Origin: Patescibacteria group bacterium
GTDB lineage: Bacteria; Patescibacteriota; Minisyncoccia; Phycocordibacterales; PALSA-1337
DNA length: 64,000 nucleotides
Direction of reading: 5' to 3'
Assembly (NCBI GenBank): GCA_038065415.1
Contig: JBBTRA010000006.1
Span: 15,262 to 79,261 of the forward strand
Shown here: in pieces, positions 1 through 64,000 of the stretch
Numbering within the stretch: position 1 is the first letter of the stretch
How the letters are laid out: every line of letters begins with the position of its first letter
The notes under the pieces: model-generated
Told to the model about the DNA's origin: nothing
Database searches by the model: none
Seen by the model: the letters and a program-made list of their open reading frames with translations, nothing else
Position numbers and translations under genes: made by a program

Positions 1-255
1 ACGGTACGCGACACGCAAAGCATTGGGGAGAGAGCCATCGTTAGAAGACATGGCTCGCATATGGAACGGAGGACCAAAAGGCTGGAGGAAGCAAAGTACC
101 CTCGGGTATTGGTCCAAGGTTCAAAAAGCACTAGCAAAACGTCAATAAATCCCGCGCCGCCATCGAGCATCCTCGAGGCGGCGCTTTCCTATATCCGCAT
201 GCATAACGAAACACACCCCACGAGGGTGGAGTGTGTCATTTCAAATGGTTGATTT

Positions 256-1479
256 TTATTCAGCTTTTTTCTCCTCAGTCTTCTCTTCTTCTTTGACCTC
301 CTCTACCTTCTCAGCTTCTTTTGTTTCTGTAACTTCCTCTGTATCTTCATCTTCGTCATCAGCGCCGACGCCATCAGATTTGATATCTATTTTCCAGCCG
401 GTGAGCTTGGCGGCGAGACGGACGTTCTGACCACCCTTGCCGATAGCGAGCGATTGTTCGTCTTCGGTGACGGTGACGATGGCACGGTGATCGCGTTCAT
501 CGAGCTCGAGAGAAACGACTTCTGCAGGTGAGAGGGCTTCTTCGATGAAGAGTGCTGGGTCCTCATTCCATTCGATGATGTCTATCTTCTCACCAGAGAG
601 CTCGCTGGTGACCGTAGAGACACGGACGCCACGCTGGCCGACCATGGAGCCAATCGGATCGATATGCGCGTCATGAGAGACCACAGCGATCTTGGAGCGT
701 GAACCTGCTTCGCGAGCAATGGCCTTGATCTCGACCGTACCGGAAGCGATTTCTGGAGCTTCGGTTTCGAAGAGTTTGGCGAGGAACTTGGGATGAGAAC
801 GGGAGAGTTTGAGGACGATACCGCGAGGAGATTCCTCAACTGCATAGAGATATGCGCGGATACGATCGCCAGTCTTCCAGCGTTCGCTCGGGATCTGCTC
901 CTCGTAAGGAATGATACCGAGTGCGCGGCCCATGTTGACGTGAACCATGCCGCGCTCTACGCGCTCTACGGTACCGGCAACAATTTCACCTTCCTTAGCG
1001 CCATATTCACCCATGACGGAGACCTTCTCGGCTTCGCGAATCTTCTGGATGATGATCTGCTTTGCTGTCTGTGCAGCGATGCGGCCGAAGTCAGCTTTTG
1101 CTTCGAGAGGAAATACGAGTTCGTCACCGATTTCTGCATTTTTCTTGATTTTCTTGGCATCCTCGATGAGCATATGCTGCTCAGGGTTGAAGCGAATCTT
1201 GATATCGTCGACATTTGCTTCCTTGAGATCGATATCCTGTTCTTCGTCACCTTCCATGATGACTTGATCACGATCTACGACGACTTTGACCTGCCAGAAC
1301 TCGACGCTGCCTGTATTCTGATCGAATGAGGCGCGTACGATCTGACCCTTCTTGCCGTACTCTTTCTTGTAAGCGGTAGCGAGGGACATGGCGATAGCCT
1401 CCAAGGTTTTTTCCTTGGGGATTCCTCGCTCTTCCTCGAGCTGCTGAACGACTGAATTGATTACTTTAAGATCGAACAT
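256..1479 (-). CDS. nusA: Transcription termination/antitermination factor NusA with acidic Glu/Lys-rich C-terminal tail
   Basis: 407-aa ORF with S1 and KH-like stretches (GEIVAGTVERVERGMVHVNMG, IGSMVGQRGVRVSTVTSEL, LAIGKGGQNVRLAAKLTGWKIDI) typical of NusA; ATG start at 1479. Confidence 0.9.
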   Translation of the reverse strand: MFDLKVINSVVQQLEEERGIPKEKTLEAIAMSLATAYKKEYGKKGQIVRASFDQNTGSVEFWQVKVVVDRDQVIMEGDEEQDIDLKEANVDDIKIRFNPEQHMLIEDAKKIKKNAEIGDELVFPLEAKADFGRIAAQTAKQIIIQKIREAEKVSVMGEYGAKEGEIVAGTVERVERGMVHVNMGRALGIIPYEEQIPSERWKTGDRIRAYLYAVEESPRGIVLKLSRSHPKFLAKLFETEAPEIASGTVEIKAIAREAGSRSKIAVVSHDAHIDPIGSMVGQRGVRVSTVTSELSGEKIDIIEWNEDPALFIEEALSPAEVVSLELDERDHRAIVTVTEDEQSLAIGKGGQNVRLAAKLTGWKIDIKSDGVGADDEDEDTEEVTETKEAEKVEEVKEEEKTEEKKAE

Positions 1480-1844
1480 ATATGTAGTTATTATTTAGTT
1501 TTGATATTAAATTGTAGTTGCCATAAGGGCCTGTAGACCCCATCTAGCAAACGAGTCCGCCGGTGGGCGAACTGGTTACTTGAGTACTATACCATATTTG
1601 ACGGGGAATGCAAATCCTGCGCGGTCCTCGCCGTCCGTATATACAAGAAACCGGACCACCGTGCGAGACAGTGGTCCGGAAACCAAACCCAGTAGAGAAG
1701 AACAGGCGGCCATAGACCGTATGTTATCTGGCAGAGTTGATGGAATGTTCTTTGTCCATTTTGATAGAAGCAAAGCGGACGGAATGATACTTCGATTCGA
1801 TTCTAGCATACGATTCCTTTGGATGACAACAGGATTTTGGTGTA

Positions 1845-1877
1845 TTAAAAACCGCCCAACATGGATTTGTGGGGCGG
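1845..1877 (-). terminator. Rho-independent terminator downstream of the sigma-factor gene
   Basis: GC stem ccgccc(1852-1857)/gggcgg(1872-1877); A-run 1846-1850 gives the U-run on the minus-strand transcript. Confidence 0.5.
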
Positions 1878-1928
1878 CAAGCTCGTGAGGCGATTGTATT
1901 AGTGCGGCTATGTCAGGCGGTCGGGAGA

Positions 1929-2855
1929 CTATCCTTGCGAGTGTGTCTTGCGAGTGTGCCCATTTTTCCGGGGAATTCCCCACTCCTCCTGGTATCCGTT
2001 GACCTGATTTCTTTGGTGCATGAGCTTCTGGAGTTTTTCCAACGCTTGGTTTTGAATCTGACGGATGCGTTCGCGGGTCACTCCGAACTTTTTTGCGACG
2101 TCCTCGAGTGTCCTCTCAGTGCCATTGTTCAATCCGAAGCGATACTCAAGAATCTTCTGTTCGCGTTCGGAGATTTTCTTCAGTACTTCACGCAGCAGAT
2201 CCAAGTTCGAAGCGTTCTCTTCCGCGCAAGACGGGTCAACCGCGTATGGATCTGCTATATGCTCGGCAATGGTCACGTCAGTATCTTGTCCGACCGGAGC
2301 GTCGAGGGGTACAGGCGCAACAGAGTGTTGCTTCATGAGATCGAGTTTTTTCAGTGTGACTCCCATTTCGGCTGCAAGCTCTTCGTCCTCCGGTTCACGC
2401 CCAAGTGTCTCAGTCAAACGCATATGCACCCGGCGCATCGCCACGATCTTGTCGACCATGTGGATAGGGACACGAACCGTACGGGCATGGTTACCGAGAG
2501 CGCGTTTGATGCTCTGTTTGATCCACCATGAGCCATAGGTGGAGAACTTCGCACCGTAGTCAGGGTCGAACTTCTCGACCCCTTTCATGAGTCCGATATT
2601 TCCTTCATTGATAAGATCGAGCAGAGGAAGGCCGCAGCCTTGGTAGTCCTTGGCTATCTTCATGACCAATCGGAGATTGGCTTTGACCATATACATCCGT
2701 GCTCGCTCGTCGCCTTTTTGGACTAATTTGCCCAGCTGTATCTCCTGTTCTCGCGTGAGTAACGGAGTCTTGCTGGCTTCAGTCTGGTACATCAGGAGGA
2801 TATCTCTAGGGGCATGTTCAAGGTACTCATGCCCAGTATCGTCGAATTGAGACAT
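1929..2855 (-). CDS. rpoD: Primary-type sigma-70 family RNA polymerase sigma factor
   Basis: 308 aa; regions 2-4 recognisable (DLINEGNIGLMKGVEKFDP, STYGSWWIKQSIKRAL, TLEDVAKKFGVTRERIRQIQNQALEKL). Confidence 0.85.
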   Translation of the reverse strand: MSQFDDTGHEYLEHAPRDILLMYQTEASKTPLLTREQEIQLGKLVQKGDERARMYMVKANLRLVMKIAKDYQGCGLPLLDLINEGNIGLMKGVEKFDPDYGAKFSTYGSWWIKQSIKRALGNHARTVRVPIHMVDKIVAMRRVHMRLTETLGREPEDEELAAEMGVTLKKLDLMKQHSVAPVPLDAPVGQDTDVTIAEHIADPYAVDPSCAEENASNLDLLREVLKKISEREQKILEYRFGLNNGTERTLEDVAKKFGVTRERIRQIQNQALEKLQKLMHQRNQVNGYQEEWGIPRKNGHTRKTHSQG

Positions 2856-3017
2856 GGTAAACCTTTCGGTTACGGGTTATGTGAAATAACTAAAAAACCT
2901 TGTAAACAATACTCCCAACCCTGTTTTTGTCAATGAATTTGCCGAATAATGCATCGGCGGTGTGAGTAATAAAAAAACCGCTCACGGGAGGAGCGGTGTG
3001 TATGGCATGTTGATCGG

Positions 3018-4109
3018 TTAGTATTCGTGTTCAGCGATCACATACTTCTTCATTTTGTTGTACAGCGTTTGTCGGCCAATACCAAGGTGCTGTGCGCTTA
3101 CAAGCTTGTTGCCCCCGAATTGGTTCAGTGCTTGTACGATCAGGACTCTTTCCGCTGACTCCATGACGGTTAAGGGGATGATACGGTCGATTCCGCTGAT
3201 TGGTTGTCCAAACTGCGTATTCGGTCGAACTCTCAGACGGAGATCTTGTGGTTCGATCGTTCCGGTACCATTGGAGTAGCGTATGCCGCGCATGATGCAG
3301 TTACGCAGTTCGCGCACATTACCTGGCCAACAATGACTCTTGATGAGCTGTTCTGTTTCAGCGCTCAAGATTTTCTGGCGATTGGAGTACTGGTCGACGA
3401 AGTGGCTGGCCAAACGCACCAGGTCATCCACCCGCTCGCGCAAAGAGGGAACCTCGATGACGAACTGCTCGATGCGGAAGTATAGATCTTCTCGGAACAT
3501 GCCTTCATCGACCATCTTGTGAAGATCACGGTTGGTTGCTGTGATCAGGTTGAAGTCCGAATGAATTCTGGTACTGCCACCGACGCGCTGGAACTCGTGA
3601 TCTTGCAGAACACGGAGCAATCCCGCCTGCAAATGGAGAGGTAACTCTCCGATTTCATCGAGGAATACAGTACCTCCATCCGCAAGCTCAAAAGCACCTT
3701 TGCGCTGGAGGATTGATCCGGTGAATGCGCCCTTTTCATGCCCAAACAGTGCGCTTTGCATCAATTCGGGTGTCAGATTGGCGCAGTCAACTATCGATAG
3801 GTGAGCCCTCCCACGCTTTCCTCGCTGGTGCAGAGCTTTTGCTATGAGTTCTTTGCCGGTACCGTTCTCCCCCAGAATCAGCACAGCCTCGACATCAAGG
3901 GATTGGTCCAATTGACGAACCACTTCCTTCATTTTTGAATCACGGCACTCCCTGAGAAGTTCATACGGAGTAAGACCATGATCTATTTCTGGGAGATGTT
4001 GAGGCTCTTCTACGGGCGCTGGTTGAGGTGATGGTTGAAGTTCTGGCGGTGGGGCTGGCTTGGGAGGCGGCTCATGCATCCCCAGGCATATAAATGGTTT
4101 CTTCTCCAT
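3018..4109 (-). CDS. Sigma-54-dependent transcriptional activator (AAA+ plus Fis-type HTH) with no receiver domain and a Pro-rich N-terminus
   Basis: Walker A GENGTGKE, GAFTGS motif (ESALFGHEKGAFTGS), C-terminal HTH QHLGIGRQTLYNKMKKY. Likely start is ATG 4109, preceded by AAGGAGAG; the track ORF extends to a TTG at 4175. Confidence 0.8.
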   Translation of the reverse strand: MEKKPFICLGMHEPPPKPAPPPELQPSPQPAPVEEPQHLPEIDHGLTPYELLRECRDSKMKEVVRQLDQSLDVEAVLILGENGTGKELIAKALHQRGKRGRAHLSIVDCANLTPELMQSALFGHEKGAFTGSILQRKGAFELADGGTVFLDEIGELPLHLQAGLLRVLQDHEFQRVGGSTRIHSDFNLITATNRDLHKMVDEGMFREDLYFRIEQFVIEVPSLRERVDDLVRLASHFVDQYSNRQKILSAETEQLIKSHCWPGNVRELRNCIMRGIRYSNGTGTIEPQDLRLRVRPNTQFGQPISGIDRIIPLTVMESAERVLIVQALNQFGGNKLVSAQHLGIGRQTLYNKMKKYVIAEHEY

Positions 4110-4270
4110 AAGGCAGTCTCTCCTTGGTTGTGATTTTTCAAAACGTCTGGCAGTACTTTGCTCCTCAAATGACAAAATGTCAAGCCGCGATCTGGTGGTG
4201 TTGAATATATAAAAAATCCCACAACGTTTCCGTTGTGGGATTGGGACACACTGTTATGCCGAGGCAATGT

Positions 4271-5584
4271 TCAGGCGACCGGTTTTGTGGCCGCCCGAAT
4301 TTTCTGAACCAGCTGCGCATCCGTGATCGTCAGACGTCCTACTGCTGTGTAGACGCTCTCGATTGGGACGCCGAAGCCGTCAGCGACTTGTTCTGCTGCA
4401 ATGCCGGCCTCAATCAGTGCACAGATACACACATCTTGGGCGAGACCGGGATCTGCACCACTGGTTGCCGGTTTCGTGCTGCGATGGACAGCGGCCACGG
4501 GTTTCGTCGGCGCTGCTGTTGTCGTCGGCGTTGCGCCTGTGCCAGTAAACTTCTTTGCCCGTTCAACGATGTCTTCGGACAAGGCTTTGTACTTGCTTTT
4601 CTTCGCGAGGTCCTTGCCCTTGCCTGCGATCCCATATAGAGCGCCGGTGTTTTGGGCATCCGGGCTAAAGAGGGGAAGCAGCTGAGACACTGGCCTGATG
4701 CCGATGAGGTCCTTCAGCAGATGAACAGCTAGTTTCCGTCCATCAGCTTCGGGACCATTCCGTTCGCTGGGCTTGAGCAGACCCTCGACTGTGACATTCA
4801 GTCCAGTTGCGATCTGCAGGAGCGTCCAATCAATGAGGGGCTTCTGGCTTTCAGTCTTCTTCATAGGTGCTGTGTTCTTTCTCGTGCGCGGTGTTGTTTG
4901 TGTTGAGGATTCAGCGCTGCGCGGGGCGCTAGGTCTCACTGGTGCGATCGATCTTGGAGCCGCTGATGCTTCGGTTGTTGCCGGAGAAACAGGTCTTGCG
5001 ATAGGGGAGATGGCCGGTGCGGGCGATCTCGGTGGAACCACGGGCTCGACTTCCCCGGAAGCCGTTTCAATAGGCGCCGCGGCGGGGAGTACGGTTGTTC
5101 CGAGGATGTCGCTGAGCGTTGCCTCGTCCGCACTCTTTGTGATAGCGGGTCTCGGAGGCTCAGGTGAGCTGCTTGGTATCGGTATGGCTACTGCCGTCAT
5201 TTGAAGGCTCGTGTTAGCGATCGTGCACTCAACGGTTACCTCCAGAAGGTAGTTGCATTGAATGGTGAAGATCCGGTGTTCCGGGTCTCCATTAACGGAC
5301 GAGTCGCGGATGATGATCCCGTGGTCGAGCTTCAATCCACCAGCTCCGTCATCGAATATCAATTTTCCGCGGTGGCCAGACCCTTCGGCCCAGACCTTGA
5401 ATTTGATCTTTCCCACATGGACTTCCATGGGGACTGCGTGTTCGTTGAGCTCTTTTCCCGGTGTTCCCGGTTGTAAGTACCAATTTCTCAGTACTTTGTT
5501 CGCAGTGGTGTCGGGAGTTCCTCCACCCTGACTGCGTCCTTTGATACTGACCACATAGTAATCAGTAGTGGCGGTTCTTTCCAT
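4271..5584 (-). CDS. Hypothetical protein with a central Pro/Ala/Ser/Thr-rich low-complexity linker
   Basis: 437-aa ORF with ATG start. N-terminal ~120 aa contains DSSVNG, weakly PilZ-like. No confident family. Confidence 0.45.
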   Translation of the reverse strand: MERTATTDYYVVSIKGRSQGGGTPDTTANKVLRNWYLQPGTPGKELNEHAVPMEVHVGKIKFKVWAEGSGHRGKLIFDDGAGGLKLDHGIIIRDSSVNGDPEHRIFTIQCNYLLEVTVECTIANTSLQMTAVAIPIPSSSPEPPRPAITKSADEATLSDILGTTVLPAAAPIETASGEVEPVVPPRSPAPAISPIARPVSPATTEASAAPRSIAPVRPSAPRSAESSTQTTPRTRKNTAPMKKTESQKPLIDWTLLQIATGLNVTVEGLLKPSERNGPEADGRKLAVHLLKDLIGIRPVSQLLPLFSPDAQNTGALYGIAGKGKDLAKKSKYKALSEDIVERAKKFTGTGATPTTTAAPTKPVAAVHRSTKPATSGADPGLAQDVCICALIEAGIAAEQVADGFGVPIESVYTAVGRLTITDAQLVQKIRAATKPVA

Positions 5585-5745
5585 AGTTGGCCTTTCGTTG
5601 GTGAAACAGTGTGTGTCAAAAAACGACTTGTTCAGTCTCGAACATTACTTATTCAAATAGGTTTTGTCAATAGCACACACTCGGAGTCAAATAAGGGCTA
5701 TTCACCTACGCCAGAGCTGTGCCATCTGATATAATTGATCATAAT

Positions 5746-7494
5746 ATGCTCGTCGAAGATACCCAGCTGTACAAATTCATCCTGGACTCCGGACTCGTTT
5801 CCAAGGAGGACCTTGAAGATGCGCGCAAAGAGGCCGACAAGAAGGGAAAACGCCTCGGTGCTATTCTGGTAACCCAGGGCAAGATTACGGCCGACAATCT
5901 ACGCCGTATGGAGGCATACTGTCTCGGCATCCCTTTCGTTGATCTAAAGGGCAGGAAGATAGATTTTGATACACTCTCGCTCATTCCAGAGCCGATCGCT
6001 CGTGGACACAGCATTGTTGCTTTCAAGAAAACAGACAGCTCGCTCGAGGTCGCTATGCTCGATGTGAACGACCTTTCGGCTATCGATTTCATCAAGAAGA
6101 AGGTCAATCTCAAGATCCAGCCACGTCTCACTGATTCGGACTCTATCAAAGAAGTGCTGGTGCAGTATCAAAAGAGTCTCAAAGCAGAATTTGGAGATCT
6201 CATCCAGAAAGAGACGGCCACACTGAAGACTATCGCCGAAGATGCGGGAGACTCCACTTCCGAGGCAGACATGAAGAAGTTGGCAGAGGATCTGCCAGTT
6301 GTGCGCATCGTTGATACGCTCATCAAGCATGCTGCTATCCAAAATTCGTCCGATATCCATATAGAACCAATGGAGGATCAGGTGCTCGTCAGGTATCGTA
6401 TCGACGGTCTGCTTCACGATGCGATGGTTCTGCCGCGTCAGGCTGGACCATCCGTATCCGCTCGTATCAAAGTGCTCTCCAACCTTAAGCTCGATGAGAA
6501 GCGCCTTCCGCAGGATGGTCGTTTCAAAGTAGACATGAATGGGGAGAAAGTTTCATTCCGTGTCTCGATATTGCCGACCTATTATGGTGAGAAGATCGTG
6601 ATGCGTCTCCTCCGTGAGAGTATTTCCGGATTTACGCTGGAGTATCTCAATTTCCATGGGGAGGGACTTGAGCGCATCCACAAAGCTCTCAAGCAAACGA
6701 CGGGTCTCATCCTCACTACTGGTCCGACTGGTTCTGGTAAAACCACGACCCTCTATACAATGCTTGATCTCCTCAATCAGCCTGATGTGAATATTTCAAC
6801 CATTGAGGACCCGATCGAATACCAGATGGCGCGCATCAATCAAACTGCTGTACGTCCTGATATTGGTTTTACTTTTGCAAGTGGTATCCGTACACTCGTC
6901 CGTCAGGATCCGGATATCATCATGGTGGGAGAGATCCGCGACAATGAGACTGCGGCACTGGCCGTCAATGCAGCCCTCACGGGTCACCTCGTGCTCTCGA
7001 CGCTCCATACCAATAGCGCTGCAGGCGCCATGCCACGCCTTCTCGATATGGGAGTCGAATCATTCTTGTTGGTGTCTACTCTCAATATCGTGATCGGACA
7101 ACGTCTCGTCCGTCGCCTCACAGACACCAAACAGCAGTACAAGCTCACTAAGGACGAATTTGCAGAGCTGGAAAGGCTTGCAGATATGGATCGCGTGCTC
7201 GCTGCTCTCAAAGCAGACAAAGTGATCAAGCCGAGTGATACATGGAAAGACCTCCCATTCTGGAAGGCTACTCCACAAGGAGATGATGACGGCTTCAAGA
7301 CTCGTGTTGGTATCCATGAAATTCTCAAGATGAGTCCGAGTATCAAGGATCTTGTCATGAAAGGAGCTACCTCGGCGGAGATAGAGGTGCAGGCCAAGAA
7401 AGAGGGGATGCTCACAATGTTGGAGGATGGTATCTACAAGTGTGTGACAGGATTGACCACGATAGAGGAGGTGTTGAGGGTGGTGAGCGAGTAA
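5746..7494 (+). CDS. pilB: Type IV pilus assembly ATPase PilB (GspE family)
   Basis: N-terminal GspII_E_N-like domain, Walker A GPTGSGKTT, Asp/His boxes. ATG 5746 sits 10 nt after an extended -10 TGATATAAT (5727-5735); the track start 5719 is a GTG. Confidence 0.9.
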   Translation: MLVEDTQLYKFILDSGLVSKEDLEDARKEADKKGKRLGAILVTQGKITADNLRRMEAYCLGIPFVDLKGRKIDFDTLSLIPEPIARGHSIVAFKKTDSSLEVAMLDVNDLSAIDFIKKKVNLKIQPRLTDSDSIKEVLVQYQKSLKAEFGDLIQKETATLKTIAEDAGDSTSEADMKKLAEDLPVVRIVDTLIKHAAIQNSSDIHIEPMEDQVLVRYRIDGLLHDAMVLPRQAGPSVSARIKVLSNLKLDEKRLPQDGRFKVDMNGEKVSFRVSILPTYYGEKIVMRLLRESISGFTLEYLNFHGEGLERIHKALKQTTGLILTTGPTGSGKTTTLYTMLDLLNQPDVNISTIEDPIEYQMARINQTAVRPDIGFTFASGIRTLVRQDPDIIMVGEIRDNETAALAVNAALTGHLVLSTLHTNSAAGAMPRLLDMGVESFLLVSTLNIVIGQRLVRRLTDTKQQYKLTKDEFAELERLADMDRVLAALKADKVIKPSDTWKDLPFWKATPQGDDDGFKTRVGIHEILKMSPSIKDLVMKGATSAEIEVQAKKEGMLTMLEDGIYKCVTGLTTIEEVLRVVSE

Positions 7495-7499
7495 AAACA

Positions 7500-8717
7500 A
7501 TGTCCCACTTTATTTTCAAAGCAAAAAAGCCAACTGGCGAGATCTATTCTAGTGAGAAGGATGTCGCAGATCGCTACGAACTCTACAAGCTGATTCGCGA
7601 GAGTGGTGATGAGGTCGTTGAGGTCAAAGAAAAAGCCGCATCAAAAGGGGTGCATATGAACATATCGCTCAACATCTTCAAGCACGTCAAGACTATCGAG
7701 AAGATCAACTTTGCACGCAATCTGGGCTCAATGCTCGATGCGGGTCTTGCTCTGTCGCGTGCACTGTCGGTCATCGAGCGTCAGTCGCACAACAAGACAT
7801 TCAAAGGAATACTCACCGAGCTCATCGGAGAGATCAATCGTGGTGCAACATTCTCTGATGCCCTCGGAAAGCATCCCAAGGTTTTCTCTCCGTTGTTCGT
7901 GTCGATGGTCCATGCGGGCGAGCAGTCGGGAACACTCGCCGACTCACTCAAAGTTGTTGCGACCCAGATGGATAAGTCCTATGAACTCGAGCGCAAGGTC
8001 AGGGGGGCGCTCATATATCCGAGCGTTATCGTATTTGCTATGGTCATCATCGCTATTCTGATGTTCATCTTCGTTATACCAACTCTGATGAAGACATTCA
8101 CCGAACTCAATGTGCCGCTCCCAATTACGACACGCATCATTCTCGGTATCAGTAACGCATTTCAGAACTATGGACTCTTGGTGCTAGCGGGAGCTCTCCT
8201 TATCGGATTCGGATTTGTGTGGTGGGCAAAACAGAAGAGCGGCAAAAGGGTCATTCATGCGCTCATTTTGAAACTGCCTATCATCGGAGGTTTGGTCCAA
8301 GAGACTAACGCCGCCCGTACTGCCCGTACGATGGCTTCGCTTCTCAGCTCTGGTGTGGACGTAGTGGAATCCGTGAGTATCACCTCAGGTGTCGTACAAA
8401 ATGTGTATTTCAAAGATGTGCTCGACAAAGCGGGGGAAGCTATCAAAAAAGGGGAGCTCATGTCCAAGGTGTTCAATGATGCTACAAAATACTACCCAAT
8501 ATTCATGGCTGAGATGATGAGCGTCGGAGAAGAGACGGGTAAGACGGGTGAAATGCTTGCAGGAGTTGCGCGCTACTACGAGGATGATGTTGAACAGAAG
8601 ACTAAGGATATGTCGACGATCATTGAGCCGTTCCTCATGATTCTGATTGCAGCAGCAGTTGGTTTCTTTGCGGTCGCTATGATCTCCCCAATGTACTCGC
8701 TCGTGAATGTTATCTAA
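7500..8717 (+). CDS. pilC: Type IV pilus inner-membrane platform protein PilC (GspF family)
   Basis: Two GspF-like repeats and three TM segments; ATG at 7500 (MSHFIFKAKK) immediately after the pilB stop. Confidence 0.85.
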   Translation: MSHFIFKAKKPTGEIYSSEKDVADRYELYKLIRESGDEVVEVKEKAASKGVHMNISLNIFKHVKTIEKINFARNLGSMLDAGLALSRALSVIERQSHNKTFKGILTELIGEINRGATFSDALGKHPKVFSPLFVSMVHAGEQSGTLADSLKVVATQMDKSYELERKVRGALIYPSVIVFAMVIIAILMFIFVIPTLMKTFTELNVPLPITTRIILGISNAFQNYGLLVLAGALLIGFGFVWWAKQKSGKRVIHALILKLPIIGGLVQETNAARTARTMASLLSSGVDVVESVSITSGVVQNVYFKDVLDKAGEAIKKGELMSKVFNDATKYYPIFMAEMMSVGEETGKTGEMLAGVARYYEDDVEQKTKDMSTIIEPFLMILIAAAVGFFAVAMISPMYSLVNVI

Positions 8718-8719
8718 CT

Positions 8720-10534
8720 ATGAAGTTACATATATGGAGTAGGAAGCAGGGAGGTACAAAAAGAGGCTTCACTCTCACTGAAGTCCTTGTGGGCTCTGCA
8801 GTTTTCCTGATCATCGCACTCGCTGCATATAATGCATATGTGGGTCTTTTCCACCTGATCAACTTGAGCCAGTACAAGGTGCTTGCGGTTAGCCTTGCAA
8901 ACGAACAGTTTGAGATTGCTCGCAACATGCCCTATACGGATGTAGGTATCGAAGGTGGTATACCAGACGGTAAGCTTCAGCACATACAGACACTTGTGCG
9001 TGGCGGGGTAACTTTCACTGTTACCACAACGGTGCGCAACATTGATTTGCCATTCGATGGGACGATCGGCGGTAGTCCCAACGATATCTCTCCGGCCGAT
9101 AATAAATCTTTGGAAGTGGCAGTGTCATGTATCGGATGTAGGGATATGCAGCCTATCCGATTGACTGGGCAGATTGCCCCGAAAAATCTAGAGACCGCCT
9201 CAAACAACGGAGCTCTGTTCATCAGAGTTTTTGATGCAAATGGCCAGCCGGTACAGGGAGCTTCCGTTCATGTGGAGAATATAGCTACGACAACAACGAC
9301 TATCGTGATCGATGATGTCACTGATGCGACGGGCATGCTCCAGCTCATCGATGTTCCTCCGGATACAGAAGCATACCGAGTGGTCGTAACAAAATCCGGG
9401 TATTCAACAGATAGGACATATCCTCCAGGAGGTGTAGGGAACCCAACTCCATCCAAGCCGGATGCTACGGTGATCGTACAGCAAGTGACGCAGGTTAGTT
9501 TCGCAATCGATCGCATCGGTTCTCTCGAAATATCGAGCGTGACACCTCTCTGTGTAGTCGTTCCTAATTTTGATTTTTCTCTGGCAGGGTCGAAGCAAAT
9601 TGGTACCAGTGTGCCCAAATATTCGCAAAACCTCTCAACTGGAGCTGGTGGTACATTGCTGCTCTCGTCGATGGAGTGGGATACGTATACGATGACCCCG
9701 ACTGATAGTGCATATGATGTCGCCGGTCTTAATCCGCTCAATCCTATCACCGTCAATCCGGGAGCTGCACAGCAGGCGCAGATCATCGTCGTGCCCGACG
9801 CACCACTTGGTCTGCTCGTTACTGCTAAAGATAACGCTACTCAACTGCCGATATCTGGCGCCGAGGTGACGCTCACTAAAGTAGGATTTAGCGAAGTCCT
9901 CACTACTGGTAAAGGATATATCAATCAGACCGACTGGTCTGGTGGGGCAGGGCAAGCAACTTCATCTAATGTAGCAAAGTATTTTCAGGATGATTCCAAT
10001 GTTGATGTTTCAGTGAGTGTGGGAGAGATTCGTCTCAAAGAGGTATTCGGAGAATATAATCCATCGGGAATACTCGAGTCTTCCTGGTTCGATACGGGAT
10101 CAGAGAGTAACTTTTATTCGCTGGTCTGGACTCCATCGGACGCTCCTGCTCTTGCTGGTTCCGATGCGGTCCGTTTCCAGATTGCGACTGCGAGCACGTC
10201 AGAGCCAACTTCGTGGACATTCAGAGGTCCTGATGGAACAGGTGCGACATACTATTCGGTCTCTGATTCTCCGGTTGCCGCGATTCATAATGGAGACCAA
10301 TTTTTCCGCTACAAGGTGTATCTTTCTACAGAAACTGCCACAGTGACGCCGAGCATCTCGGACGCTGCGTTCACCTTCACTTCTTCCTGTACGCCTCCGG
10401 GTCAGGTTATATTTTCAGGACTCGATGCGGGCACTTATCACATCACCATAACAAAGTCAGGGTATGCACAGTATGATCAAGATGTTGTCGTGAGCAGTGG
10501 CTGGATGGAAGTGCAGGCTGCGATGGCTCCATAA
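8720..10534 (+). CDS. Large prepilin-like protein with a class III signal and repeated beta-sandwich (carboxypeptidase-regulatory-like) domains; candidate pilus tip or minor pilin
   Basis: N-terminus KRG|FTLTEVLVGSAVFLIIALA carries the G|FTLxE prepilin cleavage/methylation motif. 604 aa with repeats such as GQPVQGASVHVEN...VVVTKSGYS and GTYHITITKSGYAQYDQDVVV. Confidence 0.7.
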   Translation: MKLHIWSRKQGGTKRGFTLTEVLVGSAVFLIIALAAYNAYVGLFHLINLSQYKVLAVSLANEQFEIARNMPYTDVGIEGGIPDGKLQHIQTLVRGGVTFTVTTTVRNIDLPFDGTIGGSPNDISPADNKSLEVAVSCIGCRDMQPIRLTGQIAPKNLETASNNGALFIRVFDANGQPVQGASVHVENIATTTTTIVIDDVTDATGMLQLIDVPPDTEAYRVVVTKSGYSTDRTYPPGGVGNPTPSKPDATVIVQQVTQVSFAIDRIGSLEISSVTPLCVVVPNFDFSLAGSKQIGTSVPKYSQNLSTGAGGTLLLSSMEWDTYTMTPTDSAYDVAGLNPLNPITVNPGAAQQAQIIVVPDAPLGLLVTAKDNATQLPISGAEVTLTKVGFSEVLTTGKGYINQTDWSGGAGQATSSNVAKYFQDDSNVDVSVSVGEIRLKEVFGEYNPSGILESSWFDTGSESNFYSLVWTPSDAPALAGSDAVRFQIATASTSEPTSWTFRGPDGTGATYYSVSDSPVAAIHNGDQFFRYKVYLSTETATVTPSISDAAFTFTSSCTPPGQVIFSGLDAGTYHITITKSGYAQYDQDVVVSSGWMEVQAAMAP

Positions 10535-10549
10535 GGTATAATCAAGCTG

Positions 10550-11173
10550 ATGAAGTTCACAGAATCACAACGTGCGCAGAGTAACGGATTCACTCTGGTG
10601 GAGGTGCTTGCATCGATCTCCATTCTTGTGGTGGTCATGATTGCGGTGAGCTCTTTTCAGTATAATGTCATCAACTACAATCGTTCGTCGGCAGTATCTC
10701 TTACCAACGCTCAGGAGGCTCAATCTCTCCTGAAGGTCATGTCCAAAGAAATCCGTTCAATGGAACCGAGTTCAAATGGGGCGTATCCGATCGCGTCCGC
10801 AGGAACAAGCAGTCTGACCTTTTTTGCTGATATTGATAGCGATGGTACAAAAGAGCAGGTCCGCTACTATATTTCGACCACCACAGTGTTTCGCGGCACT
10901 ATCAAGCCGACGGGATCGCCGCTTGCATATATGGGCGCTGAAATAAGGAGAACACTTGCGACGGGCATTCGTAATTCGAGTACGACACCCATATTCGAAT
11001 ATTTCGATGGTACATATGCGGGCACGTCGACTCCTATGACGTATCCACTCACTATTACCTCTATTCGCCTAGTCAAGATGAATCTCACGATAGATACTGA
11101 TCCGAGCAAAGCCCCGATATTGAGGACATTCACAACTCAGGCGGGATTGAGAAATCTCAAGGATAATCTATAG
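10550..11173 (+). CDS. Prepilin-type N-terminal domain protein (minor pilin / pseudopilin)
   Basis: SNG|FTLVEVLASISILVVVMIAV motif; 207 aa. Confidence 0.7.
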   Translation: MKFTESQRAQSNGFTLVEVLASISILVVVMIAVSSFQYNVINYNRSSAVSLTNAQEAQSLLKVMSKEIRSMEPSSNGAYPIASAGTSSLTFFADIDSDGTKEQVRYYISTTTVFRGTIKPTGSPLAYMGAEIRRTLATGIRNSSTTPIFEYFDGTYAGTSTPMTYPLTITSIRLVKMNLTIDTDPSKAPILRTFTTQAGLRNLKDNL

Positions 11174-11177
11174 CACC

Positions 11178-12692
11178 ATGAAACAGGAAATCAATAATAA
11201 CAATCGAAAATGGGTACAGGCACATTCAGGTATGGTCCTCGTGAATGTGCTCATATTCGCCACGATCGCAGTTACAGTGACGACTGGTCTGGTCAATTGG
11301 GGAGCTACTGTTCTCAAGACAACTAGGACACTAGATGCTCGTGAGCAAGCATTCCAAGTTGCAGAGGCAGGGATAGAATATTATCGGTGGCATCTCGCGC
11401 ATGCACCGACTGACTATCAGGATGGTACGGGAGCACCTGGTCCCTATGTACACACGGTACTAGATGCTGATGGTGATATGGTGGGGAGTTATTCGTTGAC
11501 GATAACTCCTCCGGCTACAGGATCGACGATCGTAAGGGTCCGTTCGACAGGTACCGTAGTAGTTGATCCGAGCATTTCACGAACGATACAAGCGACTCTC
11601 GCTATACCATCCCTCGCAAAGTATGCAGTCGTAGCGAATGCAGCCATGCGTTTTGGTGAGGGGACGGAAGTGTTCGGCCCTATTCATTCGAACGCCGGTA
11701 TTCGTTTTGATGGATTGGCACATAATATCGTCACCAGTGGAGTGGCAAGCTATGACGATCCTGATCACGATGAATCAGGATCTGAGAGATTGGAGTATGG
11801 TGTGCATACCCACGTTGCTGCACCACCTGGATCTGGAGTCAATGATTCATATCGACCAGCAGAGATGCCTCCGGCGACTCCTCCGAACAGGGCAGATGTA
11901 TTTATGGCGGGGAGACAGTTTCCTGTACCGACATTTGATTTCACGGGATTGACTACAGATTTGTCTGCTATGAAGTCTAATGCTCAGGCGTCGGGAAGGT
12001 ACTATGCTCACTCGGGATCGCAGGGGTACCATATCGTGCTCAAAACAAACGACACATATGATTTGTATCGTGTGAACTCTCTTCGCTCTGCACCGAATAA
12101 CTGTACCAATACGGCAAACCAGACCAACTGGGGAACATGGAGTGTCAATTCGCAAACTCTCATCGCTTCCAACCAAACCTTTCCCGCAAACGGCATCATT
12201 TTCCTTGAAGATCATGTGTGGGTGGATGGGACGATAAATGGTGCTCGTTTGACGATCGCTTCAGGAAGATTCCCTGATAATGTGACGACGCGCACAGATA
12301 TCACCATCAATGACGATCTTCTGTATACGAACTATGATGGTACCGACGTGATCTCTCTTATTGCGCAGAGGAATATCAATGTAGGACTTTGGAGTCAGGA
12401 TGATTTGCGCATCGATGCCGCACTGGTTGCTCAGAACGGTAGAGCAGGACGGTGGTACTATGAAAATGATTGTCGTACGACAGGAGGGGGAGGGCAGAAT
12501 TATTATGTACGTAATCAGCTCACACTCTACGGAATGATCGCCACCAATGAGCGATACGGATTCGCATATACGGACGATACAGGATATACCAATCGAGACA
12601 TCATATACGATAGTAATCTCCTGTACGGCCCACCACCGTCATTTCCACTGACTTCGAGTCAGTACACGACTATCTCTTGGCAAGAGATATAA
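11178..12692 (+). CDS. PilX-like pilus-associated protein (N-terminal TM plus PilX_N-like helix)
   Basis: N-terminal hydrophobic segment followed by REQAFQVAEAGIEYYRWHL, which resembles the PilX N-terminal domain; 504 aa, same operon as pilBC. Confidence 0.55.
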   Translation: MKQEINNNNRKWVQAHSGMVLVNVLIFATIAVTVTTGLVNWGATVLKTTRTLDAREQAFQVAEAGIEYYRWHLAHAPTDYQDGTGAPGPYVHTVLDADGDMVGSYSLTITPPATGSTIVRVRSTGTVVVDPSISRTIQATLAIPSLAKYAVVANAAMRFGEGTEVFGPIHSNAGIRFDGLAHNIVTSGVASYDDPDHDESGSERLEYGVHTHVAAPPGSGVNDSYRPAEMPPATPPNRADVFMAGRQFPVPTFDFTGLTTDLSAMKSNAQASGRYYAHSGSQGYHIVLKTNDTYDLYRVNSLRSAPNNCTNTANQTNWGTWSVNSQTLIASNQTFPANGIIFLEDHVWVDGTINGARLTIASGRFPDNVTTRTDITINDDLLYTNYDGTDVISLIAQRNINVGLWSQDDLRIDAALVAQNGRAGRWYYENDCRTTGGGGQNYYVRNQLTLYGMIATNERYGFAYTDDTGYTNRDIIYDSNLLYGPPPSFPLTSSQYTTISWQEI

Positions 12693-12703
12693 CTACTATA
12701 TTC

Positions 12704-12823
12704 ATGGAAACAATCATACTTGTGATTATCGTCGTCGCGCTCATCTACTCGAGCAGTTCTTCGAAGTCGAAAGAAAAGGATGGGGGCAAAAAGGGTGGAG
12801 ATAAGGGTAAGAAGGGGAAATAG
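12704..12823 (+). CDS. Possible 39-aa small TM plus Lys/Gly-rich peptide
   Basis: ATG 12704, TAG 12821-12823; METIILVIIVVALIYSSSSSKSKEKDGGKKGGDKGKKGK; below the track size cut-off; followed by a hairpin. Confidence 0.25.
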   Translation: METIILVIIVVALIYSSSSSKSKEKDGGKKGGDKGKKGK

Positions 12824-12899
12824 GTAACAGCTGGGTATCATCGAAATAAAAATCCCGCGTCAAGATTGTTCTTGATGCGGGGTTGTCCGTGTCGGTTGA

Positions 12900-13928
12900 T
12901 CACGCAGCCACTGCGTGGGGATGGAGCAGGTCCTCGATGATCTGCTTGACCTCAATGGGTGTGATACGACTGCCAGTAGCCCGGGGACTACCGCCGATCG
13001 TGTCGCCTCCACCCCAGTGGTTCACTGTATCGCCCTCGTGTTCGTCGAGTGTGCTCAAAATTTCGGTCACGGGGAATGGTATGAATATCGACCGCCTGCC
13101 GATCGAATAGGTGTACCTGCTATTACCCAGAGCTTTTGCAGCCACAAAGGCGTTGATGCCGTTGGCATACATTCCGATGCGCGCATTGAAGCCAATTTCT
13201 CGCACCATGGACCAACCGGTCCCGGTGTCGATAACTTCATAGCGAACATCGAGTTCGAGTTTTTCGCCGCCGCCGGCGAGCGTCCGACTGATACGGTCAC
13301 ATCCTGCGTCGATGATCGAGCGGAACTCCACAGGATCGCGACGCGCAAGAGCCCCGTTGAGCCGGGCGATCTTGTAGTGTTCGAATACCCAGTTGTTCTC
13401 CATGATCGCGGGCATCTGAGGCGAGAAGCCGTAGGCGCCAGCGGTTGTGTCGAGTAGGTCTTCGACGTTGATGATCCGATTCAGGATAGGGTTCGAGGTA
13501 GTTTCCACACGATGTGCATTCTGGAATGACCACACAGTAGCGGTCACATCCTCATCGCAGTCGTTCATCCAGAGGTGCAGTTCACCAGCGCCTTCGAGTG
13601 CGCGCATGAGTCCGCTCCTGATGAGTATGTTTGCCTGGGCTGCGGTGCAGCGAGTTGTCAGACGATCGCAACCCTCATGATGGTTGAGGTTGAGTATTTT
13701 TCGTAGCGGATCCCATTGCACGGGTCCGTACACGTATCCATCGATGGCGATTGATCCGGGGGGTGATTTGGCGCGGAACTCCTCCCAGCTGAGCGGGGGA
13801 GTATTGGGCTCTATGTGCAGAGTCACTTTCATACGGTTTTTCAAAGATCGCTGGATAGCTTCGAGGCTCTGGCAGCCTGATCCAGGTACTACGATACAAT
13901 ATTTATCAAGATTAGTAAAGTGTACCAA
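12900..13928 (-). CDS. Conserved hypothetical protein, possibly ASKHA or hydantoinase-like
   Basis: 342-aa ORF with motifs EVIDTGTGWSMV and HWGGGDTIGGSPR; family not confidently recognised. Confidence 0.45.
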   Translation of the reverse strand: MVHFTNLDKYCIVVPGSGCQSLEAIQRSLKNRMKVTLHIEPNTPPLSWEEFRAKSPPGSIAIDGYVYGPVQWDPLRKILNLNHHEGCDRLTTRCTAAQANILIRSGLMRALEGAGELHLWMNDCDEDVTATVWSFQNAHRVETTSNPILNRIINVEDLLDTTAGAYGFSPQMPAIMENNWVFEHYKIARLNGALARRDPVEFRSIIDAGCDRISRTLAGGGEKLELDVRYEVIDTGTGWSMVREIGFNARIGMYANGINAFVAAKALGNSRYTYSIGRRSIFIPFPVTEILSTLDEHEGDTVNHWGGGDTIGGSPRATGSRITPIEVKQIIEDLLHPHAVAA

Positions 13929-13991
13929 TCATACGTGCGCGCGCCTGTGTACGCGTTTTCTTTGGCTGGGATAGTACGCTACAATACCCTC

Positions 13992-14747
13992 ATGAAAAAA
14001 CTCGTTATCGGAAATTGGAAGATGAACCCGGCCACATTTGATGAGGCGAAGGTAATCGCTCAGAAGAGTCGTCGTTTGGCAGCAGGGCTCTCGCATACGG
14101 AGGTTGTCGCATGTCCGCCATTTGTTTTTCTCGGAGCAGTCATATCTGAGAGAGATCCAGATACACTCAAAGTAGGTGCCCAGTCGGTCTCATATGAAGA
14201 GGGTGGTCCTCATACAGGGGAAGTGGGTGCGATTATGCTCAAGGACATGGGTGTGAAGTATGTCATTGCTGGGCACTCGGAGGAGCGTGCTCGCGGTGAT
14301 ACGGATGAGTCGGTCTCAAAGAGGGTCAAAGCTATCGTCGAGGCAGGGATGGAAGCTGTACTCTGTGTTGGTGAGAAGGAGCGCGACGAGAATGGTGCGT
14401 ATCTTGATGGTTTGAAAGAACAGATAAAGAACAGTCTTGCGAATGTTCCGGCAAATAAGGCAAAGAATATCATCTTGGCATATGAACCGGTCTGGGCAAT
14501 AGGGGCTAAAGAAGCCATGGCTCCCGAACAGGTCTATGAGATGGCGCTGTTTGTGAGGAAAGTTTTTTCTGATGTTTTCAATGCCGATCAGGCCCTCAAG
14601 GCGACGGTTCTCTATGGTGGCTCAGTCAATTTTCGCAATGCTGCAGATATTATCAAGACCGGGCAGGTGGACGGTCTACTCGTCGGGCGTGAGAGTGTCA
14701 ACATGCCTGGTTTCACAGAATTATTGAAGGCAGTGGATGAAATATAA
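13992..14747 (+). CDS. tpiA: Triosephosphate isomerase
   Basis: MKKLVIGNWKMN, AYEPVWAIG, GGSV motifs; ATG at 13992. Confidence 0.9.
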   Translation: MKKLVIGNWKMNPATFDEAKVIAQKSRRLAAGLSHTEVVACPPFVFLGAVISERDPDTLKVGAQSVSYEEGGPHTGEVGAIMLKDMGVKYVIAGHSEERARGDTDESVSKRVKAIVEAGMEAVLCVGEKERDENGAYLDGLKEQIKNSLANVPANKAKNIILAYEPVWAIGAKEAMAPEQVYEMALFVRKVFSDVFNADQALKATVLYGGSVNFRNAADIIKTGQVDGLLVGRESVNMPGFTELLKAVDEI

Positions 14748-15859
14748 TGAAAACGATCAAAGATATCCCATACCTGGAAGGCGTAAAGGTTCTGGTTCGT
14801 GCCGACTTCAATGTGCCGATAACTAACGGTAGTGTCGTCGATGATTTTCGTATTCGAGCGGCGCTACCGACTATTTCGTATTTGAAGGAAAAAGGGGCGA
14901 CTATTCTCCTAATAAGCCATCTTGAAGCTGCTGATGGAGGCAATCCTTCATTGGAGCCAGTCGCGAAGCGATTGATAGATCTTGGGGTGGAAACATCATT
15001 TGTTAGTGATTACAAAAAAGCATCTAGCATGGTCGAAGCTGCACCAGGAAGCTGTTTCTTGCTGGAAAATCTCCGCTTCTTCGATGGTGAAAAAAATAAT
15101 GACCCGAAATTTGCACAGGAACTCGCGTCACTCGCTGATATCTATGTGAACGACGCGTTCTCTGTTTCACATCGTGAGCACGCATCGGTAGTTGGCGTAC
15201 CGAAGCTCATGCCGAGCTATGCAGGTCTCCAGCTCGAACAGGAGATCGTACACCTCTCAAAAGCATTTGATCCGTCGCATCCATTCCTATTCATTCTTGG
15301 TGGGGCAAAGTTTGATACCAAAATGCCGCTTGTTGAGAAGTTCTCGGTATTGGCAGATTCTATATTTATCGGAGGTGCTCTCGCAAACGATCTTTTGAAA
15401 GCTCGTGGCAAGGAAGTGGGTACATCCAAAGTATCATCATCGCCGATTGATCTCACCAAGATTCTCGCTAACCCCAAGATTTTTTCTTGTGTAGATGTGG
15501 CTATCGCAAATGAGGGCACCAAAGACATAGATAGTATCGAAGTTGATGATCTTATCGCGGATATCGGGGCCAAGTCGGTCGCCTTGCTCAAGGAGAAGAT
15601 CGCCGAAGCGAAATTTATTCTTTGGAACGGTCCATTTGGTATTTATGAAAAAGGGTTCACTTGGGGGACGGAGGAGTGTGCACGCCTCATTGCAGAGAAC
15701 CCTGTCGCCATGAAGATTGTTGGTGGTGGAGATACATTGGCAGCTATCGCGAAGCTCGGTGTCGAAGATAAGTATTCATTTGTCTCCACAGGTGGCGGAG
15801 CTATGTTGGATTTCTTGGCAAAAGGAACGTTGCCGGGTATTGAGGTGCTAAAGGGGTAG
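14747..15859 (+). CDS. pgk: Phosphoglycerate kinase
   Basis: RADFNVPI N-terminus and GGGDT-like C-terminal motif; start overlaps the tpiA stop (ATAATGA). Confidence 0.9.
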   Translation: MKTIKDIPYLEGVKVLVRADFNVPITNGSVVDDFRIRAALPTISYLKEKGATILLISHLEAADGGNPSLEPVAKRLIDLGVETSFVSDYKKASSMVEAAPGSCFLLENLRFFDGEKNNDPKFAQELASLADIYVNDAFSVSHREHASVVGVPKLMPSYAGLQLEQEIVHLSKAFDPSHPFLFILGGAKFDTKMPLVEKFSVLADSIFIGGALANDLLKARGKEVGTSKVSSSPIDLTKILANPKIFSCVDVAIANEGTKDIDSIEVDDLIADIGAKSVALLKEKIAEAKFILWNGPFGIYEKGFTWGTEECARLIAENPVAMKIVGGGDTLAAIAKLGVEDKYSFVSTGGGAMLDFLAKGTLPGIEVLKG

Positions 15860-15929
15860 GTTTTTGCGTGTACCTACTGTTGACTTATCTGTATGTTGGC
15901 GTATGGTATATCGAGAAGGAGACAAGTGT

Positions 15930-16256
15930 ATGAACAATGAAGTCAGTCTTGCGAAGAGTAGGCAAGAGTGTGCACCCGGTGGCTGTGATTCCTCTGATAG
16001 TGATGTGTGCAATTGCCAATGCCACGATCCCGATTTTGGTCAGTTCGTACGACATACTGCACCGTGTTGCCATGGTTGTCCGCACTGCGGTCAGATGATC
16101 AAAGTGCATTCACTGACTGTTCATATCGAGGAATGTTTAAAGGCAAAAAGAGCGCAAGCGTCTCTAGGGGTGTCCCCGAGCTCATTTACTGAAGTGCAAT
16201 TGCGGACGCTTGCAAGTCATCCTGAAGCGTTCAGTGATATTTCTCAGGCAGATTGA
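15930..16256 (+). CDS. Cys-rich small protein (putative zinc-ribbon or metal-binding)
   Basis: ATG 15930 preceded by GGAG; about 12 Cys in CxxC, CNCQC and CCHGCPHC patterns. Confidence 0.5.
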   Translation: MNNEVSLAKSRQECAPGGCDSSDSDVCNCQCHDPDFGQFVRHTAPCCHGCPHCGQMIKVHSLTVHIEECLKAKRAQASLGVSPSSFTEVQLRTLASHPEAFSDISQAD

Positions 16257-16309
16257 GTTTCTCGTGCCGCTGGATAAAACCGGCGGCATTTTTGGTCCCA
16301 GCGGCATCA

Positions 16310-16669
16310 CTATCTGAGTGCGGCTATGATCTTTTGTTTGTTGCCCTCAAAGTCGTTTTTGTCGCCAGCAATCTTGTTGTCAGGTATGAGCCAGATGTGT
16401 GCATGAGGAACTTCTTCGCCGATCATTTTGCCGACGATGAGTTCGGTGCCGAATGCTACGCGCTGGGCGCGCACAATCTTTTGGGCAACTTCGAAGTATA
16501 TGCCGATATTCTCTACATCCCAAACCCAGCGATAATGTTTTTTGGGTATTACGAGCGTGTGGCCAGGAGACATGGGACGGATGTCGAGGAATGCAACAAA
16601 ATCAGTATCCTCATAGACGATATGGGCAGAGACTTCTTTGGCGGCTATTTTACAGAAAATACAATCCAT
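16310..16669 (-). CDS. HIT-family (histidine triad) hydrolase
   Basis: PMSPGHTLVIPKKH and the HxHxH-type motif VPHAHIWLIP. Confidence 0.8.
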   Translation of the reverse strand: MDCIFCKIAAKEVSAHIVYEDTDFVAFLDIRPMSPGHTLVIPKKHYRWVWDVENIGIYFEVAQKIVRAQRVAFGTELIVGKMIGEEVPHAHIWLIPDNKIAGDKNDFEGNKQKIIAALR

Positions 16670-16752
16670 AGGTATCCAGATTCTATCATATAGTTGAGGG
16701 TATTTTATTTTGTGATGGTTTGGTATATCCTGTGAAGAGAAGGGAATCGACT

Positions 16753-16926
16753 ATGAATATGCTCGTGAAGCTCTTTGCGGAAGGTGTCGATGCGGATTAT
16801 GGCCTGGAGAAAGGATCTGAGTTCAGGGCGAAGTTTCCTGAACGGCTTGAGGATGAGGTCCCGTTCGGCACCCTGATGAGTGCGCTCAGGGAGATCGTTC
16901 CGGGTGAGAAGAAGTGTACAGATTGA
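16753..16926 (+). CDS. Small hypothetical protein
   Basis: 57-aa ORF (MNMLVKLFAEG...) between HIT and recJ, ending just before an intrinsic terminator. Confidence 0.3.
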   Translation: MNMLVKLFAEGVDADYGLEKGSEFRAKFPERLEDEVPFGTLMSALREIVPGEKKCTD

Positions 16927-16937
16927 TGTCGAATCTC

Positions 16938-16963
16938 GAGGACCCCCAGAGGGTCCTTTTTTG
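16938..16963 (+). terminator. Rho-independent terminator
   Basis: gaggaccc / ccaga / gggtcct stem-loop followed by TTTTTT. Confidence 0.6.
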
Positions 16964-16981
16964 CATGATATACTTCCACGC

Positions 16982-18733
16982 ATGAGCGTTATGAACTACT
17001 TGACTCGCAAGCCGTTATCCGTCGATGAGCGCAATGCTGTCGGGGGAGTGTCAGATATTGTGGCACACCTTTTGTTTCACCGTGGCATCACAGACAGGGT
17101 ATCTGCAGAGAAGTTTTTGGCGCCAGACTATGATGCGCATATCCTCGACCCATTCTTGCTCAAAGACGCAGAGAAGGCGGCACAACGAATTATTCATGCA
17201 ATAGAAAGTGGTGAGCGTATCACACTCTATTCTGATTATGATGCTGATGGTATACCTGGGGCGGTGATGTGGAACGACTTTTTCAAGCGCATCGGGTACG
17301 CCAATTATTCTATATATATACCGCACCGGCATAATGAGGGGTTTGGTTTGAACATCGAAGCAGTGGAACAACTGGCGGCAGAAGGAGTAAAGCTCCTCAT
17401 CACGCTTGATTGTGGTATCTCTGATGTCACGCCTGTGAGGCGTGCGAATGAACTCGGTATCGAGGTTATCATCACGGATCACCACGAACCACCTCCAGAA
17501 TTGCCGGCCGCATTTGCGATCATCGATCACAAGCAAGATGACTGTGCGTATCCTGACAAGAATCTGTGCGGTTCGGCAGTTGGGTACAAACTGATTCAGG
17601 CGGTGATCAAGAAAGGGATACCGTGGAAAGCCGGTCATGAAAAATGGTTCCTCGATATGGTGGGTATCGCGACCCTTTCGGATATGGTCCCCCTCACGGG
17701 CGAGAATCGGATATTCGCATACTATGGTTTGTCAGTGCTCCGCAAAAGTCCGCGCAAGGGTTTGATGAAGCTTCTCTCCAAGCTCAAGATGTCCCAGCCT
17801 CATCTGACTGAAGATGATATCGCCTTCATGATCACGCCGCGTATCAATGCCGCATCACGCATGGGTGTGCCAATGGATGCATTCAAACTTCTTACTGCCG
17901 AAAATGATGAGGATGCCAAACAGTATGCGGATCATCTCGATGAGATCAACAATGAACGCAAAGGAATCGTGGCGGCATTGGTCAAAGAGGTAAAGAAGAT
18001 TGTCACGGAGAGGTACGAAGTCCCTCCACGAGCAATTGTTCTCGGTAATCCAGATTGGAAACCCTCGCTCCTCGGCCTTGTCGCAAATACATGTGCAGAA
18101 GAATTTGATCGACCGGTTTTCTTGTGGGGTAGAGATGGGGACAATGTCATCAAAGGATCATGTCGTTCGGAAGGTACGAGCAATATTGTAGAGATCATGA
18201 GGGGTGTTCCTGCGGGCGCGTTTATACAATTTGGTGGACACAAGCACTCAGGAGGATTTGCAGTAGACAATGAGCAGGTGCATTTTTTGGAAAAGCATCT
18301 GAATGAATCAGCAGAGAAAATTCATGATAAGAAAAATGCTGCCTCAGGAGGCGAAAAATCACCGGAAGATTTTGATGGTGAATACGTCGATATGGAATTG
18401 TCGCTCGACAAAGTTGATTGGAGGCTGCAAGAAGACATCGACCGGCTGGCCCCATTTGGTACGGGCAACTCGAAACCCATGTTCATGTTCAAGAAAGTGA
18501 AACCTTCCAGTATTCGCAAGTTCGGCAAGACGCAAGGGCATGTTGAAGTTGGTTTCAAAAGGTCGAACGGCACACCTCTTGCGGCAATCGCATTTTTCGC
18601 AGCCGATCAAGAGTGGGTGAAGGTATTGGAAGGAGATACGGAAAAGTTGATCGATCTTGTGGCCTCGATAGAGAAATCCATGTTCCGCGGGAGGAAGGAG
18701 TTGAGGTTGCGTATCGTGGACGTCATCATTTGA
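16982..18733 (+). CDS. recJ: Single-stranded-DNA-specific exonuclease RecJ (DHH/DHHA1)
   Basis: DHH motifs (YSDYDADGI, ITDHHEPP), DHHA1-like C-terminus; likely ATG at 16982 (MSVMNYL). Confidence 0.85.
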   Translation: MSVMNYLTRKPLSVDERNAVGGVSDIVAHLLFHRGITDRVSAEKFLAPDYDAHILDPFLLKDAEKAAQRIIHAIESGERITLYSDYDADGIPGAVMWNDFFKRIGYANYSIYIPHRHNEGFGLNIEAVEQLAAEGVKLLITLDCGISDVTPVRRANELGIEVIITDHHEPPPELPAAFAIIDHKQDDCAYPDKNLCGSAVGYKLIQAVIKKGIPWKAGHEKWFLDMVGIATLSDMVPLTGENRIFAYYGLSVLRKSPRKGLMKLLSKLKMSQPHLTEDDIAFMITPRINAASRMGVPMDAFKLLTAENDEDAKQYADHLDEINNERKGIVAALVKEVKKIVTERYEVPPRAIVLGNPDWKPSLLGLVANTCAEEFDRPVFLWGRDGDNVIKGSCRSEGTSNIVEIMRGVPAGAFIQFGGHKHSGGFAVDNEQVHFLEKHLNESAEKIHDKKNAASGGEKSPEDFDGEYVDMELSLDKVDWRLQEDIDRLAPFGTGNSKPMFMFKKVKPSSIRKFGKTQGHVEVGFKRSNGTPLAAIAFFAADQEWVKVLEGDTEKLIDLVASIEKSMFRGRKELRLRIVDVII

Positions 18734-18786
18734 CATTTTAGGATTATTTTGAATAATAAGGGAGAACTCTGTGAAAGGTTGAAATC

Positions 18787-18987
18787 ATGAAAATAGTTAT
18801 GTCCCTACTTGCGGTCTTAGTGGCACTGATTCCTCTGTGGATCTTTCTGCTGGCCCGGCTTCTTTTTCAGCCAGAAGGGTTTTGGCAAAATCTTGTACTG
18901 ACAGGTTTGGGCATCTGGTTAATGGGCGCAATTCAGCTTGTTTTTCTTGTCGTATTGATGTTTGTGCTTATCGCCATCTGGGAGTAA
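18787..18987 (+). CDS. Small hydrophobic membrane protein
   Basis: 66 aa, two predicted TM helices; overlaps the non-coding 5' extension of the track ORF 18837. Confidence 0.35.
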   Translation: MKIVMSLLAVLVALIPLWIFLLARLLFQPEGFWQNLVLTGLGIWLMGAIQLVFLVVLMFVLIAIWE

Positions 18988-19002
18988 CTGCGGATGTTTC
19001 TT

Positions 19003-19032
19003 GGCGACTCGATATTTTGAGTCGCTTTTTTT
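19003..19032 (+). terminator. Rho-independent terminator
   Basis: ggcgactc / gatatttt / gagtcgc followed by TTTTTTT. Confidence 0.6.
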
Positions 19033-19088
19033 GTATAAAATTTCAGATAAAAGCAGCAAAAAGGTATCTTTGTGATATTATCAGGTAC

Positions 19089-19811
19089 ATGATTAGCATC
19101 TTCACCGACGGCTCATCTCGCGGCAATCCTGGTCCAGGCGGATGGGGGAGCGTTGTTGTGAATGACGGGAAAGTCATCGAGCTCGGCGGTGGCGAGAAGC
19201 ACACCACGAACAATAGGATGGAGCTCATGGCTGCAATCAGTGGATTGAGAGCGGTCCCCGAAGGAGCGCAGGCAAAAGTTTTTGCAGATTCGTCGTATGT
19301 GATCAATGGCATCACTAAGTGGGTGCATGGCTGGAAGAGGAATGGCTGGAAGACAAAAACAAAAGATGATGTGCTCAATGTAGATCTCTGGAAGATGCTT
19401 GATGATGCAGTTGCGAAGGTTGGTTCGAAGAATGTTGTTTGGGAATATGTGGGTGGACATATCGGTATTGTGGGCAATGAACGGTGCGATGAGATCGCAA
19501 CAGCATTCGCTGATAGCGAGTCCCCGGTGCTCTACCAGGGCCCTCTCTCAGAGTACTCGATTCCGAATATTCTTGATGTTTCACACGATGAAATACTGCT
19601 CAAGGCAAAGAAGTCGAACTCTTCAAAATCAAAGTCAGGCGCGAAAGCATATTCATATGTAAGCTCGGTCGGTGGCAAGATAGAGATACATCGCACGTGG
19701 GTGGAGTGTGAGAAGAGGGTCAAAGGTGCCAAGGGCGCGCGGTTCAAAAAATCATTTAGTGCCGACAATGAAAAGGAAGTGATCAGCGAGTTTGGCGGTG
19801 CGTCATTTTGA
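19089..19811 (+). CDS. rnhA: Ribonuclease HI with a C-terminal Cauli_VI-like (viroplasmin-type) domain
   Basis: RNase H core FTDGSSRGNPGPGGWG...NNRMELMA...GHIGIVGNERCDEIA. The C-terminal ~60 aa (AYSYVSSVGGKIEIHRTWVECEKRVKGAKGARFKKSF) matches the Cauli_VI/RNase H1 N-terminal hybrid-binding domain pattern, here in reversed position. ATG 19089 sits 7 nt after a TATTAT box. Confidence 0.8.
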   Translation: MISIFTDGSSRGNPGPGGWGSVVVNDGKVIELGGGEKHTTNNRMELMAAISGLRAVPEGAQAKVFADSSYVINGITKWVHGWKRNGWKTKTKDDVLNVDLWKMLDDAVAKVGSKNVVWEYVGGHIGIVGNERCDEIATAFADSESPVLYQGPLSEYSIPNILDVSHDEILLKAKKSNSSKSKSGAKAYSYVSSVGGKIEIHRTWVECEKRVKGAKGARFKKSFSADNEKEVISEFGGASF

Positions 19812-19882
19812 TAAATCGGAGCGTCATCATATTTCCGGCAATTTCTCATGAATCTCTCATGAAGATATTCTAAACTCCCCTC

Positions 19883-21238
19883 ATGAGCAGGGGAGTTTTT
19901 ATTTTCTGGAGTGTGTTTGTCGTGGCTGCTCTTGTGCGGTTGGTACTTTCTGCATCAGGGCAAAGGGAGGGTGTCATCGTGTGTGCAAAACAAGTTGTGT
20001 CCGGAAGTGGTGTCCTCACGCGAGAGCCAGAGCGCAAAGAAACGGGACAAATATTCGTTGTGCGCACAGGAGATATTTTTTCAGGTGGATCGATCTGTGC
20101 GAAGGATCTTCATATCCGTATGAAGACACAGCTCTATCCTCGGCTTGCGTATGGTGACCACGTGTCTTTTGAAGGGAAGATATCACAGCCGTTTAATTTC
20201 CGAAGTGAGAGTGGAAGATTATTTGACTACCAAGGGTATCTCGCAAAAGACGGCATCTTCTATGAGATCAAAAGTGCAAAGGTTGTGAAGATGGAAAATA
20301 CGGATGGAAATATTTCTACCACTTTATTTTCTTTGAAGCGGCGATTCGTTGCAAATCTAGAACATGCACTTGGAGAACCATATGCGGCTTTGGCGGCAGG
20401 ATTGGTAGTAGGAGAAAAGAGTGCGCTCGGCAAAGACCTGCTCGAAGATTTCCGTATCGTCGGGTTGATACATATCATCGTGTTGTCTGGCTTCAACATC
20501 ACCATCGTCGGTGATGCGATGCGGCGTATGCTCTCATTTTTACCACGAGTCTGGGGCATCGTTGTGGGCGGTATCGGCATCATGCTTTTCGGTGTGATGG
20601 TCGGTGGGGGAGCGACGGTGGTACGCTCCTGTTTCATGGCAGGAGTCGCGCTGTCTGCAGACCTGATCCGTCGAGATTACCAGGTTATGCGAGCACTGAT
20701 TTTCGCAGGACTCCTCATGATCATTCAGAATCCTACTATTCTCTTTCATGACCCTTCATTTCAACTATCGTTTCTTGCCACGCTCGGCCTCATCCTTCTG
20801 GCGAGCCCAATCGAGAAGAGACTCCTGTTTATTTCTGAGAAGTTTGGTATTCGGGGTATCGTAGCTTCGACGGTGGCAACACAGATCTTCGTTTCACCAG
20901 TCATCCTCTATATGATGGGAACGATGTCTGTTATCGGTATGGTCGTGAACATTCTCGTTCTACCTATCATCCCCATTACGATGCTTCTTGTATTTTTGAC
21001 TGGTGTAGCCGGTTTCATCTGGTTTCCGGTAGCTCAAATCTTCGGTTGGGCCGCTCATCTGCTCTTATCTTACGAATTGTCCATGGTCGATATTTTTGCA
21101 CGGGTGCCGTATGCATCCGTGAGTGTACCCATGTTTTCCAAGTGGTGGGTGGTGGGATTTTACTGTGTATTCTTCGCGGTATTCGTCTGGTTGAATTGGC
21201 GTGCGCGGAAGAAGCGTCTCGTTACTGTGCCTTCTTGA
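19883..21238 (+). CDS. comEC: ComEC/Rec2 competence protein, N-terminal part (DUF4131 plus competence channel domain)
   Basis: 451-aa polytopic membrane protein with ComEC competence-domain features (VGLIHIIVLSGFNITIV...). Confidence 0.75.
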   Translation: MSRGVFIFWSVFVVAALVRLVLSASGQREGVIVCAKQVVSGSGVLTREPERKETGQIFVVRTGDIFSGGSICAKDLHIRMKTQLYPRLAYGDHVSFEGKISQPFNFRSESGRLFDYQGYLAKDGIFYEIKSAKVVKMENTDGNISTTLFSLKRRFVANLEHALGEPYAALAAGLVVGEKSALGKDLLEDFRIVGLIHIIVLSGFNITIVGDAMRRMLSFLPRVWGIVVGGIGIMLFGVMVGGGATVVRSCFMAGVALSADLIRRDYQVMRALIFAGLLMIIQNPTILFHDPSFQLSFLATLGLILLASPIEKRLLFISEKFGIRGIVASTVATQIFVSPVILYMMGTMSVIGMVVNILVLPIIPITMLLVFLTGVAGFIWFPVAQIFGWAAHLLLSYELSMVDIFARVPYASVSVPMFSKWWVVGFYCVFFAVFVWLNWRARKKRLVTVPS

Positions 21239-21815
21239 AATTTTCCTCGATGACTGCCCAGTTCAGGTTCTTGAAGAAATCCTCGACATATTGTTTCTTG
21301 CCAGATGGTTGATAGTCAGCGACGAAGGAGTGTTCCCACATATCGAGACCAAGTACGAGTGCACAATCTTGAAGCTGGCCCAAATGTTGTTCGTCGATCC
21401 AGGCGTTGAGGAGGCGATCGTCCTTCTTGTCGTAGTAAAGCATGGCCCAACCGATGCCGCGGGTGAGTGCGATTGATTTGAATTCTGAAAACCACGCCTC
21501 GAATGACCCCCATTCTTCGTTGATAGCTGTGCGTAACGGACTTACATCGCCCAGCTCTTTCGCACCACCTTCCAGGGAAGAGAAATAGATTTCATGGTTA
21601 CGCATGCCGTTGTATTCAAATCCGAATCGACGCATGATTTCGCCGAGGGCGTAGGCGTTCTTCTCGGCGTCCTTCTTGTATTCTGCTATCTTCTCAAGAA
21701 TAAGATTGGCGTGTTTTACATATCCCGCATAGAGCTTGAGATGTTCCTCGATAGTCTTGGTCGATATGCCGACAAGCGCAGGTACGGTGAATGTTTTTGG
21801 GGTGAATTGTTTCAT
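21222..21815 (-). CDS. sodA: Fe/Mn superoxide dismutase
   Basis: 197 aa with metal-ligand context (DMWEHSF, HLKLYAGYVKHAN); convergent with and overlapping the end of comEC by 17 nt. Confidence 0.85.
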   Translation of the reverse strand: MKQFTPKTFTVPALVGISTKTIEEHLKLYAGYVKHANLILEKIAEYKKDAEKNAYALGEIMRRFGFEYNGMRNHEIYFSSLEGGAKELGDVSPLRTAINEEWGSFEAWFSEFKSIALTRGIGWAMLYYDKKDDRLLNAWIDEQHLGQLQDCALVLGLDMWEHSFVADYQPSGKKQYVEDFFKNLNWAVIEENFKKAQ

Positions 21816-21886
21816 AAATTGATTATATCACTCTCACGGTATCTTCATAGATTACTCACGCAGCCTTCATCGATGGTGGTTATGAT

Positions 21887-22801
21887 ATGGCTATGCCAGC
21901 AAAACTATCCTCGAAGCCCGTCATTATTGCGAGCGTTGCAACTGTTGCGGCATCTGTACTTGGTGGCTACATTTGGCACGAAGAACATCGACCATCTATC
22001 GCTGAGGCGTATGTATTCGCACTGAAGTCGGGGCGTTCGACGCTGATCCGGACTCCTGATGATCATCGTATCTTGATCGATGGCGGTGCAAACTCTGAGG
22101 TCATCAGGCACCTGAGCTCAGTCTTGCCATTCTATTCTCGTCGCCTCGATGCGGTTATCGCGACCAATACTGATGGCAAGAATGTATCGGGACTTGTAGA
22201 CATATTGGAGCGGTATCAGGTTGACCGTGTGTATATTCCAGCTGTTACCGTGAGCAGTCTAGGCATATCGACATCAACTCATCTCGCGTATCAGGTTTTC
22301 ATCGATACGATCGAAAGTAAGAGCATTGAACTCAAAGAGCTTGTGGTAGGGGATACGGTCTTCCTTGGAGATGTAGCTATAGAGGTATTATTCCCGGTCT
22401 CAGAGGACTCTTTCGTATACTCGAGAGCCAGTGCCCCGGAATTGGTCTTGAAAATTTCCTACGGAAACAGTTCCATCTTGATGATGAATGGTGTGAGCAT
22501 TAAGATCCAAAAGCATATTGCCTCACATATACAAATGAAAGGTGGCGATGTTCTCGTCGTATCCCATAGCGCCGCTCCTGCGGCGGTGGCGTACGATCTG
22601 GTCTCTGAGGTTCAGCCGAAGTTCTTGGTGTATTCAAAAACGCCGTCAAAGTCGGTAGGGCGAACATTGTCCAGTGTCAGCAAAAAGATCGTTGATCCTC
22701 TGGCGGGCATCTTGGAGAAAGACAGATTCAACCTGAAGGAGGTGGGTACGGTCAGGATCTCTATGGATGGAGAAGATGCGGAGATAACAAAAACCGACTA
22801 G
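21887..22801 (+). CDS. ComEC C-terminal metallo-beta-lactamase-like domain protein with a degenerate metal-binding motif
   Basis: LIDGGAN...DAVIATNTDGKNVSGL occupies the position of the canonical HxHxDH motif (His replaced by Asn/Thr). Confidence 0.6.
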   Translation: MAMPAKLSSKPVIIASVATVAASVLGGYIWHEEHRPSIAEAYVFALKSGRSTLIRTPDDHRILIDGGANSEVIRHLSSVLPFYSRRLDAVIATNTDGKNVSGLVDILERYQVDRVYIPAVTVSSLGISTSTHLAYQVFIDTIESKSIELKELVVGDTVFLGDVAIEVLFPVSEDSFVYSRASAPELVLKISYGNSSILMMNGVSIKIQKHIASHIQMKGGDVLVVSHSAAPAAVAYDLVSEVQPKFLVYSKTPSKSVGRTLSSVSKKIVDPLAGILEKDRFNLKEVGTVRISMDGEDAEITKTD

Positions 22802-22836
22802 GAAGTCGGTTTTTGAGAGAGGGGCTAAAGAGATGC

Positions 22837-23079
22837 TTAGATTATGCCGGCCTTCTTGAGTGTGTGGTATGCGCCATTCTTCTGGATGGTGCGGAGGGCG
22901 CGAGTGGAGATAGTGAGGACCACTGTTTTCTTGAGTTCGGGAACGTAAATACGCTTCTTCTGGAGATTTGGGTGGCGTCGAACCTTGCCGCACGGATTGT
23001 ACTGTGTTGCACGGGTGCGGTTCGAGTATCGTCCTCCGACGACTGAGCCTCTTTTGGTTATTGCGCATACTTTTGCCAT
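22837..23079 (-). CDS. rpmB: 50S ribosomal protein L28
   Basis: MAKVCAITKRGSVVGGRYSNRTRATQYNP is the typical L28 N-terminus. Confidence 0.85.
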   Translation of the reverse strand: MAKVCAITKRGSVVGGRYSNRTRATQYNPCGKVRRHPNLQKKRIYVPELKKTVVLTISTRALRTIQKNGAYHTLKKAGII

Positions 23080-23138
23080 AGGTAAAACATGGTATCATAT
23101 TTCATGCGGATTGCAAGCAATTCCGTCCGAATATCGCC

Positions 23139-23741
23139 ATGCTCACCATTCTTTCGATAGCCATCCTTATCCTCTCGATCATCATCCATGAGATATCTCA
23201 TGGCTATATGGCAGATCGTTTGGGTGATCCGACGGCTCGTTTGCAGGGGAGACTCACCCTCAATCCGATCAAACATATAGACCCCATCGGTTCTATCGTT
23301 GTTCCACTCCTCACTTCTTTGGGCGGGTTCACCTTCGGCTGGGCAAAGCCGGTGCCGTACAATCCATACAATCTCAAGAATCAGCGTACAGGAGAATTCT
23401 TGATCGCTGCAGCTGGCCCGTTGTCGAACTTGGCCATCGCTCTCATATTCGGCACCATCATCAGATTCATAGCTGCTGGAGAGATGACACCCTTCATCGA
23501 AATCTCTGCCCATATCGTCATCATCAATATAGTTCTTGCGGTTTTCAATCTCATACCGATTCCTCCGCTCGATGGGTCCAAGCTGCTTTTTGCATTTTTG
23601 CCGAGCCAGTATGGACGTACCCGTATGCTTCTTGAGACATATGCGCCTATCTTGATCCTCGTCGTTGTCTTTTTCCTCTGGCAGGTTATTTCGCCTATAA
23701 TATGGCCTATCTTTAGGGTTTTTACAGGAATGAGTCTTTGA
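23139..23741 (+). CDS. M50-family (site-2 protease-like) membrane zinc metalloprotease
   Basis: HEISH (HExxH) within a TM helix and a second motif region; 200-aa polytopic protein. Confidence 0.7.
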   Translation: MLTILSIAILILSIIIHEISHGYMADRLGDPTARLQGRLTLNPIKHIDPIGSIVVPLLTSLGGFTFGWAKPVPYNPYNLKNQRTGEFLIAAAGPLSNLAIALIFGTIIRFIAAGEMTPFIEISAHIVIINIVLAVFNLIPIPPLDGSKLLFAFLPSQYGRTRMLLETYAPILILVVVFFLWQVISPIIWPIFRVFTGMSL

Positions 23742-23755
23742 GGTGACTGGTATCG

Positions 23756-23784
23756 TTGACATCTATCTAGATAGGTGCTATAAT
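23756..23784 (+). promoter_or_regulatory. Consensus sigma-70 promoter (TTGACA-17-TATAAT) for the rpsL operon, with a 12-bp perfect palindrome (ctatctagatag) in the spacer
   Basis: TTGACA 23756-23761, 17-nt spacer, TATAAT 23779-23784; about 320 nt upstream of the rpsL ATG. Confidence 0.7.
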
Positions 23785-24103
23785 AGATAGCGGGTTGATC
23801 CTTGGTTTGCAGTTTGTCATGATTCTGCACACCAGTACATTTTTTACTTTTTCATCGGTTCCTCCGATGATTGTGTGGGAGGGCGTCGCGCGGATTATGT
23901 CCATGATCCGCAGGCGCCCTCTTTCTATTTTACCGGTGCAATCTTGCACCTTTTTTATTTCTCTGGTAAGGTGTTCCCACTGTCTCCTTGGGAGAACAGC
24001 GTTCGATTAACAACGCATTCTGAGTAATCGTCTAGGCATTCTCCGAGAGGGGACCTCAAGCCAAAGCGGTGAAGGATTCAGGGTGCTAACAATATTATAG
24101 GTA

Positions 24104-24520
24104 ATGCCTACTATCAATCAGCTCACAAAGCGGAATCGTACCCGATTCACGCGCAAGTCGAAGTCTATTGCTTTGACGCGTACTTTTAATAGCATAAAAA
24201 ACCACCCGATCTTCTTCCCAGCTCCGTTCAAGCGTGGAGTATGTGTGAAGGTTACGACCAAGACTCCGAAGAAGCCAAACTCGGCTATTCGTAAGATTGC
24301 TCGTGTTCGTCTCTCGAACGGTATGGAAGTCACGGCGTATGTTCCGGGTGAGGGACACAACCTCCAGGAACACTCAGTGGTTCTCCTCCGTGGTGGTCGC
24401 GTCAAGGACGTCGGTCTCCGTTATACAGTGGTCCGCGGCGTGCTCGATGCAGCAGGTGTAGAGAAGCGCAGGAAAGGTCGAAGCCAATACGGCAACAAGA
24501 AGCCGAAGGCAGCAAAATAA
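24104..24520 (+). CDS. rpsL: 30S ribosomal protein S12 (with a ~12-aa insertion after residue ~25)
   Basis: [10 protein letters not shown]...[22 protein letters not shown]...[31 protein letters not shown]. Confidence 0.95.
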
Positions 24521-24532
24521 TCTCCAACTAAC

Positions 24533-25003
24533 ATGCGAAGAAAACTAAACATAAAGAGAGAGATCAAGCCGGACATAAATTTCCAATCTGTGAAGCTTGG
24601 TAAGTTCACCAACTACATTATGGAATCCGGTAAGAAGAATATTGCCCGCGCTATCGTTGCTGACTGCATGAAGGAGATCAAGGAAAAGGCCAAGGTGGAG
24701 AATCCACTTGAAGTCTTCGAGCTTGCTCTCAAGAACACTATGCCAGCCATGGAGGTCCGTTCACGCCGTGTCGGTGGAGCGAACTACCAGGTTCCTCGTG
24801 AGGTCCGACCTGAGCGCCGCCAGGCTCTCTCGATGAAGTGGATCGTCGAGGCTGCTCGCAACAAGAAGGGTAAGCCTATTGCTATCAAGCTCGCTGAAGA
24901 GATCCTCGCCGCTTCAAAGAATGAAGGTGAGGCTATCAAGAAGCGTGAGAATATGCACAAAATGGCTGAGGCCAACAAGGCATTTGCTCACTTTGCTTGG
25001 TAA
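24533..25003 (+). CDS. rpsG: 30S ribosomal protein S7
   Basis: [14 protein letters not shown]...[12 protein letters not shown]...[11 protein letters not shown]. Confidence 0.95.
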
Positions 25004-25023
25004 GGAATACTTTGGTTTCCTAC

Positions 25024-25049
25024 AAAAAACGCCCCACTGGGCGTTTTTT
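25024..25049. terminator. Bidirectional intrinsic terminator
   Basis: A-run, then acgccc / cact / gggcgt, then T-run. Confidence 0.6.
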
Positions 25050-25055
25050 CGTACC

Positions 25056-25454
25056 TTATTTTTCCGAGGATTTCTTGGTGTCCATCGCGTGTTTAACCTG
25101 ATCCTTTGCCATGTCGGCAGCATCTGCGAGATCATCCTTGATATCCTTCCAGTGTGAACGCATGCGATTTGCAAGTTCCGATACTTCATCAGCATCTACG
25201 TCTTTCAAAGCGCGATACTTTTCTGCAGCAGTATCAACGATGTTCTGGTACCCTTCTTCCGTGAGCTCTTTGGCCTCTTCGATCTTGTCCATGACCTCAG
25301 CTTTCATTTTGAGCATCCAACTTTTTACTTTCCTGCGATTTTTTGAGACTTTGTCAGAGCCGTAGAGGTAGTATGCACCTGCGGCGGCTGCCGCGAGGGC
25401 GGCGAGACCGAACCCTATGGCTGTCTTGTGGGATTCGTGTTTGTGGTTTGTCAT
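25056..25454 (-). CDS. YtxH-like membrane-anchored coiled-coil protein
   Basis: N-terminal TM (IGFGLAALAAAAAGAYYLY) followed by a charged helical region. Confidence 0.5.
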   Translation of the reverse strand: MTNHKHESHKTAIGFGLAALAAAAAGAYYLYGSDKVSKNRRKVKSWMLKMKAEVMDKIEEAKELTEEGYQNIVDTAAEKYRALKDVDADEVSELANRMRSHWKDIKDDLADAADMAKDQVKHAMDTKKSSEK

Positions 25455-25512
25455 ATGGTAGTTAAGGATTAGTATAATAAACGCACGCTGTACTCAATAG
25501 GACGCACAGAGT

Positions 25513-25779
25513 CTACCGTCCTTTCAGGTGCCTGAATATCCCGTAGAAGAAGCGTGCGGCAGCACCTAGATTGAAGGTGCCGCGCTTCACTCGATCTCGG
25601 AGCTCCTCGATGTCCTCGGCGATGAGGCCACTCCCAGTTTTCACGGTGGTGGCGATGTCCTTCAGCAAAGCGAGTATCTTGATGATGTACACCAAGGCGA
25701 TGACTGCTCCGATGCCGAACAGGATGACGACGATGGTTGTCACAAAGAAGAATATGTCTGCGTGTATGAGGGTTTGCAT
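25513..25779 (-). CDS. Small membrane protein (one TM plus charged tail)
   Basis: 88-aa ORF with a hydrophobic N-terminus. Confidence 0.4.
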   Translation of the reverse strand: MQTLIHADIFFFVTTIVVILFGIGAVIALVYIIKILALLKDIATTVKTGSGLIAEDIEELRDRVKRGTFNLGAAARFFYGIFRHLKGR

Positions 25780-25875
25780 ATCTCCATAGTACTCCGTATT
25801 TTGAGAAAGGGAAGGGATGATCGCTGATAAATAAAAATCCCGCCGTAAAAACAGCGGGATGCTCAGGGGACACTT

Positions 25876-26580
25876 TTATTGACTGATTCCAAAAGTCGCC
25901 TTGGTTACAACCAATCCGTTTTGGGCCAGCAGGGGATTGAGATACTCTTCCATCAGCTTCCGGTATGAATCTTGCTGGGTCGCATCCAACGGATTGAAGA
26001 ATTGAGCAAGATCTTTCGAATGCGTATTGTTCAGATCGTAGAATATTCTTTGTAGTACCAATTCGACATTTCTATCGATGCAGTTTTCTGTGGTAGTGGT
26101 GGTTGGTCCTCCGGATCGCTCGTTCATGGAGATTCTCGAAGGATCGGCCCCATAGAAGACCTGGGCATTCGTGACGCGTACGGAGACATGATGATCGAGA
26201 GTTCGAACCTTAGGGTTATCCGTCAGCAGACTGACGGTAGGCAGACGCCAAGGAGAGATGTCACCGCGCGGCAAGTTCGAATATTTCCCGCCTAACCCCA
26301 AGGTGAAGACTCCGTAAGGGTGCAAGACAATTCTTCCTTCTTTGTCGAGGGTGACGGGAATGTATTCGTACTTTGCAAACTCATAGATGAGCGGGGTTAC
26401 AACCCACGTAATAACGCATAGCACGCAGACCAATACCGCAAGCAAATCGCGTCCGGTGTGCCACATGTCTCTCACCCAGTATTTCTTTTTTCGATCGAGC
26501 ACTATGGCGATAAATATGATGGCGCAGATGACAAGTACAGACAAAGCGCAATAGGCCAAAAACTGAGATATGATAGGCAT
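25876..26580 (-). CDS. Hypothetical membrane protein
   Basis: 234 aa, two N-terminal TM helices; a terminator hairpin at 25833-25860 sits downstream. Confidence 0.45.
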   Translation of the reverse strand: MPIISQFLAYCALSVLVICAIIFIAIVLDRKKKYWVRDMWHTGRDLLAVLVCVLCVITWVVTPLIYEFAKYEYIPVTLDKEGRIVLHPYGVFTLGLGGKYSNLPRGDISPWRLPTVSLLTDNPKVRTLDHHVSVRVTNAQVFYGADPSRISMNERSGGPTTTTTENCIDRNVELVLQRIFYDLNNTHSKDLAQFFNPLDATQQDSYRKLMEEYLNPLLAQNGLVVTKATFGISQ

Positions 26581-26758
26581 TTTCTTTTCGAGGTTTTCAA
26601 GTTTCTATGTATTCATGTTCCGCATCCGCGGACTGAATGTGTCTGGATGCTTTTTACCATAACTACACATGAATGTACAGGCGTTCCATTTGATTATTTC
26701 CGCCTTTTCCCGTATAGTACAAGCCACACAAAGCAAGCCTGCTTTTTTGTTTACTTCA

Positions 26759-27058
26759 ATGAATAAAATGAAAAAAGTATTTTGGATAGGATTTACCGTA
26801 GGGATAATCTATTTTCTGGCGACATACTTATATGAAGTTTTCGCATTAGGGTGCCCTTGGAACCTTGAAGAATCAATGTGTGGCCTACTTGTGTATGTAG
26901 CCAGTTTACCATCTATACTGATAGTGGAAACTGCATTGGAAACATTAGGCGCACCAGATATAGTAGTGTATTCATTAGGTGCTGTACTTGATGGAATAAT
27001 CCTAGGCCTTGTTTTTATTGGCATCCGTAGCATATTTAATAAATTATTCAGAAAATAA
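26759..27058 (+). CDS. Small polytopic membrane protein
   Basis: ATG 26759 (MNKMKKVFWIGF...); about 3 TM helices. Confidence 0.4.
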   Translation: MNKMKKVFWIGFTVGIIYFLATYLYEVFALGCPWNLEESMCGLLVYVASLPSILIVETALETLGAPDIVVYSLGAVLDGIILGLVFIGIRSIFNKLFRK

Positions 27059-27059
27059 C

Positions 27060-29225
27060 ATGAACCGCGACTACCCACTCGAACGCATGCGTAACTTCGG
27101 CATCATCGCTCATATCGATGCCGGCAAGACCACCACCTCGGAACGCATCCTCTACTACACTGGCATGATCCACAAGATCGGCGAGGTGCACGAAGGGGAG
27201 ACCACCACCGACTGGATGGAGCAAGAGCGCGAGCGTGGTATCACCATCACGGCCGCTGCCATCACCTGTTTCTGGAATCCGACCTACATGCGCGGACTCA
27301 AGAGTGCTGACGGTAAGGACGATCTCTCCAAGAAAGTCCGTTTCAACATCATCGATACCCCAGGACATATCGACTTTACCGTAGAGGTGAAGCGCTCTCT
27401 TCGCGTGCTCGACGGTGCAGTTGTCGTTTTTGACGGTGTTGCAGGTGTAGAACCCCAGTCAGAGACCAATTGGCGCTATGCTGATGAGGCCAATGTTCCT
27501 CGTCTTTGTTTCATCAACAAAATGGATCGCACAGGAGCTTCATTCGAGAAATCATATGCCTCCATTCTCGAGCGCCTCAACAAGCGTGCCGTTCGCTTCC
27601 AGCTTCCGATCGGATCAGAGGGAGACCATGTTGGTGTCGTCGATCTCCTCAAAATGAAGGCATATACCTTCTCAGGTGAGAAGGGTATCGATATAAATGA
27701 GAGCGAGATTCCGGCTGATATGCTCGCAGATGCCAAGAAGTATCGTGCAGAAATGATAGAGAAAGTCGTTGAAACAGATGATGTTGCTATGCAGAATTTT
27801 CTTGATGGAAAAGAAATCTCCAACGAAGAATTCAAGGTGATCTGTCGCAAGGCAGTTATCGCTAACAAGATCTTCCCGGTTTTCACAGGATCAGCCCTTA
27901 AGAACGTCGGCGTTCAGCTCGTTCTTGATGCGGTCGTTGACTATCTCCCATCTCCGCTCGATATGCCAGCTATCAAGGGTATCGATCCAAATACTGGCGG
28001 CGAACTCGAGCGCCACGCGTCGGATGCGGAGCCATTCTCAGCACTCGCATTCAAACTTCAGAACGATCCATTCGTCGGAGCACTCACATTCTTCCGTGTC
28101 TATTCAGGAACAATTGAGGCGGGAACCTATATATACAATGCCACAACTGGTAAAAAAGAGCGTCTCGGCCGTATCGTTCGTCTCCAGGCTGACAAGCGCG
28201 AAGAGGTCAAGAAGGTTTTCGCGGGTGAGATTGCAGCAGCAGTAGGTCTCAAGGATGCCCTCACTTCACACACCTTCTGCGATGAGGCAAATCCAATTGT
28301 CCTCGAAGTTATCAAGTTCATGGAGCCGGTCGTGTCTCTCCGTATCGAGCCAAAGACCAAGGCGGATCAAGAGAAGATGGGTATGGCCCTCAAGAAACTC
28401 GGCAACGAAGACCCTACCTTCCGCATCTCATCAAATCAAGAGACAGGGGAAACCATTATTTCAGGTATGGGAGAGCTTCACCTCGAGATCATGGTGGATC
28501 GTATGAAGCGCGAGTTTAGCGTGGAAGCCAATGTCGGTGAACCTCAGGTGGCATATCGTGAGACGATCATGAATACGGCCGAGGCTGAGCACAAGTATAT
28601 CAAGCAGACTGGTGGTAAGGGTCAGTACGGACACGTTCGTCTCACTTTGAAGCCGATGGAACCATGGCCAGAAGGAGAAAAGATCCCTAAGAACGTCAAG
28701 CGTTATGATGACTTCGAATTCATCAACTCTATCAAAGGGGGAGTTATTCCGAACGAGTTCATCCCTGCAGTCGAAAAGGGTGTCCGTGAAGCCTTGGATC
28801 GCGGTATTGTCGCCGGATTTAAGATGGTGAACGTTTCCTGTGAGCTCACTTTTGGTTCGTACCACGATGTCGATTCATCAGAAATCGCCTACAAGATTGC
28901 TGCTTCTCAGGCATTCCAGGATGCTGCAAAGCGTGCCAAGCCGGTTATTCTCGAGCCGATCATGAAGCTCGAAGTCGTCTGTCCTGAAAAGTATATGGGA
29001 GACGTCAATGGATCCATCGCTTCCAAGCGTGGTCAAGTTGAAGGTTCAGAACCACGCGGTCAGGCTATTGCTGTCCACGCCAAGGTGCCTCTCTCAGAAA
29101 TGTTCGGGTATACCACAGCACTTCGCTCTATGACTTCGGGTCAGGGCAGCGCGATGATGGAATTTGATCACTATGAGGTTGTACCAGGTAACGTTGAGAA
29201 GGAAATCGTCGAGAAGAGGAAATAA
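27060..29225 (+). CDS. fusA: Elongation factor G
   Basis: G-domain motifs AHIDAGKTT, DTPGH, NKMD; ATG at 27060. Confidence 0.95.
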   Translation: MNRDYPLERMRNFGIIAHIDAGKTTTSERILYYTGMIHKIGEVHEGETTTDWMEQERERGITITAAAITCFWNPTYMRGLKSADGKDDLSKKVRFNIIDTPGHIDFTVEVKRSLRVLDGAVVVFDGVAGVEPQSETNWRYADEANVPRLCFINKMDRTGASFEKSYASILERLNKRAVRFQLPIGSEGDHVGVVDLLKMKAYTFSGEKGIDINESEIPADMLADAKKYRAEMIEKVVETDDVAMQNFLDGKEISNEEFKVICRKAVIANKIFPVFTGSALKNVGVQLVLDAVVDYLPSPLDMPAIKGIDPNTGGELERHASDAEPFSALAFKLQNDPFVGALTFFRVYSGTIEAGTYIYNATTGKKERLGRIVRLQADKREEVKKVFAGEIAAAVGLKDALTSHTFCDEANPIVLEVIKFMEPVVSLRIEPKTKADQEKMGMALKKLGNEDPTFRISSNQETGETIISGMGELHLEIMVDRMKREFSVEANVGEPQVAYRETIMNTAEAEHKYIKQTGGKGQYGHVRLTLKPMEPWPEGEKIPKNVKRYDDFEFINSIKGGVIPNEFIPAVEKGVREALDRGIVAGFKMVNVSCELTFGSYHDVDSSEIAYKIAASQAFQDAAKRAKPVILEPIMKLEVVCPEKYMGDVNGSIASKRGQVEGSEPRGQAIAVHAKVPLSEMFGYTTALRSMTSGQGSAMMEFDHYEVVPGNVEKEIVEKRK

Positions 29226-29245
29226 CACACACCTCGATAGTATGC

Positions 29246-29273
29246 AAAAGGCCGCATTTGTTGCGGCTTTTTG
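29246..29273 (+). terminator. Rho-independent terminator after fusA
   Basis: ggccgca / tttgt / tgcggc followed by TTTTT. Confidence 0.6.
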
Positions 29274-29373
29274 CATGTAAGAAGGCTGTATATCAGGCGT
29301 CTTGTATCTACAGTGGCAACATGCCATAGTAATTACGGTGTCGGTTATCAGATGTAATATCTATATCTATTCT

Positions 29374-30039
29374 ATGACTATCTCAAACAAGAATGTGGCA
29401 CGATTGAGCGGGCTTATTTTCGGAGCAATGCTCGCGCTCGTAGCTTCGTCGTCGGTACAAGCGGCCGAAATAGCCGTTTCGGGTGTGTCCACAGACGTCA
29501 AAGCAACTATGCAACTCGGTCTCTCGTCGACATCTACAGGTCCAGGGGCAAATGTTGATGCTGCTGGGGATGTTCGTGTCTATAAGGGCGATAGCTCAAG
29601 CAGTACAGCCAACGATAAGAACAACAATCAGGAAACTTCTACTGATGTGGATCTTGCTGCAACAGTTCAGTCAGATGAAAATGTGACCAAGGTGGAGAGC
29701 GACGATGAGTCCGTGAGCTTGTGGTACAAAGTTCCTGCCAAGCTTTTCGGTTTCATACCGATGGGTATGACCGTGAGGACTACCGTTGGGGCTGCTGGCG
29801 AGGTGAAAGTCTCACATCCGTGGTATTCATTCCTTGTCAGTTCTGAGGATGATGATGCCGAAGCAGTCATTCAGACTGAGGTTAATGCAACACTGGGTGC
29901 GTCAGGAACAACTACTGACGGGGATGCCAAGCTGACCGGTGCCGCCAAGGCTGCATTTGTAAAGGCTATTCACAGTGGTCTCAAGAGTACGGTTGGAGCA
30001 CAAGCCTCAGTTGATGCGTCAGCAGGAGCTTCGTATTAG
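29374..30039 (+). CDS. Secreted Ser/Thr/Ala/Asp-rich hypothetical protein
   Basis: Signal peptide MTISNKNVARLSGLIFGAMLALVASSSVQA. Confidence 0.5.
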   Translation: MTISNKNVARLSGLIFGAMLALVASSSVQAAEIAVSGVSTDVKATMQLGLSSTSTGPGANVDAAGDVRVYKGDSSSSTANDKNNNQETSTDVDLAATVQSDENVTKVESDDESVSLWYKVPAKLFGFIPMGMTVRTTVGAAGEVKVSHPWYSFLVSSEDDDAEAVIQTEVNATLGASGTTTDGDAKLTGAAKAAFVKAIHSGLKSTVGAQASVDASAGASY

Positions 30040-30413
30040 TCGTCTGGGGATAACTCGAGTTGTCAGAATTTCGGAGAGTGGTACAATATCACCACTACCC
30101 AAGACATGTCTCAGACGAGACATGTCTTTCTCCGTTATCTGAGTACGACGGAGAGAGTTCATTAACAAGATCGTAACCCAATCAAAAAATATGTTGATCA
30201 ATCATAAGGCAGCGTTTTCAAAGAGAGATTTTCAGTACATTATGACTCTCACAGCGCTCGCATGGATTACATTCACTATGCCAGCAGTTCAGGCAGCTAT
30301 CGCGGGATAATCCCCGTCGCTGTTTGTGGGGAGGGAAGGGGAGAGCTATACTGGTGCAAGTAACATGTGTCGCTTTATCAAAATAGGTTCAGTAGTGTTT
30401 CTAATTTTATAGA

Positions 30414-33400
30414 ATGAAAAAATCAATCTTCTCGTTCGTCATCCCGCTCGCGCTCTTCTCGCTGGCGGTTTTTGCTGCACCGGGGAACGTTGGGGCGCAG
30501 ACCTATGAATGTCCGGTAGGGTATACGTGCGTTCCTGCGAGCACGAGCACTCCTACTATAACAGTACTTTCACCTAGTGGAGGAGAGGTGTATTCACTTG
30601 GTAAAGGAATACTCGTGACATGGACAAGTCAAAATATAGCATCAGACCAGTCTATGACTATTGGGTTGCGAAATACGGCGACGGGCAAAGATTACTGGGT
30701 AGCGGATACTCTCAATGATGGTAACGAGATTATTTCCGTAGAGAAGGTGTCAGAAGCTTTAGAAGCCGGCATGTATAAGTTATTTATAAAAACAGCCATT
30801 TTTATTAATGGCGATAGTATTCATGGTTGGAGCAATTCATTTACCCTGACCTCTTCGACAAATCCCCCGACTGTCCCTTCGGTTTCCGTATTCTCCCCAA
30901 AAGCCGGCGAGATACTGGTTCAGGGTACACAAATACACATAGGTTGGAAAATGAACCAGTTTCCGTTGACTCAAAAATTGAGGATTGATCTTATGGTAGT
31001 TTTGGGAGATGCTCAAAATGGCAATATTGGCAAACAAATAGCGCTCGATGTTCCTAATACTGGCTCCTACGTCTGGACCGTGAAGTCGATAGAGCCTTTC
31101 TTTGATTCTGAATCCAATAGGATGGTAACTCCTATAGGTAAATATACGATTATGGTTTCTTGTGCGTATAATGAAGCGGGGTGTAATATGACACCGAACT
31201 TCATAGAAAGTGGAGTATTTAATATCGCCTTCCCAGTTACCCCTGTCCCTTGCTACACCTTCTCCACTAACCTTCAGCTCGGTTCACGGGGCGCTGATGT
31301 CGCTGCTCTGCAGACATTCTTGGTTGCTAAGGGCTTCAAGATTTCTGATCTCTCGGTCGGCCGCGGTTCCGAAAAGGGTTATTTTGGTCGCTCTACTTTC
31401 GAGGCACTCAAGAAATATCAAGAGAGCGTTGGCCTTCCAGCAACAGGATTCTTTGGTCCTCTGACACGAGCCAAGGTTAATGCGGACTGTTCAAATCCGT
31501 CGCCAGCTGAAGTTACGCTCACTGCTCTTCAGGTTGGGTACGAAGGCCAGTATCCCGCCTTCACCATATCTGCATCGTCTGCAAATAAGGTTCCAAGCTA
31601 TTGGGATTTGAAACTGGACTGCCCTAAGGGGGTCGACGCGATGATGAAGGGGGGAGGATGCGGTGCAACCTCACGTTTCATGGGATCTCTGCTCAACCTG
31701 ACATCTCTCACATTCAATAATCCAGGTAGGACCGAGGCGAGAGTTACCGTTACGGCGTCAGCCTATGACACTGCGGGTGCGCGCATCGGTCAAGCGAGCA
31801 TGCCTATAGTTGTTCCGGTCAATACGACTTTGAGCAAGAACTCAGTTAAGGTTACTCGTCCAGCAGCCGGTGAAGTGCTGAGCACAGGTATGCAGTACAA
31901 GATCGTTTGGACCACAAACTCTCTCGACAAAGACGCACTCTTTGACATCACATTGTTTGCAGACAATGGAAAAGGTTTGATTGCAGAAGGTCTTACGACG
32001 GCGCAGGCGAGCTGTACAGGCGTGAATTTTGAGAAAAAAGGAGGCCCTCTCTATACCTGTATTACAGGGTGGACACCGACCGAAGGGTCAGTGAAGGCTC
32101 AACTTGCTGTTAGCAAGCGCGGTACGAGCGAAGTTGGATATTCGGGTAGCTTTTCCATAGCATTCCCAGTGACTCCAGCAATAAACCTCGTGTCGATTCC
32201 GAATAGCTCAACTATTCCAAATAGTTTTGACTACGTTATTACTTCTGCGGGATCTGCATTTGATCGGATTGTGTTGCGTGCGGAATGTAATGACGGAGAA
32301 ATTTCTATTGGATCAAAGGGGGGTATGTTCTGCGGAGAGAATATTACAATAAATCTCACCGCCCCGGCAGGCAGGTATGTATTTCCGGTCACTTTCGAAA
32401 GCAAGGATGGCAAGAGCCATACAGTTGGAATGACTGTGACGGCGTACACAGGTGCTAGTATCGTAGGTGCGGACAAGGACGCTGTGACTGTCACTCCATC
32501 TACAAATCCACCAAAGCCTGCCATTCACACAATTATTTCGCCTAATGGAGGTGAGACCTACAATACAGGCGACACCGTTAACATCAAGTGGAGCCCTTCG
32601 GGAACTTCTGGTGATACAGTGAAGATCGAAGTCGGCTATGTTCATCCTGATAGCACCTATCCTGGTGGCACATATGTAGAGGATTGGATTATTGATAAAA
32701 CCGCGAATACAGGATCCTACAGTTGGGTCATACCTGAATATTATGGTACCGGTATCCGTACAGGTTCATTCTCAATCAAAGTTACTTCTGTCGCGAATGG
32801 CATGGATTATTCGGACAATAAGTTCACTATAAAACAGGGTGTTAACAGGCCAAACATAGTTGTTTCAAAGCCGGCTAACGGTGATGTGTATAAGAAGGGA
32901 GCTACGGTAAATATAGTGTGGCCATCTTCAGGTGATTCATATGGTGCTTCGTTGTTGAGGGTTGAGGATCCGTTGTTCCTCAGGTTTATGCTCAATACCG
33001 GAGGACTGAATGGTAATCTCACGTGGACGGTGCCTACGGATATACCAGATGCAAAGGATTACTACATACGAATAAACGAAGGAGTGTACCGCAATAAGAC
33101 AGGGTACAGTGGTATCTTCTCTGTTGGTTCAGATGTGCCTCCAGCTCAACCTACCATCAATGTTGTCACCCGTCTTGGTGGCCGTGTCTTGTCTTCGAGC
33201 GCTACAAATCCATGCGTGTCGAGCCTTGCTGGTCCGACAGGGAACAATACTGCAGGCTGTGTACGCACACTCACCAATCAGGCTCCTGGTACATACTCGG
33301 TAGTCTGGTACGGTGGGTATCCTGCAGGAGCTGATACGAGCAAGAAGCCAGTCATCACAGGAGCCCAGACGCTCGGTAGCAGTCCGATAACCTTCTACAT

Positions 33401-33500
33401 TGACTTCAGTCCAAAGCCGATCATCGAGGTCTACAATGGATCGAGCATATCTGCTTCTATCTGGGATGCAATCAATGAGTACTGGGAGAATAACCCATAA
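30414..33500 (+). CDS. Giant secreted surface protein with five Ser/Thr-rich GPI/Kre9-like repeat modules and one peptidoglycan-binding domain
   Basis: Signal peptide MKKSIFSFVIPLALFSLAVFA. Repeats of the type SPxGGExxxxGxxxxIxW: VLSPSGGEVYSLGKGILVTW, FSPKAGEILVQGTQIHIGW, TRPAAGEVLSTGMQYKIVW, ISPNGGETYNTGDTVNIKW, SKPANGDVYKKGATVNIVW. PG_binding_1-like LGSRGADVAALQTFLVAKGF...ALKKYQESVGLPATGFFGPLTRAKV. Confidence 0.6.
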   Translation: MKKSIFSFVIPLALFSLAVFAAPGNVGAQTYECPVGYTCVPASTSTPTITVLSPSGGEVYSLGKGILVTWTSQNIASDQSMTIGLRNTATGKDYWVADTLNDGNEIISVEKVSEALEAGMYKLFIKTAIFINGDSIHGWSNSFTLTSSTNPPTVPSVSVFSPKAGEILVQGTQIHIGWKMNQFPLTQKLRIDLMVVLGDAQNGNIGKQIALDVPNTGSYVWTVKSIEPFFDSESNRMVTPIGKYTIMVSCAYNEAGCNMTPNFIESGVFNIAFPVTPVPCYTFSTNLQLGSRGADVAALQTFLVAKGFKISDLSVGRGSEKGYFGRSTFEALKKYQESVGLPATGFFGPLTRAKVNADCSNPSPAEVTLTALQVGYEGQYPAFTISASSANKVPSYWDLKLDCPKGVDAMMKGGGCGATSRFMGSLLNLTSLTFNNPGRTEARVTVTASAYDTAGARIGQASMPIVVPVNTTLSKNSVKVTRPAAGEVLSTGMQYKIVWTTNSLDKDALFDITLFADNGKGLIAEGLTTAQASCTGVNFEKKGGPLYTCITGWTPTEGSVKAQLAVSKRGTSEVGYSGSFSIAFPVTPAINLVSIPNSSTIPNSFDYVITSAGSAFDRIVLRAECNDGEISIGSKGGMFCGENITINLTAPAGRYVFPVTFESKDGKSHTVGMTVTAYTGASIVGADKDAVTVTPSTNPPKPAIHTIISPNGGETYNTGDTVNIKWSPSGTSGDTVKIEVGYVHPDSTYPGGTYVEDWIIDKTANTGSYSWVIPEYYGTGIRTGSFSIKVTSVANGMDYSDNKFTIKQGVNRPNIVVSKPANGDVYKKGATVNIVWPSSGDSYGASLLRVEDPLFLRFMLNTGGLNGNLTWTVPTDIPDAKDYYIRINEGVYRNKTGYSGIFSVGSDVPPAQPTINVVTRLGGRVLSSSATNPCVSSLAGPTGNNTAGCVRTLTNQAPGTYSVVWYGGYPAGADTSKKPVITGAQTLGSSPITFYIDFSPKPIIEVYNGSSISASIWDAINEYWENNP

Positions 33501-33520
33501 AAAGTCTTAAGGTGATCGTC

Positions 33521-33550
33521 GAACCCCCGCTTTGTTGCGGGGGTTTTCGT
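33521..33550 (+). terminator. Rho-independent terminator
   Basis: aacccccgc / tttgtt / gcgggggtt followed by T-rich sequence. Confidence 0.6.
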
Positions 33551-33572
33551 TACAAGGTAGACTGTAGCGACT

Positions 33573-34184
33573 ATGCAGAACAATAATCAATCGAAATTGC
33601 AGGCGTACATATTCATCGGACGATCCGGGTGTGGCAAGGGTACACAGTCAGAACTCTTGACCAAGAAATTGAGAGAGTCTGACTCGAATATCAAGATATT
33701 GCATATCGAGAGCGGCAATGAGCTTCGCAAATTTGCCAAGGAGGAGAATTATACAGCCATTCAAGTCAAGAAAATCCTCTCAGAAGGAGGTTTGATGCCA
33801 GAATTCATCCCGGGATATTTGTGGGGCAAACTGTTCGTGGATGGATTCACGGGGAATGAGACATTGATATTCGATGGGACACCTCGCAAGCTCCTTGAGG
33901 CGAAGATCCTTGATTCACTTTTTCCTTTTTATGATATCGATAAGCCGTGGGTTGTCTATCTCGACGTGAACCACGAGGAGTCGACCAAGCGTCTCAAGGG
34001 ACGTGGTCGATCTGATGATACTGAAGAGGCAATCAAGAGGCGTATGGAGTGGTATGAGAACGATGTTAGGCCTTCGGTTGAGTTCTACCGTGCCAATCCC
34101 AATGTGAGATTTGTCGACATCGATGGTCATCGACCTATTGACGAAGTACATGCCGATATTGTAAAAAAGGTCGGTTTGGTGTAA
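33573..34184 (+). CDS. adk: Adenylate kinase
   Basis: P-loop GRSGCGKGTQ; NMP-binding and LID-like regions. Confidence 0.85.
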   Translation: MQNNNQSKLQAYIFIGRSGCGKGTQSELLTKKLRESDSNIKILHIESGNELRKFAKEENYTAIQVKKILSEGGLMPEFIPGYLWGKLFVDGFTGNETLIFDGTPRKLLEAKILDSLFPFYDIDKPWVVYLDVNHEESTKRLKGRGRSDDTEEAIKRRMEWYENDVRPSVEFYRANPNVRFVDIDGHRPIDEVHADIVKKVGLV

Positions 34185-34194
34185 TTTTGAGGGT

Positions 34195-34962
34195 GTGATA
34201 ACCATCAAGACCAAAGAAGACATCTCCATACTCCGTGAAGGGGGTAAGCGTCATGCCTATATACTCAAAGAGGTCGCTAAGCTGGCGAAACCTGGTGTGC
34301 ACGTAGCAAAGCTTGACGAGAAAGCTGTGGAACTCATCCATGAAGGAGGGGATACTGCGGCGTTTTTGAACTATCAGCCATACGGCGCATCTCGTCCGTA
34401 TCCAGCAACTCTGTGCGTCTCGATCAACGATGAGATCGTGCACGGTATACCAACTGAGGGAGACAAGGTGCTCAAGGCGGGCGATATTGTCAGTATCGAC
34501 CTGGGATTGATCCATAAGGAGCTCATCACTGATGGTGCTATAACAGTTGCGGTAGGTAAAGTTGCTCCGGAACTCGAGAAGCTTCTCATGGTAACCAAAG
34601 AAGCGCTCATGGCAGGTATCAAGGCTGCAAAGGCTGGGGCGCGAGTGGGAGATATCAGTAATGCCATACAGAAGATCGGTGTTGCTCATGAATACGGTAT
34701 AGTCGAAGAATTGGCAGGACATGGTGTCGGCTATCATGTTCACGAAGATCCCTATGTGCCAAATTTCGGGCGTGCCGGAAAAGGTGATCTCCTGAAAGAG
34801 GGGATGGTGATCGCTATTGAGCCTATGTTCAATCTGGGCACCAAGAAGATCAAGCTCGATACTGATGGATATACCTACAGGACGGCTGATGGAAGTCCGA
34901 GTGCGCATTTTGAGCATACCGTGGTCATCACCAAGAGTGGTGCAGAGATTTTGACTGCGTAG
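34195..34962 (+). CDS. map: Methionine aminopeptidase type I
   Basis: Metal ligands in DIVSIDLG, AGHGVGYHVHE, IEPMF; GTG start. Confidence 0.9.
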   Translation: MITIKTKEDISILREGGKRHAYILKEVAKLAKPGVHVAKLDEKAVELIHEGGDTAAFLNYQPYGASRPYPATLCVSINDEIVHGIPTEGDKVLKAGDIVSIDLGLIHKELITDGAITVAVGKVAPELEKLLMVTKEALMAGIKAAKAGARVGDISNAIQKIGVAHEYGIVEELAGHGVGYHVHEDPYVPNFGRAGKGDLLKEGMVIAIEPMFNLGTKKIKLDTDGYTYRTADGSPSAHFEHTVVITKSGAEILTA

Positions 34963-34971
34963 TCTGATTAC

Positions 34972-35081
34972 AGACGCAAGAGAGCACACTGTTTTCTGAG
35001 TGGTTATGTCGTGTCGGTACACTACACATCAGTATACCGTTCTGCATAACCACTCAGAAAACAGTGTGCTCTCTTGCGTCT
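34972..35081. repeat. Long perfect palindromic element, copy A: 37-bp arms around a 36-nt loop
   Basis: Left arm 34972-35008 (agacgcaagagagcacactgttttctgagtggttatg) is the exact reverse complement of right arm 35045-35081. Loop tcgtgtcggtacactacacatcagtataccgttctg. Lies between map and ndk. Confidence 0.9.
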
Positions 35082-35108
35082 CTGTACAACTAGTCCTACA
35101 ATGACCCC

Positions 35109-35717
35109 ATGACAACACACCCCAAAAAAGAACGTACGCTCGTAATCATTAAGCCTGATGGTATTCAGAGGACCCTCATCGCAGAACTCATCGGTCGGTA
35201 TGAACGCATTGGCCTCAAGATGGTCGGTATCAAGATGATGGTTCCAACGGCCGAGCTCATCGAGAAACACTATACTCTTGATTCGGAATGGCGCGTGAAG
35301 ACGGGTCTCAAAACCATAAAAGGGTACACCGATAAAGGGCTGACGCCTCCGGAGATGGATCCGCTCAAGATTACCGCCAAGATATTGACTCGACTCGTGG
35401 AATACATGACCAAAGGACCTGTCATTGCTATCGTATGGGAAGGTGCTCACGCAGTCGAAGTTGTGAGGAAACTCACGGGAAGTACCGAACCGGTTACTTC
35501 TGATGTCGGAACGATTCGCGGTGACTTGGTGCTCGACTCGTATCGTATGAGCGATGCTGATAATCGTTCCATCAGGAACCTCGTGCATGCATCTGGCACG
35601 GTCAAAGAAGCTGAAGATGAGATTGCGCACTGGTTCAAGAAAGAAGAACTCATCGATTACCATCTCGTCATGGAGCATATCGTCTACGATGTCGCTCTGG
35701 ATGACATACTCGGGTAA
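35109..35717 (+). CDS. ndk: Nucleoside diphosphate kinase with a ~50-aa internal insertion
   Basis: ERTLVIIKPDGIQR..., catalytic-His region NLVHASG; 202 aa versus ~140 in typical Ndk. Confidence 0.8.
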   Translation: MTTHPKKERTLVIIKPDGIQRTLIAELIGRYERIGLKMVGIKMMVPTAELIEKHYTLDSEWRVKTGLKTIKGYTDKGLTPPEMDPLKITAKILTRLVEYMTKGPVIAIVWEGAHAVEVVRKLTGSTEPVTSDVGTIRGDLVLDSYRMSDADNRSIRNLVHASGTVKEAEDEIAHWFKKEELIDYHLVMEHIVYDVALDDILG

Positions 35718-35953
35718 TGTGAGCTGTCAACATTGTCTCGTGAGGGAAAAGATGTCGTAACTGCACTGTGCACTTGCACTCTTGAATGAGAGGAATACAA
35801 TGAGTACAGGTTACGAAGTATTAAATCCTATACCACATCTTTCGGGAGTCCAACGAATGCTTTGCATTCACATTAGATCGCACCTTGGTGTTGATCTTGC
35901 GGGCACCCACCTAGTGTAACTAGGTTAATAATACTTCGTAGCCGATCAAGAAC

Positions 35954-35976
35954 CGTCCTCCAGAGGACGATTTTTG
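35954..35976 (+). terminator. Rho-independent terminator
   Basis: cgtcctc / cag / gaggacg followed by TTTTT. Confidence 0.55.
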
Positions 35977-36008
35977 ATTTATGGGACAAAAACGCATATA
36001 CTTACCCA

Positions 36009-36383
36009 ATGCGCACATATTTTTTCGCCCTCGTTATCCTCTCTGCAGTTCTCCTTGCGCATATGTTCGGACTCACCGGTGCATATGTAGATATAGATGG
36101 GTATGACATCATGATGCATATCCTGGGAGGAGTCGGTATCGGTCTTTTTGTAGCAGCTATCCTGAAACTTCATGGGCAACATGTGAAGCATCCACGATTG
36201 ACTATCATTTTTTGGGTGATTATCGCGGGACTTCTGTGGGAGTTTTTTGAGATATATTATGACCTCATCGGATATCCATTTGGCACCAAGGGGTATTGGG
36301 TCGACACGATCAAAGATATGATCGACGATACTATCGGGGGAGCTGTCGTGGCCTGGATAACAAATAGAAAACACGGAGTTTAG
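36009..36383 (+). CDS. Small polytopic membrane protein
   Basis: 124 aa, about 4 TM helices. Confidence 0.45.
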   Translation: MRTYFFALVILSAVLLAHMFGLTGAYVDIDGYDIMMHILGGVGIGLFVAAILKLHGQHVKHPRLTIIFWVIIAGLLWEFFEIYYDLIGYPFGTKGYWVDTIKDMIDDTIGGAVVAWITNRKHGV

Positions 36384-36403
36384 TCCGAATAACGCATACG
36401 ATC

Positions 36404-37783
36404 ATGTCTACGAAACCAAGCATCACATTTTTCACCGGCGTCAGTACTGTCACCGGTGCAAACTTTTTGCTCGATACGGGGAGTTCGAGGATACTCATCG
36501 ATTGCGGTATGGTGCAAGGGGAGCGATTTGCTACGGAAGAGAATGCCAAGCCATTTGGGTACGATGTGTCATCTATCGACGCCCTCATCATCACTCATGC
36601 GCACCTGGACCATGTGGGCAGGATCCCAAAGCTGGTGAAAGAGGGGTATCAAGGTCCGATCTACTCAACTCCAGTTACCCGCGAACTGGCCGAGCTTGTG
36701 TTGAGCGATGCGGTGGGTATCTTGGCTATGGATGCCAAGCAAAATGGTACGCTTCCTATGTATGATACCGAGGATGTACAGGCTACATTTCCGCTCTGGA
36801 AGACGATACCGTATCATGAGCAGACTGATATAACGGATGATGTCTCGGTGTTCTTGAAAGATGCGGGGCATATCCTGGGATCTGCGATGATTGAAGCGAG
36901 CATCAAGAGTCCAGGCAAAAATCCTTTGAAGGTACTTTTCACCGGTGATGTTGGCAATTCGCCAGCTCCACTCTTGTGTGACACGGAAACAGTAGGGGAT
37001 GTGGACTATATGGTGATGGAGAGCGTCTACGGCGACCGCAATCACGAGTCGAGAGCGCAAAGACTCGACCAGTTCACCAAAGTTATCAATGACACTTTGA
37101 ATCGTGGTGGCACACTAGTTATCCCTGCATTTTCGATTGATCGTACGCAACTACTTCTCTATGAGCTCAACAATTTGGTCGAGAAGAAACTGATTCCTTC
37201 AGTTCCTGTGTTCGTAGATTCTCCGATGGCCATCAAGGCGACGCAGGTGTATCAGGCTAATACAGAGCTTTTCAATGATGGGGTCAAGAAACAGATTTCG
37301 GGAGGTGACAATATTTTCGATTTCCCACACTTACAGTTCACTGTATCGCAGAATGAATCTCGTGATATTGAACGACTCAGTGGAGCAAAGATCATTCTTG
37401 CTGGCTCAGGTATGTCGGTGGGTGGCAGGGTGGTGAGCCATGAGGCGGGCTATCTTCCTGATGCTCGGAACACAATACTCCTCGTCGGATATCAGACGGC
37501 AGGATCACTCGGTCGCAAGATTGCTGATGGTTCTAAGGAGGTGACCATCCATGGTCAGAAGGTTCAGGTGAAAGCTCATGTAGAGACTTTGTACGGTTAC
37601 TCTGCACACAAGGATAGTGATCACTTGGTTGATTTTGTTGCTACAGCATCAGATCGGTTGAAGAAGGCCTTTGTGGTGATGGGTGAGCCAAAGGCGGCGA
37701 TGCATCTCGCACAGAGATTGAACGATGAGCTCGACATGGAAGCAGTGGTACCGGAAAGGTTGAAAGAGTACGAGGTCAAATAA
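36404..37783 (+). CDS. Beta-CASP family metallo-beta-lactamase-fold ribonuclease (RNase J / CPSF-like)
   Basis: HAHLDHVG (HxHxDH) motif, beta-CASP region, C-terminal RNA-metabolising domain; 459 aa. Confidence 0.75.
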   Translation: MSTKPSITFFTGVSTVTGANFLLDTGSSRILIDCGMVQGERFATEENAKPFGYDVSSIDALIITHAHLDHVGRIPKLVKEGYQGPIYSTPVTRELAELVLSDAVGILAMDAKQNGTLPMYDTEDVQATFPLWKTIPYHEQTDITDDVSVFLKDAGHILGSAMIEASIKSPGKNPLKVLFTGDVGNSPAPLLCDTETVGDVDYMVMESVYGDRNHESRAQRLDQFTKVINDTLNRGGTLVIPAFSIDRTQLLLYELNNLVEKKLIPSVPVFVDSPMAIKATQVYQANTELFNDGVKKQISGGDNIFDFPHLQFTVSQNESRDIERLSGAKIILAGSGMSVGGRVVSHEAGYLPDARNTILLVGYQTAGSLGRKIADGSKEVTIHGQKVQVKAHVETLYGYSAHKDSDHLVDFVATASDRLKKAFVVMGEPKAAMHLAQRLNDELDMEAVVPERLKEYEVK

Positions 37784-37810
37784 AAAACGCCGAGAGATTC
37801 TCGGCGTTTG
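37782..37810. terminator. Bidirectional intrinsic terminator
   Basis: A-run, cgccgaga / tctcggcg, T-run. Confidence 0.6.
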
Positions 37811-37824
37811 AGCTGGTGTGGTAG

Positions 37825-38265
37825 TTATTTCGGAATGTAAGATTTTTCGAATATGGAAGGAACATCTTCCCAGCGGTCGAATTCTCGGTATGCGAATCGT
37901 GGCAGGTTGCATTCTGTGATCATGGGAGTGGTCTCGTTTCCACGAGGAGCAACAGCCAAAACGAACGCAGGGTTCGGTTTCATGGTCACGGGGTGCCGGC
38001 GCGTGAGGCAAAATGCGACTTCCATACCCATGCCGGTCGAAGGACTCAGTGTCACAGCGATCATGGCGTCGCAATCCATGCATTGCTTATAGTCCCAGGT
38101 AAAGACAGTTCCTTTTTGAGCTTGCCGGTTGGCATCACTTCTGAAGTCGAGGACGTCATGTCCGCGATCCCGGAGTGTTGTCCTGAGTGTGAAGATACGA
38201 TCTTTCATTTTCACCCATTCCGCCTCGGCCAGGCCTTTGATGGCACATCCGACATATATTTTCAT
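37825..38265 (-). CDS. Nucleoside 2-deoxyribosyltransferase-like protein
   Basis: MKIYVGCAI... N-terminus and CDAMIAVTLSPSTGMGMEVAF (SxGxGxE) pattern. Confidence 0.45.
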   Translation of the reverse strand: MKIYVGCAIKGLAEAEWVKMKDRIFTLRTTLRDRGHDVLDFRSDANRQAQKGTVFTWDYKQCMDCDAMIAVTLSPSTGMGMEVAFCLTRRHPVTMKPNPAFVLAVAPRGNETTPMITECNLPRFAYREFDRWEDVPSIFEKSYIPK

Positions 38266-38338
38266 AATGTTCTTTCTGTTGGTTATCCTTGGCCTAGACT
38301 AGCATCGAATAAGGCTCTGTCAATGGTATGCTATATGC

Positions 38339-38896
38339 ATGATCCTCAAGAATGGAAGGCGGGTACAACTGATCGCTGAAGTGAAGGTATGCTCGCCTTT
38401 TGGTTTTACATCTGAAAAAAGCTGGGATGAACTGTTCATGATTGCTGAAAAAGCGGGCGATATGATTTCTATACATACTGATCCGCGTTGGGGAGGGTCT
38501 TTTGAGTTGATTCGAAAAGCGAAGTCATTGACGCAAAAACCGATTCTCGCAAAGGGAATACATGAGACGGATGATCTGGTTGAACAAGCTGTTCAAGCCG
38601 GCGCGGATCTTGTACTAGTTGTTGGTAGGGTGCCGCAAGTTCACATTGAGAAGTGCGTGATCGAACCCTACTCTTTAGAAGAATTGAAGACGATCCCGTA
38701 TGACATAAAAGTGGTCTGGAATAGCCGTGATCTCAAGACGGGCGGACTGAAAAAGGAGACATTCGAGCAAACTCGAACGATATTTCCTGGTTGGCTGTGT
38801 CAGGCAAGCAATATCAAGACGACCGATGACATCAAAGAAGGTGCAGATGCGGTGTTGGTAGGGGAGAGGTTGGAAGGGTTTGTTGAGTCGTTGTAA
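38339..38896 (+). CDS. Indole-3-glycerol-phosphate synthase-like TIM-barrel protein (short, orphan)
   Basis: IAEVKVCSPFG resembles the IGPS hallmark E(I/F)KRxSPSxG; 185 aa. Confidence 0.4.
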   Translation: MILKNGRRVQLIAEVKVCSPFGFTSEKSWDELFMIAEKAGDMISIHTDPRWGGSFELIRKAKSLTQKPILAKGIHETDDLVEQAVQAGADLVLVVGRVPQVHIEKCVIEPYSLEELKTIPYDIKVVWNSRDLKTGGLKKETFEQTRTIFPGWLCQASNIKTTDDIKEGADAVLVGERLEGFVESL

Positions 38897-38898
38897 AT

Positions 38899-38930
38899 AA
38901 AAAATCCCGAGGCATTCTCGGGATTTTTCG
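38899..38930. terminator. Bidirectional intrinsic terminator
   Basis: aaaaatcccgag / gcatt / ctcgggattttt. Confidence 0.65.
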
Positions 38931-38932
38931 TG

Positions 38933-39277
38933 TTACTTAACCTTGGCAACAATGCGTGCGAATGTCTCGGGCTTGAATTCTGCGAGGTGAGCGAGAGCCT
39001 TGCGATCGAGCTCAATACCTTTCTTCTTGGCAGCGCCAATGAACTTGGAGTATGAGAAACCGAGTGGACGGAGGCCGGCATTGATCTTCACATTGAAGAG
39101 GCGGCGCATGTCACCCTTCTTGTCGCGACGATGAGCGAAAGCGTAGGCACCAGCGTGCTGGAGGGCGTCGATTGCCATGCGCTCTTTCTTGGAACGACCA
39201 AAGCGCATACCTTTTGCGGCTTTGAGGACGGTGCGGCGGTATTTGAGGGCGTGAACTGCTTTTTTGACTCGTGTCAT
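38933..39277 (-). CDS. rplT: 50S ribosomal protein L20
   Basis: MTRVKKAVHALKYRRTVLKAAKG... Confidence 0.95.
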   Translation of the reverse strand: MTRVKKAVHALKYRRTVLKAAKGMRFGRSKKERMAIDALQHAGAYAFAHRRDKKGDMRRLFNVKINAGLRPLGFSYSKFIGAAKKKGIELDRKALAHLAEFKPETFARIVAKVK

Positions 39278-39296
39278 GGTAGTTGATTAAAAGTGA

Positions 39297-39488
39297 TTAT
39301 TGATTGACCAGGAAGCGGCTCTTGGCTTTGTTATCCATATGGATAACCGTCATGCGCTTCTTGTTGCCGCTGGTACGGCTGCGTTCCTTGGCATTGAAAT
39401 GGTTCTGACCAGCCTTGCGCGCCAAAATCTTGCCATTTTTGGTGACTTTGAGACGCTTCAGGTATGATTTGTTGGTTTTGATTGTCAT
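39297..39488 (-). CDS. rpmI: 50S ribosomal protein L35
   Basis: MTIKTNKSYLKRLKVTKNGKILARKAG. Confidence 0.9.
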   Translation of the reverse strand: MTIKTNKSYLKRLKVTKNGKILARKAGQNHFNAKERSRTSGNKKRMTVIHMDNKAKSRFLVNQ

Positions 39489-39499
39489 GGTAATTGTTC

Positions 39500-40009
39500 T
39501 TATTTCTTTTCGATGACGATAGTGAGTCCCTTTGGCCCCTTGGTGACATCCTGAGCTATCTTGTATTCGACGGTGATCAGTTTGAGCACACGATCGAGGC
39601 GTTCCTTGAGGAAGTTAAGATCCATGTACTTGGAACGCCCGATGAGGAAGAGGTCTACTTTGACGCGGTTACCTTCGGCGAGCCACTCAGAGACCTTCTT
39701 GGCCTTGAGTTCGAGGTCGTGTTCTCCAGTGCCGATCTTGACCTGGACGATCTTGAGCTCGCTTACCTGGACTTTGGCCTTGGCAACCTTCTCCTTCTTC
39801 TTTTCATCGTACTGATACTTGCCGTAATCCATGATCTTGGCGACCGGTGGTATCGCAGTAGGGGAGATCTCGATGAGGTCGAGTGACCTCTTTTGAGCCT
39901 CTGCCAATGCGATGTTGAGCGCTATAACACCGAGATTCTCTCCTTCGGCGGTTATGACGCGCAACTCGGGCGCTTTGATCTGATGGTTTATTTTGACGCG
40001 GATGACCAA
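39500..40009 (-). CDS. infC: Translation initiation factor IF-3 (non-AUG TTG start)
   Basis: IF-3 N- and C-domains; first codon is TTG, consistent with the atypical starts that autoregulate infC. Confidence 0.9.
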   Translation of the reverse strand: MVIRVKINHQIKAPELRVITAEGENLGVIALNIALAEAQKRSLDLIEISPTAIPPVAKIMDYGKYQYDEKKKEKVAKAKVQVSELKIVQVKIGTGEHDLELKAKKVSEWLAEGNRVKVDLFLIGRSKYMDLNFLKERLDRVLKLITVEYKIAQDVTKGPKGLTIVIEKK

Positions 40010-40052
40010 TTGATTGGGATTACAGGGGTTATTTATAGCATGCGGTTAGAGG

Positions 40053-40170
40053 AAACGCAAGGGTGCGAGATATGTATTTTCTGGGAGGTTATGTAGTGTC
40101 AGTACACGAAACTTTAGGGAACCGTTCTGCATAACCTCCCAGAAAATACATATCTCGCACCCTTGCGTTT
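40053..40170. repeat. Long perfect palindromic element, copy B: 41-bp arms around a 36-nt loop
   Basis: Left arm 40053-40093 (aaacgcaagggtgcgagatatgtattttctgggaggttatg) is the exact reverse complement of right arm 40130-40170. Loop tagtgtcagtacacgaaactttagggaaccgttctg is 26/36 identical to the copy-A loop. Sits in the infC 5' region. Confidence 0.9.
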
Positions 40171-40236
40171 TGTCACTCCATGTCATGGGGATAAATGCCA
40201 TTGTGGATGCATGCATAATAAGGGTAAAATAATGAC

Positions 40237-40551
40237 ATGATTGATCTTCCTACAAAGAAGGATATAGCACATCCTCATCACCGCAGAGCAGTTGGCGCTC
40301 TGGTTGCCGCTGGTATCGTATTCATGATGCTTATAGCGGCATATGCTCTCAACCCTGTCGATACGCAGACTCCATCTGCAGATCGAAGCACTGCAACTCG
40401 TCAGGCACTCGTTCTACAAGCCAACCCTCCTGCACTCTTGACCGCTGGGGAAGTCAGGATGCGTCAGATGACCGCAGAAAGTAACAATCCGATGGCCACA
40501 CTAACCCCTGAGCAAGTGCGTGCGCGCCAAGCTCTGATCGGAGGTTACTGA
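40237..40551 (+). CDS. Small membrane-anchored hypothetical protein
   Basis: 104 aa with one TM helix. Confidence 0.4.
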   Translation: MIDLPTKKDIAHPHHRRAVGALVAAGIVFMMLIAAYALNPVDTQTPSADRSTATRQALVLQANPPALLTAGEVRMRQMTAESNNPMATLTPEQVRARQALIGGY

Positions 40552-40592
40552 TCAGTTTCTGCAGTATTTATCCGTACTTAACTAGTTAATTT

Positions 40593-41396
40593 ATGAAAAA
40601 AACCCTCTCCCTCACCCTCATCATCCTCGGCTTCCTCCTCGGAGCATCAGCTCTCTCAGCTGTAGCTGCATGGACAGCTCCAGGCTGTGCACCAACAGGA
40701 TGTAATACAGATGCCCCTATCAACGCATCTTCCTCTCCTCAAACCAAATATGGTCCTCTTACCCTTAACTTCAGCAATATCTATGCTATAGGACTCAAAG
40801 TACTCGGAAGTGTCCAAATCGTAGATGGTACTCAGGGAGCAGGTAAAGTCCTCACCTCTGATGCGAGTGGTATAGCGTCGTGGGAGTATGTTTCTTCTGC
40901 AAGCTCTGCTGCTGCAAGCGCAGTTTCATTCTCTGCATCAGGTAGCGGGACGGTTCCTGCTAATGCGAGATTTGCACGCATAACAGTAGTCGGTGGTGGA
41001 GGAGGGGGATACTCTAGCTGTAACACAGGTAATGGTTGTGTCCCTACAATCTATACCGGAGGTGATGGTGGTCTGGCTATAAAAACCATCCCTGTAACAC
41101 CGGGTGCAGCTGTTACGGTGACAGTTGGTGCGGGAGGTGCTACAGGAGGTGGTTCGTTGCCACCGGGATACATGACGCCAGGAGGTACGACAAGTGTTGC
41201 CATTACCGGTCAGGCGACAGTTAGTGCAAGCGGCGGTCAAGGTGGTAGTGGTGCGACACCTGGTCCTAATGGAGCTGATGGATCGAGTACTACTGGTGAC
41301 TTCAATGCAGCAGGGCCTCACTATGGATATGGTACGGGAGGTGTAGGAAGTGGATCGCCAGGAAGACCGGGTGTAGCATTTATCGAATATTTTTAA
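40593..41396 (+). CDS. Secreted glycine-rich protein (phage tail-fibre-like Gly-rich domain)
   Basis: Signal peptide MKKTLSLTLIILGFLLGASALSAVAA; long GGxGG/GxG tracts (VVGGGGGGYSS...GGDGG...GGATGGGS). Confidence 0.5.
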   Translation: MKKTLSLTLIILGFLLGASALSAVAAWTAPGCAPTGCNTDAPINASSSPQTKYGPLTLNFSNIYAIGLKVLGSVQIVDGTQGAGKVLTSDASGIASWEYVSSASSAAASAVSFSASGSGTVPANARFARITVVGGGGGGYSSCNTGNGCVPTIYTGGDGGLAIKTIPVTPGAAVTVTVGAGGATGGGSLPPGYMTPGGTTSVAITGQATVSASGGQGGSGATPGPNGADGSSTTGDFNAAGPHYGYGTGGVGSGSPGRPGVAFIEYF

Positions 41397-41400
41397 AAAC

Positions 41401-41446
41401 AAGAAGACACAAAAGCCCCGAGTAGTCGGGGCTTTTGTGTCTTCTT
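41401..41446. terminator. Bidirectional terminator with a 21-bp perfect stem
   Basis: aagaagacacaaaagccccga / gtag / tcggggcttttgtgtcttctt. Confidence 0.6.
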
Positions 41447-41456
41447 GGGGATGTGA

Positions 41457-42605
41457 TTAAAGAAACTTCCTGATAAATCTGATCGCAAAGAAAAGTATCT
41501 TGTCGGTGAAAAATTTCTTGTCCCATTCATCCTTCCTGACCTCTCGTGATCCGTGCATGTCACGGACGAAGTGGGCCGAGAGCTCTTCGACGAACTTCAC
41601 ATTGGTAGTGATGATGTTCGCTTCAAAATTGTAGAGGAGGCTGGCACTATCGAGATTCATGGATCCGACGGTTGCCCATTCACCGTCGATGACGACAGCT
41701 TTGCTGTGAATCACATTGCCTTCATAGAGGAATATACGTGCACCCGAATGAAGAAGTGTCTTGAAATATGAACGAGCTGCAAGATCGAGCGTGGGGTAGT
41801 GGTCGGTACGTTCGGGTAGTATGATCTTCACATCTACTCCTCGATGGGCAGCAAGTTTAATAACACGAGCAAGTCGGCGAGTTGGTACGAAGTAGGGAGT
41901 GGTAATGTACACATACTTACGGGCACTGCGGAGAGCCTCGATGAGTTCGGCATATACATGTCTGCGCTTGGGAGCAGGGTAGTTGGTAACATACCGGAAT
42001 TCATGGTCACGGATGCGGACTCGCGGAGGGAGTGGGGTATGCTCGGTGGCACGGGCCCACATACGATCGAAGGCATTGCTCATTTCACGCACCACGGCCC
42101 CTTCGAAACGGGCATTGGTGTCGCGCCAACCCTTCATGCGATCGCTTACGCAGATGCTGCCAGTGTAGCCAATATGTTCGTCGATCACGAGCGTGCGACG
42201 GTGATTGCGGAGATACCATGAGCGGAAGTTTGGCACCTTGAAATATCCCGGAATAAGAGTTTTCCAGAAAACAAGTTCGATGCCGCGCTTCTTGAGGTCC
42301 TTGGCGATGTCAGATCCGAAGAATGAGAAGCTGCCCGCGGCATCCCAGAGGAACCGGACTGTCACTCCTGTCGCTGCACGCTCAGCACAAATATCGATGA
42401 GCTTCTTACCGTACTCATCATTGGTGAATATGAATTGTTCGAGCGCTATGCTCTTTTTTGCTTGCGCACAATCTGCGAGCATTGCTGACCAAGCCTCTTC
42501 GTTGGTGGCATAGAGGGTCCAGGAGGTGGGGGAGATCATGGGGGTATGATAGCGCAGAATGGAGAGGAGTTCTAATGCGTATGTGCTGGAATAAAAAAGC
42601 CGCAT
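41457..42605 (-). CDS. Phospholipase D / cardiolipin synthase family protein
   Basis: Two PLD domains; second HKD motif IHSKAVVIDGEWATVGSMNLD. Start uncertain: ATG at 42605 or 42539, whereas the track ORF reaches 42686. Confidence 0.7.
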   Translation of the reverse strand: MRLFYSSTYALELLSILRYHTPMISPTSWTLYATNEEAWSAMLADCAQAKKSIALEQFIFTNDEYGKKLIDICAERAATGVTVRFLWDAAGSFSFFGSDIAKDLKKRGIELVFWKTLIPGYFKVPNFRSWYLRNHRRTLVIDEHIGYTGSICVSDRMKGWRDTNARFEGAVVREMSNAFDRMWARATEHTPLPPRVRIRDHEFRYVTNYPAPKRRHVYAELIEALRSARKYVYITTPYFVPTRRLARVIKLAAHRGVDVKIILPERTDHYPTLDLAARSYFKTLLHSGARIFLYEGNVIHSKAVVIDGEWATVGSMNLDSASLLYNFEANIITTNVKFVEELSAHFVRDMHGSREVRKDEWDKKFFTDKILFFAIRFIRKFL

Positions 42606-42633
42606 GGGATCACCTATGCGGCTGAGGAAGATA

Positions 42634-43158
42634 TTAGAGCAAGATAACTTCAATGAGCTCATGTCGCTCCAGCACCTCATGCTCATAGACGCGTAGTACT
42701 TGTTCGCGGTTGATCCGTCCCGTCGCTGAGCTGATGTTGGCCTTGCCGTAGATACCTTCGATGACGGAGATCTTTTGTTCGGTGGTCATAGCCCCGTGCT
42801 CCTCATAGAGCTCATCGAGGAATTTTTGCGCTTCTTCGGGCCATGCACCCGATACTTTCGGCAGTCCAAGAATTTCACAACAGATCCTCTGTGCAAATAA
42901 AGCTTCAGTTGAGGAAGCGTCTTCTGATGATGCTCCGGAAACATCCGGATGTTGAAGGCTGGGGGTTATGGCAAGATGTTCTTCGAGTGCCGCCAAAACT
43001 TCCAAGGTCATACCTCTCTCTGAGGAATGAAGTAAAACATTGGTGACATGATAGGCGTATGTCGGTCCGTAGCTACGGAATACCGTCAAGGCACGATCCC
43101 ATGAATAGCCCAGTTTCATTTCCAGCATTGCCCGGAACTGCTGCTCGTTGATTTTCAT
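42634..43158 (-). CDS. Hypothetical protein
   Basis: 174-aa ORF with no recognised motifs. Confidence 0.4.
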   Translation of the reverse strand: MKINEQQFRAMLEMKLGYSWDRALTVFRSYGPTYAYHVTNVLLHSSERGMTLEVLAALEEHLAITPSLQHPDVSGASSEDASSTEALFAQRICCEILGLPKVSGAWPEEAQKFLDELYEEHGAMTTEQKISVIEGIYGKANISSATGRINREQVLRVYEHEVLERHELIEVILL

Positions 43159-43241
43159 ATGTGCGGTCTTTCTCTAGGGGGTGTTGTTCAGGGTAATACT
43201 ACGCGTCGTCTTCCATAAGTCAATATGCTACGATATCCTTC

Positions 43242-43688
43242 ATGGCCACTCTTATAGACAACGGCAAAATCCATTTCGACTACGAGATCCTGGAGACATT
43301 CGAGGCGGGTATTGAGCTGTTGGGTTTTGAGGTCAAGTCAGTGAGGGCGAAGAAGGGCTCTCTTGAAGGGTCATATATCATTGTGCGAGGAAGTGAAGCT
43401 TTCCTTATGGGTATGCTTATATCGCCCTACCAAGAGAACAACACTCCAGAAGGGTATGATCCTCGCAGGAATCGTCGCCTGCTCCTTACTGCCGAAGAAA
43501 TCAGAAAATTGGCAGATATTGGCGATGGAAAAGGCTTGACAATAGTGCCAATAAAGCTGTATAATAAAAATACGCTTATCAAGGTCTCTGTTGGTGTGGT
43601 GCGCGGCAAGAAGAAATACGACAAGCGCGAGACTACAAAGAAGAGGGAGACTGATAGGAATGTCAGAAGGGAGTTTAGAGATCGTTGA
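43242..43688 (+). CDS. smpB: SsrA-binding protein SmpB
   Basis: IDNGKIHFDYEILETFEAGIELLGFEVKS..., basic C-terminal tail. Confidence 0.9.
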   Translation: MATLIDNGKIHFDYEILETFEAGIELLGFEVKSVRAKKGSLEGSYIIVRGSEAFLMGMLISPYQENNTPEGYDPRRNRRLLLTAEEIRKLADIGDGKGLTIVPIKLYNKNTLIKVSVGVVRGKKKYDKRETTKKRETDRNVRREFRDR

Positions 43689-43706
43689 AAAATAAATAGA
43701 CTTCAT

Positions 43707-44068
43707 GGGGATGCCAGGCATAGACAGTCGACCATGTTCGTTCGTGCGGCGCGAGCACCGTTATCTCGTAAATCTGACGGAAACCCTAAATGCTAAAACA
43801 ACCTCACCGTATTTCACGGCCAAGGACTTTGCATTCGTCCCTGCATAAGGGATGCGCTCGCCCCGGGGGATTCTGACTCGGGGGCCGGGTGTTATAACCT
43901 GAATGTAGGACTGATAGAGCTTCTCGCCCTATTGTCCGAATAAAAGAGATCGTGAGTATGCGTTTTGTTTGCTTTCTTAACATACTCATTAAACTTCAAG
44001 GCATTCTACCGCCGTAGAATCGTTCGACGCATATCGATTGCACGCGAGTTCAATTCTCGCCATCTCCA
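43707..44068 (+). ncRNA. ssrA: tmRNA (SsrA)
   Basis: 5' GGGGATG pairs with 3' CATCTCC (44061-44067), including a G3-U wobble; discriminator A at 44068. 3' tRNA-like domain GCACGCGAGTTCAATTCTCGCCATCTCCACA closely parallels E. coli GGACGCGGGTTCAACTCCCGCCAGCTCCACCA. 5' GTCGAC D-loop analogue. Immediately downstream of smpB. Confidence 0.85.
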
Positions 44069-44195
44069 CAATAATTGACTTACATAGTCAAGAATATTAA
44101 GATACAGTCAGAAGTTATTTGGTGCGGACTTTCAGGTCTTAAGTGACTCCGTTTGAGATCTAGGAGTTCGTATCAAATTCAACCAAAAAGGAAGT

Positions 44196-44486
44196 ATGTT
44201 TGATAAGTTAGGCAACTTAATTGTGTCCATTATTGTAAATGGACTGTTGGTACTAATCCCTGCGGCTTTGCTTGCTTTCGTAAGTGGCATTGCCCTCGCG
44301 ATTCTTAATGTCCCGTTGTCGTTGCTTCCCGATGTTGTACATCACCCCATAATGGGTTTGTTCAGGTTTTTGTTCTCGTTCAAATTCATCTTCAGCGTCG
44401 CATTAATTTGCGGAGTGGCCGATGACTTTGGTCTTCCAAACCTGAAGACGTATTTCAAGAAACGTCTCAAGAAATTCTTTGCATGA
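44196..44486 (+). CDS. Small polytopic membrane protein
   Basis: 96 aa, about 3 TM helices; followed by a terminator. Confidence 0.45.
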   Translation: MFDKLGNLIVSIIVNGLLVLIPAALLAFVSGIALAILNVPLSLLPDVVHHPIMGLFRFLFSFKFIFSVALICGVADDFGLPNLKTYFKKRLKKFFA

Positions 44487-44497
44487 TTGAAACTGAC

Positions 44498-44526
44498 GCC
44501 GACTTCACAAGAGTCGGCTTTTTTAT
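44498..44526 (+). terminator. Rho-independent terminator
   Basis: gccgact / tcacaag / agtcggc followed by TTTTTT. Confidence 0.6.
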
Positions 44527-44563
44527 TTGATTGGATCAAAACTCGCTGTGCTATAATCTGCTC

Positions 44564-45232
44564 ATGACAGAATCAAAACCCACCTCACTTGCAGGGAATA
44601 ACAAGCTCGCATTTGGACTGACTATTGCTGCTATTGTCGTCGCATTTGGTATTGGTGGTGTGTTTGCGTATAACAGGGTATATACGAACCAAGTAGAATC
44701 ACAACCAATTGTCATTGATACAACTGTTAAGGGTGCGGACACTAGTGTCAAAGCTACGACATCATCGCCTGTTGTCGCGCCGAAGCCAGTGGTCGCCACT
44801 CCGACGACCTGCTTAGACGGCGCATGTTTCGCGCGAGCGATACGATCATGTTCGCGGGCTATGTATCAAGCAATATCAAAGGTGAGCACTTTCGGTTCGA
44901 CAGTCGAATCTGAATTACGATTTGACCTGACTCAATCAGGTGGTAGCTGTCAATTGACGATGCAACTCATAGCTTTCCATGTTGGCTCATCTACAGATGC
45001 GGGGAATAGTGCGCACGGGATGGAAATATCGGGACTTAGTCAGGATGAGGCTTATCTCAAATTGAACAAAGATATGCAGGAAAAATATGTTGGCAAGAAG
45101 GGAGTATGTACTATAGCGCAAGACAAAGAAGCTTTTGCTGGCCTTTTTGAGAGGAATACTCAGGCATATGCATTCTTGGATCCAGATCGACGTATTTGTT
45201 CGGGAGATTTGTTCATAGAATTTGGGTATTAG
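44564..45232 (+). CDS. Membrane-anchored hypothetical protein
   Basis: N-terminal TM (LAFGLTIAAIVVAFGIGGVFAY); start uncertain (44531 or 44564). Confidence 0.45.
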   Translation: MTESKPTSLAGNNKLAFGLTIAAIVVAFGIGGVFAYNRVYTNQVESQPIVIDTTVKGADTSVKATTSSPVVAPKPVVATPTTCLDGACFARAIRSCSRAMYQAISKVSTFGSTVESELRFDLTQSGGSCQLTMQLIAFHVGSSTDAGNSAHGMEISGLSQDEAYLKLNKDMQEKYVGKKGVCTIAQDKEAFAGLFERNTQAYAFLDPDRRICSGDLFIEFGY

Positions 45233-45369
45233 GTAGGGCTCGGATATAGCTATTTGACTTTTTCATATAAGTAGTGTACATTCACATATAGACCAGACCG
45301 ATATTTTCAATACTGGTCACTAGCTCACACACAACACAATAAACAATAAATCGTTCACGGAGGAATGCA

Positions 45370-45969
45370 ATGATTACACTATTAATTGTCGGATTGATCG
45401 CAATGGCAGGTTTTTTCATCGCTCGCGCGTTGCGCCGGAAACATATCGAATACATCCAGCATGAGCGCGCGTGTACATGCCCAGAAAATGAGAAGAGCAC
45501 GCGTGTCTGTGGATTGCCGACGATTCGGTACTTCCAGATGATTGATCTCACTAAGCCGGGCGGAGCGACTCGACGGGGGGCGCCGTTCGACTGGCACGTC
45601 TTTGACAAATGCGGCCAAGGGCACGTGCAACAGATTAAACATGGGAGCAAATGGTTCGTCTGGTACAAGCTCTGGTGGAGACGCCTCTACGATCCAGAGC
45701 AGTTTGTGCTCAACGAGAGTCTCTTCAAGGACGCGGCCCTTATTGAAGAGACTGTTAGAGGGCTGCACGAGAGGATAGCCCTCTTCGAATCAGAGTGCAG
45801 GCTGAGGAACGAGAAATTCACAAAAGGATCGGTTGTCGTCAACGCCGTTCTGCCGCGGCCCGGCAAAGGCAGGCTACTCTCCACACGGGTGCATCTCACT
45901 GAGGCGTCTGTTGCCGCTAACCACCTACGGATACCTCCCGTCGCCGGTGTCCGCATTTCCGAAGAATGA
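45370..45969 (+). CDS. Hypothetical protein with an N-terminal TM helix
   Basis: 199-aa ORF preceded by GGAGG; locally higher GC. Confidence 0.45.
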   Translation: MITLLIVGLIAMAGFFIARALRRKHIEYIQHERACTCPENEKSTRVCGLPTIRYFQMIDLTKPGGATRRGAPFDWHVFDKCGQGHVQQIKHGSKWFVWYKLWWRRLYDPEQFVLNESLFKDAALIEETVRGLHERIALFESECRLRNEKFTKGSVVVNAVLPRPGKGRLLSTRVHLTEASVAANHLRIPPVAGVRISEE

Positions 45970-46052
45970 CCAGTGTGCTTTGGTTCGTAGCCATATCTCC
46001 CAAGATATGGCTTTTTTCTTTCCTTTATAGCGCTTTTCTGTATAATCAACGC

Positions 46053-47984
46053 ATGCCCGATAATACATCTCCGAACCAGCAGGGAAGCAATCGACCCAAC
46101 AAACAGGGTCGAAAAGGGTTGATGCCGCCGCGTATGAACTTCTTGAGCACGGTAGTTATTGCACTTCTCGCATTCCTGCTTCTCGCGGGTTTGTATTCAG
46201 AGTTTTCAGGTGACTCCACAGCGACTCCCGCAACGTCGCTCTCCACGATAGCTGCTGATGTTGAGCAGGGTTCTATTTCCAAGTTGACGATACAGGGCGA
46301 TACAATCGTTGCTGAATATATTGATAAGACGCAGAAGTCCGCACAGAAGGAGGGGGACGCTTCTCTTACCGAGACACTCTCTCGTCTCGGCGTCTCATCT
46401 GCGCAGCTTGCTTCTACTACGATTATGGTCGAGAACCCGAGCGGGTTTGGCTACTGGCTCGGTCAGTTGGCACCTTTTCTTGCACCGATACTCTTCCTCG
46501 TTTTCTTCATATGGATGCTCTCCAGACAGGTCAAGGGTGCTGGTGTGCAAGCTATGTCATTTGGTCAGTCAAAAGCACGCATCACATTACCGGATGATCA
46601 GCGTGTGAAAGTGAAGTTCAAGGATGTCGCTGGAGCCAAGGAGGCCAAGCAGGAACTTTCTGAGATCGTGGACTTCCTCAAGAATCCCAAGAAGTTCATT
46701 GAGATTGGAGCGGAGATACCAAAAGGTGTGCTTCTCATGGGAGCTCCGGGTACGGGTAAGACGCTCCTTGCGCGTGCGGTTGCGGGCGAAGCAGGTGTTG
46801 CATTCTTTGCAATCTCTGGTTCAGAATTCGTGGAGATGTTCGTCGGTGTCGGTGCTTCACGTGTGAGAGATCTCTTCAAGATGGCCAAGGAAGCTGCTCC
46901 GGCGATCGTCTTCGTCGATGAGATCGATGCAGTTGGACGTGCCCGCGGATCTGGCATGGGCGGCGGCAACGATGAAAGGGAGCAAACACTTAACCAGATT
47001 CTTGTGGAGATGGATGGCTTTGAACCGAACATGAAGGTCATCGTCATGGCTGCAACCAACAGACCTGACGTGCTCGATCCAGCACTCCTTCGTCCAGGAC
47101 GATTTGATCGCCGTGTAGTCATCGACATACCTGACCGTGGTGACCGCCAGGATATATTGAAGATTCATGCTGCAAAGAAGAAGTTAGCCGCTGACGTCAA
47201 TCTCGGCATCATTGCAGAGCGCACGCCAGGATTCTCGGGAGCAGATCTTGCATCGCTTATGAATGAAGGTGCTATCCTGGCTGCCCGCGAAGACCGCACG
47301 GAGATCGGTCAGTTCGATCTTATCCGTTCAATCGAAAAGGTTATGCTTGGTCCGGAGCGTCGCAGTCATATATTGAGCCCGCAGGAGAAGGAAATCACCG
47401 CGTATCACGAAGCTGGCCACGCTATTGTTGCCTCGGTTCTGCCTCATGCGGATCCGGTGCACAAGATATCGATCATTTCTCGTGGTCGTGCAGCGGGGTA
47501 CACACTTAAGCTGCCGCTTGAAGATCGCAAACTCCAGTCACGTAAAGAATTCCTCGATGACATCGCTGTTTCACTTGGAGGATATGTAGCTGAGCGTATG
47601 GTGTTTGGCGATTTCACAACAGGTGCATCTAATGATCTCCAGGTATCGACTGCGCTCGCGCGTAGCATGGTGACGCAGTATGGAATGTCAGAGAAGATCG
47701 GGCCAGTTGCTCTCGAGGAGCCGCGCGGGAAGGTCATGTTCGGCATGGGCGTCGAGGCGCGTGACTACTCAGAGAAAGTTGCGGCTGAGATCGATGCAGA
47801 GGTGACGCGTATCATGACCGAGGCGCGTACCCTCGCAGAAAAAGTATTGAACGAACACAAGACCGTCTTCGAGATTGTTTCCAAGAGACTGATCGAAACT
47901 GAAACTATCGAGCGTGAGGAATACGAAACGCTCATCATGGCGCAGGGGATAGTGCTCAAGAAGAAGTGGGAACCAAAAGTATAA
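46053..47984 (+). CDS. ftsH: ATP-dependent zinc metalloprotease FtsH
   Basis: Two N-terminal TM helices, AAA+ ([13 protein letters not shown]), zinc-binding HEAGHA. Confidence 0.95.
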
Positions 47985-48027
47985 GTAGGTTTACTGCTGC
48001 CGTTTTTTTGTTTAGTATTAACGTATC

Positions 48028-48101
48028 CCGCCCTTAGCTCAGTTGGTTAGAGCACAGAGCTTATACCTCTGGGGTCCTTGGTTCGAATCCAAGAGGGCGG
48101 A
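48028..48101 (+). tRNA. tRNA with anticodon UAU (tRNA-Ile reading AUA)
   Basis: Cloverleaf: acceptor ccgccct/agggcgg, D-arm gctc..gagc, anticodon stem cagag/ctctg with loop cTTATac (anticodon T48062-A-T48064), T-arm cttgg-ttcgaat-ccaag, discriminator A; CCA not encoded. Confidence 0.8.
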
Positions 48102-48161
48102 CAGGTTTTTGCACAGCTTCTATTGTTGACACGGTGATCTACATGGTAGAATAGAACCTAC

Positions 48162-48743
48162 ATGAAACGCGGCTTCACACTGATAGAACTCTTGGTTGTT
48201 ATATCCATCATGAGCATGCTGAGCAGTATACTTTTTGCCTCAATTGCTTCTGCGCGTATGAAGGGGAGAGACGGGCTCAGGATATCTCAGCTCCATCAGA
48301 TAGATCTTGCGGTACAACTCTATATGACATCGAACAACAGGGCTCCTGATCTTCAGGGAACTTGTCCTTCTTCTGCAACGCCAGATAATTCAACTGTTAC
48401 CAATTGTGTCGCGAATGCTACCACCAACTCGACAGCATGGGATCGATTCAAGTCGGACATCCAACCATATATGAAGACGGTTCCAAGTGATCCGTGTATA
48501 GCAAATAGCTCGTGTATAAGTGGGGCATCTGGATACACGCTTGGATATACCTATGTAGCTCCTGCTGCAGTGAAATATCAGTGCGCCGAGGATTCGGGGG
48601 GCACATGTCCACAGACCAGTACAGTGCTCAATCAGTACTATCAACTCTACGCTCCGCTTGAGAGACAAAATATGCCTACAGGGGTAAAGTCTCTCGGTTC
48701 TGCGTTCTTCACACCACCATCTCCTGGAGGATATGGCTTCTAG
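48162..48743 (+). CDS. Type IV pilin (prepilin with MKRGFTLIELLVV leader)
   Basis: Class III signal MKRG|FTLIELLVVISIMSML; C-terminal Cys pairs; shares the motifs GYTYVAP..YQLYAPLER with the three downstream pilin paralogs. Confidence 0.85.
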   Translation: MKRGFTLIELLVVISIMSMLSSILFASIASARMKGRDGLRISQLHQIDLAVQLYMTSNNRAPDLQGTCPSSATPDNSTVTNCVANATTNSTAWDRFKSDIQPYMKTVPSDPCIANSSCISGASGYTLGYTYVAPAAVKYQCAEDSGGTCPQTSTVLNQYYQLYAPLERQNMPTGVKSLGSAFFTPPSPGGYGF

Positions 48744-50205
48744 GTACATGTCCATCTTACGTGTGCCACGGGTATGGCTATATATAGGGGTTGCAACTTT
48801 TTTGGTTGCAGCTGCATTTATCTGGCTACCTTCTGTTCGTGTTGTATTGCACTCGATCGTCAATGTATTTGCAACTGGTCGAACAGGTACCAAGGCGCTG
48901 ATATTCATGGCGTATGTGATATCAGTTTCAGGTATCCTCTATGTGCGTTCTAAGAAAACAGAGTCTACGCATACGCTACGGTACTGGAAGGTGTTCACTG
49001 CTACGAGCGCTCTTGGTGCGTATGTTCTTAATTTTTTCACATATCTGTGGACGATGAAGCTCTGGCATATCCCGGTGTTCACGTATTCACTCATTTATAA
49101 CAACGGTTCATTCACATCATTTCAATTCGTACATAATCATGCAACTAAGGGAGCTATCGCTGTTCTGACACAGCTACTCCCAGAAGGGGTCTTCGGCCAT
49201 CTCGATGCAGGCACAGCTCTTCTTGGGATAATTCCGAATGCACTCTTATCGCTACAGGCGCTACTTGTTCTGGGATGCATCATCGGTATATACGGAATAT
49301 GGCATGCTGTGCTTCCAAGGATCACAGCTCTCTCTTCGAGACGAGCAGTAGTATATGTAGCGATGTTGATCCTGAGTTCGTTCATGGTACTCAAGTCTCT
49401 TCTTGATGGGGGAATCTTCAGTTTTGAAGCTGTTGTCGGTTTGTCCTTCTTCTTTTTCCTCATATCGAAAGGTTCGACTCGGGCACGGAATACACTGCTC
49501 GTGGTCAATGGTGCATATTTCATCCTTCTTGGCTTACTGTATTGGGTGGGCTACTTTGCCACAGATAGTAACTATGGATATCATAATTTCTCTTTCGTCA
49601 CTATCTTGCTTGTAATGACAGCTTTGTATGGGATATATGAATTTGGGAAGACAAGGCTCACGATGCTCGTACTCATGATGGCGGTCATACCTCTGTGCGT
49701 TCAGGTGTACAACGGCTTGACTGTATTTGAGTACAGAAATATTTCGGTAGAAAAGGATGACATCGCGTACATTTTCTCATATGAGAACCTTGATATTCCG
49801 GGGTATACGTTGCGCCATAGTATAGGGAAGATCAATCTCTATACATTCTCGCCGAGGGAGCCTATGGCTATAGCGGACATCATCCCGCATACAGGGTTTG
49901 CTGACAATATGACGCCAGTTAGTGTTGCGTGGAAGACGTGCGTACCACCTGCGCCCCGAACGAGCTACACACTCAATGTTGTTTCTCCGAATGCGATCGA
50001 TATGGATAACGAGGTTACCCAGTTGTATCGAATGGACGCGGTACCACTTGGTACATATGACGATGGTTTTCATCGATACTCGGTCACTATATCGGCGCAT
50101 CCATGTTCGGTTCCTCAGCTCATCGTATTTGTACAAGAAATCTTAGCGAAGCATTTTGGGGGATTCGCTATATACGATATACAGCAGTTCGAAAACGGCG
50201 AATAA
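48733..50205 (+). CDS. Large polytopic membrane protein translationally coupled to the pilin (candidate pilin-modifying O-oligosaccharyltransferase-like enzyme)
   Basis: 490 aa with at least 10 TM helices and a soluble ~120-aa C-terminal domain; start overlaps the pilin stop. Function inferred from position only, by analogy to tfpO/pilO downstream of pilA. Confidence 0.5.
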   Translation: MASRYMSILRVPRVWLYIGVATFLVAAAFIWLPSVRVVLHSIVNVFATGRTGTKALIFMAYVISVSGILYVRSKKTESTHTLRYWKVFTATSALGAYVLNFFTYLWTMKLWHIPVFTYSLIYNNGSFTSFQFVHNHATKGAIAVLTQLLPEGVFGHLDAGTALLGIIPNALLSLQALLVLGCIIGIYGIWHAVLPRITALSSRRAVVYVAMLILSSFMVLKSLLDGGIFSFEAVVGLSFFFFLISKGSTRARNTLLVVNGAYFILLGLLYWVGYFATDSNYGYHNFSFVTILLVMTALYGIYEFGKTRLTMLVLMMAVIPLCVQVYNGLTVFEYRNISVEKDDIAYIFSYENLDIPGYTLRHSIGKINLYTFSPREPMAIADIIPHTGFADNMTPVSVAWKTCVPPAPRTSYTLNVVSPNAIDMDNEVTQLYRMDAVPLGTYDDGFHRYSVTISAHPCSVPQLIVFVQEILAKHFGGFAIYDIQQFENGE

Positions 50206-50206
50206 C

Positions 50207-50710
50207 ATGATGATTGATATACTACAGGCGGCCATCATATTTGCGCTGCCATGTTGGGTGGCGAATATGGCATTTTCCCTCATTGTGCCCCTGAAGAGGG
50301 TAGTGCCTCTAGTGGCACAGATCGATCGACCACTTGATCACGGAGCGTCTTTGGGTGGTTCACGTATTTTTGGGGATTCCCGGAACTATGCAGGACTTAT
50401 TCTTGCGCTTGTTCTTGCATTATCGTGGGGGATTGCGGCACATGATCCACTGGTTGGAGCAAAGATTATGCTTACCTTTGTGGGGGCGGTGCTCGGCAGT
50501 TTCATCAAACGTAGGTTTAGGCTACGTTCAGGGCAGAAGATGCCCGTGCTCGATCAGCTTGATTATATGTTTGTAGTCGGAGGTATCTGGTATTTTTTTG
50601 GTTTTGAGAGTGGGGCTGTTGTCTGCATGGCGATGCTGATCACCCTTATTGGTCAACCGACTATTTCGTATGTAGCTTTTTTGCTCCGGTTGAAGGACAA
50701 GCCTTACTAG
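50207..50710 (+). CDS. CarS/DUF46-like CTP-transferase family membrane protein (CDP-archaeol synthase / polyprenol-kinase-like)
   Basis: LPCWVANMAFSL, GSRIFGDSRNYAG and GAVLGSFIKRRFRLRSGQKMPVLDQLDYMF match the CarS (DUF46) signature GDxxGSFxKRRxxxxxGxxxPxxDQLDF. Confidence 0.6.
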   Translation: MMIDILQAAIIFALPCWVANMAFSLIVPLKRVVPLVAQIDRPLDHGASLGGSRIFGDSRNYAGLILALVLALSWGIAAHDPLVGAKIMLTFVGAVLGSFIKRRFRLRSGQKMPVLDQLDYMFVVGGIWYFFGFESGAVVCMAMLITLIGQPTISYVAFLLRLKDKPY

Positions 50711-50739
50711 CACCTCCACATTCGAAAGTATCTTTAGTG

Positions 50740-50890
50740 TTATACTATTCCCATGAAACGAGGCTTCACTCTCGTAGAACTCCTGGTGGTTATATCCATC
50801 GTATCGATGCTCGCTAGTATCGTGATGGTGCAGATTAGTCTTGCGCAAGCAAAAGGCCGTGATTCACTGCGTACACAGCAAATCAGGCAA
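50740..50890 (+). repeat. Near-identical ~150-nt block (promoter plus pilin 5' end), copy 1
   Basis: Matches 51645-51795 with about 5 mismatches, starting at the TATACT -10 box and running through codon ~45. Confidence 0.85.
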
Positions 50891-51607
50891 ATAGATACGG
50901 CTATGCAATTGTATGTAGAGACATATAAGAGGGCACCCTTGGCAGATAGTTTGACGGGGTGCGATATTCAGTCAGAAAATCCGACCGAATATGAGGATGT
51001 CTCTTCCTGCTTTGCAGTATCGACAAATGGGACTGAGACTCAAGAGCAGAATTGGGATACCTTGAGAACAGAACTTCAAGAATTCATACGGTTACCAGAA
51101 GATCCGTGTGGCACATGTGTTTCGGGGTCAGATGGATTTCTTATCGGGTATACATATGTTGCTCCCTATGCGATGCAGTACTACTGCTACACAACAGGGA
51201 CATGTATAGCGACCAATGAGTCCTATCAGGTGTACGCCCCCCTTGAGCGTCAGACGATGCCGACCGGTAGTGAAGGATCATCACAAAACTACGCATCTCC
51301 AAATCAGCCTCCCGCTTCATATGCTTTGAGTACGCCCACGGGCTTAGGAGCAATTCCATGGCAACCTCCTTCTAAACTGCTTTCATGGCAACCGTCGACA
51401 GGGGCACCTGAGGGTGCGTCAATACTCTATTATGTTCGAAAGGAAGGAAACCCTCAGGAACATCTGGTCGAAGGCACAACTTCTTTTTGGGCACGAGTCG
51501 GGGATTATGGGTGGATTGCTCCATATTGTTGGACTGTGCGCGCAGAGGATCCTGAAAATGGACTTTACTCGGATCGTAGTGAACCTTCCTGTGTATCAGC
51601 GCCGTAG
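50753..51607 (+). CDS. Type IV pilin paralog
   Basis: MKRG|FTLVELLVVISIV...; conserved SSCFAVS, GYTYVAP, YQVYAPLER motifs. Confidence 0.85.
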   Translation: MKRGFTLVELLVVISIVSMLASIVMVQISLAQAKGRDSLRTQQIRQIDTAMQLYVETYKRAPLADSLTGCDIQSENPTEYEDVSSCFAVSTNGTETQEQNWDTLRTELQEFIRLPEDPCGTCVSGSDGFLIGYTYVAPYAMQYYCYTTGTCIATNESYQVYAPLERQTMPTGSEGSSQNYASPNQPPASYALSTPTGLGAIPWQPPSKLLSWQPSTGAPEGASILYYVRKEGNPQEHLVEGTTSFWARVGDYGWIAPYCWTVRAEDPENGLYSDRSEPSCVSAP

Positions 51608-51644
51608 TACCCAGGTGAGTTTGGAAAGCTAGCATGACCATATG

Positions 51645-51795
51645 CTATACTATTCCCATGAAACGAGGCTTCACTCTCGTAGAACTCCTGGTGGTTATAT
51701 CCATCGTATCGATGCTCGCTAGTATCGTGATGGTACAGGTTAGTTTGGCGCAAGCAAAAGGCCGTGATTCACTGCGTACACAGCAAATCAGGCAG
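51645..51795 (+). repeat. Near-identical ~150-nt block (promoter plus pilin 5' end), copy 2
   Basis: See copy 1. Confidence 0.85.
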
Positions 51796-52911
51796 ATAGA
51801 TCTTGCGACTCAGATGTATATAGAAGCGAATGGTCATGCTCCGTATCTAGAAGATCTCCAAAACGATGTTCCGCCGACCCTTTGTGACATTCAGTCTGAA
51901 ATTCCTGAAGAAAGCGAGGCATCGGCATGCTTTGCTGTGTCGTCTCAGGGTGTAGATACCCCAGCAGGGAGGGCGTGGGAAGCTTTCAAGAAAGATCTCG
52001 CGCCATACATGAATGTGCCCAATGATCCTTGCGGCAGTTCATGTGCCTCGGCTTCGGATTTTCCGATCGGATACACGTACGTGTCGCCACTTGCTATGCA
52101 GTACTACTGTTCCTATTCCGGCTGTATTGTGACTGACGATTCGTATCAGCTCTATGCTCCGTTGGAACGCGAGTCGAACCCGAGTGGTAATAGTGGATCT
52201 TCGAGCAACTATTCCCATAATCCAGGGAGTTCATCGGGAGGAGATGGCGGGCAAGATGATTCTGTACCTCCGAGCGTGCCAGCTAATGTAGACGTTACCT
52301 TGAATTCACTCTGGACCGGAGGGTCGATTGGTATCGAGATCACTTGGGACGCATCTACAGACGATGATTCGGGAATTGCGGGCTACAAAGTATCGCCGTT
52401 GGATGATAACTCATATAGTGGCTATGATGATGAAGGAAATCCGATACCTACGGATCCAACACCGGGAACTTCTCGAGATACGCACGGCCTGATCTGGTCG
52501 ATGGGCATGAGTTTCTGTTATAGCGTCAGAGCCTATGATACTGCAGGCAATCCATCTGGGCCGAGCGATGAGGTTTGTACCCCGAATATACCAGCATTCT
52601 TCGGGGCCCCTACGGGCGTTACCGCTATCCGTCAAGGTAATCAGGTAACGGTCAATTGGAATGCGGCTGCAAACCTAACATCTGACGCGGTCGTCAAATA
52701 CCAGGTCTATCATCCAGGCGGCTTCCTCATAACAGAGACCACCCAGTTGTCTGCTACCTATGATGCGGTGGGTTGGGGTAACTGCGTCAGGATTGCTCCG
52801 GTGGGGTATGTCAATTTTGAGGGTTCTGAATGGCTCCTGTATAACGACAATAGTGGTTTCGGACTACCTCCAATCTCAAGTGCTACCACATGTGCATCTC
52901 CAGGTATTTAA
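51658..52911 (+). CDS. Type IV pilin paralog with a C-terminal fibronectin-III-like extension
   Basis: ATG 51658 sits 6 nt after TATACT (the track start 51634 is rejected). N-terminus is identical to the previous pilin for ~45 aa. C-terminal about 180 aa contains PPSVPANVDVT...SIGIEITWDASTDDDSGIAGYKV, which is FN3-like. Confidence 0.8.
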   Translation: MKRGFTLVELLVVISIVSMLASIVMVQVSLAQAKGRDSLRTQQIRQIDLATQMYIEANGHAPYLEDLQNDVPPTLCDIQSEIPEESEASACFAVSSQGVDTPAGRAWEAFKKDLAPYMNVPNDPCGSSCASASDFPIGYTYVSPLAMQYYCSYSGCIVTDDSYQLYAPLERESNPSGNSGSSSNYSHNPGSSSGGDGGQDDSVPPSVPANVDVTLNSLWTGGSIGIEITWDASTDDDSGIAGYKVSPLDDNSYSGYDDEGNPIPTDPTPGTSRDTHGLIWSMGMSFCYSVRAYDTAGNPSGPSDEVCTPNIPAFFGAPTGVTAIRQGNQVTVNWNAAANLTSDAVVKYQVYHPGGFLITETTQLSATYDAVGWGNCVRIAPVGYVNFEGSEWLLYNDNSGFGLPPISSATTCASPGI

Positions 52912-52923
52912 TTTATAACGAAT

Positions 52924-53754
52924 ATGAACGGTATACATACTAAAGCATTCACTTTGATAGAGCTCCTGGTAGTCATCTCCATTCTCTCAATGTTGGCCAG
53001 CGTGATACTCGTCAATACCGCCTCGGTGCGCGCATCAGGCCGAGATGGTGTGCGTGTGCAGCAGATACGCCAGATAGATCTGGCAGTGAAGTTATACACT
53101 GAGGCGAATGGGCATGCTCCATTGTTGACTGGTTGTGATGTTCAGTCTCAGAATCCATCTGTGTCGCAAGCGCAGGCCTCGTCTTGTTTCGCAGTTTCAA
53201 CCGGAGGACTAGCATGGGATTCTTTTAAGAGTCAGATTGCTCCATATATGCCACAGACACCAGGCGATCCTTGTCCTACAGGGTGCACATCTCCTTCAGG
53301 TTTTCCTATCGGATATGCGTATGGAGCACCGCTCGCCATGCAATATTATTGCGGCCTGGCCGGGTATTCGTGCACCGCTAACAGGAAGTCGTATCAACTA
53401 TATACACCACTTGAGAAGAGTCCCAATCTCGTCGGCACAAAAGATGTAGGTGACTTTTTCACACCAACGATGGCTGCGCCCGTTATAACAAATTTCAATT
53501 CATTCCCGTTCTTCAATGGACCGCAACAAACCCCAGGACGTCATTTTGTCTGGCAAGTTACCAATGCGCCGAGCTGCATACTATCGGATAGTTTTGGTAC
53601 TATTCCTATAACAACAGTGCTGATTAGTGAGGCGGGGAATGGGTCACAGTCATTCATAGGAGCAAGCTTCTTTGGTCCGAACGATATAGTGACTGTTACG
53701 TGTTCGACGGCTGGAGGTACTGCTACAGCTCAATATATAGTTCCTGCGCAGTAG
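52924..53754 (+). CDS. Type IV pilin paralog (Ala at the -1 position)
   Basis: MNGIHTKA|FTLIELLVVISILSML; conserved SSCFAVS, GYAYGAP, YQLYTPLEK. Confidence 0.75.
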   Translation: MNGIHTKAFTLIELLVVISILSMLASVILVNTASVRASGRDGVRVQQIRQIDLAVKLYTEANGHAPLLTGCDVQSQNPSVSQAQASSCFAVSTGGLAWDSFKSQIAPYMPQTPGDPCPTGCTSPSGFPIGYAYGAPLAMQYYCGLAGYSCTANRKSYQLYTPLEKSPNLVGTKDVGDFFTPTMAAPVITNFNSFPFFNGPQQTPGRHFVWQVTNAPSCILSDSFGTIPITTVLISEAGNGSQSFIGASFFGPNDIVTVTCSTAGGTATAQYIVPAQ

Positions 53755-53767
53755 GTTGTGAGCATTC

Positions 53768-56113
53768 TTATTCGAAGTGACTTTCTTTTGCTGATCGATC
53801 CACAACTTTTTTGAGCAATGGATATTTTCCGAGAGAGGTATCTTCGGCGATAAGCTTCATTGCCTCATTTCTCGCCGCTTCTACCATTTTGAGATTTTTG
53901 AGTGCTTCCATAGCTACATCTGAGACTCCCCATTGGCGTAGACCAGAGAGTTCACCGGCACCGCGCTGGGTGAGGTCGAGTTCGGCCAACTCAAAACCAT
54001 TCTTGGCTGTAGCGAGGGCCGTCAGACGCTCGATTGACTTGGCGGAATTGGTCTCAGTGAATGCATAACAGTAGGCCTGGTGCGCACTTCTCATGACGCG
54101 TCCGCGGAGCTGGTGGAGCTGGGCGAGACCAAACCGCTCAGCACCTTCGATGATGATGACTGTCGCGTTCGGTACATTGACTCCGACTTCAACGACTGAG
54201 GTGGCGCAGAGGATATTGATCTTACCAGATTTGAAGTCGGCCATTGCACGATCTTTTTCGTGAGGCTTCATCTTGCCGTGCAGGATACCGACTTCATATT
54301 CAGGGAATACCGACCGACTGAGACGAGCCGCTTCTTCCTTTACTGACTTGGCGATAACGGCTGCTTCTTTGTCCGGGTCGGGCTCATCGATGCGTGGACA
54401 GATGACATAGAGTTGTCTGCCGTCCGCGAGTTCTCTGCGGATCTTTTCATATGTTTCGCTACGCTTGTCCGGTAGAACGAGCTCGGTGATGATGGGCTTG
54501 CGTCCTGCAGGGCTCTGGTCGAGGATGGTGAGATCAAGGTCGCCATAAATAGTCAGTGCGAGGGTTCGTGGGATGGGTGTAGCGGTCATGGAAAGGAGAT
54601 GGGGAGCAAGTGCATTTCCGTGCTCCATGTTCTTCTGCACAAGTCGTTTGCGTTGGCCGATACCGAAGCGATGCTGTTCGTCGATGATGGCATATGCAAG
54701 CCGCTTGAACTTCACAGACTTCTGGATGAGTGCTTGGGTGCCTATGACTGCCGCGATCGAACCGTCGGCTACCCATTTTAAGAGTTGAGACCGTGATATA
54801 TCGGTCCAACTTTTTGGATTCACCTTGGAAGGGAACACGCGGCATCCGGAGCCTGTGATAAGTGCAATGCGTATCGGCATGTATGAGAAATACTGGATGA
54901 ATGATTCAAAATGCTGGGTGGCTAATATTTCCGTGGGACACATATATGCGATCTGAAGACGCGCGTTCATTACTGCATATGCAGTTGCTGCTGCGACGGC
55001 CGTCTTGCCAGAACCGACGTCTCCTTCGAGGAGTCTGGACATGGGCTGTTCACGTGACATATCGCCGACGATAGTCTCGATGGCTCTTTTCTGTGCATCA
55101 GTGGCCTGGAATGGGAAGCGGCGGATGAATTCATGCACATGTCCCATATCGGTCTCGAGAACGAATGAAGGGTACTGTTCGTAGAGCTTGCGAGCCTGTT
55201 GGCGTCCGAGCTGTATCATGAATATCTCTTGGAATGAGAACCGTTTGCGTGCAGACAAGGCATCATCGTGTTTCTGGGGAGCGTGCATCCAGATACATGC
55301 AGTCTTGATCCCTGGAAGGTTATATTTCTTCAGGATGTCCGCCGGAATGGGATCTTCGAGTGCATCCAAGATGCCTGTCTTGAAGAGCTTCTGTAGAGAA
55401 TGGTACATCCAAAGAGAGCTGATACCTCGGGATTCAGGGTAGACAGGATACAAGGTGTGAGATTCGCCATCAGTTCCGAAGAGTGAGTCGCCGACACCTA
55501 CCGGAAGTTTGTCGATGAGTTCGATTTTTGGGTTAGAGAAGTATAACTTCGCATTATCAGGCTCCACAAAAACAGGCTCTTCACCCACGATAGCCTTTGC
55601 TCGCATGGAGGAAGAGCTCGCAAAGGCTTCTTTTCTCGGCGTTGTGTTCGTGGTGAACGGGATACTATGTCCCAACGCCTCCGAAGAGGGATCAGAACCT
55701 ATTTTTGTTTCGCTTTCAATGCTCCTTACTTCTTTCCCCTTACTCCTCCGCTGACTGACCTTACCCTCGATACGGACGAGGGCGCCCTCGGGGGTCATTT
55801 TTGCGATATAGGGTTGATTGAACCAGATGCACTGGATCGTACCGCTCTCGTCTTCGACGGTTGCTGTGGCCATGGTCATCTTGGTCTTGAAACCCTTGGT
55901 TGCTTTGAGGTGGGTGATTTTGCCGAATATGGCAACCGCATCGCCTTTTTTGAGGGAGCTTATGCTCCGCGCCTCGGCTGTGTCACCATAGCGTACGGGA
56001 AAATGATAGAGGAGGTCTTCTAGGGTGTGTACACCAAGCTTCTTCAGTGCATCCTTCTGGATTGGTGTGATACGGAAATGCTCGGATACAGGTATATCGG
56101 GAGAGATGGGCAT
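53768..56113 (-). CDS. recG: ATP-dependent DNA helicase RecG (with a ~90-aa low-complexity insertion in the N-terminal wedge region)
   Basis: Helicase motifs GDVGSGKT, DEQHRFG and others; N-terminal wedge domain; 781 aa. Confidence 0.9.
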   Translation of the reverse strand: MPISPDIPVSEHFRITPIQKDALKKLGVHTLEDLLYHFPVRYGDTAEARSISSLKKGDAVAIFGKITHLKATKGFKTKMTMATATVEDESGTIQCIWFNQPYIAKMTPEGALVRIEGKVSQRRSKGKEVRSIESETKIGSDPSSEALGHSIPFTTNTTPRKEAFASSSSMRAKAIVGEEPVFVEPDNAKLYFSNPKIELIDKLPVGVGDSLFGTDGESHTLYPVYPESRGISSLWMYHSLQKLFKTGILDALEDPIPADILKKYNLPGIKTACIWMHAPQKHDDALSARKRFSFQEIFMIQLGRQQARKLYEQYPSFVLETDMGHVHEFIRRFPFQATDAQKRAIETIVGDMSREQPMSRLLEGDVGSGKTAVAAATAYAVMNARLQIAYMCPTEILATQHFESFIQYFSYMPIRIALITGSGCRVFPSKVNPKSWTDISRSQLLKWVADGSIAAVIGTQALIQKSVKFKRLAYAIIDEQHRFGIGQRKRLVQKNMEHGNALAPHLLSMTATPIPRTLALTIYGDLDLTILDQSPAGRKPIITELVLPDKRSETYEKIRRELADGRQLYVICPRIDEPDPDKEAAVIAKSVKEEAARLSRSVFPEYEVGILHGKMKPHEKDRAMADFKSGKINILCATSVVEVGVNVPNATVIIIEGAERFGLAQLHQLRGRVMRSAHQAYCYAFTETNSAKSIERLTALATAKNGFELAELDLTQRGAGELSGLRQWGVSDVAMEALKNLKMVEAARNEAMKLIAEDTSLGKYPLLKKVVDRSAKESHFE

Positions 56114-56163
56114 GAGGATAGTTTACCGTTTATGACGAAAAGGGGGAAGTTGCGTACTAACTC

Positions 56164-57006
56164 TTATTTGATTGAGTATGTTTTATTGTGCACCATCAAA
56201 AACCCCTCCTTCACTAAATCCCTCAAATTTTTCTCCAGTTTCACCCGTTCGATCTTTTCTTTTTTGAAATACTCAAAAATATCCTCTGCTTTCATGGGCC
56301 TCTCCAACACCAATCTCAATATCCTCGATCTCAGTTCACGGTTTGAGCCTTTGAAAGGCTTTTGTTTGATATGGTGTGTGCTTCGGCGTGAAGGATTCGA
56401 GGTCTGCTTCTTCAGGTGCGACCCATAGTCCATCAGGGCATAGTACCACTCACGGGGGTTCTTCTTGTTTTTCGTGTGCAGCAGTGATTTTTCTATGAGT
56501 GGCATGAGCTGCGCGTCAGAAACCTTTTTTCGCGATCTTTTGAAAAAGTGCTCGATAAATACCGACCGTATGTTGGTTTCGATGAAAGGATGAGGAATAT
56601 TATATGCAAAAGCGAGTATCGAGCCGGCAGTGTTGGGTCCGATACCTGGAAGTTCACGGAGCTGATCGAACGACCGAGGCAATTCGCCCGAACCTTTTTC
56701 ATTATTCGTAATAGTTTCAGCTATCCTCTTCAAATAGAGTGCTCGCCGATTGTACCCGAGCCCAGACCATTCTTGTAAGACTTCTTTGGTAGGTGCACAC
56801 GCCAGTGTTTGCCAGTCGGGGAAGCGTGCGATGAATGACTCGAATTTCCTTGTGACCCTGTCTACCTGCGTCTGCTGGAGCATGATTTCGGATACTACTA
56901 TGTAATACGGACGGGTATCGGTGCGCCAGGCCATGGTCCGTCGATGTTTGCTCCGATAGTTCCAGATTTTCTGGATGAGCTGCTCAAGCGTACTCATGCT
57001 ATTCAA
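56164..57006 (-). CDS. HhH-GPD superfamily DNA glycosylase (MutY/Nth-like), no obvious Fe-S Cys cluster
   Basis: LPGIGPNTAGSILAFA helix-hairpin-helix, followed by a catalytic Asp region. Confidence 0.65.
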   Translation of the reverse strand: MNSMSTLEQLIQKIWNYRSKHRRTMAWRTDTRPYYIVVSEIMLQQTQVDRVTRKFESFIARFPDWQTLACAPTKEVLQEWSGLGYNRRALYLKRIAETITNNEKGSGELPRSFDQLRELPGIGPNTAGSILAFAYNIPHPFIETNIRSVFIEHFFKRSRKKVSDAQLMPLIEKSLLHTKNKKNPREWYYALMDYGSHLKKQTSNPSRRSTHHIKQKPFKGSNRELRSRILRLVLERPMKAEDIFEYFKKEKIERVKLEKNLRDLVKEGFLMVHNKTYSIK

Positions 57007-57556
57007 ATTTGAGTCGCTCGATACCGAGGGCTATGACTATCGCTCCCGTGGTGATGCCGGCATAGACAGAGATGATTGTTATATAGGAGAGTGTTAGGCC
57101 ACTGAGGAGACCGAGACTGAATGCAGAACACCAAGATACCAGCGAGATTGCTCCACAGGCGAAGGCAAGAGTGCGAGCTTGACGTTCTTTTTTTGAGGTC
57201 AAAAAACCACCCTGTGCCATATGAGGTTGTATCCAGCGTGCTAGAACAAAACCATTTACAGTCAGCACACCGACGATAGTCATTTTGGATAGAAACTTGG
57301 CTGATTCAGAATACCCTGCAGGATTTGATATGAATAGCGCCACGCCACTTACTATGATCACTGCAAGCGCTATCCAGATGATGCGTGAGAGACGCTCGAG
57401 CGTCTTTCGTTCCTGGGTATCTAGTGAACGATCGCGGCCATAGAAACTGAACAACACATCGGATGCAAGGGCTGCTCCCATGCCGACGATGGCACTGATG
57501 GCATGTAAGGCGATGCTATACGGCTTCAGTTCTAGGAAAAATCCGGTTATTTCCAT
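56999..57556 (-). CDS. Polytopic membrane protein
   Basis: 185 aa, about 5 TM helices. Confidence 0.45.
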   Translation of the reverse strand: MEITGFFLELKPYSIALHAISAIVGMGAALASDVLFSFYGRDRSLDTQERKTLERLSRIIWIALAVIIVSGVALFISNPAGYSESAKFLSKMTIVGVLTVNGFVLARWIQPHMAQGGFLTSKKERQARTLAFACGAISLVSWCSAFSLGLLSGLTLSYITIISVYAGITTGAIVIALGIERLKFE

Positions 57557-57578
57557 ATCGTTCTATGGTGGTGGGGTG

Positions 57579-58265
57579 TTAGTTGCTGACCCGGGTTGCT
57601 TTGATGGTGGCAGTCACAGTGAATTCCTCATCAACTCCGGCAACAGACTTGACCTCAGGTATCTTGAGACCAAAATCAGCTCGCTTGAGTTTGAGTGTGG
57701 CGGTACCAGTGAGTGCATCGTCAGCAACCTTCATGACGACTGCAAAAGTTGCAGGTTTGGTCATACCAGCGATGGTAAGGTCGCCAGATACAATGAGATT
57801 GAGAGTCGTGGTTGTCGCTATGGTAGCAGGTACTCCCGTCACCATTTTCGGGGTAAAGGTCATGAACTCATTGCCGTCTTCTTCGGACTTGAGAATGAAA
57901 CGAGCAATCGCACCATCACGCTTCTCGCTGTCAGTCTTGAACGTGCGTGCGTTGACAGCGAGTGGACCAAACATGACGGAATTGCGGGATATGGTGATGA
58001 CGCCTGCGACTTCTGTTGTGGTGCCTATTACGGTCTTTGGATTGCTGTTGAGGATTTCTCCGATGCGGAATTCAACGAGGGATTCGGATTGAGAGATACG
58101 ATAGATTCTCGATGTGGTAGCGGTGCTTGATACGGCTGAGCTGTTTGGAATAGTGGCAGAATCAACACTTTGGCTTGGGGCTGCGGCGGGGCGGGTTGCA
58201 TAAAGGAATATGCCAATAGCAACAAGAATGATGAGGATGATAGTAATGAGTATTTTTTTGATCAT
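57579..58265 (-). CDS. YceI-like family protein (membrane-anchored or secreted)
   Basis: N-terminal TM; KTDSEKRDGAIARFILKSEEDGNEF fits the YceI pattern (T..RD.hl.s.dfFd). Confidence 0.6.
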   Translation of the reverse strand: MIKKILITIILIILVAIGIFLYATRPAAAPSQSVDSATIPNSSAVSSTATTSRIYRISQSESLVEFRIGEILNSNPKTVIGTTTEVAGVITISRNSVMFGPLAVNARTFKTDSEKRDGAIARFILKSEEDGNEFMTFTPKMVTGVPATIATTTTLNLIVSGDLTIAGMTKPATFAVVMKVADDALTGTATLKLKRADFGLKIPEVKSVAGVDEEFTVTATIKATRVSN

Positions 58266-58286
58266 ATATGGTATTTTAGCACATCC

Positions 58287-59108
58287 TTATTTTGACACTT
58301 TGTTCCTGAATAGGTGAGCGGCTAGGGGTATACAGATCGCTATAATCGCTAGGCACCAGATGAGCGTCGCCCATCCGTGGTTGCCGAGAGGCGTGCCGAC
58401 CATAAGTGCACGCATGGCTTCAATCACATGTGTGACTGGCTGATTTTCGGCGAAGATGCGCAGGTACTTCGGCATGGTCTCAGTGGGCACGAATGCGGCG
58501 CTTGCGAAGGTTAGAGGGAAAACAAGGACGAATCCGAACCACTGCACCGCTTCGACACTCTTGGCGAGGAGTCCTATGACCGCAGAGAGCCAGGAGAAGG
58601 CGAAGGTGAACAGGAGAAGCAAGCCGAGGATCATGAGCCAATCCGTGAAAGAAGCAACGGGTCGGAAGTCGATGAATAGGGCGACAATGATCATGACGAT
58701 AGACGAGAGCACGTTCCTCACCAGGTCAGCGACGACGTGACCCGTGAGGACTGCGGAGCTCAGGATGGGAAGTGATTTGAGGCGATCGATGATGCCTCTC
58801 TGGACGTCAGTGGCTACAGAGAGGGAAGTGGTCGTGGCTCCAAATGCTGCAGTTTGAATAAGAATACCAGCGACGAGGAAGTTCACATATGAGGTTCCTC
58901 CGGTGTCGATCGCCCCACCGAAGACATAGCGGAAGAGCAGCATGAACATGATTGGCTGCATCACGATGGACAGAAGCTGATCCATGTTGCGGAAGATGTG
59001 TCTGAGACTCCTCTGAATCAGTACGAAGGAATCAGAAAATCCAGACACGAAAGCAGAGTGATGCTTGGCGTTCTCTTCTTTGGGTATTGAAAGCAACGTG
59101 TCGTTCAT
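58287..59108 (-). CDS. ABC-2 type transporter permease
   Basis: 273 aa, six TM helices, ABC-2 topology; downstream of an ATPase gene. Confidence 0.75.
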   Translation of the reverse strand: MNDTLLSIPKEENAKHHSAFVSGFSDSFVLIQRSLRHIFRNMDQLLSIVMQPIMFMLLFRYVFGGAIDTGGTSYVNFLVAGILIQTAAFGATTTSLSVATDVQRGIIDRLKSLPILSSAVLTGHVVADLVRNVLSSIVMIIVALFIDFRPVASFTDWLMILGLLLLFTFAFSWLSAVIGLLAKSVEAVQWFGFVLVFPLTFASAAFVPTETMPKYLRIFAENQPVTHVIEAMRALMVGTPLGNHGWATLIWCLAIIAICIPLAAHLFRNKVSK

Positions 59109-59119
59109 ATGCGTGTATG

Positions 59120-60094
59120 TTATGATTTTGCACTCTCAGCCTGCTCAAGTGTCGCGGCGTGACCAGTAAGGCGAAGGAATACGTCATCGAGTGTAGGCTT
59201 TTGTATCGACATTGACTCTATAGCGATGTTTGCGCCGCTTACGGTATCGAGGATTTTCTTGACGTCTTCTACGCCACCCTCGATAGGTATAACGAGTACA
59301 TGGCGGTCGTCTTGTTCGACAATCGAACCGGAACCATTGATCTTGAGGGCCTTGTCAGCATCCTCAGGACGGGAAAATACGAGTTCGAGTCTGTCGCTAC
59401 CGACTTTTGCCTTGAGCTCGTCGGCTGTCCCCTCGACTATCACTCGACCGTGATCAATCACTGCAATCCGGTCGGCAAGCTTGTCCGCTTCTTCGAGATA
59501 TTGGGTGGTGAGAAGGATAGTTGCCCCGTCCTTCATGAGGCGTTCGATAACATTCCACATGGCTATTCTCGAGCGAGGATCGAGACCGGTAGTTGGTTCA
59601 TCGAGGAAAAGTACTGGAGGTGTTGCGACGAGAGAGAGGGCAAGATCGAGCCTCCTCTTCATGCCGCCGGAATATGTCTTGGCAATCCTCTTGCCGGCAT
59701 CGACGAGGTCGAACTGCTCCAAGAGCTTCTTTGCCCTGCGAGTGCTCTCTTCTAGTCCGAGGTGGTAGAGCCTTCCCATCATGATGATGTTCTCTTCGCC
59801 GGTGAGGTATTCATCGATGGCAGCGTATTGCCCTGTGAGACCGATGAGACTGCGTACTTTGCGGGAATCCTTTACCACGTCGAAGCCTTCTACGTATGCG
59901 TTACCTCCAGTAGGTTTGAGGAGGGTAGAGAGGATGCGTACGGTCGTGGTCTTGCCGGCGCCGTTTGGTCCAAGGAGTGCAAGCATCTTGCCCTTGGGCA
60001 CTGTAAGATCGAGTCCCTCAAGGACTTTGAGATCCTTGAAGTTTTTCTTGAGACCTTTCACTTCTATCGAGTTTTTTGTAGAGGTGGTTGCCAT
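59120..60094 (-). CDS. ABC transporter ATP-binding protein (DrrA-like)
   Basis: Walker A GPNGAGKTT, signature YSGGMKRRL, Walker B LFLDEPTTGLD. Confidence 0.85.
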   Translation of the reverse strand: MATTSTKNSIEVKGLKKNFKDLKVLEGLDLTVPKGKMLALLGPNGAGKTTTVRILSTLLKPTGGNAYVEGFDVVKDSRKVRSLIGLTGQYAAIDEYLTGEENIIMMGRLYHLGLEESTRRAKKLLEQFDLVDAGKRIAKTYSGGMKRRLDLALSLVATPPVLFLDEPTTGLDPRSRIAMWNVIERLMKDGATILLTTQYLEEADKLADRIAVIDHGRVIVEGTADELKAKVGSDRLELVFSRPEDADKALKINGSGSIVEQDDRHVLVIPIEGGVEDVKKILDTVSGANIAIESMSIQKPTLDDVFLRLTGHAATLEQAESAKS

Positions 60095-60243
60095 ACTAGT
60101 GTGTGTCTATTTATATCATATCGAGGTGCGACTCGACTATTGTTGAACGTCAAAAATTGTGGTAGAAACATTACCTTTTTGATCGCATACTTCTTGTCTA
60201 TTTGTATATCGCGATTTACGCTGCATATACTTTATTTTTTCTG

Positions 60244-60330
60244 CGGAGACGGTGGGATTCGAACCCACGAGGGAGTTTCCCCCCTAACACCTTAGCACGG
60301 TGCCGCTTTCGACCACTCAGCCACGTCTCC
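60244..60330 (-). tRNA. tRNA-Ser (anticodon GCU), type II with a long variable arm
   Basis: Minus-strand sequence GGAGACGTGGCTGAGTGGTCGAAAGCGGCACCG-TGCTAAG-GTGTT...GTGGGTTCGAATCCCACCGTCTCCG; anticodon loop gtGCTaa; acceptor GGAGACG/CGTCTCC. Confidence 0.85.
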
Positions 60331-60595
60331 GTATATTATATTTTATCTTGAACTCCTCTCTTTTGTAACCCTTCTTACATTCTTTTTCTAGCATTCGAGC
60401 TTCTTTTTCCGATGTGCAAGCCATGGATTCTAGAAGTACAAAAGGTCTTTTTGATCGGATTGAAGGCGTCTGTCCCGAATTGTGTTCGGCAAGCCTTCGC
60501 TGCATATCGTTGGTTTTACCGATATACAAACTTTCGTCTTTTGTACTTTTTAGAATGTACACGTAATGCATAGTTTGGAATTTTAATGTACTCAT
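60317..60595 (-). CDS. GIY-YIG nuclease family protein
   Basis: HYVYILKS...LYIGKTNDMQRRLAEHNSG is a GIY-YIG motif. The 3' end (..NIRRRG*) overlaps the first 14 nt of the tRNA-Ser. Start is ATG 60595 or 60571; the track start 60682 reads through a tRNA fragment and is rejected. Confidence 0.7.
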   Translation of the reverse strand: MSTLKFQTMHYVYILKSTKDESLYIGKTNDMQRRLAEHNSGQTPSIRSKRPFVLLESMACTSEKEARMLEKECKKGYKREEFKIKYNIRRRG

Positions 60596-60644
60596 GCCGC
60601 TTTCGACCCCTGCCTGCCGGCAGGCAGGACTCAGCCACGTCTCC
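60596..60644 (-). repeat. Duplicated tRNA-Ser 5' fragment (nt 1-29) interrupted by a 20-nt perfect palindrome
   Basis: Minus strand reads GGAGACGTGGCTGAGT-[CCTGCCTGCCGGCAGGCAGG]-GGTCGAAAGCGGC, identical to tRNA positions 1-16 and 17-29 with the palindrome inserted between them; abuts the GIY-YIG start codon. Confidence 0.85.
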
Positions 60645-60695
60645 AGTTCCGCCATTCTTGCACAAAACCGTATATTTATCAAAAATCACACTCTG

Positions 60696-60724
60696 TTGCA
60701 TACCATATATATCGGCTGTACAAT
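60696..60724 (+). promoter_or_regulatory. Sigma-70-like promoter TTGCAT-17-TACAAT
   Basis: TTGCAT 60696-60701, 17-nt spacer, TACAAT 60719-60724; ATG at 60751. Confidence 0.55.
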
Positions 60725-60750
60725 GGAGCCATTAATCAGCCAACACGCAT

Positions 60751-61158
60751 TTGCACACATATATGAACCCAGATACCACGCAGAACCCAGCGCCTACACC
60801 AGCACAGGAACCTACTCCTACTCCAGCGCCAGCTCCCGAATCAGTCGCTGCGCTGCCTCCGAAGCACAATACCCTCATGGCAGTACTTGCGTACATTGGT
60901 CCGCTTGTTCTCGTTTCGTACCTTACTGCTAAGGATGATTCATTTGTTAAGTTCCATATCAAGCAAGGACTTGTCCTTCTCGTGATTGAAGTCATCGTCT
61001 GGGTGATCGTTCGCATGATCTGGATGCTCTGGCCGGTTGGGCAGATCGTACATCTTGTAGTATTCATCCTCGCCATCGTCGGTATCGTCAATGTTCTGAA
61101 AGGCAGGGAGAAGGCGCTGCCGTTCGTCGGGTCATTTGCAGCGCACTTTAAGATATAG
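60751..61158 (+). CDS. DUF4870-like membrane protein with a Pro/Thr/Ala-rich N-terminus
   Basis: LAYIGPLVLVSYLTAKDDSFVKFHIKQGLVL pattern and TM helices. Confidence 0.5.
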   Translation: MHTYMNPDTTQNPAPTPAQEPTPTPAPAPESVAALPPKHNTLMAVLAYIGPLVLVSYLTAKDDSFVKFHIKQGLVLLVIEVIVWVIVRMIWMLWPVGQIVHLVVFILAIVGIVNVLKGREKALPFVGSFAAHFKI

Positions 61159-61161
61159 TCC

Positions 61162-62361
61162 GTGAAGACCGTCACCGATACAGCTCGCATCGAAGCCCTC
61201 TTCGCCCGCGCCACGGTGACGGATATCTTGCCGACCAAGGACGCGTTCACCGCGCGCCTCCTTTCTGGTGAGAAGCTCAGGATGTATATCGGTTTTGATC
61301 CTACGTTCACCTCGCTCCATCTCGGTCATGCCAAAAACCTCATGTTTCTGGAAGAGCTCCGTCAGCTCGGCCATGAGGTCATCGTACTTTTCGGTGACTT
61401 CACTGCACAGATCGGAGATCCGAGTGACAAGGCGGCAACGAGAAAGCAGCTCACTACAGAGGATGTGAAGAGAAATGTCGCCGGTTGGGTCAAGCAGGTC
61501 AAACCACTCCTTGATTTTGATGCCGCGGAAAACCCTGCGGTCATCAGATACAACTCAGAGTGGCTCTCAAAGCTTTCATTCTCTGATGTCGTCAGCCTCG
61601 CTTCAAACTTTACTGTCCAGCAAATGTTGGAGCGTGATATGTTCCAGAAGCGCCTCAAGGAGAACAACCCGATTCATGTTCATGAGTTCATGTATCCACT
61701 TATGCAGGGATATGACAGCGTTGCCATGGATGTGGATGCTGAGCTTTGTGGTACGGATCAGATTTTCAATGCGCTCGCCGGCCGTACACTCATGAAGCGC
61801 CTCAAAGACAAGGAGAAGTTCGTGGTCGCCCTCAATCTCATCGCCAACCCTAAAACGGGTGAACTCATGTCCAAGTCAAATGGTACTGGGGTTTTCATAG
61901 ACCAGTCGCCGAATGAGCTGTTCGGCTCGCTCATGGCTTTGCCGGATCCGATGATAGAGCCTTTGTTCCTCAACTGTACGCGTATTCCTATGGAAGAAAA
62001 AGATGCCCTCATGGCACTCGGTCCACGCCTCGCCAAAGCTCGGGTTGCATCTGATATTGTGAAGCGTTTCCATGGCGAGAAGGCCGCCGTTGATGCTGAA
62101 CAGGCATTCGAGAATACCTTTGCCAAAGGTGGTGTGCCAGAAGATATTCAGGAAGTGAAGTTTGCTTCAGGTGACGTACTTTCAGACGTACTTGTGAAGG
62201 CGGGTATCGTGCCGTCAAAAGCAGAGTGGCGCCGACTGATCGATGGTGGCGGTATCAAGACCGAGGATGATACCAAGATAACTGATCCGCATTTCCTGCC
62301 CAAGGAGACGATGGTGCTCAAGATAGGGAAGCGTAGGTTCGTGAAGATTGTTGTGTCTTAA
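61162..62361 (+). CDS. tyrS: Tyrosine--tRNA ligase
   Basis: Class I HIGH motif (DPTFTSLHLGH), KMSKS-like ELMSKS, C-terminal S4 domain. Confidence 0.85.
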   Translation: MKTVTDTARIEALFARATVTDILPTKDAFTARLLSGEKLRMYIGFDPTFTSLHLGHAKNLMFLEELRQLGHEVIVLFGDFTAQIGDPSDKAATRKQLTTEDVKRNVAGWVKQVKPLLDFDAAENPAVIRYNSEWLSKLSFSDVVSLASNFTVQQMLERDMFQKRLKENNPIHVHEFMYPLMQGYDSVAMDVDAELCGTDQIFNALAGRTLMKRLKDKEKFVVALNLIANPKTGELMSKSNGTGVFIDQSPNELFGSLMALPDPMIEPLFLNCTRIPMEEKDALMALGPRLAKARVASDIVKRFHGEKAAVDAEQAFENTFAKGGVPEDIQEVKFASGDVLSDVLVKAGIVPSKAEWRRLIDGGGIKTEDDTKITDPHFLPKETMVLKIGKRRFVKIVVS

Positions 62362-62365
62362 TCAC

Positions 62366-62794
62366 ATGGTTTATCTTGAGAAGCCAGATACATTTTCACC
62401 CGCATTTGAAGTCGCGAGTTGTTTTTTTGAGCATGATGGGGAGATCCTCTTGTTGCATAGGAATGACGGGCTCGGCGAAAAAGATACGTGGGGAGTCCCT
62501 GCGGGTAAGATAGAGATCGGCGAGGAGGCGGCAGAGGCAATAATCAGGGAAGCCCGGGAAGAGGCCGGCATCATCATCGATTCACCCGATCTGACATTTT
62601 TTAAAAAAGTGTATGTGAAATATCCGGACAAAGACTTTGTGTTTCATATGTTCCACTTTCCTTTGAAGGAAAAGCCAGTCATCACTATCAATGACGAGAG
62701 CAAGGCGTTCACGTGGATGAAGCCGGCCGAAGCATTGAATCTCAATCTGATCCAGGATGAGGATGCCTGCATCAATCTTTTTTATTTCCAGTAG
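62366..62794 (+). CDS. NUDIX hydrolase
   Basis: Nudix box GVPAGKIEIGEEAAEAIIREAREEAGI. Confidence 0.8.
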   Translation: MVYLEKPDTFSPAFEVASCFFEHDGEILLLHRNDGLGEKDTWGVPAGKIEIGEEAAEAIIREAREEAGIIIDSPDLTFFKKVYVKYPDKDFVFHMFHFPLKEKPVITINDESKAFTWMKPAEALNLNLIQDEDACINLFYFQ

Positions 62795-62864
62795 CCTAGG
62801 ATGTGCTTTTGAAATCATGCTAGAATCATAGGAGGAAGATTATACATCTAATAACATCACTCAT

Positions 62865-63026
62865 ATGAACAAAGGCAATTCAACAACCAATGCAATCCTC
62901 GTTATCTTGCTTGTGATCGTGGTGGCATTCGCTGTCTGGTATATGACCATGCGCACAGCCACAGCTCCTGTAGAAGATGGTGCAAATATCGAGCTTAATC
63001 TCGGAGGTAGCAGTGGTCAGGAATAA
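62865..63026 (+). CDS. Possible 53-aa small membrane protein (below track cut-off)
   Basis: ATG 62865, TAA 63024-63026; MNKGNSTTNAILVILLVIVVAFAVWYMTMRTATAPVEDGANIELNLGGSSGQE. Confidence 0.3.
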   Translation: MNKGNSTTNAILVILLVIVVAFAVWYMTMRTATAPVEDGANIELNLGGSSGQE

Positions 63027-63056
63027 AATAAACGAGGTAGGCTTTCTGTGAGCTGG

Positions 63057-63773
63057 TCAGTGCGCGAGTGAAAGTGCTCGTACATTCTCAAATCCGACAC
63101 CTTTGAGTGTTTTTATAGCTTCATGCACGGTACTTCCTGTGGTGATCACATCGTCAATGATGAGTACGGGGGCTTTTCGAGCCGCTATATCTTGGTAGTT
63201 CAACCTTTCCAGTACCTCATGATCGATACTAAAGATTCCTCGAGCGCTTTCTAGGCGGTCTGCACGCCCCTTGAGCGTTTGTCTTGCTGCGTGCTGGGTG
63301 CGTATGAGCAGGTTTTTCTCAAAAATAAAAGATCCGCTTGACTCAATTTTTGCGAGCCGCTCCACTTCATCAATCAGTAACTCGCATTGATTGTATCCGC
63401 GTTCACGCCGTCGACGGGGAGTGATAGGAACAGGTACGATAAGGGTTTTCTTGAGATTTTCTGGGGTCGTGGCAGATTGGTGCTCTTGTAGTATCATCCG
63501 CAACAACGCATATCCGCCTAGCTGTATCGCCCATGGTGACTTCTTGTACTTTATACTCCACACTAGCTTCGAAACACGTTCGTCCTGATAGGCGAACACT
63601 GATCGTGCGCCCGGCAAGGGAAGTGCGAGGCCAGAAAAATCAGGGGCTGGCGGGAGTGACAGGTATGCATCCTTTGGAGAGTATGACAAAAGCTCCTGTT
63701 CTGCTGGGGAAAGAGGGAACAGGGCATCCAGTATTATTTTGCCTATACGTAACCCGAATCTTGTAGGGGTCAT
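63057..63773 (-). CDS. comFC: ComF family protein (ComFC-like phosphoribosyltransferase domain)
   Basis: C-terminal PRTase motif VLIIDDVITTGSTV; N-terminal region typical of ComF. Confidence 0.75.
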   Translation of the reverse strand: MTPTRFGLRIGKIILDALFPLSPAEQELLSYSPKDAYLSLPPAPDFSGLALPLPGARSVFAYQDERVSKLVWSIKYKKSPWAIQLGGYALLRMILQEHQSATTPENLKKTLIVPVPITPRRRRERGYNQCELLIDEVERLAKIESSGSFIFEKNLLIRTQHAARQTLKGRADRLESARGIFSIDHEVLERLNYQDIAARKAPVLIIDDVITTGSTVHEAIKTLKGVGFENVRALSLAH

Positions 63774-63885
63774 GAGTCGAGCATAGCAGGGGCATATGAT
63801 GAAATGATGAAGATAGCGGAAATACGCGCTTTTCTAGAATTCTCACAGGTTTCCTTCTTTGCTTCTTTCCATATATAATACCTCT

Positions 63886-64000
63886 ATGGCCCTGTTTTCC
63901 TCATTTTTCAAAAAAGAATCAAGTGTATTGGGCATAGATATCGGGTCATCTGCTATCAAAATCATACAGATCAAGAAGAAGCGTGGTCGTGCCGTCCTGG
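63886..64000 (+). CDS. pilM: Type IV pilus assembly protein PilM (actin-like ATPase), N-terminal fragment that continues beyond the window
   Basis: MALFSSFFKKESSVLGIDIGSSAIKIIQIKKK; ATG 63886 sits 6 nt after TATAAT (63874-63879). Confidence 0.5.
   Translation, partial: MALFSSFFKKESSVLGIDIGSSAIKIIQIKKKRGRAVL

Follow-up and report, generated by a model that had tools for sequence, protein, structure and literature searches.

The two long palindromes of the window (the whole 64,000-nt stretch of patescibacterial DNA analysed here) belong, at a probability that we put at about one half, to a small family of dispersed and long-lived intergenic DNA palindromes, the arms of which would perfect themselves by template switching and the loop of which would be recognised in trans. 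By their general kind they could equally well be, as not, interspersed palindromic repeats of the MITE, REPIN or Correia type with the organisation reversed, the centre being conserved and the arms free to vary, and the chances are about even that the family is a previously undescribed one, dispersed within one clade of Patescibacteria (Paceibacteria/Parcubacteria).

The palindromes, their relatives and their genomic setting

Copy A (34972-35081) has 37-bp arms, 100% complementary around a 36-nt loop, whereas copy B (40053-40170) has perfect arms of 41 nt around a loop of the same length, or alternatively arms of 44 nt at 98%, a figure that counts T.G, A-T and G-C pairs at the loop edge. This repeat analysis confirmed the perfect 37-bp and 41-bp arms that an earlier note on this DNA had given. 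The elements, of 110-118 bp, and the putative promoter box next to copy A are composed as follows.

34972-35008, + strand: left arm of copy A, 37 nt, perfectly complementary to 35045-35081
35009-35044, + strand: loop of copy A, 36 nt, with the core on the + strand, TCGTGTCGGTACACTACACATCAGTATACCGTTCTG, on the basis of the blocks common to six complete copies
35045-35081, + strand: right arm of copy A, 37 nt, the end of which includes TTGCGT (35074-35079), the putative ndk -35 box
35097-35102, + strand: TACAAT, the putative ndk -10 box, 6 nt before the ATG at 35109, outside the palindrome and invariant in seven related loci
40053-40093, + strand: left arm of copy B, 41 nt, of which 40055-40060 reads TTGCGT on the minus strand, the putative infC -35 box
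40094-40129, + strand: loop of copy B, 36 nt, with the core on the + strand, TAGTGTCAGTACACGAAACTTTAGGGAACCGTTCTG
40130-40170, + strand: right arm of copy B, 41 nt, perfectly complementary to 40053-40093

Both loops contain GTGTCNGTACAC and ACCGTTCTG, and the 16-mer ACCGTTCTGCATAACC has its only sites in copies A and B (0 expected from shuffles). The inner-arm sequence TTTTCTG.G.GGTTATG was read in both copies, as had been described. The shared loop blocks were also found again, with a recount giving 27/36 identical positions in place of the 26/36 reported before; a sub-hairpin proposed within the loops, gtgtc.gtacac, was in turn poorly supported as a conserved helix. The predicted folding energy of the copies is about -79 kcal/mol (z about -15 against shuffles), with an extremely stable predicted fold whichever strand is folded.

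A covariance-model search with filters off revealed no third copy in the window, so that the earlier description as a two-copy family holds for the window, but not beyond it. The earlier note had suggested a search in relatives, with a lack of further copies counting against a family, and there we found four further complete copies (B', C, C' and D), together with two degenerate orthologues (C'' and D'') and several copies cut by contig ends. The six complete copies, with covariance-model scores of 104-131 bits, are distributed over four loci (map|ndk, the region upstream of infC, ftsI|greA and the ileS 3' end) in three genomes, at a density of about one copy per 14-40 kb of sequence examined. 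Scanning 185,579 species genomes for the exact core gave one true additional locus, and the exact loop core had no match in the metagenome and viral collections scanned.

Orthologous sites were empty at L016, L021, L034, L037 and L038 for copy A and at L041/L042 for copy C, with no substitute terminator at the empty sites of either; judged from these sites, the hairpin is dispensable. Degenerate C'' has kept its stem and lost the loop blocks, and D'' (L043) has 2-3 arm mismatches, showing that arm perfection is not absolute. Comparison of orthologues showed that the elements remain at fixed positions over long evolutionary times, and no recent transposition event was seen among the copies compared.

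With regard to setting, the elements are found either between one gene's stop codon and the next gene's promoter or between divergent promoters, and copies A, C and D start 0-10 nt past a stop codon. Both copies of the window are intergenic, with distances to the neighbouring genes that agree with the placement given before, A between map and ndk and B 5' of infC: copy A starts 10 nt past the map stop (34962) and ends 27 nt ahead of the ndk ATG (35109), and copy B is located 44 nt upstream of the infC ORF (39500-40009, minus strand). The ndk promoter pattern (TTGCnn, 17 nt, TACAAT) is kept in seven loci with the hairpin either present or absent, and went uncalled by a consensus scanner because its -35 box matches just 3/6 positions. 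For infC, having a putative -10 box TATAAA at 40037-40032, the pattern TTGCnn, 17 nt, TATAAA is kept in the window and in L010/L011, L016/L017, L034 and L037. The conserved -35 boxes of these two promoters coincide with arm ends in copies A and B, the outer arm ends of which are therefore not arbitrary; such boxes are also found at the empty, hairpin-free sites. Copy B lies upstream of both divergent promoters and thus within no obvious transcript.

Evolution of the arms and the loop

Among the arm pairs of the six complete copies, 237/238 were Watson-Crick pairs, with no G-T pair and a single mismatch (C/A), and of 42 aligned pairs 36 had changed on both sides and none on one side only. Paired cells amounted to 99.6% as compared to 70.6% in shuffles (0/500 shuffles reaching 99.6%), and sliding the arm partners lowered pairing to 32-58%. 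This complementarity is found with arm lengths of 37 to 43 nt, a between-copy arm identity of 56-76% and outermost bases that differ from locus to locus, in full agreement with the earlier observation that the outer arms differ between copies and the two arms within each remain complementary. The alignment, proposed in the earlier note as a check that would go against the elements if covariation were lacking, thereby displayed covariation on a massive scale. In the orthologues B and B', the arms are 76-78% identical and the non-coding flank 61%, three indels are mirrored between the arms, and there are 0 and 1 mismatches, compared to some 9-10 broken pairs per copy expected under independent arm evolution. 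These comparisons of aligned copies showed an arm divergence rate of about that of non-coding DNA, with within-copy complementarity still perfect.

The loop measures exactly 36 nt in 6/6 complete copies, which have the blocks T.GT.T..GTACAC and CCGTTCTG in common, with GTACAC and CCGTTCTG invariant across the six loops, and the loops of copy B and of its L010 orthologue are identical at 28/36 positions. Loop positions 15-28 go with the locus (B/B', C/C'), and positions 2, 5, 7 and 8 are T, A, T and T in all three copies of GCA_017991475.1 and different in other genomes. In 6/6 copies, the pair that closes the stem is, on the core strand, T.G (U.G). The fixed length, the invariant blocks, the conserved T.G pair and the identical change of the 5' block together suggest that the loop is under purifying selection. 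The concerted change of the 5' block within one genome suggests a trans-acting recogniser, and the conserved T.G pair, which is a C/A mismatch when the opposite strand is read, may be a sign that one of the strands is important in single-stranded form. The core reads in the direction of the upstream gene in copies A and C', but against it in C and D; C (L001) and C' (L040) are orthologues from two MAG assemblies and have their loops in opposite orientations. No consistent relation of loop orientation to replication was seen by GC skew.

As for what keeps the arms complementary, the choice had earlier been set between selection for pairing and a palindrome-generating mechanism, and it is the second that is favoured here: the lack of G-T among 238 pairs, the mirrored indels and the inconsistent orientation argue for DNA-level copying and against RNA-type selection. 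Such homogenisation would erase G-U pairs with or without an RNA function, so the absence of these pairs is compatible with one. We propose that the palindrome folds into a hairpin in replication or repair, whereupon one arm would template the other through intramolecular template switching, alias quasipalindrome correction, as the pattern suggests. A mutation in one arm would then be either erased or copied to the other arm, and the palindrome would thereby perfect itself without selection on RNA pairing; the same process could also invert the loop. Quasipalindrome template-switch mutation has been published (PMC7202029) and template switching creates perfect hairpins (PMC10710096), with imperfect inverted repeats becoming perfect and hairpins being made or extended in one event, which would account for the mirrored substitutions and indels as well as for the loop inversion. 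Unlike the elements studied here, however, it is a mutational process and not an element family, and these reports do not describe it as a long-term maintainer of a conserved repeat family.

The loop would probably be recognised by a factor acting in trans from a gene outside these loci, and this factor might be the enzyme by which the element was once dispersed; the 64-kb window and about 200 kb of related loci were found to encode neither a transposase, an HUH/RAYT enzyme or a recombinase nor any other likely partner. Likely side effects would be a barrier to transcription or RNA decay, formed by the element, and an overlap between the element's outer ends and the -35 box of the neighbouring promoter. 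A bolder extension, which we regard as speculative and on the whole unlikely, is that a perfect, self-repairing stem serves to present the 36-nt loop of fixed length, as extruded or replicating single-stranded DNA or as RNA, to a co-evolving lineage-specific protein, in an undescribed REPIN/RAYT-like or TIGR/box C/D-like partnership within housekeeping intergenic regions of CPR bacteria, which might gate the adjacent -35 boxes in a supercoil-sensitive manner.

Alternative explanations

It is rather unlikely that the element is a structured RNA, i.e. a cis-regulatory element or a small RNA with a stem kept by RNA pairing and a functional loop; RNase III substrates, 3'-end stabilisers, terminators and protein-binding RNAs would be examples. 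The very stable fold on either strand and the massive covariation are what such an RNA would give, and the U.G pair closing every core strand, the stop codons shortly before A, C and D, and a G5-to-A5 change in GCA_017991475.1 that makes a possible G.U pair of the loop mini-hairpin A-U also agree with it. RNA helices are, however, usually rich in G-U pairs and one-sided changes, neither of which was present in the arms, and the indels are exactly mirrored. Furthermore, two copies have the same orientation as the upstream gene and two the opposite one, the loop is inverted between C and C', and the empty sites show that the hairpin can be dispensed with. No gene lies upstream of copy B, which overlaps the infC -35 box and so falls outside the infC mRNA. 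An intrinsic (Rho-independent) terminator would have a GC-rich stem with a short loop and then a T-tract; none was called at A, B or C, the loop measures 36 nt and no T-run comes after the stem. Canonical terminators occur elsewhere in the window, e.g. at 41400-41447. Rfam gave no family for the element, with only tmRNA and two tRNAs in a gathering-threshold scan of the window, and the matches of a permissive scan were limited to miRNA-precursor models, which scored 21-27 bits where the thresholds are 48-80 and are thus miRNA-hairpin noise below threshold.

We find it improbable that the elements are classical MITEs, in other words deletion derivatives of an IS or transposon with the arms as terminal inverted repeats and the transposase elsewhere in the genome. 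The terminal repeats of a MITE must remain conserved for recognition, but here the ends are least and the centre most conserved, and with the arm identities given above there are no conserved terminal inverted repeats common to all copies. Being short, intergenic and dispersed over several loci, with a patchy presence or absence among relatives, the elements do look like MITEs, and they have outward-facing -35-like hexamers at both ends, as in Correia and many IS elements (PMC2649163). These boxes are nevertheless seen at the empty sites too. There is also no target-site duplication, with no direct repeat flanking A, B, B', C, C' or D (the flanks of the ftsI|greA site are a pre-existing inverted repeat, not a direct one), no transposase at any of the loci examined, no similarity to plasmid or phage records, and only the single extra locus from the exact-core scans.

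A cruciform that acts next to promoters, with precedents in bacteria (PMC10325908; review PMC3176155), seems quite improbable. Negative supercoiling from neighbouring transcription would extrude both hairpins, occlude the -35 box in the arm end and make the 36-nt loop accessible to a protein, so that ndk, infC, greA and a sigma-like gene would come under supercoil-sensitive control. Such a role would explain the importance of perfect arms and the position of the elements next to or across -35 boxes, and orientation would be irrelevant because both strands extrude together; copy B is flanked by divergent promoters, a setting in which the highest negative supercoiling is expected. Yet a non-palindromic centre of 30-36 nt would make extrusion costly both energetically and kinetically, the same promoters exist at empty sites without any hairpin, and C'' keeps its stem having lost the loop blocks.

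Very improbable are orphan TIGR-like (box C/D-like) guide RNA units, in which a Nop-domain Tas protein, with its gene elsewhere in the genome, would bind the loop as a guide. TIGR stem-loop units have palindromic variable stems and loops with short conserved motifs and variable spacers, the tigRNA length is 36 nt, and a TasR clade with stem arrays is found in CPR bacteria (PMC12045711). Our elements match in that their stems vary and are nevertheless always palindromic, and in that the loop has conserved motifs, a length of exactly 36 nt and a locus-specific 14-nt variable segment between the conserved blocks. TIGR-Tas units are described as tandem arrays adjacent to a Nop-domain gene, each unit having two spacers and a pair of box C/D motifs (PMC12045711). 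Our elements are instead solitary units dispersed in housekeeping intergenic regions, 5 kb apart in the window, with no Tas gene nearby (no Nop-domain/Tas match among about 60 window ORFs scanned); they have one variable segment where TIGR units have two spacers of 8-12 nt, and a repeated pair of C/D motifs cannot be recognised in them. In addition, nothing else in the window matches the variable segments, and loop orientation is inconsistent with transcription.

That the palindromes are an assembly artefact or arose by chance is barely conceivable: short-read assemblers mishandle palindromes and several contigs do end inside elements, but the flanks are unique on both sides, the same asymmetric loop occurs at four loci in four independent assemblies, Logan contigs of independent runs break off after exactly 30 nt of arm as expected at a real inverted repeat (presumably as they derive from a k=31 graph), and the chance expectation is zero.

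Comparison with known systems

The earlier note had recognised no REP, BIME, attC or terminator architecture, and we came to the same result, finding the defining features of REPs, attC sites and terminators each to be missing. REPINs with their RAYTs (PMC3116915) are likewise intergenic hairpin repeats of about 100 nt, vertically inherited and long-lived, with compensatory changes and a presumed dependence on a single-copy trans-acting enzyme. In REPINs, however, the ends are invariant (16-mers that overlap the REP sequences), the spacer varies, the stems are imperfect and the copies number tens to hundreds, in contrast to the conserved centre, variable ends, perfect stems and apparently low copy number found here. 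REP/REPIN membership requires invariant GTAG-/CGTC-tagged ends, and the present elements have no consistent terminal tag or GTAG/REP motif, their ends being the most variable part; a RAYT (Y1 HUH transposase) gene was seen neither in the 64-kb window nor at the related loci with annotation.

CREE/NEMIS of Neisseria (PMC2649163) and ERIC-type MITEs (PMC10969869, PMC2229807) are also intergenic palindromes of about 100-150 bp that abut genes, the ends of which can provide promoter boxes or overlap with them, and which form long hairpins when transcribed. In CREE, however, the 26-bp terminal repeats are conserved, there is a TA target duplication as well as an IHF site, the stems are mismatched and the near-identical copies run to hundreds (PMC2649163), none of which was seen here. 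It is as a variant of bacterial interspersed palindromic repeats, with a conserved centre and drifting arms, that the elements seem to be novel, with their function put forward as a proposal.

Integron attC sites share the conservation of structure above sequence, a presumed recognition of folded single strands and a variable arm length, whereas theirs are the R''/L''/L'/R' boxes, strand-marking extrahelical bases and gene cassettes by an integrase; the present stems are unbulged, with GGTTATG/CATAACC where the R''/R' core sites of attC would read RYYYAAC/GTTRRRY, there is no integron context, and the window encodes no integrase. An invertible promoter switch (inverton) would need conserved inverted repeats for an invertase encoded nearby, around a segment that bears a promoter and is of sufficient length for synapsis, and was also rejected, considering the segment of only 36 bp, the unconserved arms, the absence of a recombinase gene nearby and no promoter called in the loop. 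The loop nonetheless occurs in both orientations, as seen between the orthologues C and C'.

Hairpin copies in the window and in related genomes

The two hairpins of the window lie where the earlier note had placed them, at 34972-35081 (copy A) and 40053-40170 (copy B), with predicted folding energies of about -79 kcal/mol (z about -15), and were the only inverted repeats of such size in the window. Their 36-nt loops are indeed alike, at 27 of 36 positions rather than the 26 first counted, and the 16-mer ACCGTTCTGCATAACC is confined to these two loops (chance expectation 0). The sub-hairpins proposed within the loops (GTGT/ACAC and GTACAC/GTGTAC) were abandoned, as their pairing is inconsistent across copies. 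Further short-core matches in the window (6884, 12656, 13722 and 33259) all fell in coding sequence without palindromes, and a match to the loop-only model at 56019 was likewise inside coding sequence. The next-best inverted repeat, at 41400-41447, was a canonical bidirectional intrinsic terminator. It separates convergent genes and consists of a perfect palindrome of 22 bp with a loop of 4 nt, having the sequence GCCCCGA-GTAG-TCGGGGC together with A and T tracts; terminators of the ordinary type thus coexist with the long hairpins.

The search for the loop core in other genomes that the earlier note had proposed was run with the exact-core pattern GTGTCNGTACAC..ACCGTTCTG on 185,579 species genomes (one genome per species) and added a single true copy, C. 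Since GTATTT is present in copies B', C' and D, this pattern was too strict; orthologous regions were also retrieved through homologues of Map and GreA. The complete and degenerate copies are as follows.

Copies of the hairpin family
A: window 34972-35081, between map and ndk; arms of 37 nt, 100% complementary; loop of 36 nt
B: window 40053-40170, upstream of infC; perfect arms of 41 nt (44 nt at 98% when the loop-edge T.G, A-T and G-C pairs are counted); loop of 36 nt
B': contig L010 of GCA_017991475.1, 15397-15518, upstream of infC
C: contig L001 (Candidatus Parcubacteria MAG), 2929-3042, between ftsI/PBP2 and greA
C': contig L040 of GCA_017991475.1, 9803-9912, between ftsI and greA
D: contig L040 of GCA_017991475.1, 17733-17850, starting at the ileS stop codon
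C'': ftsI-greA site of a fourth genome (contigs L043/L044), degenerate; stem of 25 bp, a T.G pair and 10 bp; loop of 14 nt
D'': ileS site of the same fourth genome, degenerate; hairpin with 2-3 arm mismatches

Copies cut by contig ends were seen in addition at the A site (L015), at the B site (L011 and L013) and for A itself (L008/L009), and two covariance models run over about 270 kb of sequence found no additional copies. Matches to the exact core in metagenome and viral sequences were chance matches in coding sequence, and the 11 matches of a relaxed viral scan all represented one identical phage coding segment without a palindrome. Two related structures were noted. Contig L021 of a relative (13728-13862; also the end of L022) has another long perfect hairpin, located between rplT and a beta-CASP RNase gene. 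Its arms are 36 nt long (GAAATATCCCCGCACAACATAATACTTCTTTGAAGC) and its loop 63 nt, and it may be a distant member of the family, to which its inner arm (TACTTCTTTGA) and the first part of its loop (CTGTTGTCT) bear a faint resemblance. In the Logan contig L013 (9112-9191) the centre of the B-site orthologue is rearranged, with GTACAC followed by a 24-nt perfect palindrome, GGAAACTTTCTGCAGAAAGTTTCC, and then the contig end; either a real variant or an artefact of the contig end may account for this.

Logan assemblies use k=31. Four Logan contig ends (L008, L009, L011 and L022) stop exactly 30 nt into a perfect palindrome arm, which is the behaviour expected of a k=31 graph at a true inverted repeat, and the family is therefore under-represented in assemblies. 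Breaks of this kind fragment CPR genome bins and deplete contig databases of such elements systematically. We regard the family as real with near certainty and an artefact as very unlikely.

Complementarity of the arms

Over the six complete copies, 237 of 238 arm base pairs were Watson-Crick, with no G-T pair and a single C/A mismatch, in B'. The arm covariation for which the earlier note had asked was found upon alignment, with 36 of 42 pairs changed on both sides and none on one side only. Paired cells amounted to 99.6%, as compared to 70.6% in column shuffles, the observed values being reached by none of 500 shuffles, and sliding the partners by 1-3 columns gave only 32-58%. The orthologous copies B and B' have arms that are 76-78% identical. 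They differ by three indels and some seven substitutions, all of them mirrored in the other arm; the flanks are 61% identical where non-coding and 92% identical on the infC-proximal side. Independent evolution of the two arms would be expected to break about 9-10 pairs per copy; the observed numbers were 0 and 1.

The earlier note had left a choice between selection for pairing and a palindrome-generating mechanism, and the mirrored indels and the lack of G-T pairs favour the latter. Since templated copying from one arm to the other gives rise to just such a pattern, we infer that the arms would be kept perfect in this manner, that is, by intramolecular template switching at the hairpin, a process known as quasipalindrome correction (PMC7202029); template switching can also make perfect hairpins de novo (PMC10710096). 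Pairing selection on a structured RNA, to which strong covariation might otherwise be ascribed, would leave room for G-U pairs and for a mismatch here and there along a helix of 40 bp, and would hardly yield mirrored indels, and Rfam contained no family matching the elements. Homogenisation of the arms at the DNA level has, in our estimate, a probability of roughly three in four. The best supported overall reading is that of a dispersed, long-lived family of DNA palindromes having arms homogenised by hairpin-templated copying and a constrained loop that is probably recognised in trans. As such it provides a clear natural case of palindromic DNA whose arms are free to evolve and yet remain perfect. 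It also implies that very strong 'covariation' can come from mutational copying instead of RNA selection, which calls for caution with RNA discovery tools of the R-scape type.

Constraint and orientation of the loop

The loop is exactly 36 nt long in all six complete copies, with arms that vary from 37 to 43 nt. Invariant in it are T1, G3, T4, T6, GTACAC (9-14), A16, C19 and CCGTTCTG (29-36), as is the stem-closing T.G pair on the core strand. Positions 15-28 track the locus, with GAAACTTT common to B and B' and GAATCTC common to C and C', in keeping with their orthology. The genome is tracked instead by positions 2, 5, 7 and 8: each of the three copies in GCA_017991475.1 has T, A, T and T there (TTGTATTTGTACAC), whereas the same block reads GTGTCN in L001, in L015 and in the genome of the window. 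Such identical substitutions at three unlinked loci indicate concerted evolution, for which co-evolution of the loop with a trans-acting recogniser seems more likely than gene conversion, because locus-specific sequence is found within 10 nt on either side. To the plainer proposition that the loop is recognised in trans we would give even odds. Concerted genome-specific change in an otherwise invariant loop of fixed length would point to a trans-acting partner in the Patescibacteria, a group whose mobile-element and RNA-guided biology is poorly known. The degenerate copy C'' has lost the conserved blocks with the shrinkage of its loop to 14 nt and has kept its palindrome, so that maintenance of the stem is independent of the loop.

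Copies A and C' have the loop core in the sense orientation to the upstream gene, whereas in C and D it is antisense; no gene lies upstream of B or B'. The loops of C and C' are opposite between orthologous flanks, although loop orientation between perfect arms is assembler-dependent, and C' and D, only 8 kb apart in one genome, also have opposite orientations. Judged by GC skew, there was no consistent orientation relative to the direction of replication. This inconsistency argues against a strand-specific RNA or ssDNA function tied to flanking transcription or to the replication fork; spacer inversion by template switching would yield mixed orientations.

Two other ideas about the elements were considered and rejected. 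A minus-strand micro-ORF that starts from the loop of every copy (ATG-CAG-AAC-GG) is shifted in frame by 4-nt arm indels, and its peptides are unconserved. Resemblances of arm or loop to dif/Xer, parS, sigma-54 promoters, DUS, IHF sites or a hammerhead core were noted on visual inspection and are not kept from copy to copy.

Known repeat families and the genomic setting

The most striking anatomical likeness is to TIGR stem-loop units (PMC12045711), which combine a stem that varies but is invariably palindromic with conserved motifs in the loop and a 36-nt length, and which are present in CPR bacteria. An orphan TIGR-like guide unit was weighed, but the elements have no adjacent Nop/Tas gene, are not in tandem and have one variable segment instead of two; their 14-nt variable loop segments gave no guide-like matches above chance within the window. 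REPINs (PMC3116915) are nearest in kind, with the inverse layout of conserved ends and a variable spacer, which upholds the earlier view that this is no known REP architecture. Correia elements (PMC2649163) are alike in their hairpin and in having promoters at their ends, and differ by their conserved terminal repeats and TA duplication. A classical MITE was likewise weighed as less well supported; the 64-kb window had no transposase, integrase, HUH enzyme or Nop-domain protein, and BLAST against plasmid and phage collections gave no match to the elements. We file them with none of REPINs, Correia elements or TIGR units, and describe them as bacterial interspersed palindromic repeats with an unusual self-perfecting behaviour, which is well supported, and an apparently recognised loop.

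Both window copies are intergenic, as first claimed: A has adk and map upstream and ndk downstream, and B lies in the infC 5' region, with infC, rpmI and rplT to its left on the minus strand and a 104-aa plus-strand ORF to its right. The elements start 10 nt after the map stop codon (A), 5-15 nt after that of ftsI (C, C' and C'') or at that of ileS (D), and promoter-like boxes of the next gene follow close behind each of these. For D, 7 nt are followed by TTGACC, 17 nt and TAGTAT. The hairpin at the C site forms the centre of a short pre-existing palindrome made of the last ftsI codons and the greA -35 box (TTGAAA), and the strain of the window itself has the empty form there, ATATTTCAAGCCTTGAAATAT. 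Two putative -35 boxes lie within arms of the window copies.

Putative promoter hexamers within the arms
35074-35079: ndk -35 hexamer, inside the right arm of A
40055-40060, minus strand: infC -35 hexamer, inside the left arm of B

A consensus scanner called no promoter at A or B, because TTGCGT fits the -35 consensus at only three of six positions, and these assignments thus rest on conservation across genomes: TTGCnn, 17 nt, TACAAT, 6-7 nt and ATG precede ndk in seven loci, and TTGCnn, 17 nt and TATAAA precede infC in the window, L010/L011, L016/L017, L034 and L037, in either case with or without a hairpin. The overlaps offer a testable link from DNA secondary structure to promoter function in minimal genomes, and it is here that a supercoil-driven cruciform gate, a reading less well supported than hairpin-templated copying, would belong. 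Placed between transcription units, the elements would form transcriptional or RNA-decay barriers sharing sequence with the neighbouring -35 box. Empty sites had no replacement terminator, so that a barrier function, if any, is dispensable, and we consider such a role doubtful.

Several further observations concern the same regions. The -35 boxes of this clade read TTGCnn rather than TTGACA, and the conserved TACAAT box lies so close to the ndk ATG in all relatives (box and ATG together span 35097-35111 in the window) that the ndk mRNA may have little or no leader. The map-ndk spacer (window 34963-35108; L010 10769-11302; L012 6099-6884; L034 4989-5627) is an accessory-DNA hot spot, occupied by hairpin A in the window genome, by a 154-aa hydrophobic ORF in L010 and L011, by a small ORF with a Fic/DOC-like gene in L012 to L014, and by an HD-domain gene on the opposite strand in L034. 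ORFs antisense to map and ndk that reach into the hairpin (34135-35022, minus strand, 295 aa; 35022-35678, minus strand, 218 aa) are almost certainly spurious. The isoleucyl-tRNA synthetase-like gene (L040 14176-17733; L043 14139-17819; L041 12070 to the contig end) has an unusually long product of 1185-1226 aa with extra NUDIX and HAD_2 Pfam matches. Some 140 nt before a sigma70_r4/HARE-HTH gene are near-identical between L040 (17851-17990) and L043 (17932-18072), beside hairpins (D and D'') that differ greatly, and may represent a conserved leader or regulatory RNA.

By exact-protein look-up the window belongs to a Patescibacteria MAG, GCA_964357625.1, where its contig is 165 kb long. As a whole it is a housekeeping region, with nusA, rpoD, type IV pilus genes, tpi, pgk, recJ, rnhA, comEC, rpsL/rpsG/fusA, smpB, tmRNA, ftsH and recG. 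At 3018-4175 (minus strand) this small Patescibacteria genome encodes an activator that has a sigma-54 interaction domain and a Fis-type HTH; a gene for sigma-54 itself was not seen in the window. A 121-aa ORF of the GIY-YIG nuclease family (60317-60682, minus strand) and a tRNA gene on the same strand (60244-60330) overlap at the 5' side of the latter. Within 43242-44071, the tmRNA gene (43707-44071; 101.8 bits against Rfam) directly follows smpB.

Follow-up and report, generated by a model that had tools for sequence, protein, structure and literature searches.

A conserved cassette of a pilin, a nine-helix membrane protein of an unnamed family and a CarS-like enzyme in Patescibacteria

The window, i.e. 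the whole stretch of 64,000 nucleotides that was analysed from a Patescibacteria group bacterium, carries on its forward strand an array of six ORFs between positions 48162 and 53754, all recovered where the initial annotation had placed them. Four of these encode prepilins, each with the N-methylation motif (PF07963, E = 1e-7 to 3e-6; TIGR02532). The first, pilin1 (48162..48743), is a short prepilin of 193 aa that runs from MKRG/FTLIELLVV to FFTPPSPGGYGF (PF07963, E = 1.4e-7; TIGR02532, E = 1.9e-8). Pilin2 (50753..51607; 284 aa), pilin3 (51658..52911; 417 aa) and pilin4 (52924..53754; 276 aa), each recognized by PF07963 and alignment of the core, are 47-50% identical to pilin1 taken as the reference, and all four share the previously described core motifs and six Cys columns, bearing out their description as paralogs with a common core. 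The latter three are lineage-specific duplicates of this core with extra C-terminal domains: an extension of about 95 aa in pilin2, one of about 220 aa in pilin3 and a different one in pilin4. The suggestion that one such extension is FN3-like found no confirmation, with no Pfam match even at E<=10 and none in a PDB sequence search. Orthologs of pilin3 and pilin4 are found at L001:10414-11643 and L001:6926-7735 respectively. The pilins of the array would be assembled by type IV pilus machinery encoded elsewhere in the window on the same strand (5719..11173; T2SSE, E = 1.8e-116; T2SSF, E = 4.9e-56), comprising a PilB-like ATPase (5719-7494), a PilC-like platform protein (7440-8717) and two more prepilin-type proteins with N_methyl matches (8720-10534 and 10550-11173).

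Lodged between pilin1 and pilin2, in agreement with the initial annotation, are the genes for a polytopic membrane protein of 490 aa, here termed BIG (48733..50205), and for a CarS-like CTP-transferase-family membrane protein (50207..50710). The BIG ATG at 48733 lies within pilin1, giving an 11 nt overlap that reaches to the end of its stop codon (TAG, 48741-43), while an alternative ATG is available at 48748; the BIG stop codon (TAA, 50203-05) is followed after 1 nt by the ATG of the CarS-like gene. The three genes run in one direction, overlap or nearly so, and are inherited together. A putative promoter, TTGACA-N15-TAGAAT (48126..48152, forward strand), read directly from the sequence, stops 9 nt short of the pilin1 ATG, and the leader of pilin1 would hence be very short or absent. 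It was not listed by the promoter scan because the tool considers spacers of 16-18 nt and this one has 15 nt.

BIG belongs to an uncharacterised and unnamed family that comprises at least 262 clusters at 50% identity. Its AF2 model (pLDDT 94.6, pTM 0.93), taken together with hydropathy, has nine TM helices, rather than the ten or more counted initially, and an outer C-terminal domain of 155 aa; the positive-inside rule predicts an N-in/C-out topology, with a loop (residues 111-168) and the C-terminal alpha/beta domain (residues 336-490) on the outside. The residues conserved across the family are G49/R50, H134, H136, K139, D158, G160, F217, D225-G-G, C403 and C458. Of these, R50, the H-x-H-x-x-K motif (H134, H136, K139), D158, D225GG, C403 and C458 are predicted to be placed outside by the positive-inside rule and the AF2 helices, and the outer alpha/beta domain carries an invariant Cys pair. 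BIG has no Pfam or NCBIfam match, its sequence has none in PDB, and its modeled fold resembles none in PDB and BFVD, transporters and flippases included; by this comparison the predicted fold is previously unseen. Given the lack of detectable similarity to known transferases, it is the conserved polar residues that suggest a catalytic nature.

The initial annotation had likened the placement of BIG to that of TfpO/PilO; membership of the TfpO/PglL/O-antigen-ligase families would make it a TfpO/PilO/PglL/WaaL-type (Wzy_C) or GT-C oligosaccharyltransferase moving a polyprenyl-diphosphate-linked glycan onto the pilin. The location of its gene right behind a pilin gene, its polytopic architecture with a conserved site predicted to face outward, a GtrA-family gene upstream in the CarS->BIG architecture and a single Woesebacteria locus amid GT4 and PMT_2-like genes would all be in keeping with this. 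However, none of the Wzy_C, PglL, PMT, GT-C and O-antigen-ligase models of Pfam matched BIG or any of 99 relatives (0 in 100 members), and the PDB sequence and fold searches were equally negative. Moreover, the neighborhood survey found no glycosyltransferase, flippase or head-group transferase within the cassette, and neither a priming glycosyltransferase nor a flippase is conserved there. Homology of BIG to TfpO, PglL or O-antigen ligase is thus refuted by both sequence and fold tests, and glycan transfer by an enzyme of this type is extremely improbable.

The longest ORF of the CarS-like gene (50156-50710; 184 aa) begins with a TTG at 50156 and the NCBI version is 147 aa long; alignment with P0005 and P0006 makes the ATG at 50207 the probable true start, giving a protein of 167 aa. 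Its proposed CarS/DUF46-like affinity was upheld by PF01864 (E = 1.7e-16; 61 bits against a cut-off of 22), and the family profile detects the Aeropyrum pernix CarS (5GUF) with E = 1.8e-42. The alignment with archaeal CarS indicates that it keeps the CTP-transferase catalytic motifs, retaining G-S-F-[IV]-K-R-R...G...[VLI]-D-Q-x-D along with the D61 and G73 columns, and that it lacks the archaeal insertion between helices. The active site of CarS is cytoplasmic (PMC9385802). These features raise the prospect of archaeal-type membrane lipid synthesis, with the CarS-like protein making CDP-archaeol for the membrane of the cell itself, BIG being an unrelated neighbor or another lipid enzyme, and the pilins being incidental. 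A Parcubacteria genome has indeed been reported to encode GGGPS and DGGGPS homologs (PMC7852524), and in L006 a UbiA-family gene lies some 4 kb away from BIG. Yet the protein scores only 78 bits against the NCBI equivalog model for CDP-archaeol synthase (NF003114, cut-off 148) and is merely 25-30% identical to archaeal CarS; G1PDH, GGGPS and DGGGPS are absent from the 64-kb window and not recurrent in the neighborhoods, and a housekeeping lipid gene would not be expected to show a conserved linkage to BIG and pilins. Hence, we consider this reading improbable.

Synteny in relatives was likewise as anticipated, the BIG/CarS-like pair with a pilin directly 5' being found across Patescibacteria amid differing flanks. 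The closest homologs of BIG (55%, 35% and 34% identity) all occur in the order pilin->BIG->CarS-like, and pilin1 orthologs are encoded immediately 5' of BIG in L001 (64% identity), L003 (53%) and L005; the flanks of L003 and P0022 are wholly unlike those in the window. A search begun from the CarS-like side gave 29 loci from genomes and 20 from metagenomes, and in 26 and 16 of these, respectively, BIG adjoins the CarS-like gene. Among the 41 BIG genes left after dereplication, 36 have a CarS-like neighbor on the same strand. A prepilin lies directly 5' in 18 of the 26 BIG->CarS loci (19 with the variant pilin of L014), with unrelated flanks, and in some others a pilin lies just downstream instead. 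No gene family besides the cassette members recurs in these neighborhoods. Pairwise distances co-vary for BIG and CarS (r = 0.72) as well as for BIG and pilin (r = 0.60), with Mantel p <= 5e-4 in both cases. Recurrence in dozens of unrelated contigs places this arrangement far from chance. Pilin1, BIG and the CarS-like gene thus constitute a previously undescribed three-gene cassette kept across Patescibacteria, with pilin1 as its cognate pilin: many of these ultrasmall bacteria encode an aromatic-ending pilin, then a nine-helix membrane protein of no known family or fold, and then an archaeal-type CTP-dependent lipid enzyme. Of the initially proposed pilin-modification module, the TfpO-type family membership is lost for want of homology, whereas the TfpO-like positional logic of a dedicated pilin accessory survives and is strengthened by the conserved synteny.

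The BIG-adjacent pilins terminate in two small residues and an aromatic one (e.g. GSF, SSF, GYGF), with the pattern [G/S/N]-[S/G]-[F/Y]-COOH and always a Ser, Thr or Tyr within the last few residues. A terminal F or Y is found in 19/21 BIG-adjacent pilins versus 3/19 other pilins of the same loci (Fisher p = 2.8e-6), and among five non-pilin N-terminally anchored proteins whose genes directly precede that of BIG, four likewise have Y, W or F as their last residue. Two pilins bear the tail in L020, and in L035 two pilin->BIG units flank one CarS-like gene. Pilin2 (...CVSAP), pilin3 (...ASPGI) and pilin4 (...IVPAQ) lack the aromatic tail and are probably not substrates of BIG. The tail could alternatively be a structural or docking feature instead of a modification site. 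A free aromatic C-terminus after small residues, conserved on adjacent N-terminally anchored proteins, could also point to BIG as a factor dedicated to the pilin, serving its assembly, its anchoring or the processing of its C-terminus, with the CarS-like enzyme supplying a lipid acceptor. It might be a docking chaperone, or a peptidase or transpeptidase with the terminal aromatic as recognition or leaving group, akin to the logic of sortases, exosortases or DD-transpeptidases; the invariant Cys pair of the outer domain and the H-x-H motif, which with an Asp could bind metal, would suit such a role. Against this, no peptidase, sortase or exosortase family of Pfam matched among 100 BIG family members, the pilin has no cleavable C-terminal helix or extension, and a non-catalytic role leaves the CTP-transferase partner unexplained, making it distinctly unlikely.

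The BIG-CarS link is tighter than that to pilins: a neighboring pilin is missing from nine loci with the order CarS->BIG and from a few with the order BIG->CarS. In addition, two distant BIG members (P0127 and L025, 36% identical to each other), from MAGs labelled archaeon, are fusions in which a full-length BIG is followed by a Phosphodiest/Sulfatase-type domain of the alkaline-phosphatase type (E = 1.6e-21 and 2e-16), and the L025 fusion gene has a CarS gene immediately 5'. Patescibacteria are generally known to depend on host lipids. BIG might bind or flip host lipid phosphates outside, with the CarS-like enzyme trapping them inside as CDP-lipids, the phosphodiesterase domain of the fused forms first removing the head group, and the pilin being adjacent merely owing to the role of pili in contacting the host or to secure joint expression. 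The persistence of the pair in either gene order and also where pilins are missing, the NPP/alkaline-phosphatase-type fusions and the predicted outer R/H/K residues, which fit binding of lipid phosphates, would agree with such salvage or remodeling, and a cardiolipin-synthase-like PLD enzyme encoded in the window implies that some phospholipid remodeling exists. However, the small-small-aromatic tail, the one-pilin-per-BIG duplication in L035 and the start/stop overlap of pilin and BIG are left unexplained, and the modeled fold of BIG resembles that of no transporter or flippase. We regard salvage as a credible, though unlikely, account.

The most likely interpretation is that BIG and the CarS-like protein together make up a hitherto undescribed pilin-tail modification system, in which BIG modifies the C-terminal tail via a lipid-linked donor made or recycled by the CarS-like enzyme, a scheme to which we tentatively assign a probability of about 0.45. 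The cassette would then mature one particular pilin. At the inner face the CarS-like enzyme would spend CTP to activate or phosphorylate a membrane lipid, the candidate reactions being conversion of a phosphatidic-acid-type lipid to a CDP-lipid, or of diacylglycerol or polyprenol to a lipid-phosphate, as catalyzed by the CTP-dependent kinases of the superfamily. The resulting donor, which would be lipid-linked and carry phosphate, or else a phospholipid made from it, would get to the outer leaflet; a flip or conversion step is assumed here because CDP-lipid synthesis takes place at the inner face and the BIG site is predicted to lie outside. There the R/H-x-H-x-x-K/D/DGG site of BIG may grip the donor phosphate, its outer C-terminal domain may dock the exposed tail, and a phospho-head group, phospholipid or glycan would be moved onto it. 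Alternatively, the CarS-like enzyme might recycle the lipid that the transfer leaves behind. The phosphodiesterase fusions lend support to phosphate chemistry.

Among known systems, the CarS-like protein resembles the A. pernix CarS in its PF01864 domain, its size of about five TM helices, its catalytic motif and its N-terminal D/G columns, within a wider CTP-transferase superfamily that includes CdsA, dolichol kinase, phytol kinase and yeast Dgk1; unlike archaeal CarS, from which its low identity, sub-cut-off equivalog score and missing insertion also set it apart, it is bacterial (Patescibacteria) and paired with BIG instead of lipid-pathway genes. Exosortases/archaeosortases and rhombosortases are polytopic membrane enzymes that read C-terminal sorting signals and attach lipid. 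They share with BIG the placement beside substrates (putative ones in the case of BIG) with a common C-terminal signature and the involvement of lipid-pathway enzymes, but BIG has neither an exosortase Pfam match nor the conserved TM Cys/Arg/His triad, and the pilin tail is a free end of three residues rather than a three-part signal that includes a TM helix. Neisseria PptA, a pilin phospho-form transferase, and EptA, LtaS and OpgB are membrane-anchored transferases of the alkaline-phosphatase superfamily that use phospholipids as the source of phospho-head groups, a lipid kinase recycling the DAG. Their transfer of lipid-derived phosphate groups to an extracytoplasmic acceptor (the pilin for PptA) is like the role proposed for BIG, a partner enzyme for lipid activation or recycling is common to both, and the fusions in P0127 and L025 add to the likeness; the BIG of the window is without such a domain, and its TM domain is unrelated to their 5-TM anchor. 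Finally, TfpO (PilO) of Pseudomonas aeruginosa 1244 and Neisseria PglL are pilin O-oligosaccharyltransferases of the Wzy_C/O-antigen-ligase family. BIG has no sequence or fold relationship to them, and differs in its nine TM helices with an alpha/beta domain of its own and in its CarS-like partner, absent from both; like them it is a polytopic inner-membrane protein, predicted to act at the outer face and encoded right behind a pilin gene. TfpO targets the C-terminal residue of its cognate pilin, which parallels the conserved tail of the BIG-adjacent pilins, and by this analogy the cassette would match the logic of Pseudomonas pilA-tfpO, wherein an accessory enzyme encoded behind a pilin modifies the C-terminus of that pilin.

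The open reading frames of the window place, as in the initial annotation, four paralogous prepilins, namely pilin1 (48162-48743), pilin2 (50753-51607), pilin3 (51658-52911) and pilin4 (52924-53754), in an array where pilin1 is followed by genes for BIG, a 490-aa polytopic membrane protein (48733-50205), and for a PF01864 protein, hereafter CarS-like (ORF 50156-50710). FtsH (45966-47984) precedes this pilin locus, and a convergent RecG gene (53768-56113) is next after pilin4. Directly upstream of the pilin1 promoter region lies a gene for tRNA-Ile(UAU) with anticodon TAT (48028-48102); the UAU anticodon is rare in bacteria, where AUA is mostly decoded by a lysidine-modified CAU tRNA. The 48126-48162 region has a near-consensus promoter-like element, TTGACA-N15-TAGAAT; just 9 nt separate its end from the ATG of pilin1, which implies a predicted pilin1 mRNA that is leaderless or near-leaderless. 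The pilin1 stop is overlapped by 11 nt from the BIG ATG at 48733, with NCBI's alternative ATG at 48748 lying 4 nt past that stop, and 1 nt separates the BIG stop from the ATG at 50207, which by alignment of homologues is the likely start of a 167-aa CarS-like protein. A recent horizontally acquired island was rejected, the GC content being 0.46-0.49 at the locus versus 0.47-0.53 elsewhere in the window.

The cassette formed by these genes is real, widespread in Patescibacteria, conserved and co-inherited. Around P0002 (55% identical to BIG) the order is FtsH-pilin-pilin-BIG-CarS-pilin-RecG. Around P0003 (35%) pilin-BIG-CarS stands between wholly different flanks, around P0016 (34%) it is followed by two further pilins, and around P0022 (24%) it is flanked by ClpP and an RNase T-like gene, while P0070 lies in a BIG-CarS-pilin arrangement; the proposed pair thus recurs beside pilins in related genomes. 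For sampling from the CarS-like side, the ORFs of 29 species-representative genome loci and 20 metagenome loci were scored, by HMMs in the case of BIG and CarS-like and by a sequence pattern in that of prepilins, and BIG genes were dereplicated at 90% identity. A same-strand adjacent CarS-like gene accompanies 36 of the resulting 41 BIG genes, in the order BIG->CarS in 27 and CarS->BIG in nine. Enough upstream sequence was available for 26 BIG->CarS loci; in 18 of them a prepilin gene lies upstream at -120 to +150 bp, a count that rises to 19 with a variant pilin in L014 missed by the pattern; in L015 and L060 the pilin is immediately downstream instead. Clustering of all neighboring ORFs recovered BIG, CarS-like and pilins as the only recurrent neighbors across loci. 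Their pairwise distances co-vary (BIG-CarS r = 0.72, BIG-pilin r = 0.60; Mantel p <= 5e-4), which fits a probable joint inheritance of the three genes. The records label these loci as Parcubacteria, Paceibacteria, Nomura-, Doudna-, Woese- and Taylorbacteria, CPR3 and 'Saccharibacteria'-labelled MAGs, with a few contigs labelled archaeon or Gammaproteobacteria. Three archaeal or other CarS loci (L029, L034, L036) have no BIG. Conversely, the BIG gene of L006:2147-5177 has no CarS-like gene beside it; upstream are a pilin-like gene with D at +5 (GFGIID), genes for two small TM proteins and one for a 229-aa N-anchored protein ending in ...RKAY, and 4 kb downstream there is a gene for a UbiA-family prenyltransferase.

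The BIG of the window matches no Pfam or NCBIfam model at E<=1. A word-indexed search retrieved three relatives only, and a search with a BIG profile gave just the three close homologues; an exhaustive profile search delineated a family that forms at least 262 clusters at 50% identity, of which 63 reach E<=1e-30. Almost all are 440-500 aa long and match over their full length, the few named members all being 'hypothetical protein'. Residues conserved across 100-121 members are G49(R50), H134, H136, K139, D158, G160, F217, D225-G226-G227, C403 and C458, with H134, H136 and K139 forming an H-x-H-x-x-K-G motif, and these clusters of hypothetical proteins gain therein a predicted set of active-site residues. 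An AlphaFold2 model built on a 121-sequence alignment (pLDDT 94.6, pTM 0.93; a 3-sequence input gave pLDDT 47) comprises nine long TM helices; residues 111-168 form a loop with a beta-hairpin, and the C-terminal residues 336-490 an alpha/beta domain. Positive charges cluster in alternate short loops, giving an N-in/C-out topology that places all the conserved polar residues and the Cys pair outside the cell.

A PDB sequence profile search with BIG found nothing below E 0.17, Foldseek of the model against PDB and BFVD found no match at E<=1e-3 (TM <= 0.18), and a Pfam scan of 100 members at E<=0.1 detected no Wzy_C, PglL, PMT, GT-C, exosortase or peptidase family. These negative results place BIG outside the Wzy_C/PglL/ligase families, and the kinship with TfpO, PglL and O-antigen ligases originally proposed for it has to be given up, as sequence, family and fold searches all failed to recover it: there is neither a profile match to Wzy_C, PglL or TfpO nor a WaaL-type fold. 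A GT-C enzyme (PglB/AglB/ArnT/PMT/TfpW) was likewise rejected, there being no PMT/PMT_2/STT3 match, no fold match and no acidic residue in the first outer loop, NVFATGRTG. What speaks for a real Wzy_C- or GT-C-type oligosaccharyltransferase is the conserved adjacency to the pilin gene; the pilin also has a C-terminal tail motif on which such an enzyme might act. Set beside the searches, which effectively refute it as homology, this alternative is scarcely credible. Of the suggested pilin-modification module, the dedicated module is upheld by the synteny, and the enzyme family is not. A glycosylation operon was also rejected, as glycosyltransferase, flippase and sugar-nucleotide genes are neither present in the window nor recurrent in the neighborhoods.

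The CarS affinity of the other membrane protein, initially read as 184 aa, is borne out by PF01864, which it matches with 61.2 bits (gathering cut-off 22) and E 1.7e-16. A family profile that combines CarS-like members from Patescibacteria and archaea matches the Aeropyrum pernix CarS (5guf_A) with E 1.8e-42. The catalytic/CTP-binding motif G-S-F-[IV]-K-R-R ... G ... [VLI]-D-Q-x-D is present, and D61, G73, G110, G114, F116, K118, R119, R120, G126, D133 and Q134 are invariant in the Patescibacteria and archaeal sequences. Taken together, the score, the 5GUF match and the invariant columns make CarS-like plausibly an active enzyme of the CTP-transferase superfamily. CTP-dependent lipid enzymes of the CarS type are otherwise regarded as archaeal, and the gene could be viewed as a sign of true archaeal-type lipid synthesis. 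We consider this highly improbable: with 78 bits for NF003114, whose cut-off is 148, CarS-like was rejected as an equivalog of true CDP-archaeol synthase, and no isoprenoid-ether-lipid gene occurs within the window. Genes for a glycosyltransferase, a flippase or CdsA are absent from it as well.

Elsewhere in the window, a cardiolipin-synthase-like PLD enzyme (41457-42686, minus strand; TIGR04265 240 bits, cut-off 290), whose orthologue in the related locus L001 is positioned likewise, indicates that the organism carries out some remodelling of phospholipid head groups. A PilB/PilC/minor-pilin cluster lies at 5.7-11.2 kb, and a ComEC gene is also present. Within the cluster, a 604-aa prepilin-type protein with a CarboxypepD_reg-like domain (8720-10534, plus strand) is probably a large minor or tip pilin; the next ORF (11178-12692, 504 aa) has no family match. 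Just upstream of the cluster, adjoining a sigma-70 gene (1929-2855), is a sigma-54-dependent activator-type AAA+ protein (3018-4175, minus strand; Sigma54_activat E 2.6e-59) with a Fis-type HTH, possibly a PilR-like regulator of a reduced genome. The window further encodes a tmRNA (43707-44069, plus strand) with the tag peptide AKTTSPYFTAKDFAFVPA, SmpB being syntenic in L001, and a 1028-aa surface protein (30414-33500, plus strand) combining peptidoglycan-binding, Ig-like and Kre9/KNH-like domains, the last being a mostly fungal annotation.

All four pilins of the array match PF07963 (E 1.4e-7 to 2.7e-6) and, likewise above cut-offs, TIGR02532. They have the class III signal peptide of type IV pilins, in which a short basic leader ends in G (-1) and F (+1), E (+5) and a hydrophobic helix of some 20 residues come next, as seen directly in the sequence MKRG/FTLIELLVVISI. 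Pilin2-4 are 47-50% identical to pilin1 and contain the core motifs and conserved cysteines that the initial annotation had described, whereas the FN3-like extension that it had assigned to one of them found no match in Pfam at E<=10 or in a PDB sequence search. The pilins adjacent to BIG end in a small-small-aromatic tail (GSF, SSF, NSF, ASF, GSY, DSY, TGY, WGY and GYGF, the last being that of pilin1 in the window). A C-terminal F or Y is found in 19 of 21 BIG-adjacent pilins versus 3 of 19 other pilins of the same loci (Fisher p = 2.8e-6), and none of those three has the small-small context. Every BIG-adjacent tail has a Ser, Thr or Tyr among its final few residues. Even where the gene directly upstream of BIG encodes a small N-anchored protein other than a pilin, the product ends in an aromatic residue (Y in L006 and L038, W in L052, F in L059), the exception being the fusion locus L058. 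Pilin2/3/4 of the window's lineage are duplicates with extra domains in place of the tail after an FF-x-P segment, an arrangement that predicts a surface-exposed and extendable tail position.

In L035:1227-5876 a single CarS-like gene sits between two divergent pilin->BIG units whose pilins end in ...TSAF and ...GGGGY, and L020 has two tailed pilins. These layouts suggest that pilin and BIG are enzyme-substrate pairs sharing one donor-supplying enzyme, and the former also suggests a specificity of each BIG for its cognate pilin. The same pairing with a tailed pilin would be in keeping with BIG being a factor for pilin assembly, anchoring or C-terminal processing; viewed together with the recurrent CarS-like partner and the negative scan for peptidase families, this is distinctly unlikely. 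As a substrate-like signature, the C-terminal [G/S/N]-[S/G]-[F/Y] can be used to look for more candidate substrates.

None of the nine CarS->BIG loci has an adjacent pilin. Five of these (L007:3603-9491, L018, L026, L031 and L045) share the genes downstream of BIG. The whole order, SLT-like, small membrane protein (of the GtrA family in L007), CarS, BIG, N-anchored protein and large secreted CARDB/PKD protein, is seen in L007, L018 and L031, where the upstream flank is present; L026 and L045 show it from CarS-like onward only. The N-anchored protein is about 315 aa long and ends in K-[LVI]-[IV]-P. BIG and CarS hence form the invariant core, and the surface protein partnered with them differs between loci. 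Such loci also bear on an alternative in which the two proteins are a host-lipid salvage pair and the linkage to pilins is regulatory; pairs without a pilin agree with it and the tail specific to BIG-adjacent pilins disagrees, and we regard it as unlikely.

Two further proteins, P0127 (880 aa; L058:6001-8643) and one in L025:3144-5873 (909 aa), 36% identical to each other, consist of a full-length BIG followed by a Phosphodiest/Sulfatase-type domain of the alkaline-phosphatase superfamily, in which the P-T-F context of the nucleophile and the metal motifs G-D-H-G and H-G-Y are by eye still present. A CarS gene is directly upstream of the fusion in L025, which is from an 'archaeon'-labelled MAG; L058 has no CarS, and small cupredoxin-like N-anchored proteins are encoded upstream. 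PptA, EptA, LtaS and OpgB, which are membrane-anchored members of that superfamily, move phospho-head groups from lipids to extracytoplasmic acceptors, pilins included. The fusion points to a possible phosphate-ester chemistry at the outer face.

We accordingly favor, with a probability of roughly 45%, a reading in which CarS-like would make a lipid-linked, phosphate-containing donor that BIG would use to act on the tail of its cognate pilin or other anchored surface protein; alternatively, CarS-like would recycle a lipid by-product generated by BIG. Its main weaknesses are the loci without pilins and the placing of a CDP-lipid at the inner face versus a reaction at the outer face, the CTP site of CarS being on the cytoplasmic side (PMC9385802). 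A more specific version, which we hold as doubtful, is that BIG represents a new-fold family of extracytoplasmic transferases in Patescibacteria, and possibly DPANN-type archaea, that together with CarS-like would covalently modify the small-small-aromatic tails of pilins and other N-anchored surface proteins with a CDP-lipid-derived moiety, either a phospholipid or a phospho-head group. If true, this would be a new type of protein lipidation or phospho-modification, and would connect an 'archaeal' lipid enzyme with the pilus biology of bacteria and perhaps with how they interact with host membranes. Type IV pili are central to host attachment, movement and DNA uptake in Patescibacteria. The cassette offers a testable three-gene system of a marked substrate, a protein family that has neither annotation nor a known fold, and a lipid enzyme dependent on CTP. 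It also provides CarS-like genes in bacteria with a rationale other than membrane biogenesis, which affects gene surveys of the 'lipid divide', where such CarS homologues are counted.

In the literature searched we found no description of CarS-like as an obligate partner of a pilin cassette or of its linkage to BIG; the sole statement found on pilin modification in Patescibacteria concerns Saccharibacteria, for which O-glycosylation sites were predicted by software (PMC11623550). Among known systems, PptA, EptA and LtaS use an extracytoplasmic Sulfatase/Phosphodiest domain with a Thr/Ser nucleophile, a domain absent from the BIG of the window and present only in the two fusions. Exosortases and archaeosortases have their Cys, Arg and His in TM helices, whereas the only conserved Cys residues of BIG are in the outer C-terminal domain and no Pfam match links the families; further, exosortase substrates bear a C-terminal TM sorting signal, unlike the free three-residue tail of the pilins here. 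In the Pseudomonas tfpO system the gene behind the pilin gene encodes a dedicated accessory enzyme that acts at the pilin C-terminus. A pilin gene with a dedicated accessory gene behind it is common to that system and to the BIG cassette, and this organization is itself known; what is new here is BIG, which has no family, name or fold match, and, within the literature searched, CarS-like as a partner in a pilin cassette.

Follow-up and report, generated by a model that had tools for sequence, protein, structure and literature searches.

Within the 64-kb stretch of DNA analysed here (the window), a gene coding for a CarS-like protein is found directly downstream of a gene for a large polytopic membrane protein, hereafter its partner, and both are embedded in an array of type IV pilin-like genes (Table 1). 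The first-pass annotation had placed the CarS-like gene inside a pilin array of a bacterial genome, and both statements are borne out: genes with an N_methyl motif lie on either side, the window carries tmRNA/SmpB, FtsH, RecG, PilB/PilC and ComEC genes, and an identical protein has been deposited from a "Patescibacteria group bacterium" MAG.

Table 1. Coordinates of the cassette and its neighbours within the window
Feature	Coordinates	Strand	Description
tRNA-Ile(UAU)	48028..48102	+	Upstream boundary of the cassette (ARAGORN, Rfam)
Short type IV pilin-like gene, cassette head	48162..48743	+	193 aa; N_methyl/TIGR02532 prepilin motif
Partner ("BIGTM")	48733..50205	+	Polytopic membrane protein, 490 aa, from an undescribed family; accompanies the CarS-like gene as a conserved partner
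CarS-like gene	50207..50710	+	167 aa; CarS-family membrane enzyme, predicted to have five helices and to depend on CTP
Paralogous pilin, C-terminal extension	50753..51607	+	N_methyl motif; 47% identity to the cassette pilin, shared core
Paralogous pilin, long C-terminal extension	51634..52911	+	N_methyl motif at residues 10-33
Paralogous pilin, C-terminal extension	52924..53754	+	N_methyl motif; 46% identity to the cassette pilin

The short pilin gene at the head of the cassette, which as called here overlaps the partner ORF by 11 nt, codes for a protein that matches PF07963 (31.2 bits) and TIGR02532 (33.8 bits) and displays the cleavage/methylation motif with Glu5 and the hydrophobic helix of a type IV pilin (MKRGFTLIELLVVISI). 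An aromatic last residue is present in 11 of 15 cassette pilins, and the near clade terminates in GGYG[FY]. For the paralogue with the long C-terminal extension, the prepilin motif begins at residue 9 of the ORF as called. Scanning positions 47900-53900 for promoters and terminators gave a yield no richer than that of shuffled sequences.

Family, fold and active site of the CarS-like protein

The ORF of the CarS-like gene is intact and opens with ATGATG one base past the stop codon of the upstream gene. The deposited model of the identical protein, named "CDP-archaeol synthase", is 147 aa long and starts at M21; we prefer the longer model, since a start at M21 loses N20, invariant in the family, together with the rest of the conserved first helix.

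The assignment to the CarS/DUF46 family made in the first-pass annotation was confirmed by several lines of evidence. Using the PF01864 profile proposed there as a check, we obtained a score far above chance (61.8 bits, E=1.1e-16, gathering cut-off 22), and the only structure retrieved by sequence searches of the PDB was ApCarS (5GUF), at E=7e-9 with the single protein and at E=4e-18 with a profile of the bacterial clade. The AlphaFold2 model of the protein (pLDDT 96.6, pTM 0.90) likewise retrieved 5GUF in Foldseek (E=2.5e-5, probability 1.00, TM 0.67/0.70, 28% identity), with no other hit below E=4. A better fit to CdsA was also looked for, and neither a PF01148 match at E<=0.1 nor retrieval of TmCdsA (4Q2E) by Foldseek at E<=10 was observed. 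The score against the CarS equivalog model NF003114 (78.1 bits) stays under its cut-off of 148. Judged by its profile matches and its predicted fold, the CarS-like gene is thus a genuine but divergent bacterial relative of archaeal CarS.

Archaeal CarS (Aeropyrum pernix ApCarS, 5GUF; Archaeoglobus fulgidus AfCarS; PF01864) is likewise a protein of ~165 aa with a five-helix fold. It has in common with the CarS-like protein D44 and G56, an N-terminal segment of the form P..ANxx, a motif for the CTP phosphates (S-F-I-K-R-R) and one for the metal (D116-x-x-D119). The N-terminal segment LPCWVANM and the stretch PVLDQLDY are both present, as the first-pass annotation had described. CdsA/YnbB (TmCdsA, 4Q2E; PF01148) belongs to the same CTP-transferase superfamily, performs the same chemistry on a lipid phosphate and would be the most conservative functional analogue of the CarS-like enzyme in a bacterium with diacyl lipids; it differs in having nine helices instead of five and a dimerisation domain that the CarS-like protein lacks.

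Closer inspection of the active site did not support the view that all CarS hallmarks are present. Of the sequence GDxxGSFIKRR given in the first-pass annotation, the GSFIKRR part stands, but the aspartate is an alanine (G93-A94-V-L-G-S-F-I-K-R-R103). In the alignment, N20, D44, G56, S98-F-I-K-R-R103, D116 and D119 are retained, so that the S-F-x-K-R-R ... D-x-x-D motif of the CTP/metal core is present (S98-F-I-K-R-R103, D116-Q-L-D119), whereas four sites that are invariant or nearly so in archaea are altered (K59R, D94A, H150Q and N154S). All 21 bacterial sequences share the core residues N20, D44, G56, S98, F99, K101, R102, R103 and D116, and S98, F99, K101, R102, R103 and D116 are invariant across these 21 and 64 archaeal sequences, the latter picked with the GSFIKRR pattern. 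D119 is kept in 13/13 sequences of a separate, smaller alignment.

The replacements extend to the whole bacterial clade. K59 and N154 are each found in 63/64 archaeal sequences, and D94 and H150 in all 64, compared with 0/21 (K59), 4/21 (D94), 11/21 (H150) and 1/21 (N154) of the bacterial ones. Position 94 is mostly histidine in bacteria (alanine here) and position 154 mostly cysteine (serine here); two further sites invariant in archaea are affected as well, Q117 being mostly histidine in the bacterial clade and F120 mostly tyrosine (18/21) and never phenylalanine. We assume that position 94 corresponds to D219 of the TmCdsA metal-binding dyad, a position occupied by glycine in active eukaryotic CDS enzymes, in which the first aspartate of the dyad is dispensable (PMC7018664). 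With residue roles in ApCarS taken from conservation and that CdsA review (PMC7018664), loss of the "GD" aspartate could mean changed or lowered catalysis.

In a distance (NJ) tree with archaeal CarS, one of the comparisons suggested in the first-pass annotation, the 21 bacterial sequences group in a single clade, separately from the 64 archaeal ones, a bipartition recovered in 93 of 100 bootstraps. The alignments and this tree place the CarS-like protein in a separate, Patescibacteria-specific clade with a remodelled active site. Three features together suggest a separate function: a score under the equivalog cut-off, a clade of its own and clade-wide replacements at sites invariant in archaea. 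The bacterial distribution is sporadic: the bacterial clades take up about 60 of the 150 best-ranking cluster representatives (drawn from 1.84 billion), and the pattern used gave 15 bacterial matches among 185,579 species genomes. From its sequence distribution, the CarS-like gene is best described as a sporadic accessory gene of Patescibacteria.

The partner protein and its pairing with the CarS-like gene

Members of the partner family are ~420-507 aa in size. Applying the positive-inside rule to 19 sequences, we predicted nine transmembrane helices with the N-terminus inside and the C-terminus outside, lysine and arginine together reaching a density of 0.26 per residue in the loops predicted to lie inside, against 0.058 in those outside. 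The C-terminus is predicted to form an extracytoplasmic alpha/beta domain of ~150 aa, which would be an outward-facing domain of the disulfide type. The residues invariant in the 19 sequences (G49, H134, H136, K139, D158, G160, F217, D225-G226-G227, C403 and C458) are all predicted to face outward, with H134, H136, K139, D158 and D225-G-G located in outside loops.

None of the 19 sequences had a Pfam match at E<=1, nor was an NCBIfam match found, and the 19-sequence profile gave no match in the PDB at E<=10. As searches with the single sequence and then with the 19-sequence profile yielded only 3 proteins, the alignment for structure prediction held three sequences; the resulting AlphaFold2 model is poor (pLDDT 47, pTM 0.32), and Foldseek with this model against the PDB gave nothing below E=0.09, just generic ferredoxin-like matches to the C-terminal domain. 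Several known membrane enzymes were considered and rejected as identities of the partner: prepilin peptidase (conserved residues on the wrong face, no GxGD motif), exosortase/archaeosortase (its membrane part has no conserved cysteine), CDP-alcohol phosphatidyltransferase (DGxxAR...GxxxDxxxD is absent), and PAP2 and HKD phospholipase D (each lacking the motif or Pfam match that defines it). Sequence comparisons indicate a divergent member of a known family beside a partner of a novel one.

Of 39 non-redundant bacterial loci, 36 have a homologue of the partner beside the CarS-like gene, compared with none of 92 archaeal loci, and a search started from the partner side also arrives at the triad of pilin, partner and CarS-like gene. 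The partner may precede or follow the CarS-like gene or be encoded on the other strand, and the genes on either side vary between loci; the linkage of the two genes is therefore not just shared synteny. Start and stop codons within the module often overlap by 4 nt. Only three families recur around these loci, namely the CarS-like protein, the partner and the short pilin, the latter adjoining the pair in ~20 of 31 assessable non-redundant loci (about two-thirds). Given the 11 assessable pairs devoid of an adjacent pilin, the pilin may be a neighbour and not a substrate. No head-group synthase, flippase, glycosyltransferase or sugar-activating gene recurs in the neighbourhoods, which leaves any pathway between the CarS-like enzyme and the partner hypothetical. 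Taken together, gene-neighbourhood comparisons identify the CarS-like gene as part of a Patescibacteria-specific membrane module of two genes and not as a stand-alone gene of lipid synthesis, and this pairing points to a specialised job at the cell surface or in lipid recycling instead of archaeal membrane synthesis.

These observations bear directly on the deposited name. A CDP-archaeol synthase that gives a bacterium ether lipids of the archaeal type or a mixed membrane, or that, in a variant, activates archaeal lipids scavenged from an archaeal host, would agree with the CarS fold and the KRR/DxxD core, and homologues of GGGPS and DGGGPS have been reported in one Parcubacteria genome (PMC7852524). 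Against it speak the failed equivalog cut-off, the separate clade with K59, D94, H150 and N154 replaced, and a near-constant partner never seen beside archaeal CarS, which argues for a different role. Moreover, Pfam detected no GGGPS, DGGGPS, G1P dehydrogenase or UbiA-type gene among the ~60 ORFs of the window, whereas a bacterial cardiolipin-synthase-like PLD gene is located 7.5 kb upstream of the CarS-like gene, as is also the case at another locus (L001). A bona fide CDP-archaeol synthase is accordingly unlikely, and we give very little credence to a role in archaeal-type lipid metabolism of either form.

Candidate functions of the module

How the two proteins may act together can be approached through systems of similar layout. 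In EptA/MCR-3 with DgkA and LtaS with DgkB, an outer-face transferase spends the head group of a phospholipid and an enzyme at the cytoplasmic face re-activates the lipid, and the genes involved can adjoin. The module proposed here would follow the same logic, by analogy, with different families on both sides, CTP used for recycling and a transferase devoid of a sulfatase-like domain.

We tentatively favour a model in which CTP-dependent lipid (re)activation in the cytoplasm is coupled to an outward-facing transferase acting on a pilin or on the cell surface, a reading we find plausible yet far from assured. The CarS-like protein would be a catalytically competent but divergent, small intramembrane lipid-activating enzyme of the CarS family, using CTP at the cytoplasmic face to (re-)activate a two-chain lipid phosphate. 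The most conservative reaction would convert phosphatidic acid to a CDP-diacylglycerol-type product; alternatively, a free lipid might be phosphorylated with CTP. At the outer face, the nine-helix partner, which we infer to be a transferase, would use a lipid-linked donor and move a head-group, a phospho-form or a glycan onto a pilin or another surface acceptor, the short pilin being a frequent third member of the module and hence a candidate. The lipid by-product would be recycled afterwards, which would matter in bacteria devoid of de novo lipid synthesis. The first-pass annotation had anticipated a role other than bulk membrane lipid synthesis, and this fits a sporadic gene tied to an outward-facing partner and often to a short pilin.

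The second of the two reactions has counterparts among small to medium-sized polytopic enzymes acting on membrane lipids with CTP, such as dolichol kinase Sec59/DOLK, phytol kinase VTE5 and the yeast diacylglycerol kinase Dgk1; dolichol kinases, phytol kinases and Dgk1 share the CTP-transferase superfamily with CdsA and CarS. By analogy, a kinase of this kind would suit the priming of a carrier or the recycling of diacylglycerol. Kinase and cytidylyltransferase chemistry are not separable by sequence, and in contrast to its match with CarS, the protein gave no sequence or structure match to these kinases.

Another reading follows the polyprenyl or lipid-linked carrier suggested in the first-pass annotation. 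Here the CarS-like enzyme would feed a lipid-linked glycan carrier, either as a polyprenol kinase that depends on CTP and resembles dolichol kinase or as an activator of polyprenyl phosphate, and the partner would be a pilin glycosyl- or oligosaccharyl-transferase. In its size, polytopy, outer-face residues and place just downstream of a pilin gene, the partner does recall the modification enzymes TfpO/PilO and TfpW of Pseudomonas aeruginosa and PglL and PptA/PptB of Neisseria, which is a resemblance and not a proof of membership. It has, however, no homology to Wzy_C, GT-C or sulfatase-type transferases, and no Wzy_C, GT-C or other glycosyltransferase family was detected by Pfam in its 19 sequences at E<=1. 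The catalytic loop of GT-C enzymes usually carries a conserved acidic residue, yet none is present in the first outside loop of the 19 partner sequences. The absence of recurrent sugar-activating genes nearby extends to GT2 genes, and the closest solved relative of the CarS-like protein (5GUF) uses a two-chain glycerolipid phosphate and not a polyprenol. Pairing with a CTP-dependent enzyme is not a known feature of these pilin modification systems, and one-third of the pairs lack an adjacent pilin. Overall, we regard the polyprenol reading as improbable.

Patescibacteria do not synthesise fatty acids and salvage and remodel phospholipids, host glycerophospholipids being thought to be taken up and interconverted via CDP-DAG (PMC6031116). 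This background and the cardiolipin-synthase-like gene of the window fit the favoured model, and they also agree with an explanation based on salvage of host lipids, in which the CarS-like enzyme is the CDP-diacylglycerol synthase of the lineage, a distant homologue replacing or supplementing CdsA and re-activating scavenged phosphatidic acid, while the partner handles host lipids at the outer face, by importing them, flipping them or removing their head groups, and the pilin serves host contact. The cardiolipin-synthase-like gene at two loci is in keeping with such a route, as are the lack of a CdsA gene within the window and the orientation of the conserved partner residues toward the side where host lipid would arrive. 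Yet a general route of lipid uptake would be expected to be near-universal in Patescibacteria, and the module is sporadic; a canonical CdsA has been reported in at least one Saccharibacterium (PMC6031116), and no transporter-family signature was found in the partner by the Pfam scan. We consider salvage a possible but somewhat unlikely explanation.

Returning to the favoured coupling of lipid activation with an outward-facing transferase, a more specific and rather doubtful version is that the partner and the CarS-like enzyme constitute an unrecognised enzyme system that covalently attaches a group derived from a lipid to the short pilin or to some other acceptor at the surface. This group could be, for example, a phosphatidyl, a phospho-head-group or, built on a CDP-activated glycerolipid, a pyrophosphate-linked glycan. 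If true, decoration by the pair would add a new class to the modifications of pilins or surfaces and, in bacteria unable to make their own lipids, would give a bacterial homologue of CarS its first function.

Implications for annotation and for epibiont biology

CarS is treated as an archaeal marker (one genome-quality pipeline has PF01864 among its single-copy markers for archaea), and bacterial copies receive the name "CDP-archaeol synthase" automatically in databases. Apart from a paper on the FCB group, we found no literature tying CarS or PF01864 to CPR/Patescibacteria. In view of the distinct clade, the remodelled active site and a partner from an undescribed family, the automatic name is probably wrong for the Patescibacteria copies, and it should not serve as a basis for inferring archaeal lipids in bacteria.

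Overall, these results define a new family of membrane proteins, whose candidate catalytic residues form a clear set. The module in which it is found offers a concrete, testable handle on how ultra-small epibionts manage membrane lipids beyond their own synthesis, and on the tailoring of the type IV pili that they need for host contact.

Family membership and gene model of the CarS-like protein

The CarS-like gene is an intact ORF whose ATGATG start lies one base past the TAA of the upstream gene, and its product is a CarS protein at the level of both family and fold. As the first-pass annotation had proposed, it falls within the CarS family, scoring 61.8 bits against Pfam PF01864 (gathering cut-off 22, E=1.1e-16) and matching 5GUF, the sole solved CarS (Aeropyrum pernix), with E=7e-9; a profile of the bacterial clade matched 5GUF with E=4e-18. 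Using an AlphaFold2 model built from a 136-sequence alignment (pLDDT 96.6, pTM 0.90), a Foldseek search of the PDB returned 5GUF as the sole match (probability 1.00, TM 0.67-0.70), with nothing further below E=4. CdsA was not among these matches, and the Pfam scan of the protein gave no match to PF01148 (CdsA).

The N-terminal segment claimed by the same annotation is present as LPCWVANM, as is one half of its hallmark motif (PVLDQLDY); the other half, 'GDxxGSFIKRR', actually reads GAVLGSFIKRR, Ala94 replacing the Asp. The gene does lie in a pilin array, within a run of four N_methyl pilin genes, and the surrounding genome is bacterial and Patescibacteria-typical in content (tmRNA and SmpB, FtsH, RecG, ribosomal proteins, a PilB/PilC/pilin cluster and ComEC).

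An identical database protein ('MAG: CDP-archaeol synthase [Patescibacteria group bacterium]', 147 aa) begins at Met21. Since the first 20 residues, including the family-invariant N20, are kept in relatives, the start at 50207 is to be preferred to the deposited one at 50267, which loses N20 and the first transmembrane helix, both conserved. Calls of 147 aa of the same kind were encountered in several relatives (homologues P0009, P0010 and P0158, locus L170), and the product of the upstream gene, hereafter the partner, has a deposited length of 485 aa, starting at 48748 instead of 48733.

Features of the window
Feature	Position	Strand	Description
Sigma-54-type activator	3018-4175	-	PilR-like; type IV pilus cluster
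PilB ATPase	5719-7494		type IV pilus cluster
PilC platform	7440-8717		type IV pilus cluster
Pilin-like protein	8720-10534		604 aa, CarboxypepD_reg domain; type IV pilus cluster
Pilin	10550-11173		207 aa; type IV pilus cluster
Protein without any family match	11178-12692		504 aa; type IV pilus cluster
Multidomain protein	30414-33500	+	1028 aa; PG_binding_1, bacterial Ig and Kre9/KNH-like domains
Partial indole-3-glycerol-phosphate synthase match	38339-38896	+	185 aa; Pfam 46.6 bits, profile positions 44-241/254
PLD-superfamily protein	41457-42686	-	nearest bacterial cardiolipin synthase TIGR04265, 240 bits (equivalog cut-off 290)
tRNA-Ile, anticodon UAU	48028-48102	+	ARAGORN 'tat'; Rfam tRNA 69 bits
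Cassette pilin	48162-48743	+
Partner	48733-50205	+	490 aa, membrane protein
CarS-like gene	50207-50710	+	167 aa

Divergence from archaeal CarS

Judged by sequence, the bacterial proteins appear not to share the function of archaeal CarS, as the equivalog score, the tree and the replaced residues all argue against it. The window protein reached 78 bits against the NCBI equivalog model for CarS, whose cut-off is 148, and 21 bacterial sequences separated from 64 archaeal ones as a single clade in 93/100 bootstraps of a purely distance-based (NJ) tree drawn from species-representative genomes. Among residues invariant or nearly so in archaea, K59 is found in none of the 21 bacteria (R in the window) and F120 likewise in none (Y in 18), whereas D94 persists in 4 (H in most, A in the window), H150 in 11 (Q in the window) and N154 in a single one (C in most, S in the window); Q117 is H in most and Q in the window. 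Outside the window's sub-clade, the bacterial clade mostly reads G-H...D-H-x-D-Y with Cys at the archaeal N154 position, the sub-clade itself carrying A/T/V, Q and S at the G-H, D-H and N154-equivalent positions. We infer the roles of these residues from conservation alone; the two additional His and the Cys surrounding the metal/CTP site may point to a metal or substrate different from that of archaeal CarS.

The bacterial sequences examined retain an intact core predicted to bind metal and the phosphates of CTP: N20, D44, G56, S98-F-I-K-R-R103 and D116 are kept in 21/21, and D119 in each of the 13 sequences that make up alignment A4. The archaeal set was fetched by the GSFIKRR peptide pattern, which makes the invariance of that motif partly a matter of construction. 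The first Asp (D219) of the TmCdsA Asp-Asp metal dyad is Gly in active eukaryotic CDS enzymes (PMC7018664); if the CarS 'GD' Asp is its counterpart, as we assume, its loss need not abolish catalysis. The window protein is a CarS-fold enzyme that keeps its CTP/metal core within a remodelled pocket, and its automatic database name is probably wrong.

A constant companion and a frequent pilin

The partner has no match in Pfam, NCBIfam or the PDB, yet it consistently accompanies the CarS-like gene. It is the same neighbour on contigs carrying relatives of 69% down to ~30% identity, where the flanking genes are unrelated. HMMs of both proteins were run over every locus retrieved, within the limits of a sequence pattern, from 185,579 species genomes and JGI metagenomes; after removal of redundancy, the partner adjoins the CarS-like gene in 36/39 bacterial-type loci and in 0/92 archaeal CarS loci. 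This absence from the archaeal loci further weakens the reading as a true CDP-archaeol synthase, which the function-level tests (equivalog score, tree and replaced residues) oppose and which we consider very improbable.

Gene order varies: most loci have the partner upstream, in many cases with start and stop overlapping by 4 nt, whereas L029, L059, L101, L114 and L127 have it downstream on the same strand and L021, L061 and L093 on the opposite one. Starting from the partner homologue P0157, a look-up reaches the same triad, and all-against-all clustering of 19 bacterial loci yielded only CarS-like (19), partner (17) and pilin (14) families as recurrent ORFs. The partner is genetically locked to the CarS-like gene.

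Of the 31 non-redundant pairs that could be assessed, about 20 have a short type IV pilin (170-200 aa) beside them, and these pilins belong to one homologous family. The pilin gene mostly comes directly before the partner, and it stays beside the partner where the latter and the CarS-like gene are on opposite strands. No pilin was found near 11 assessable pairs (eight metagenome loci, L011, L029 and L059), so that the pair is the core unit and the pilin a frequent, not obligatory, third member. In L090, the pair has PSP1 on one side and GAPDH/hydrogenase genes on the other. An aromatic C-terminal residue ends 11/15 cassette pilins (alignment A8), and those of the near clade have a Pro/Gly-rich tail ending in GGYG[FY], an ending lacking in three longer downstream paralogues in the window; this ending may serve recognition or modification, or have no more than a structural role.

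Hosts of the pair are Parcubacteria, Saccharibacteria, Doudnabacteria, CPR3 and unclassified Patescibacteria. The pilin - partner - CarS-like cassette also occurs in two MAGs labelled 'uncultured Gammaproteobacteria bacterium' (L025, CAZMMW010000044.1; L035, CAZAOE010000011.1). Among the loci recovered here it is otherwise confined to Patescibacteria, and the CarS-like tree places the two MAGs with CPR3; these contigs are probably mis-binned or mislabelled. The module is sporadic, being represented by a few dozen of 1.84 billion cluster representatives (50% identity), and this marks an accessory function. Apart from a mention of GGGPS/DGGGPS for a single Parcubacteria genome, the searchable literature gave no link between CarS/PF01864 and Patescibacteria; neither the bacterial clade with its altered active site nor the partner family or the module appears to have been described so far.

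Elsewhere in the window, a separate type IV pilus machinery cluster occupies 3018-12692, and no prepilin peptidase was seen within the 64 kb. Directly ahead of the cassette pilin is a tRNA-Ile(UAU), an uncommon isoacceptor given that AUA is decoded in most bacteria by a lysidine-modified CAU tRNA. The indole-3-glycerol-phosphate synthase-like ORF, far below the NCBIfam TrpC cut-offs, resembles a TIM-barrel that has been truncated or repurposed, tryptophan synthesis not being expected in this genome, and the 1028-aa product may be a large surface protein for host attachment or cell wall.

A possible two-sided membrane pathway

Nineteen partner sequences (16-53% identity to the window protein) share 13 invariant columns, including G49, an HxHxxK motif (H134, H136, K139), D158, G160, F217, D225-G226-G227, C403 and C458. 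Hydropathy gives nine transmembrane segments, and an N-in/C-out topology is supported by the family-average Lys+Arg content per residue (0.26 in loops assigned cytoplasmic versus 0.058 in outside loops). On this predicted topology, every invariant polar residue, and a ~150-aa C-terminal alpha/beta domain with the Cys pair, would lie outside the cell. A structure model from 3 sequences was poor (pLDDT 47) and its fold search uninformative. Motifs did not fit prepilin peptidase, exosortase, CDP-alcohol phosphatidyltransferase, PAP2 or HKD phospholipase D.

The first-pass annotation had suggested a role of the CarS-like protein in a polyprenyl or lipid-linked carrier. No Wzy_C or GT-C family was detected in partner sequences, even at E<=1, and the lack of glycosyltransferase signatures and of recurrent sugar genes nearby makes this proposal, read as a polyprenol carrier for glycosylation, rather improbable. 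Somewhat less unlikely is host-lipid salvage, in which the CarS-like enzyme would supply the lineage with its CDP-DAG synthase and the partner would import or flip lipids, a reading weakened by the sporadic distribution of the module.

We tentatively favour, as the best reading, a pathway that works on both sides of the membrane. On the inner side, a lipid phosphate with two chains would be activated or re-activated by the CarS-like enzyme at the expense of CTP, the enzyme most conservatively converting phosphatidic acid to a CDP-diacylglycerol-type product, or alternatively acting as a CTP-dependent kinase like yeast Dgk1 or dolichol kinase. On the outer side, the partner would use the lipid-linked donor so formed to modify the pilin or some other acceptor at the surface, after which the lipid by-product would be recycled. 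The logic resembles, by analogy and not homology, known pairs of an outward-facing head-group transferase and a lipid kinase (EptA/MCR-3 with DgkA; LtaS with DgkB), and, in the same sense, pilin accessory transferases encoded beside pilin genes (TfpO, TfpW, PglL, PptA).

The cardiolipin-synthase-like PLD-superfamily gene lies 7.5 kb upstream of the CarS-like gene, and L001, a syntenic locus, has a PLDc_2 gene at a comparable place upstream; the window's gene suggests phospholipid head-group remodelling in this organism. Patescibacteria lack fatty-acid synthesis and remodel scavenged phospholipids (PMC6031116), and for such organisms lipid recycling by the proposed pathway would therefore be valuable.
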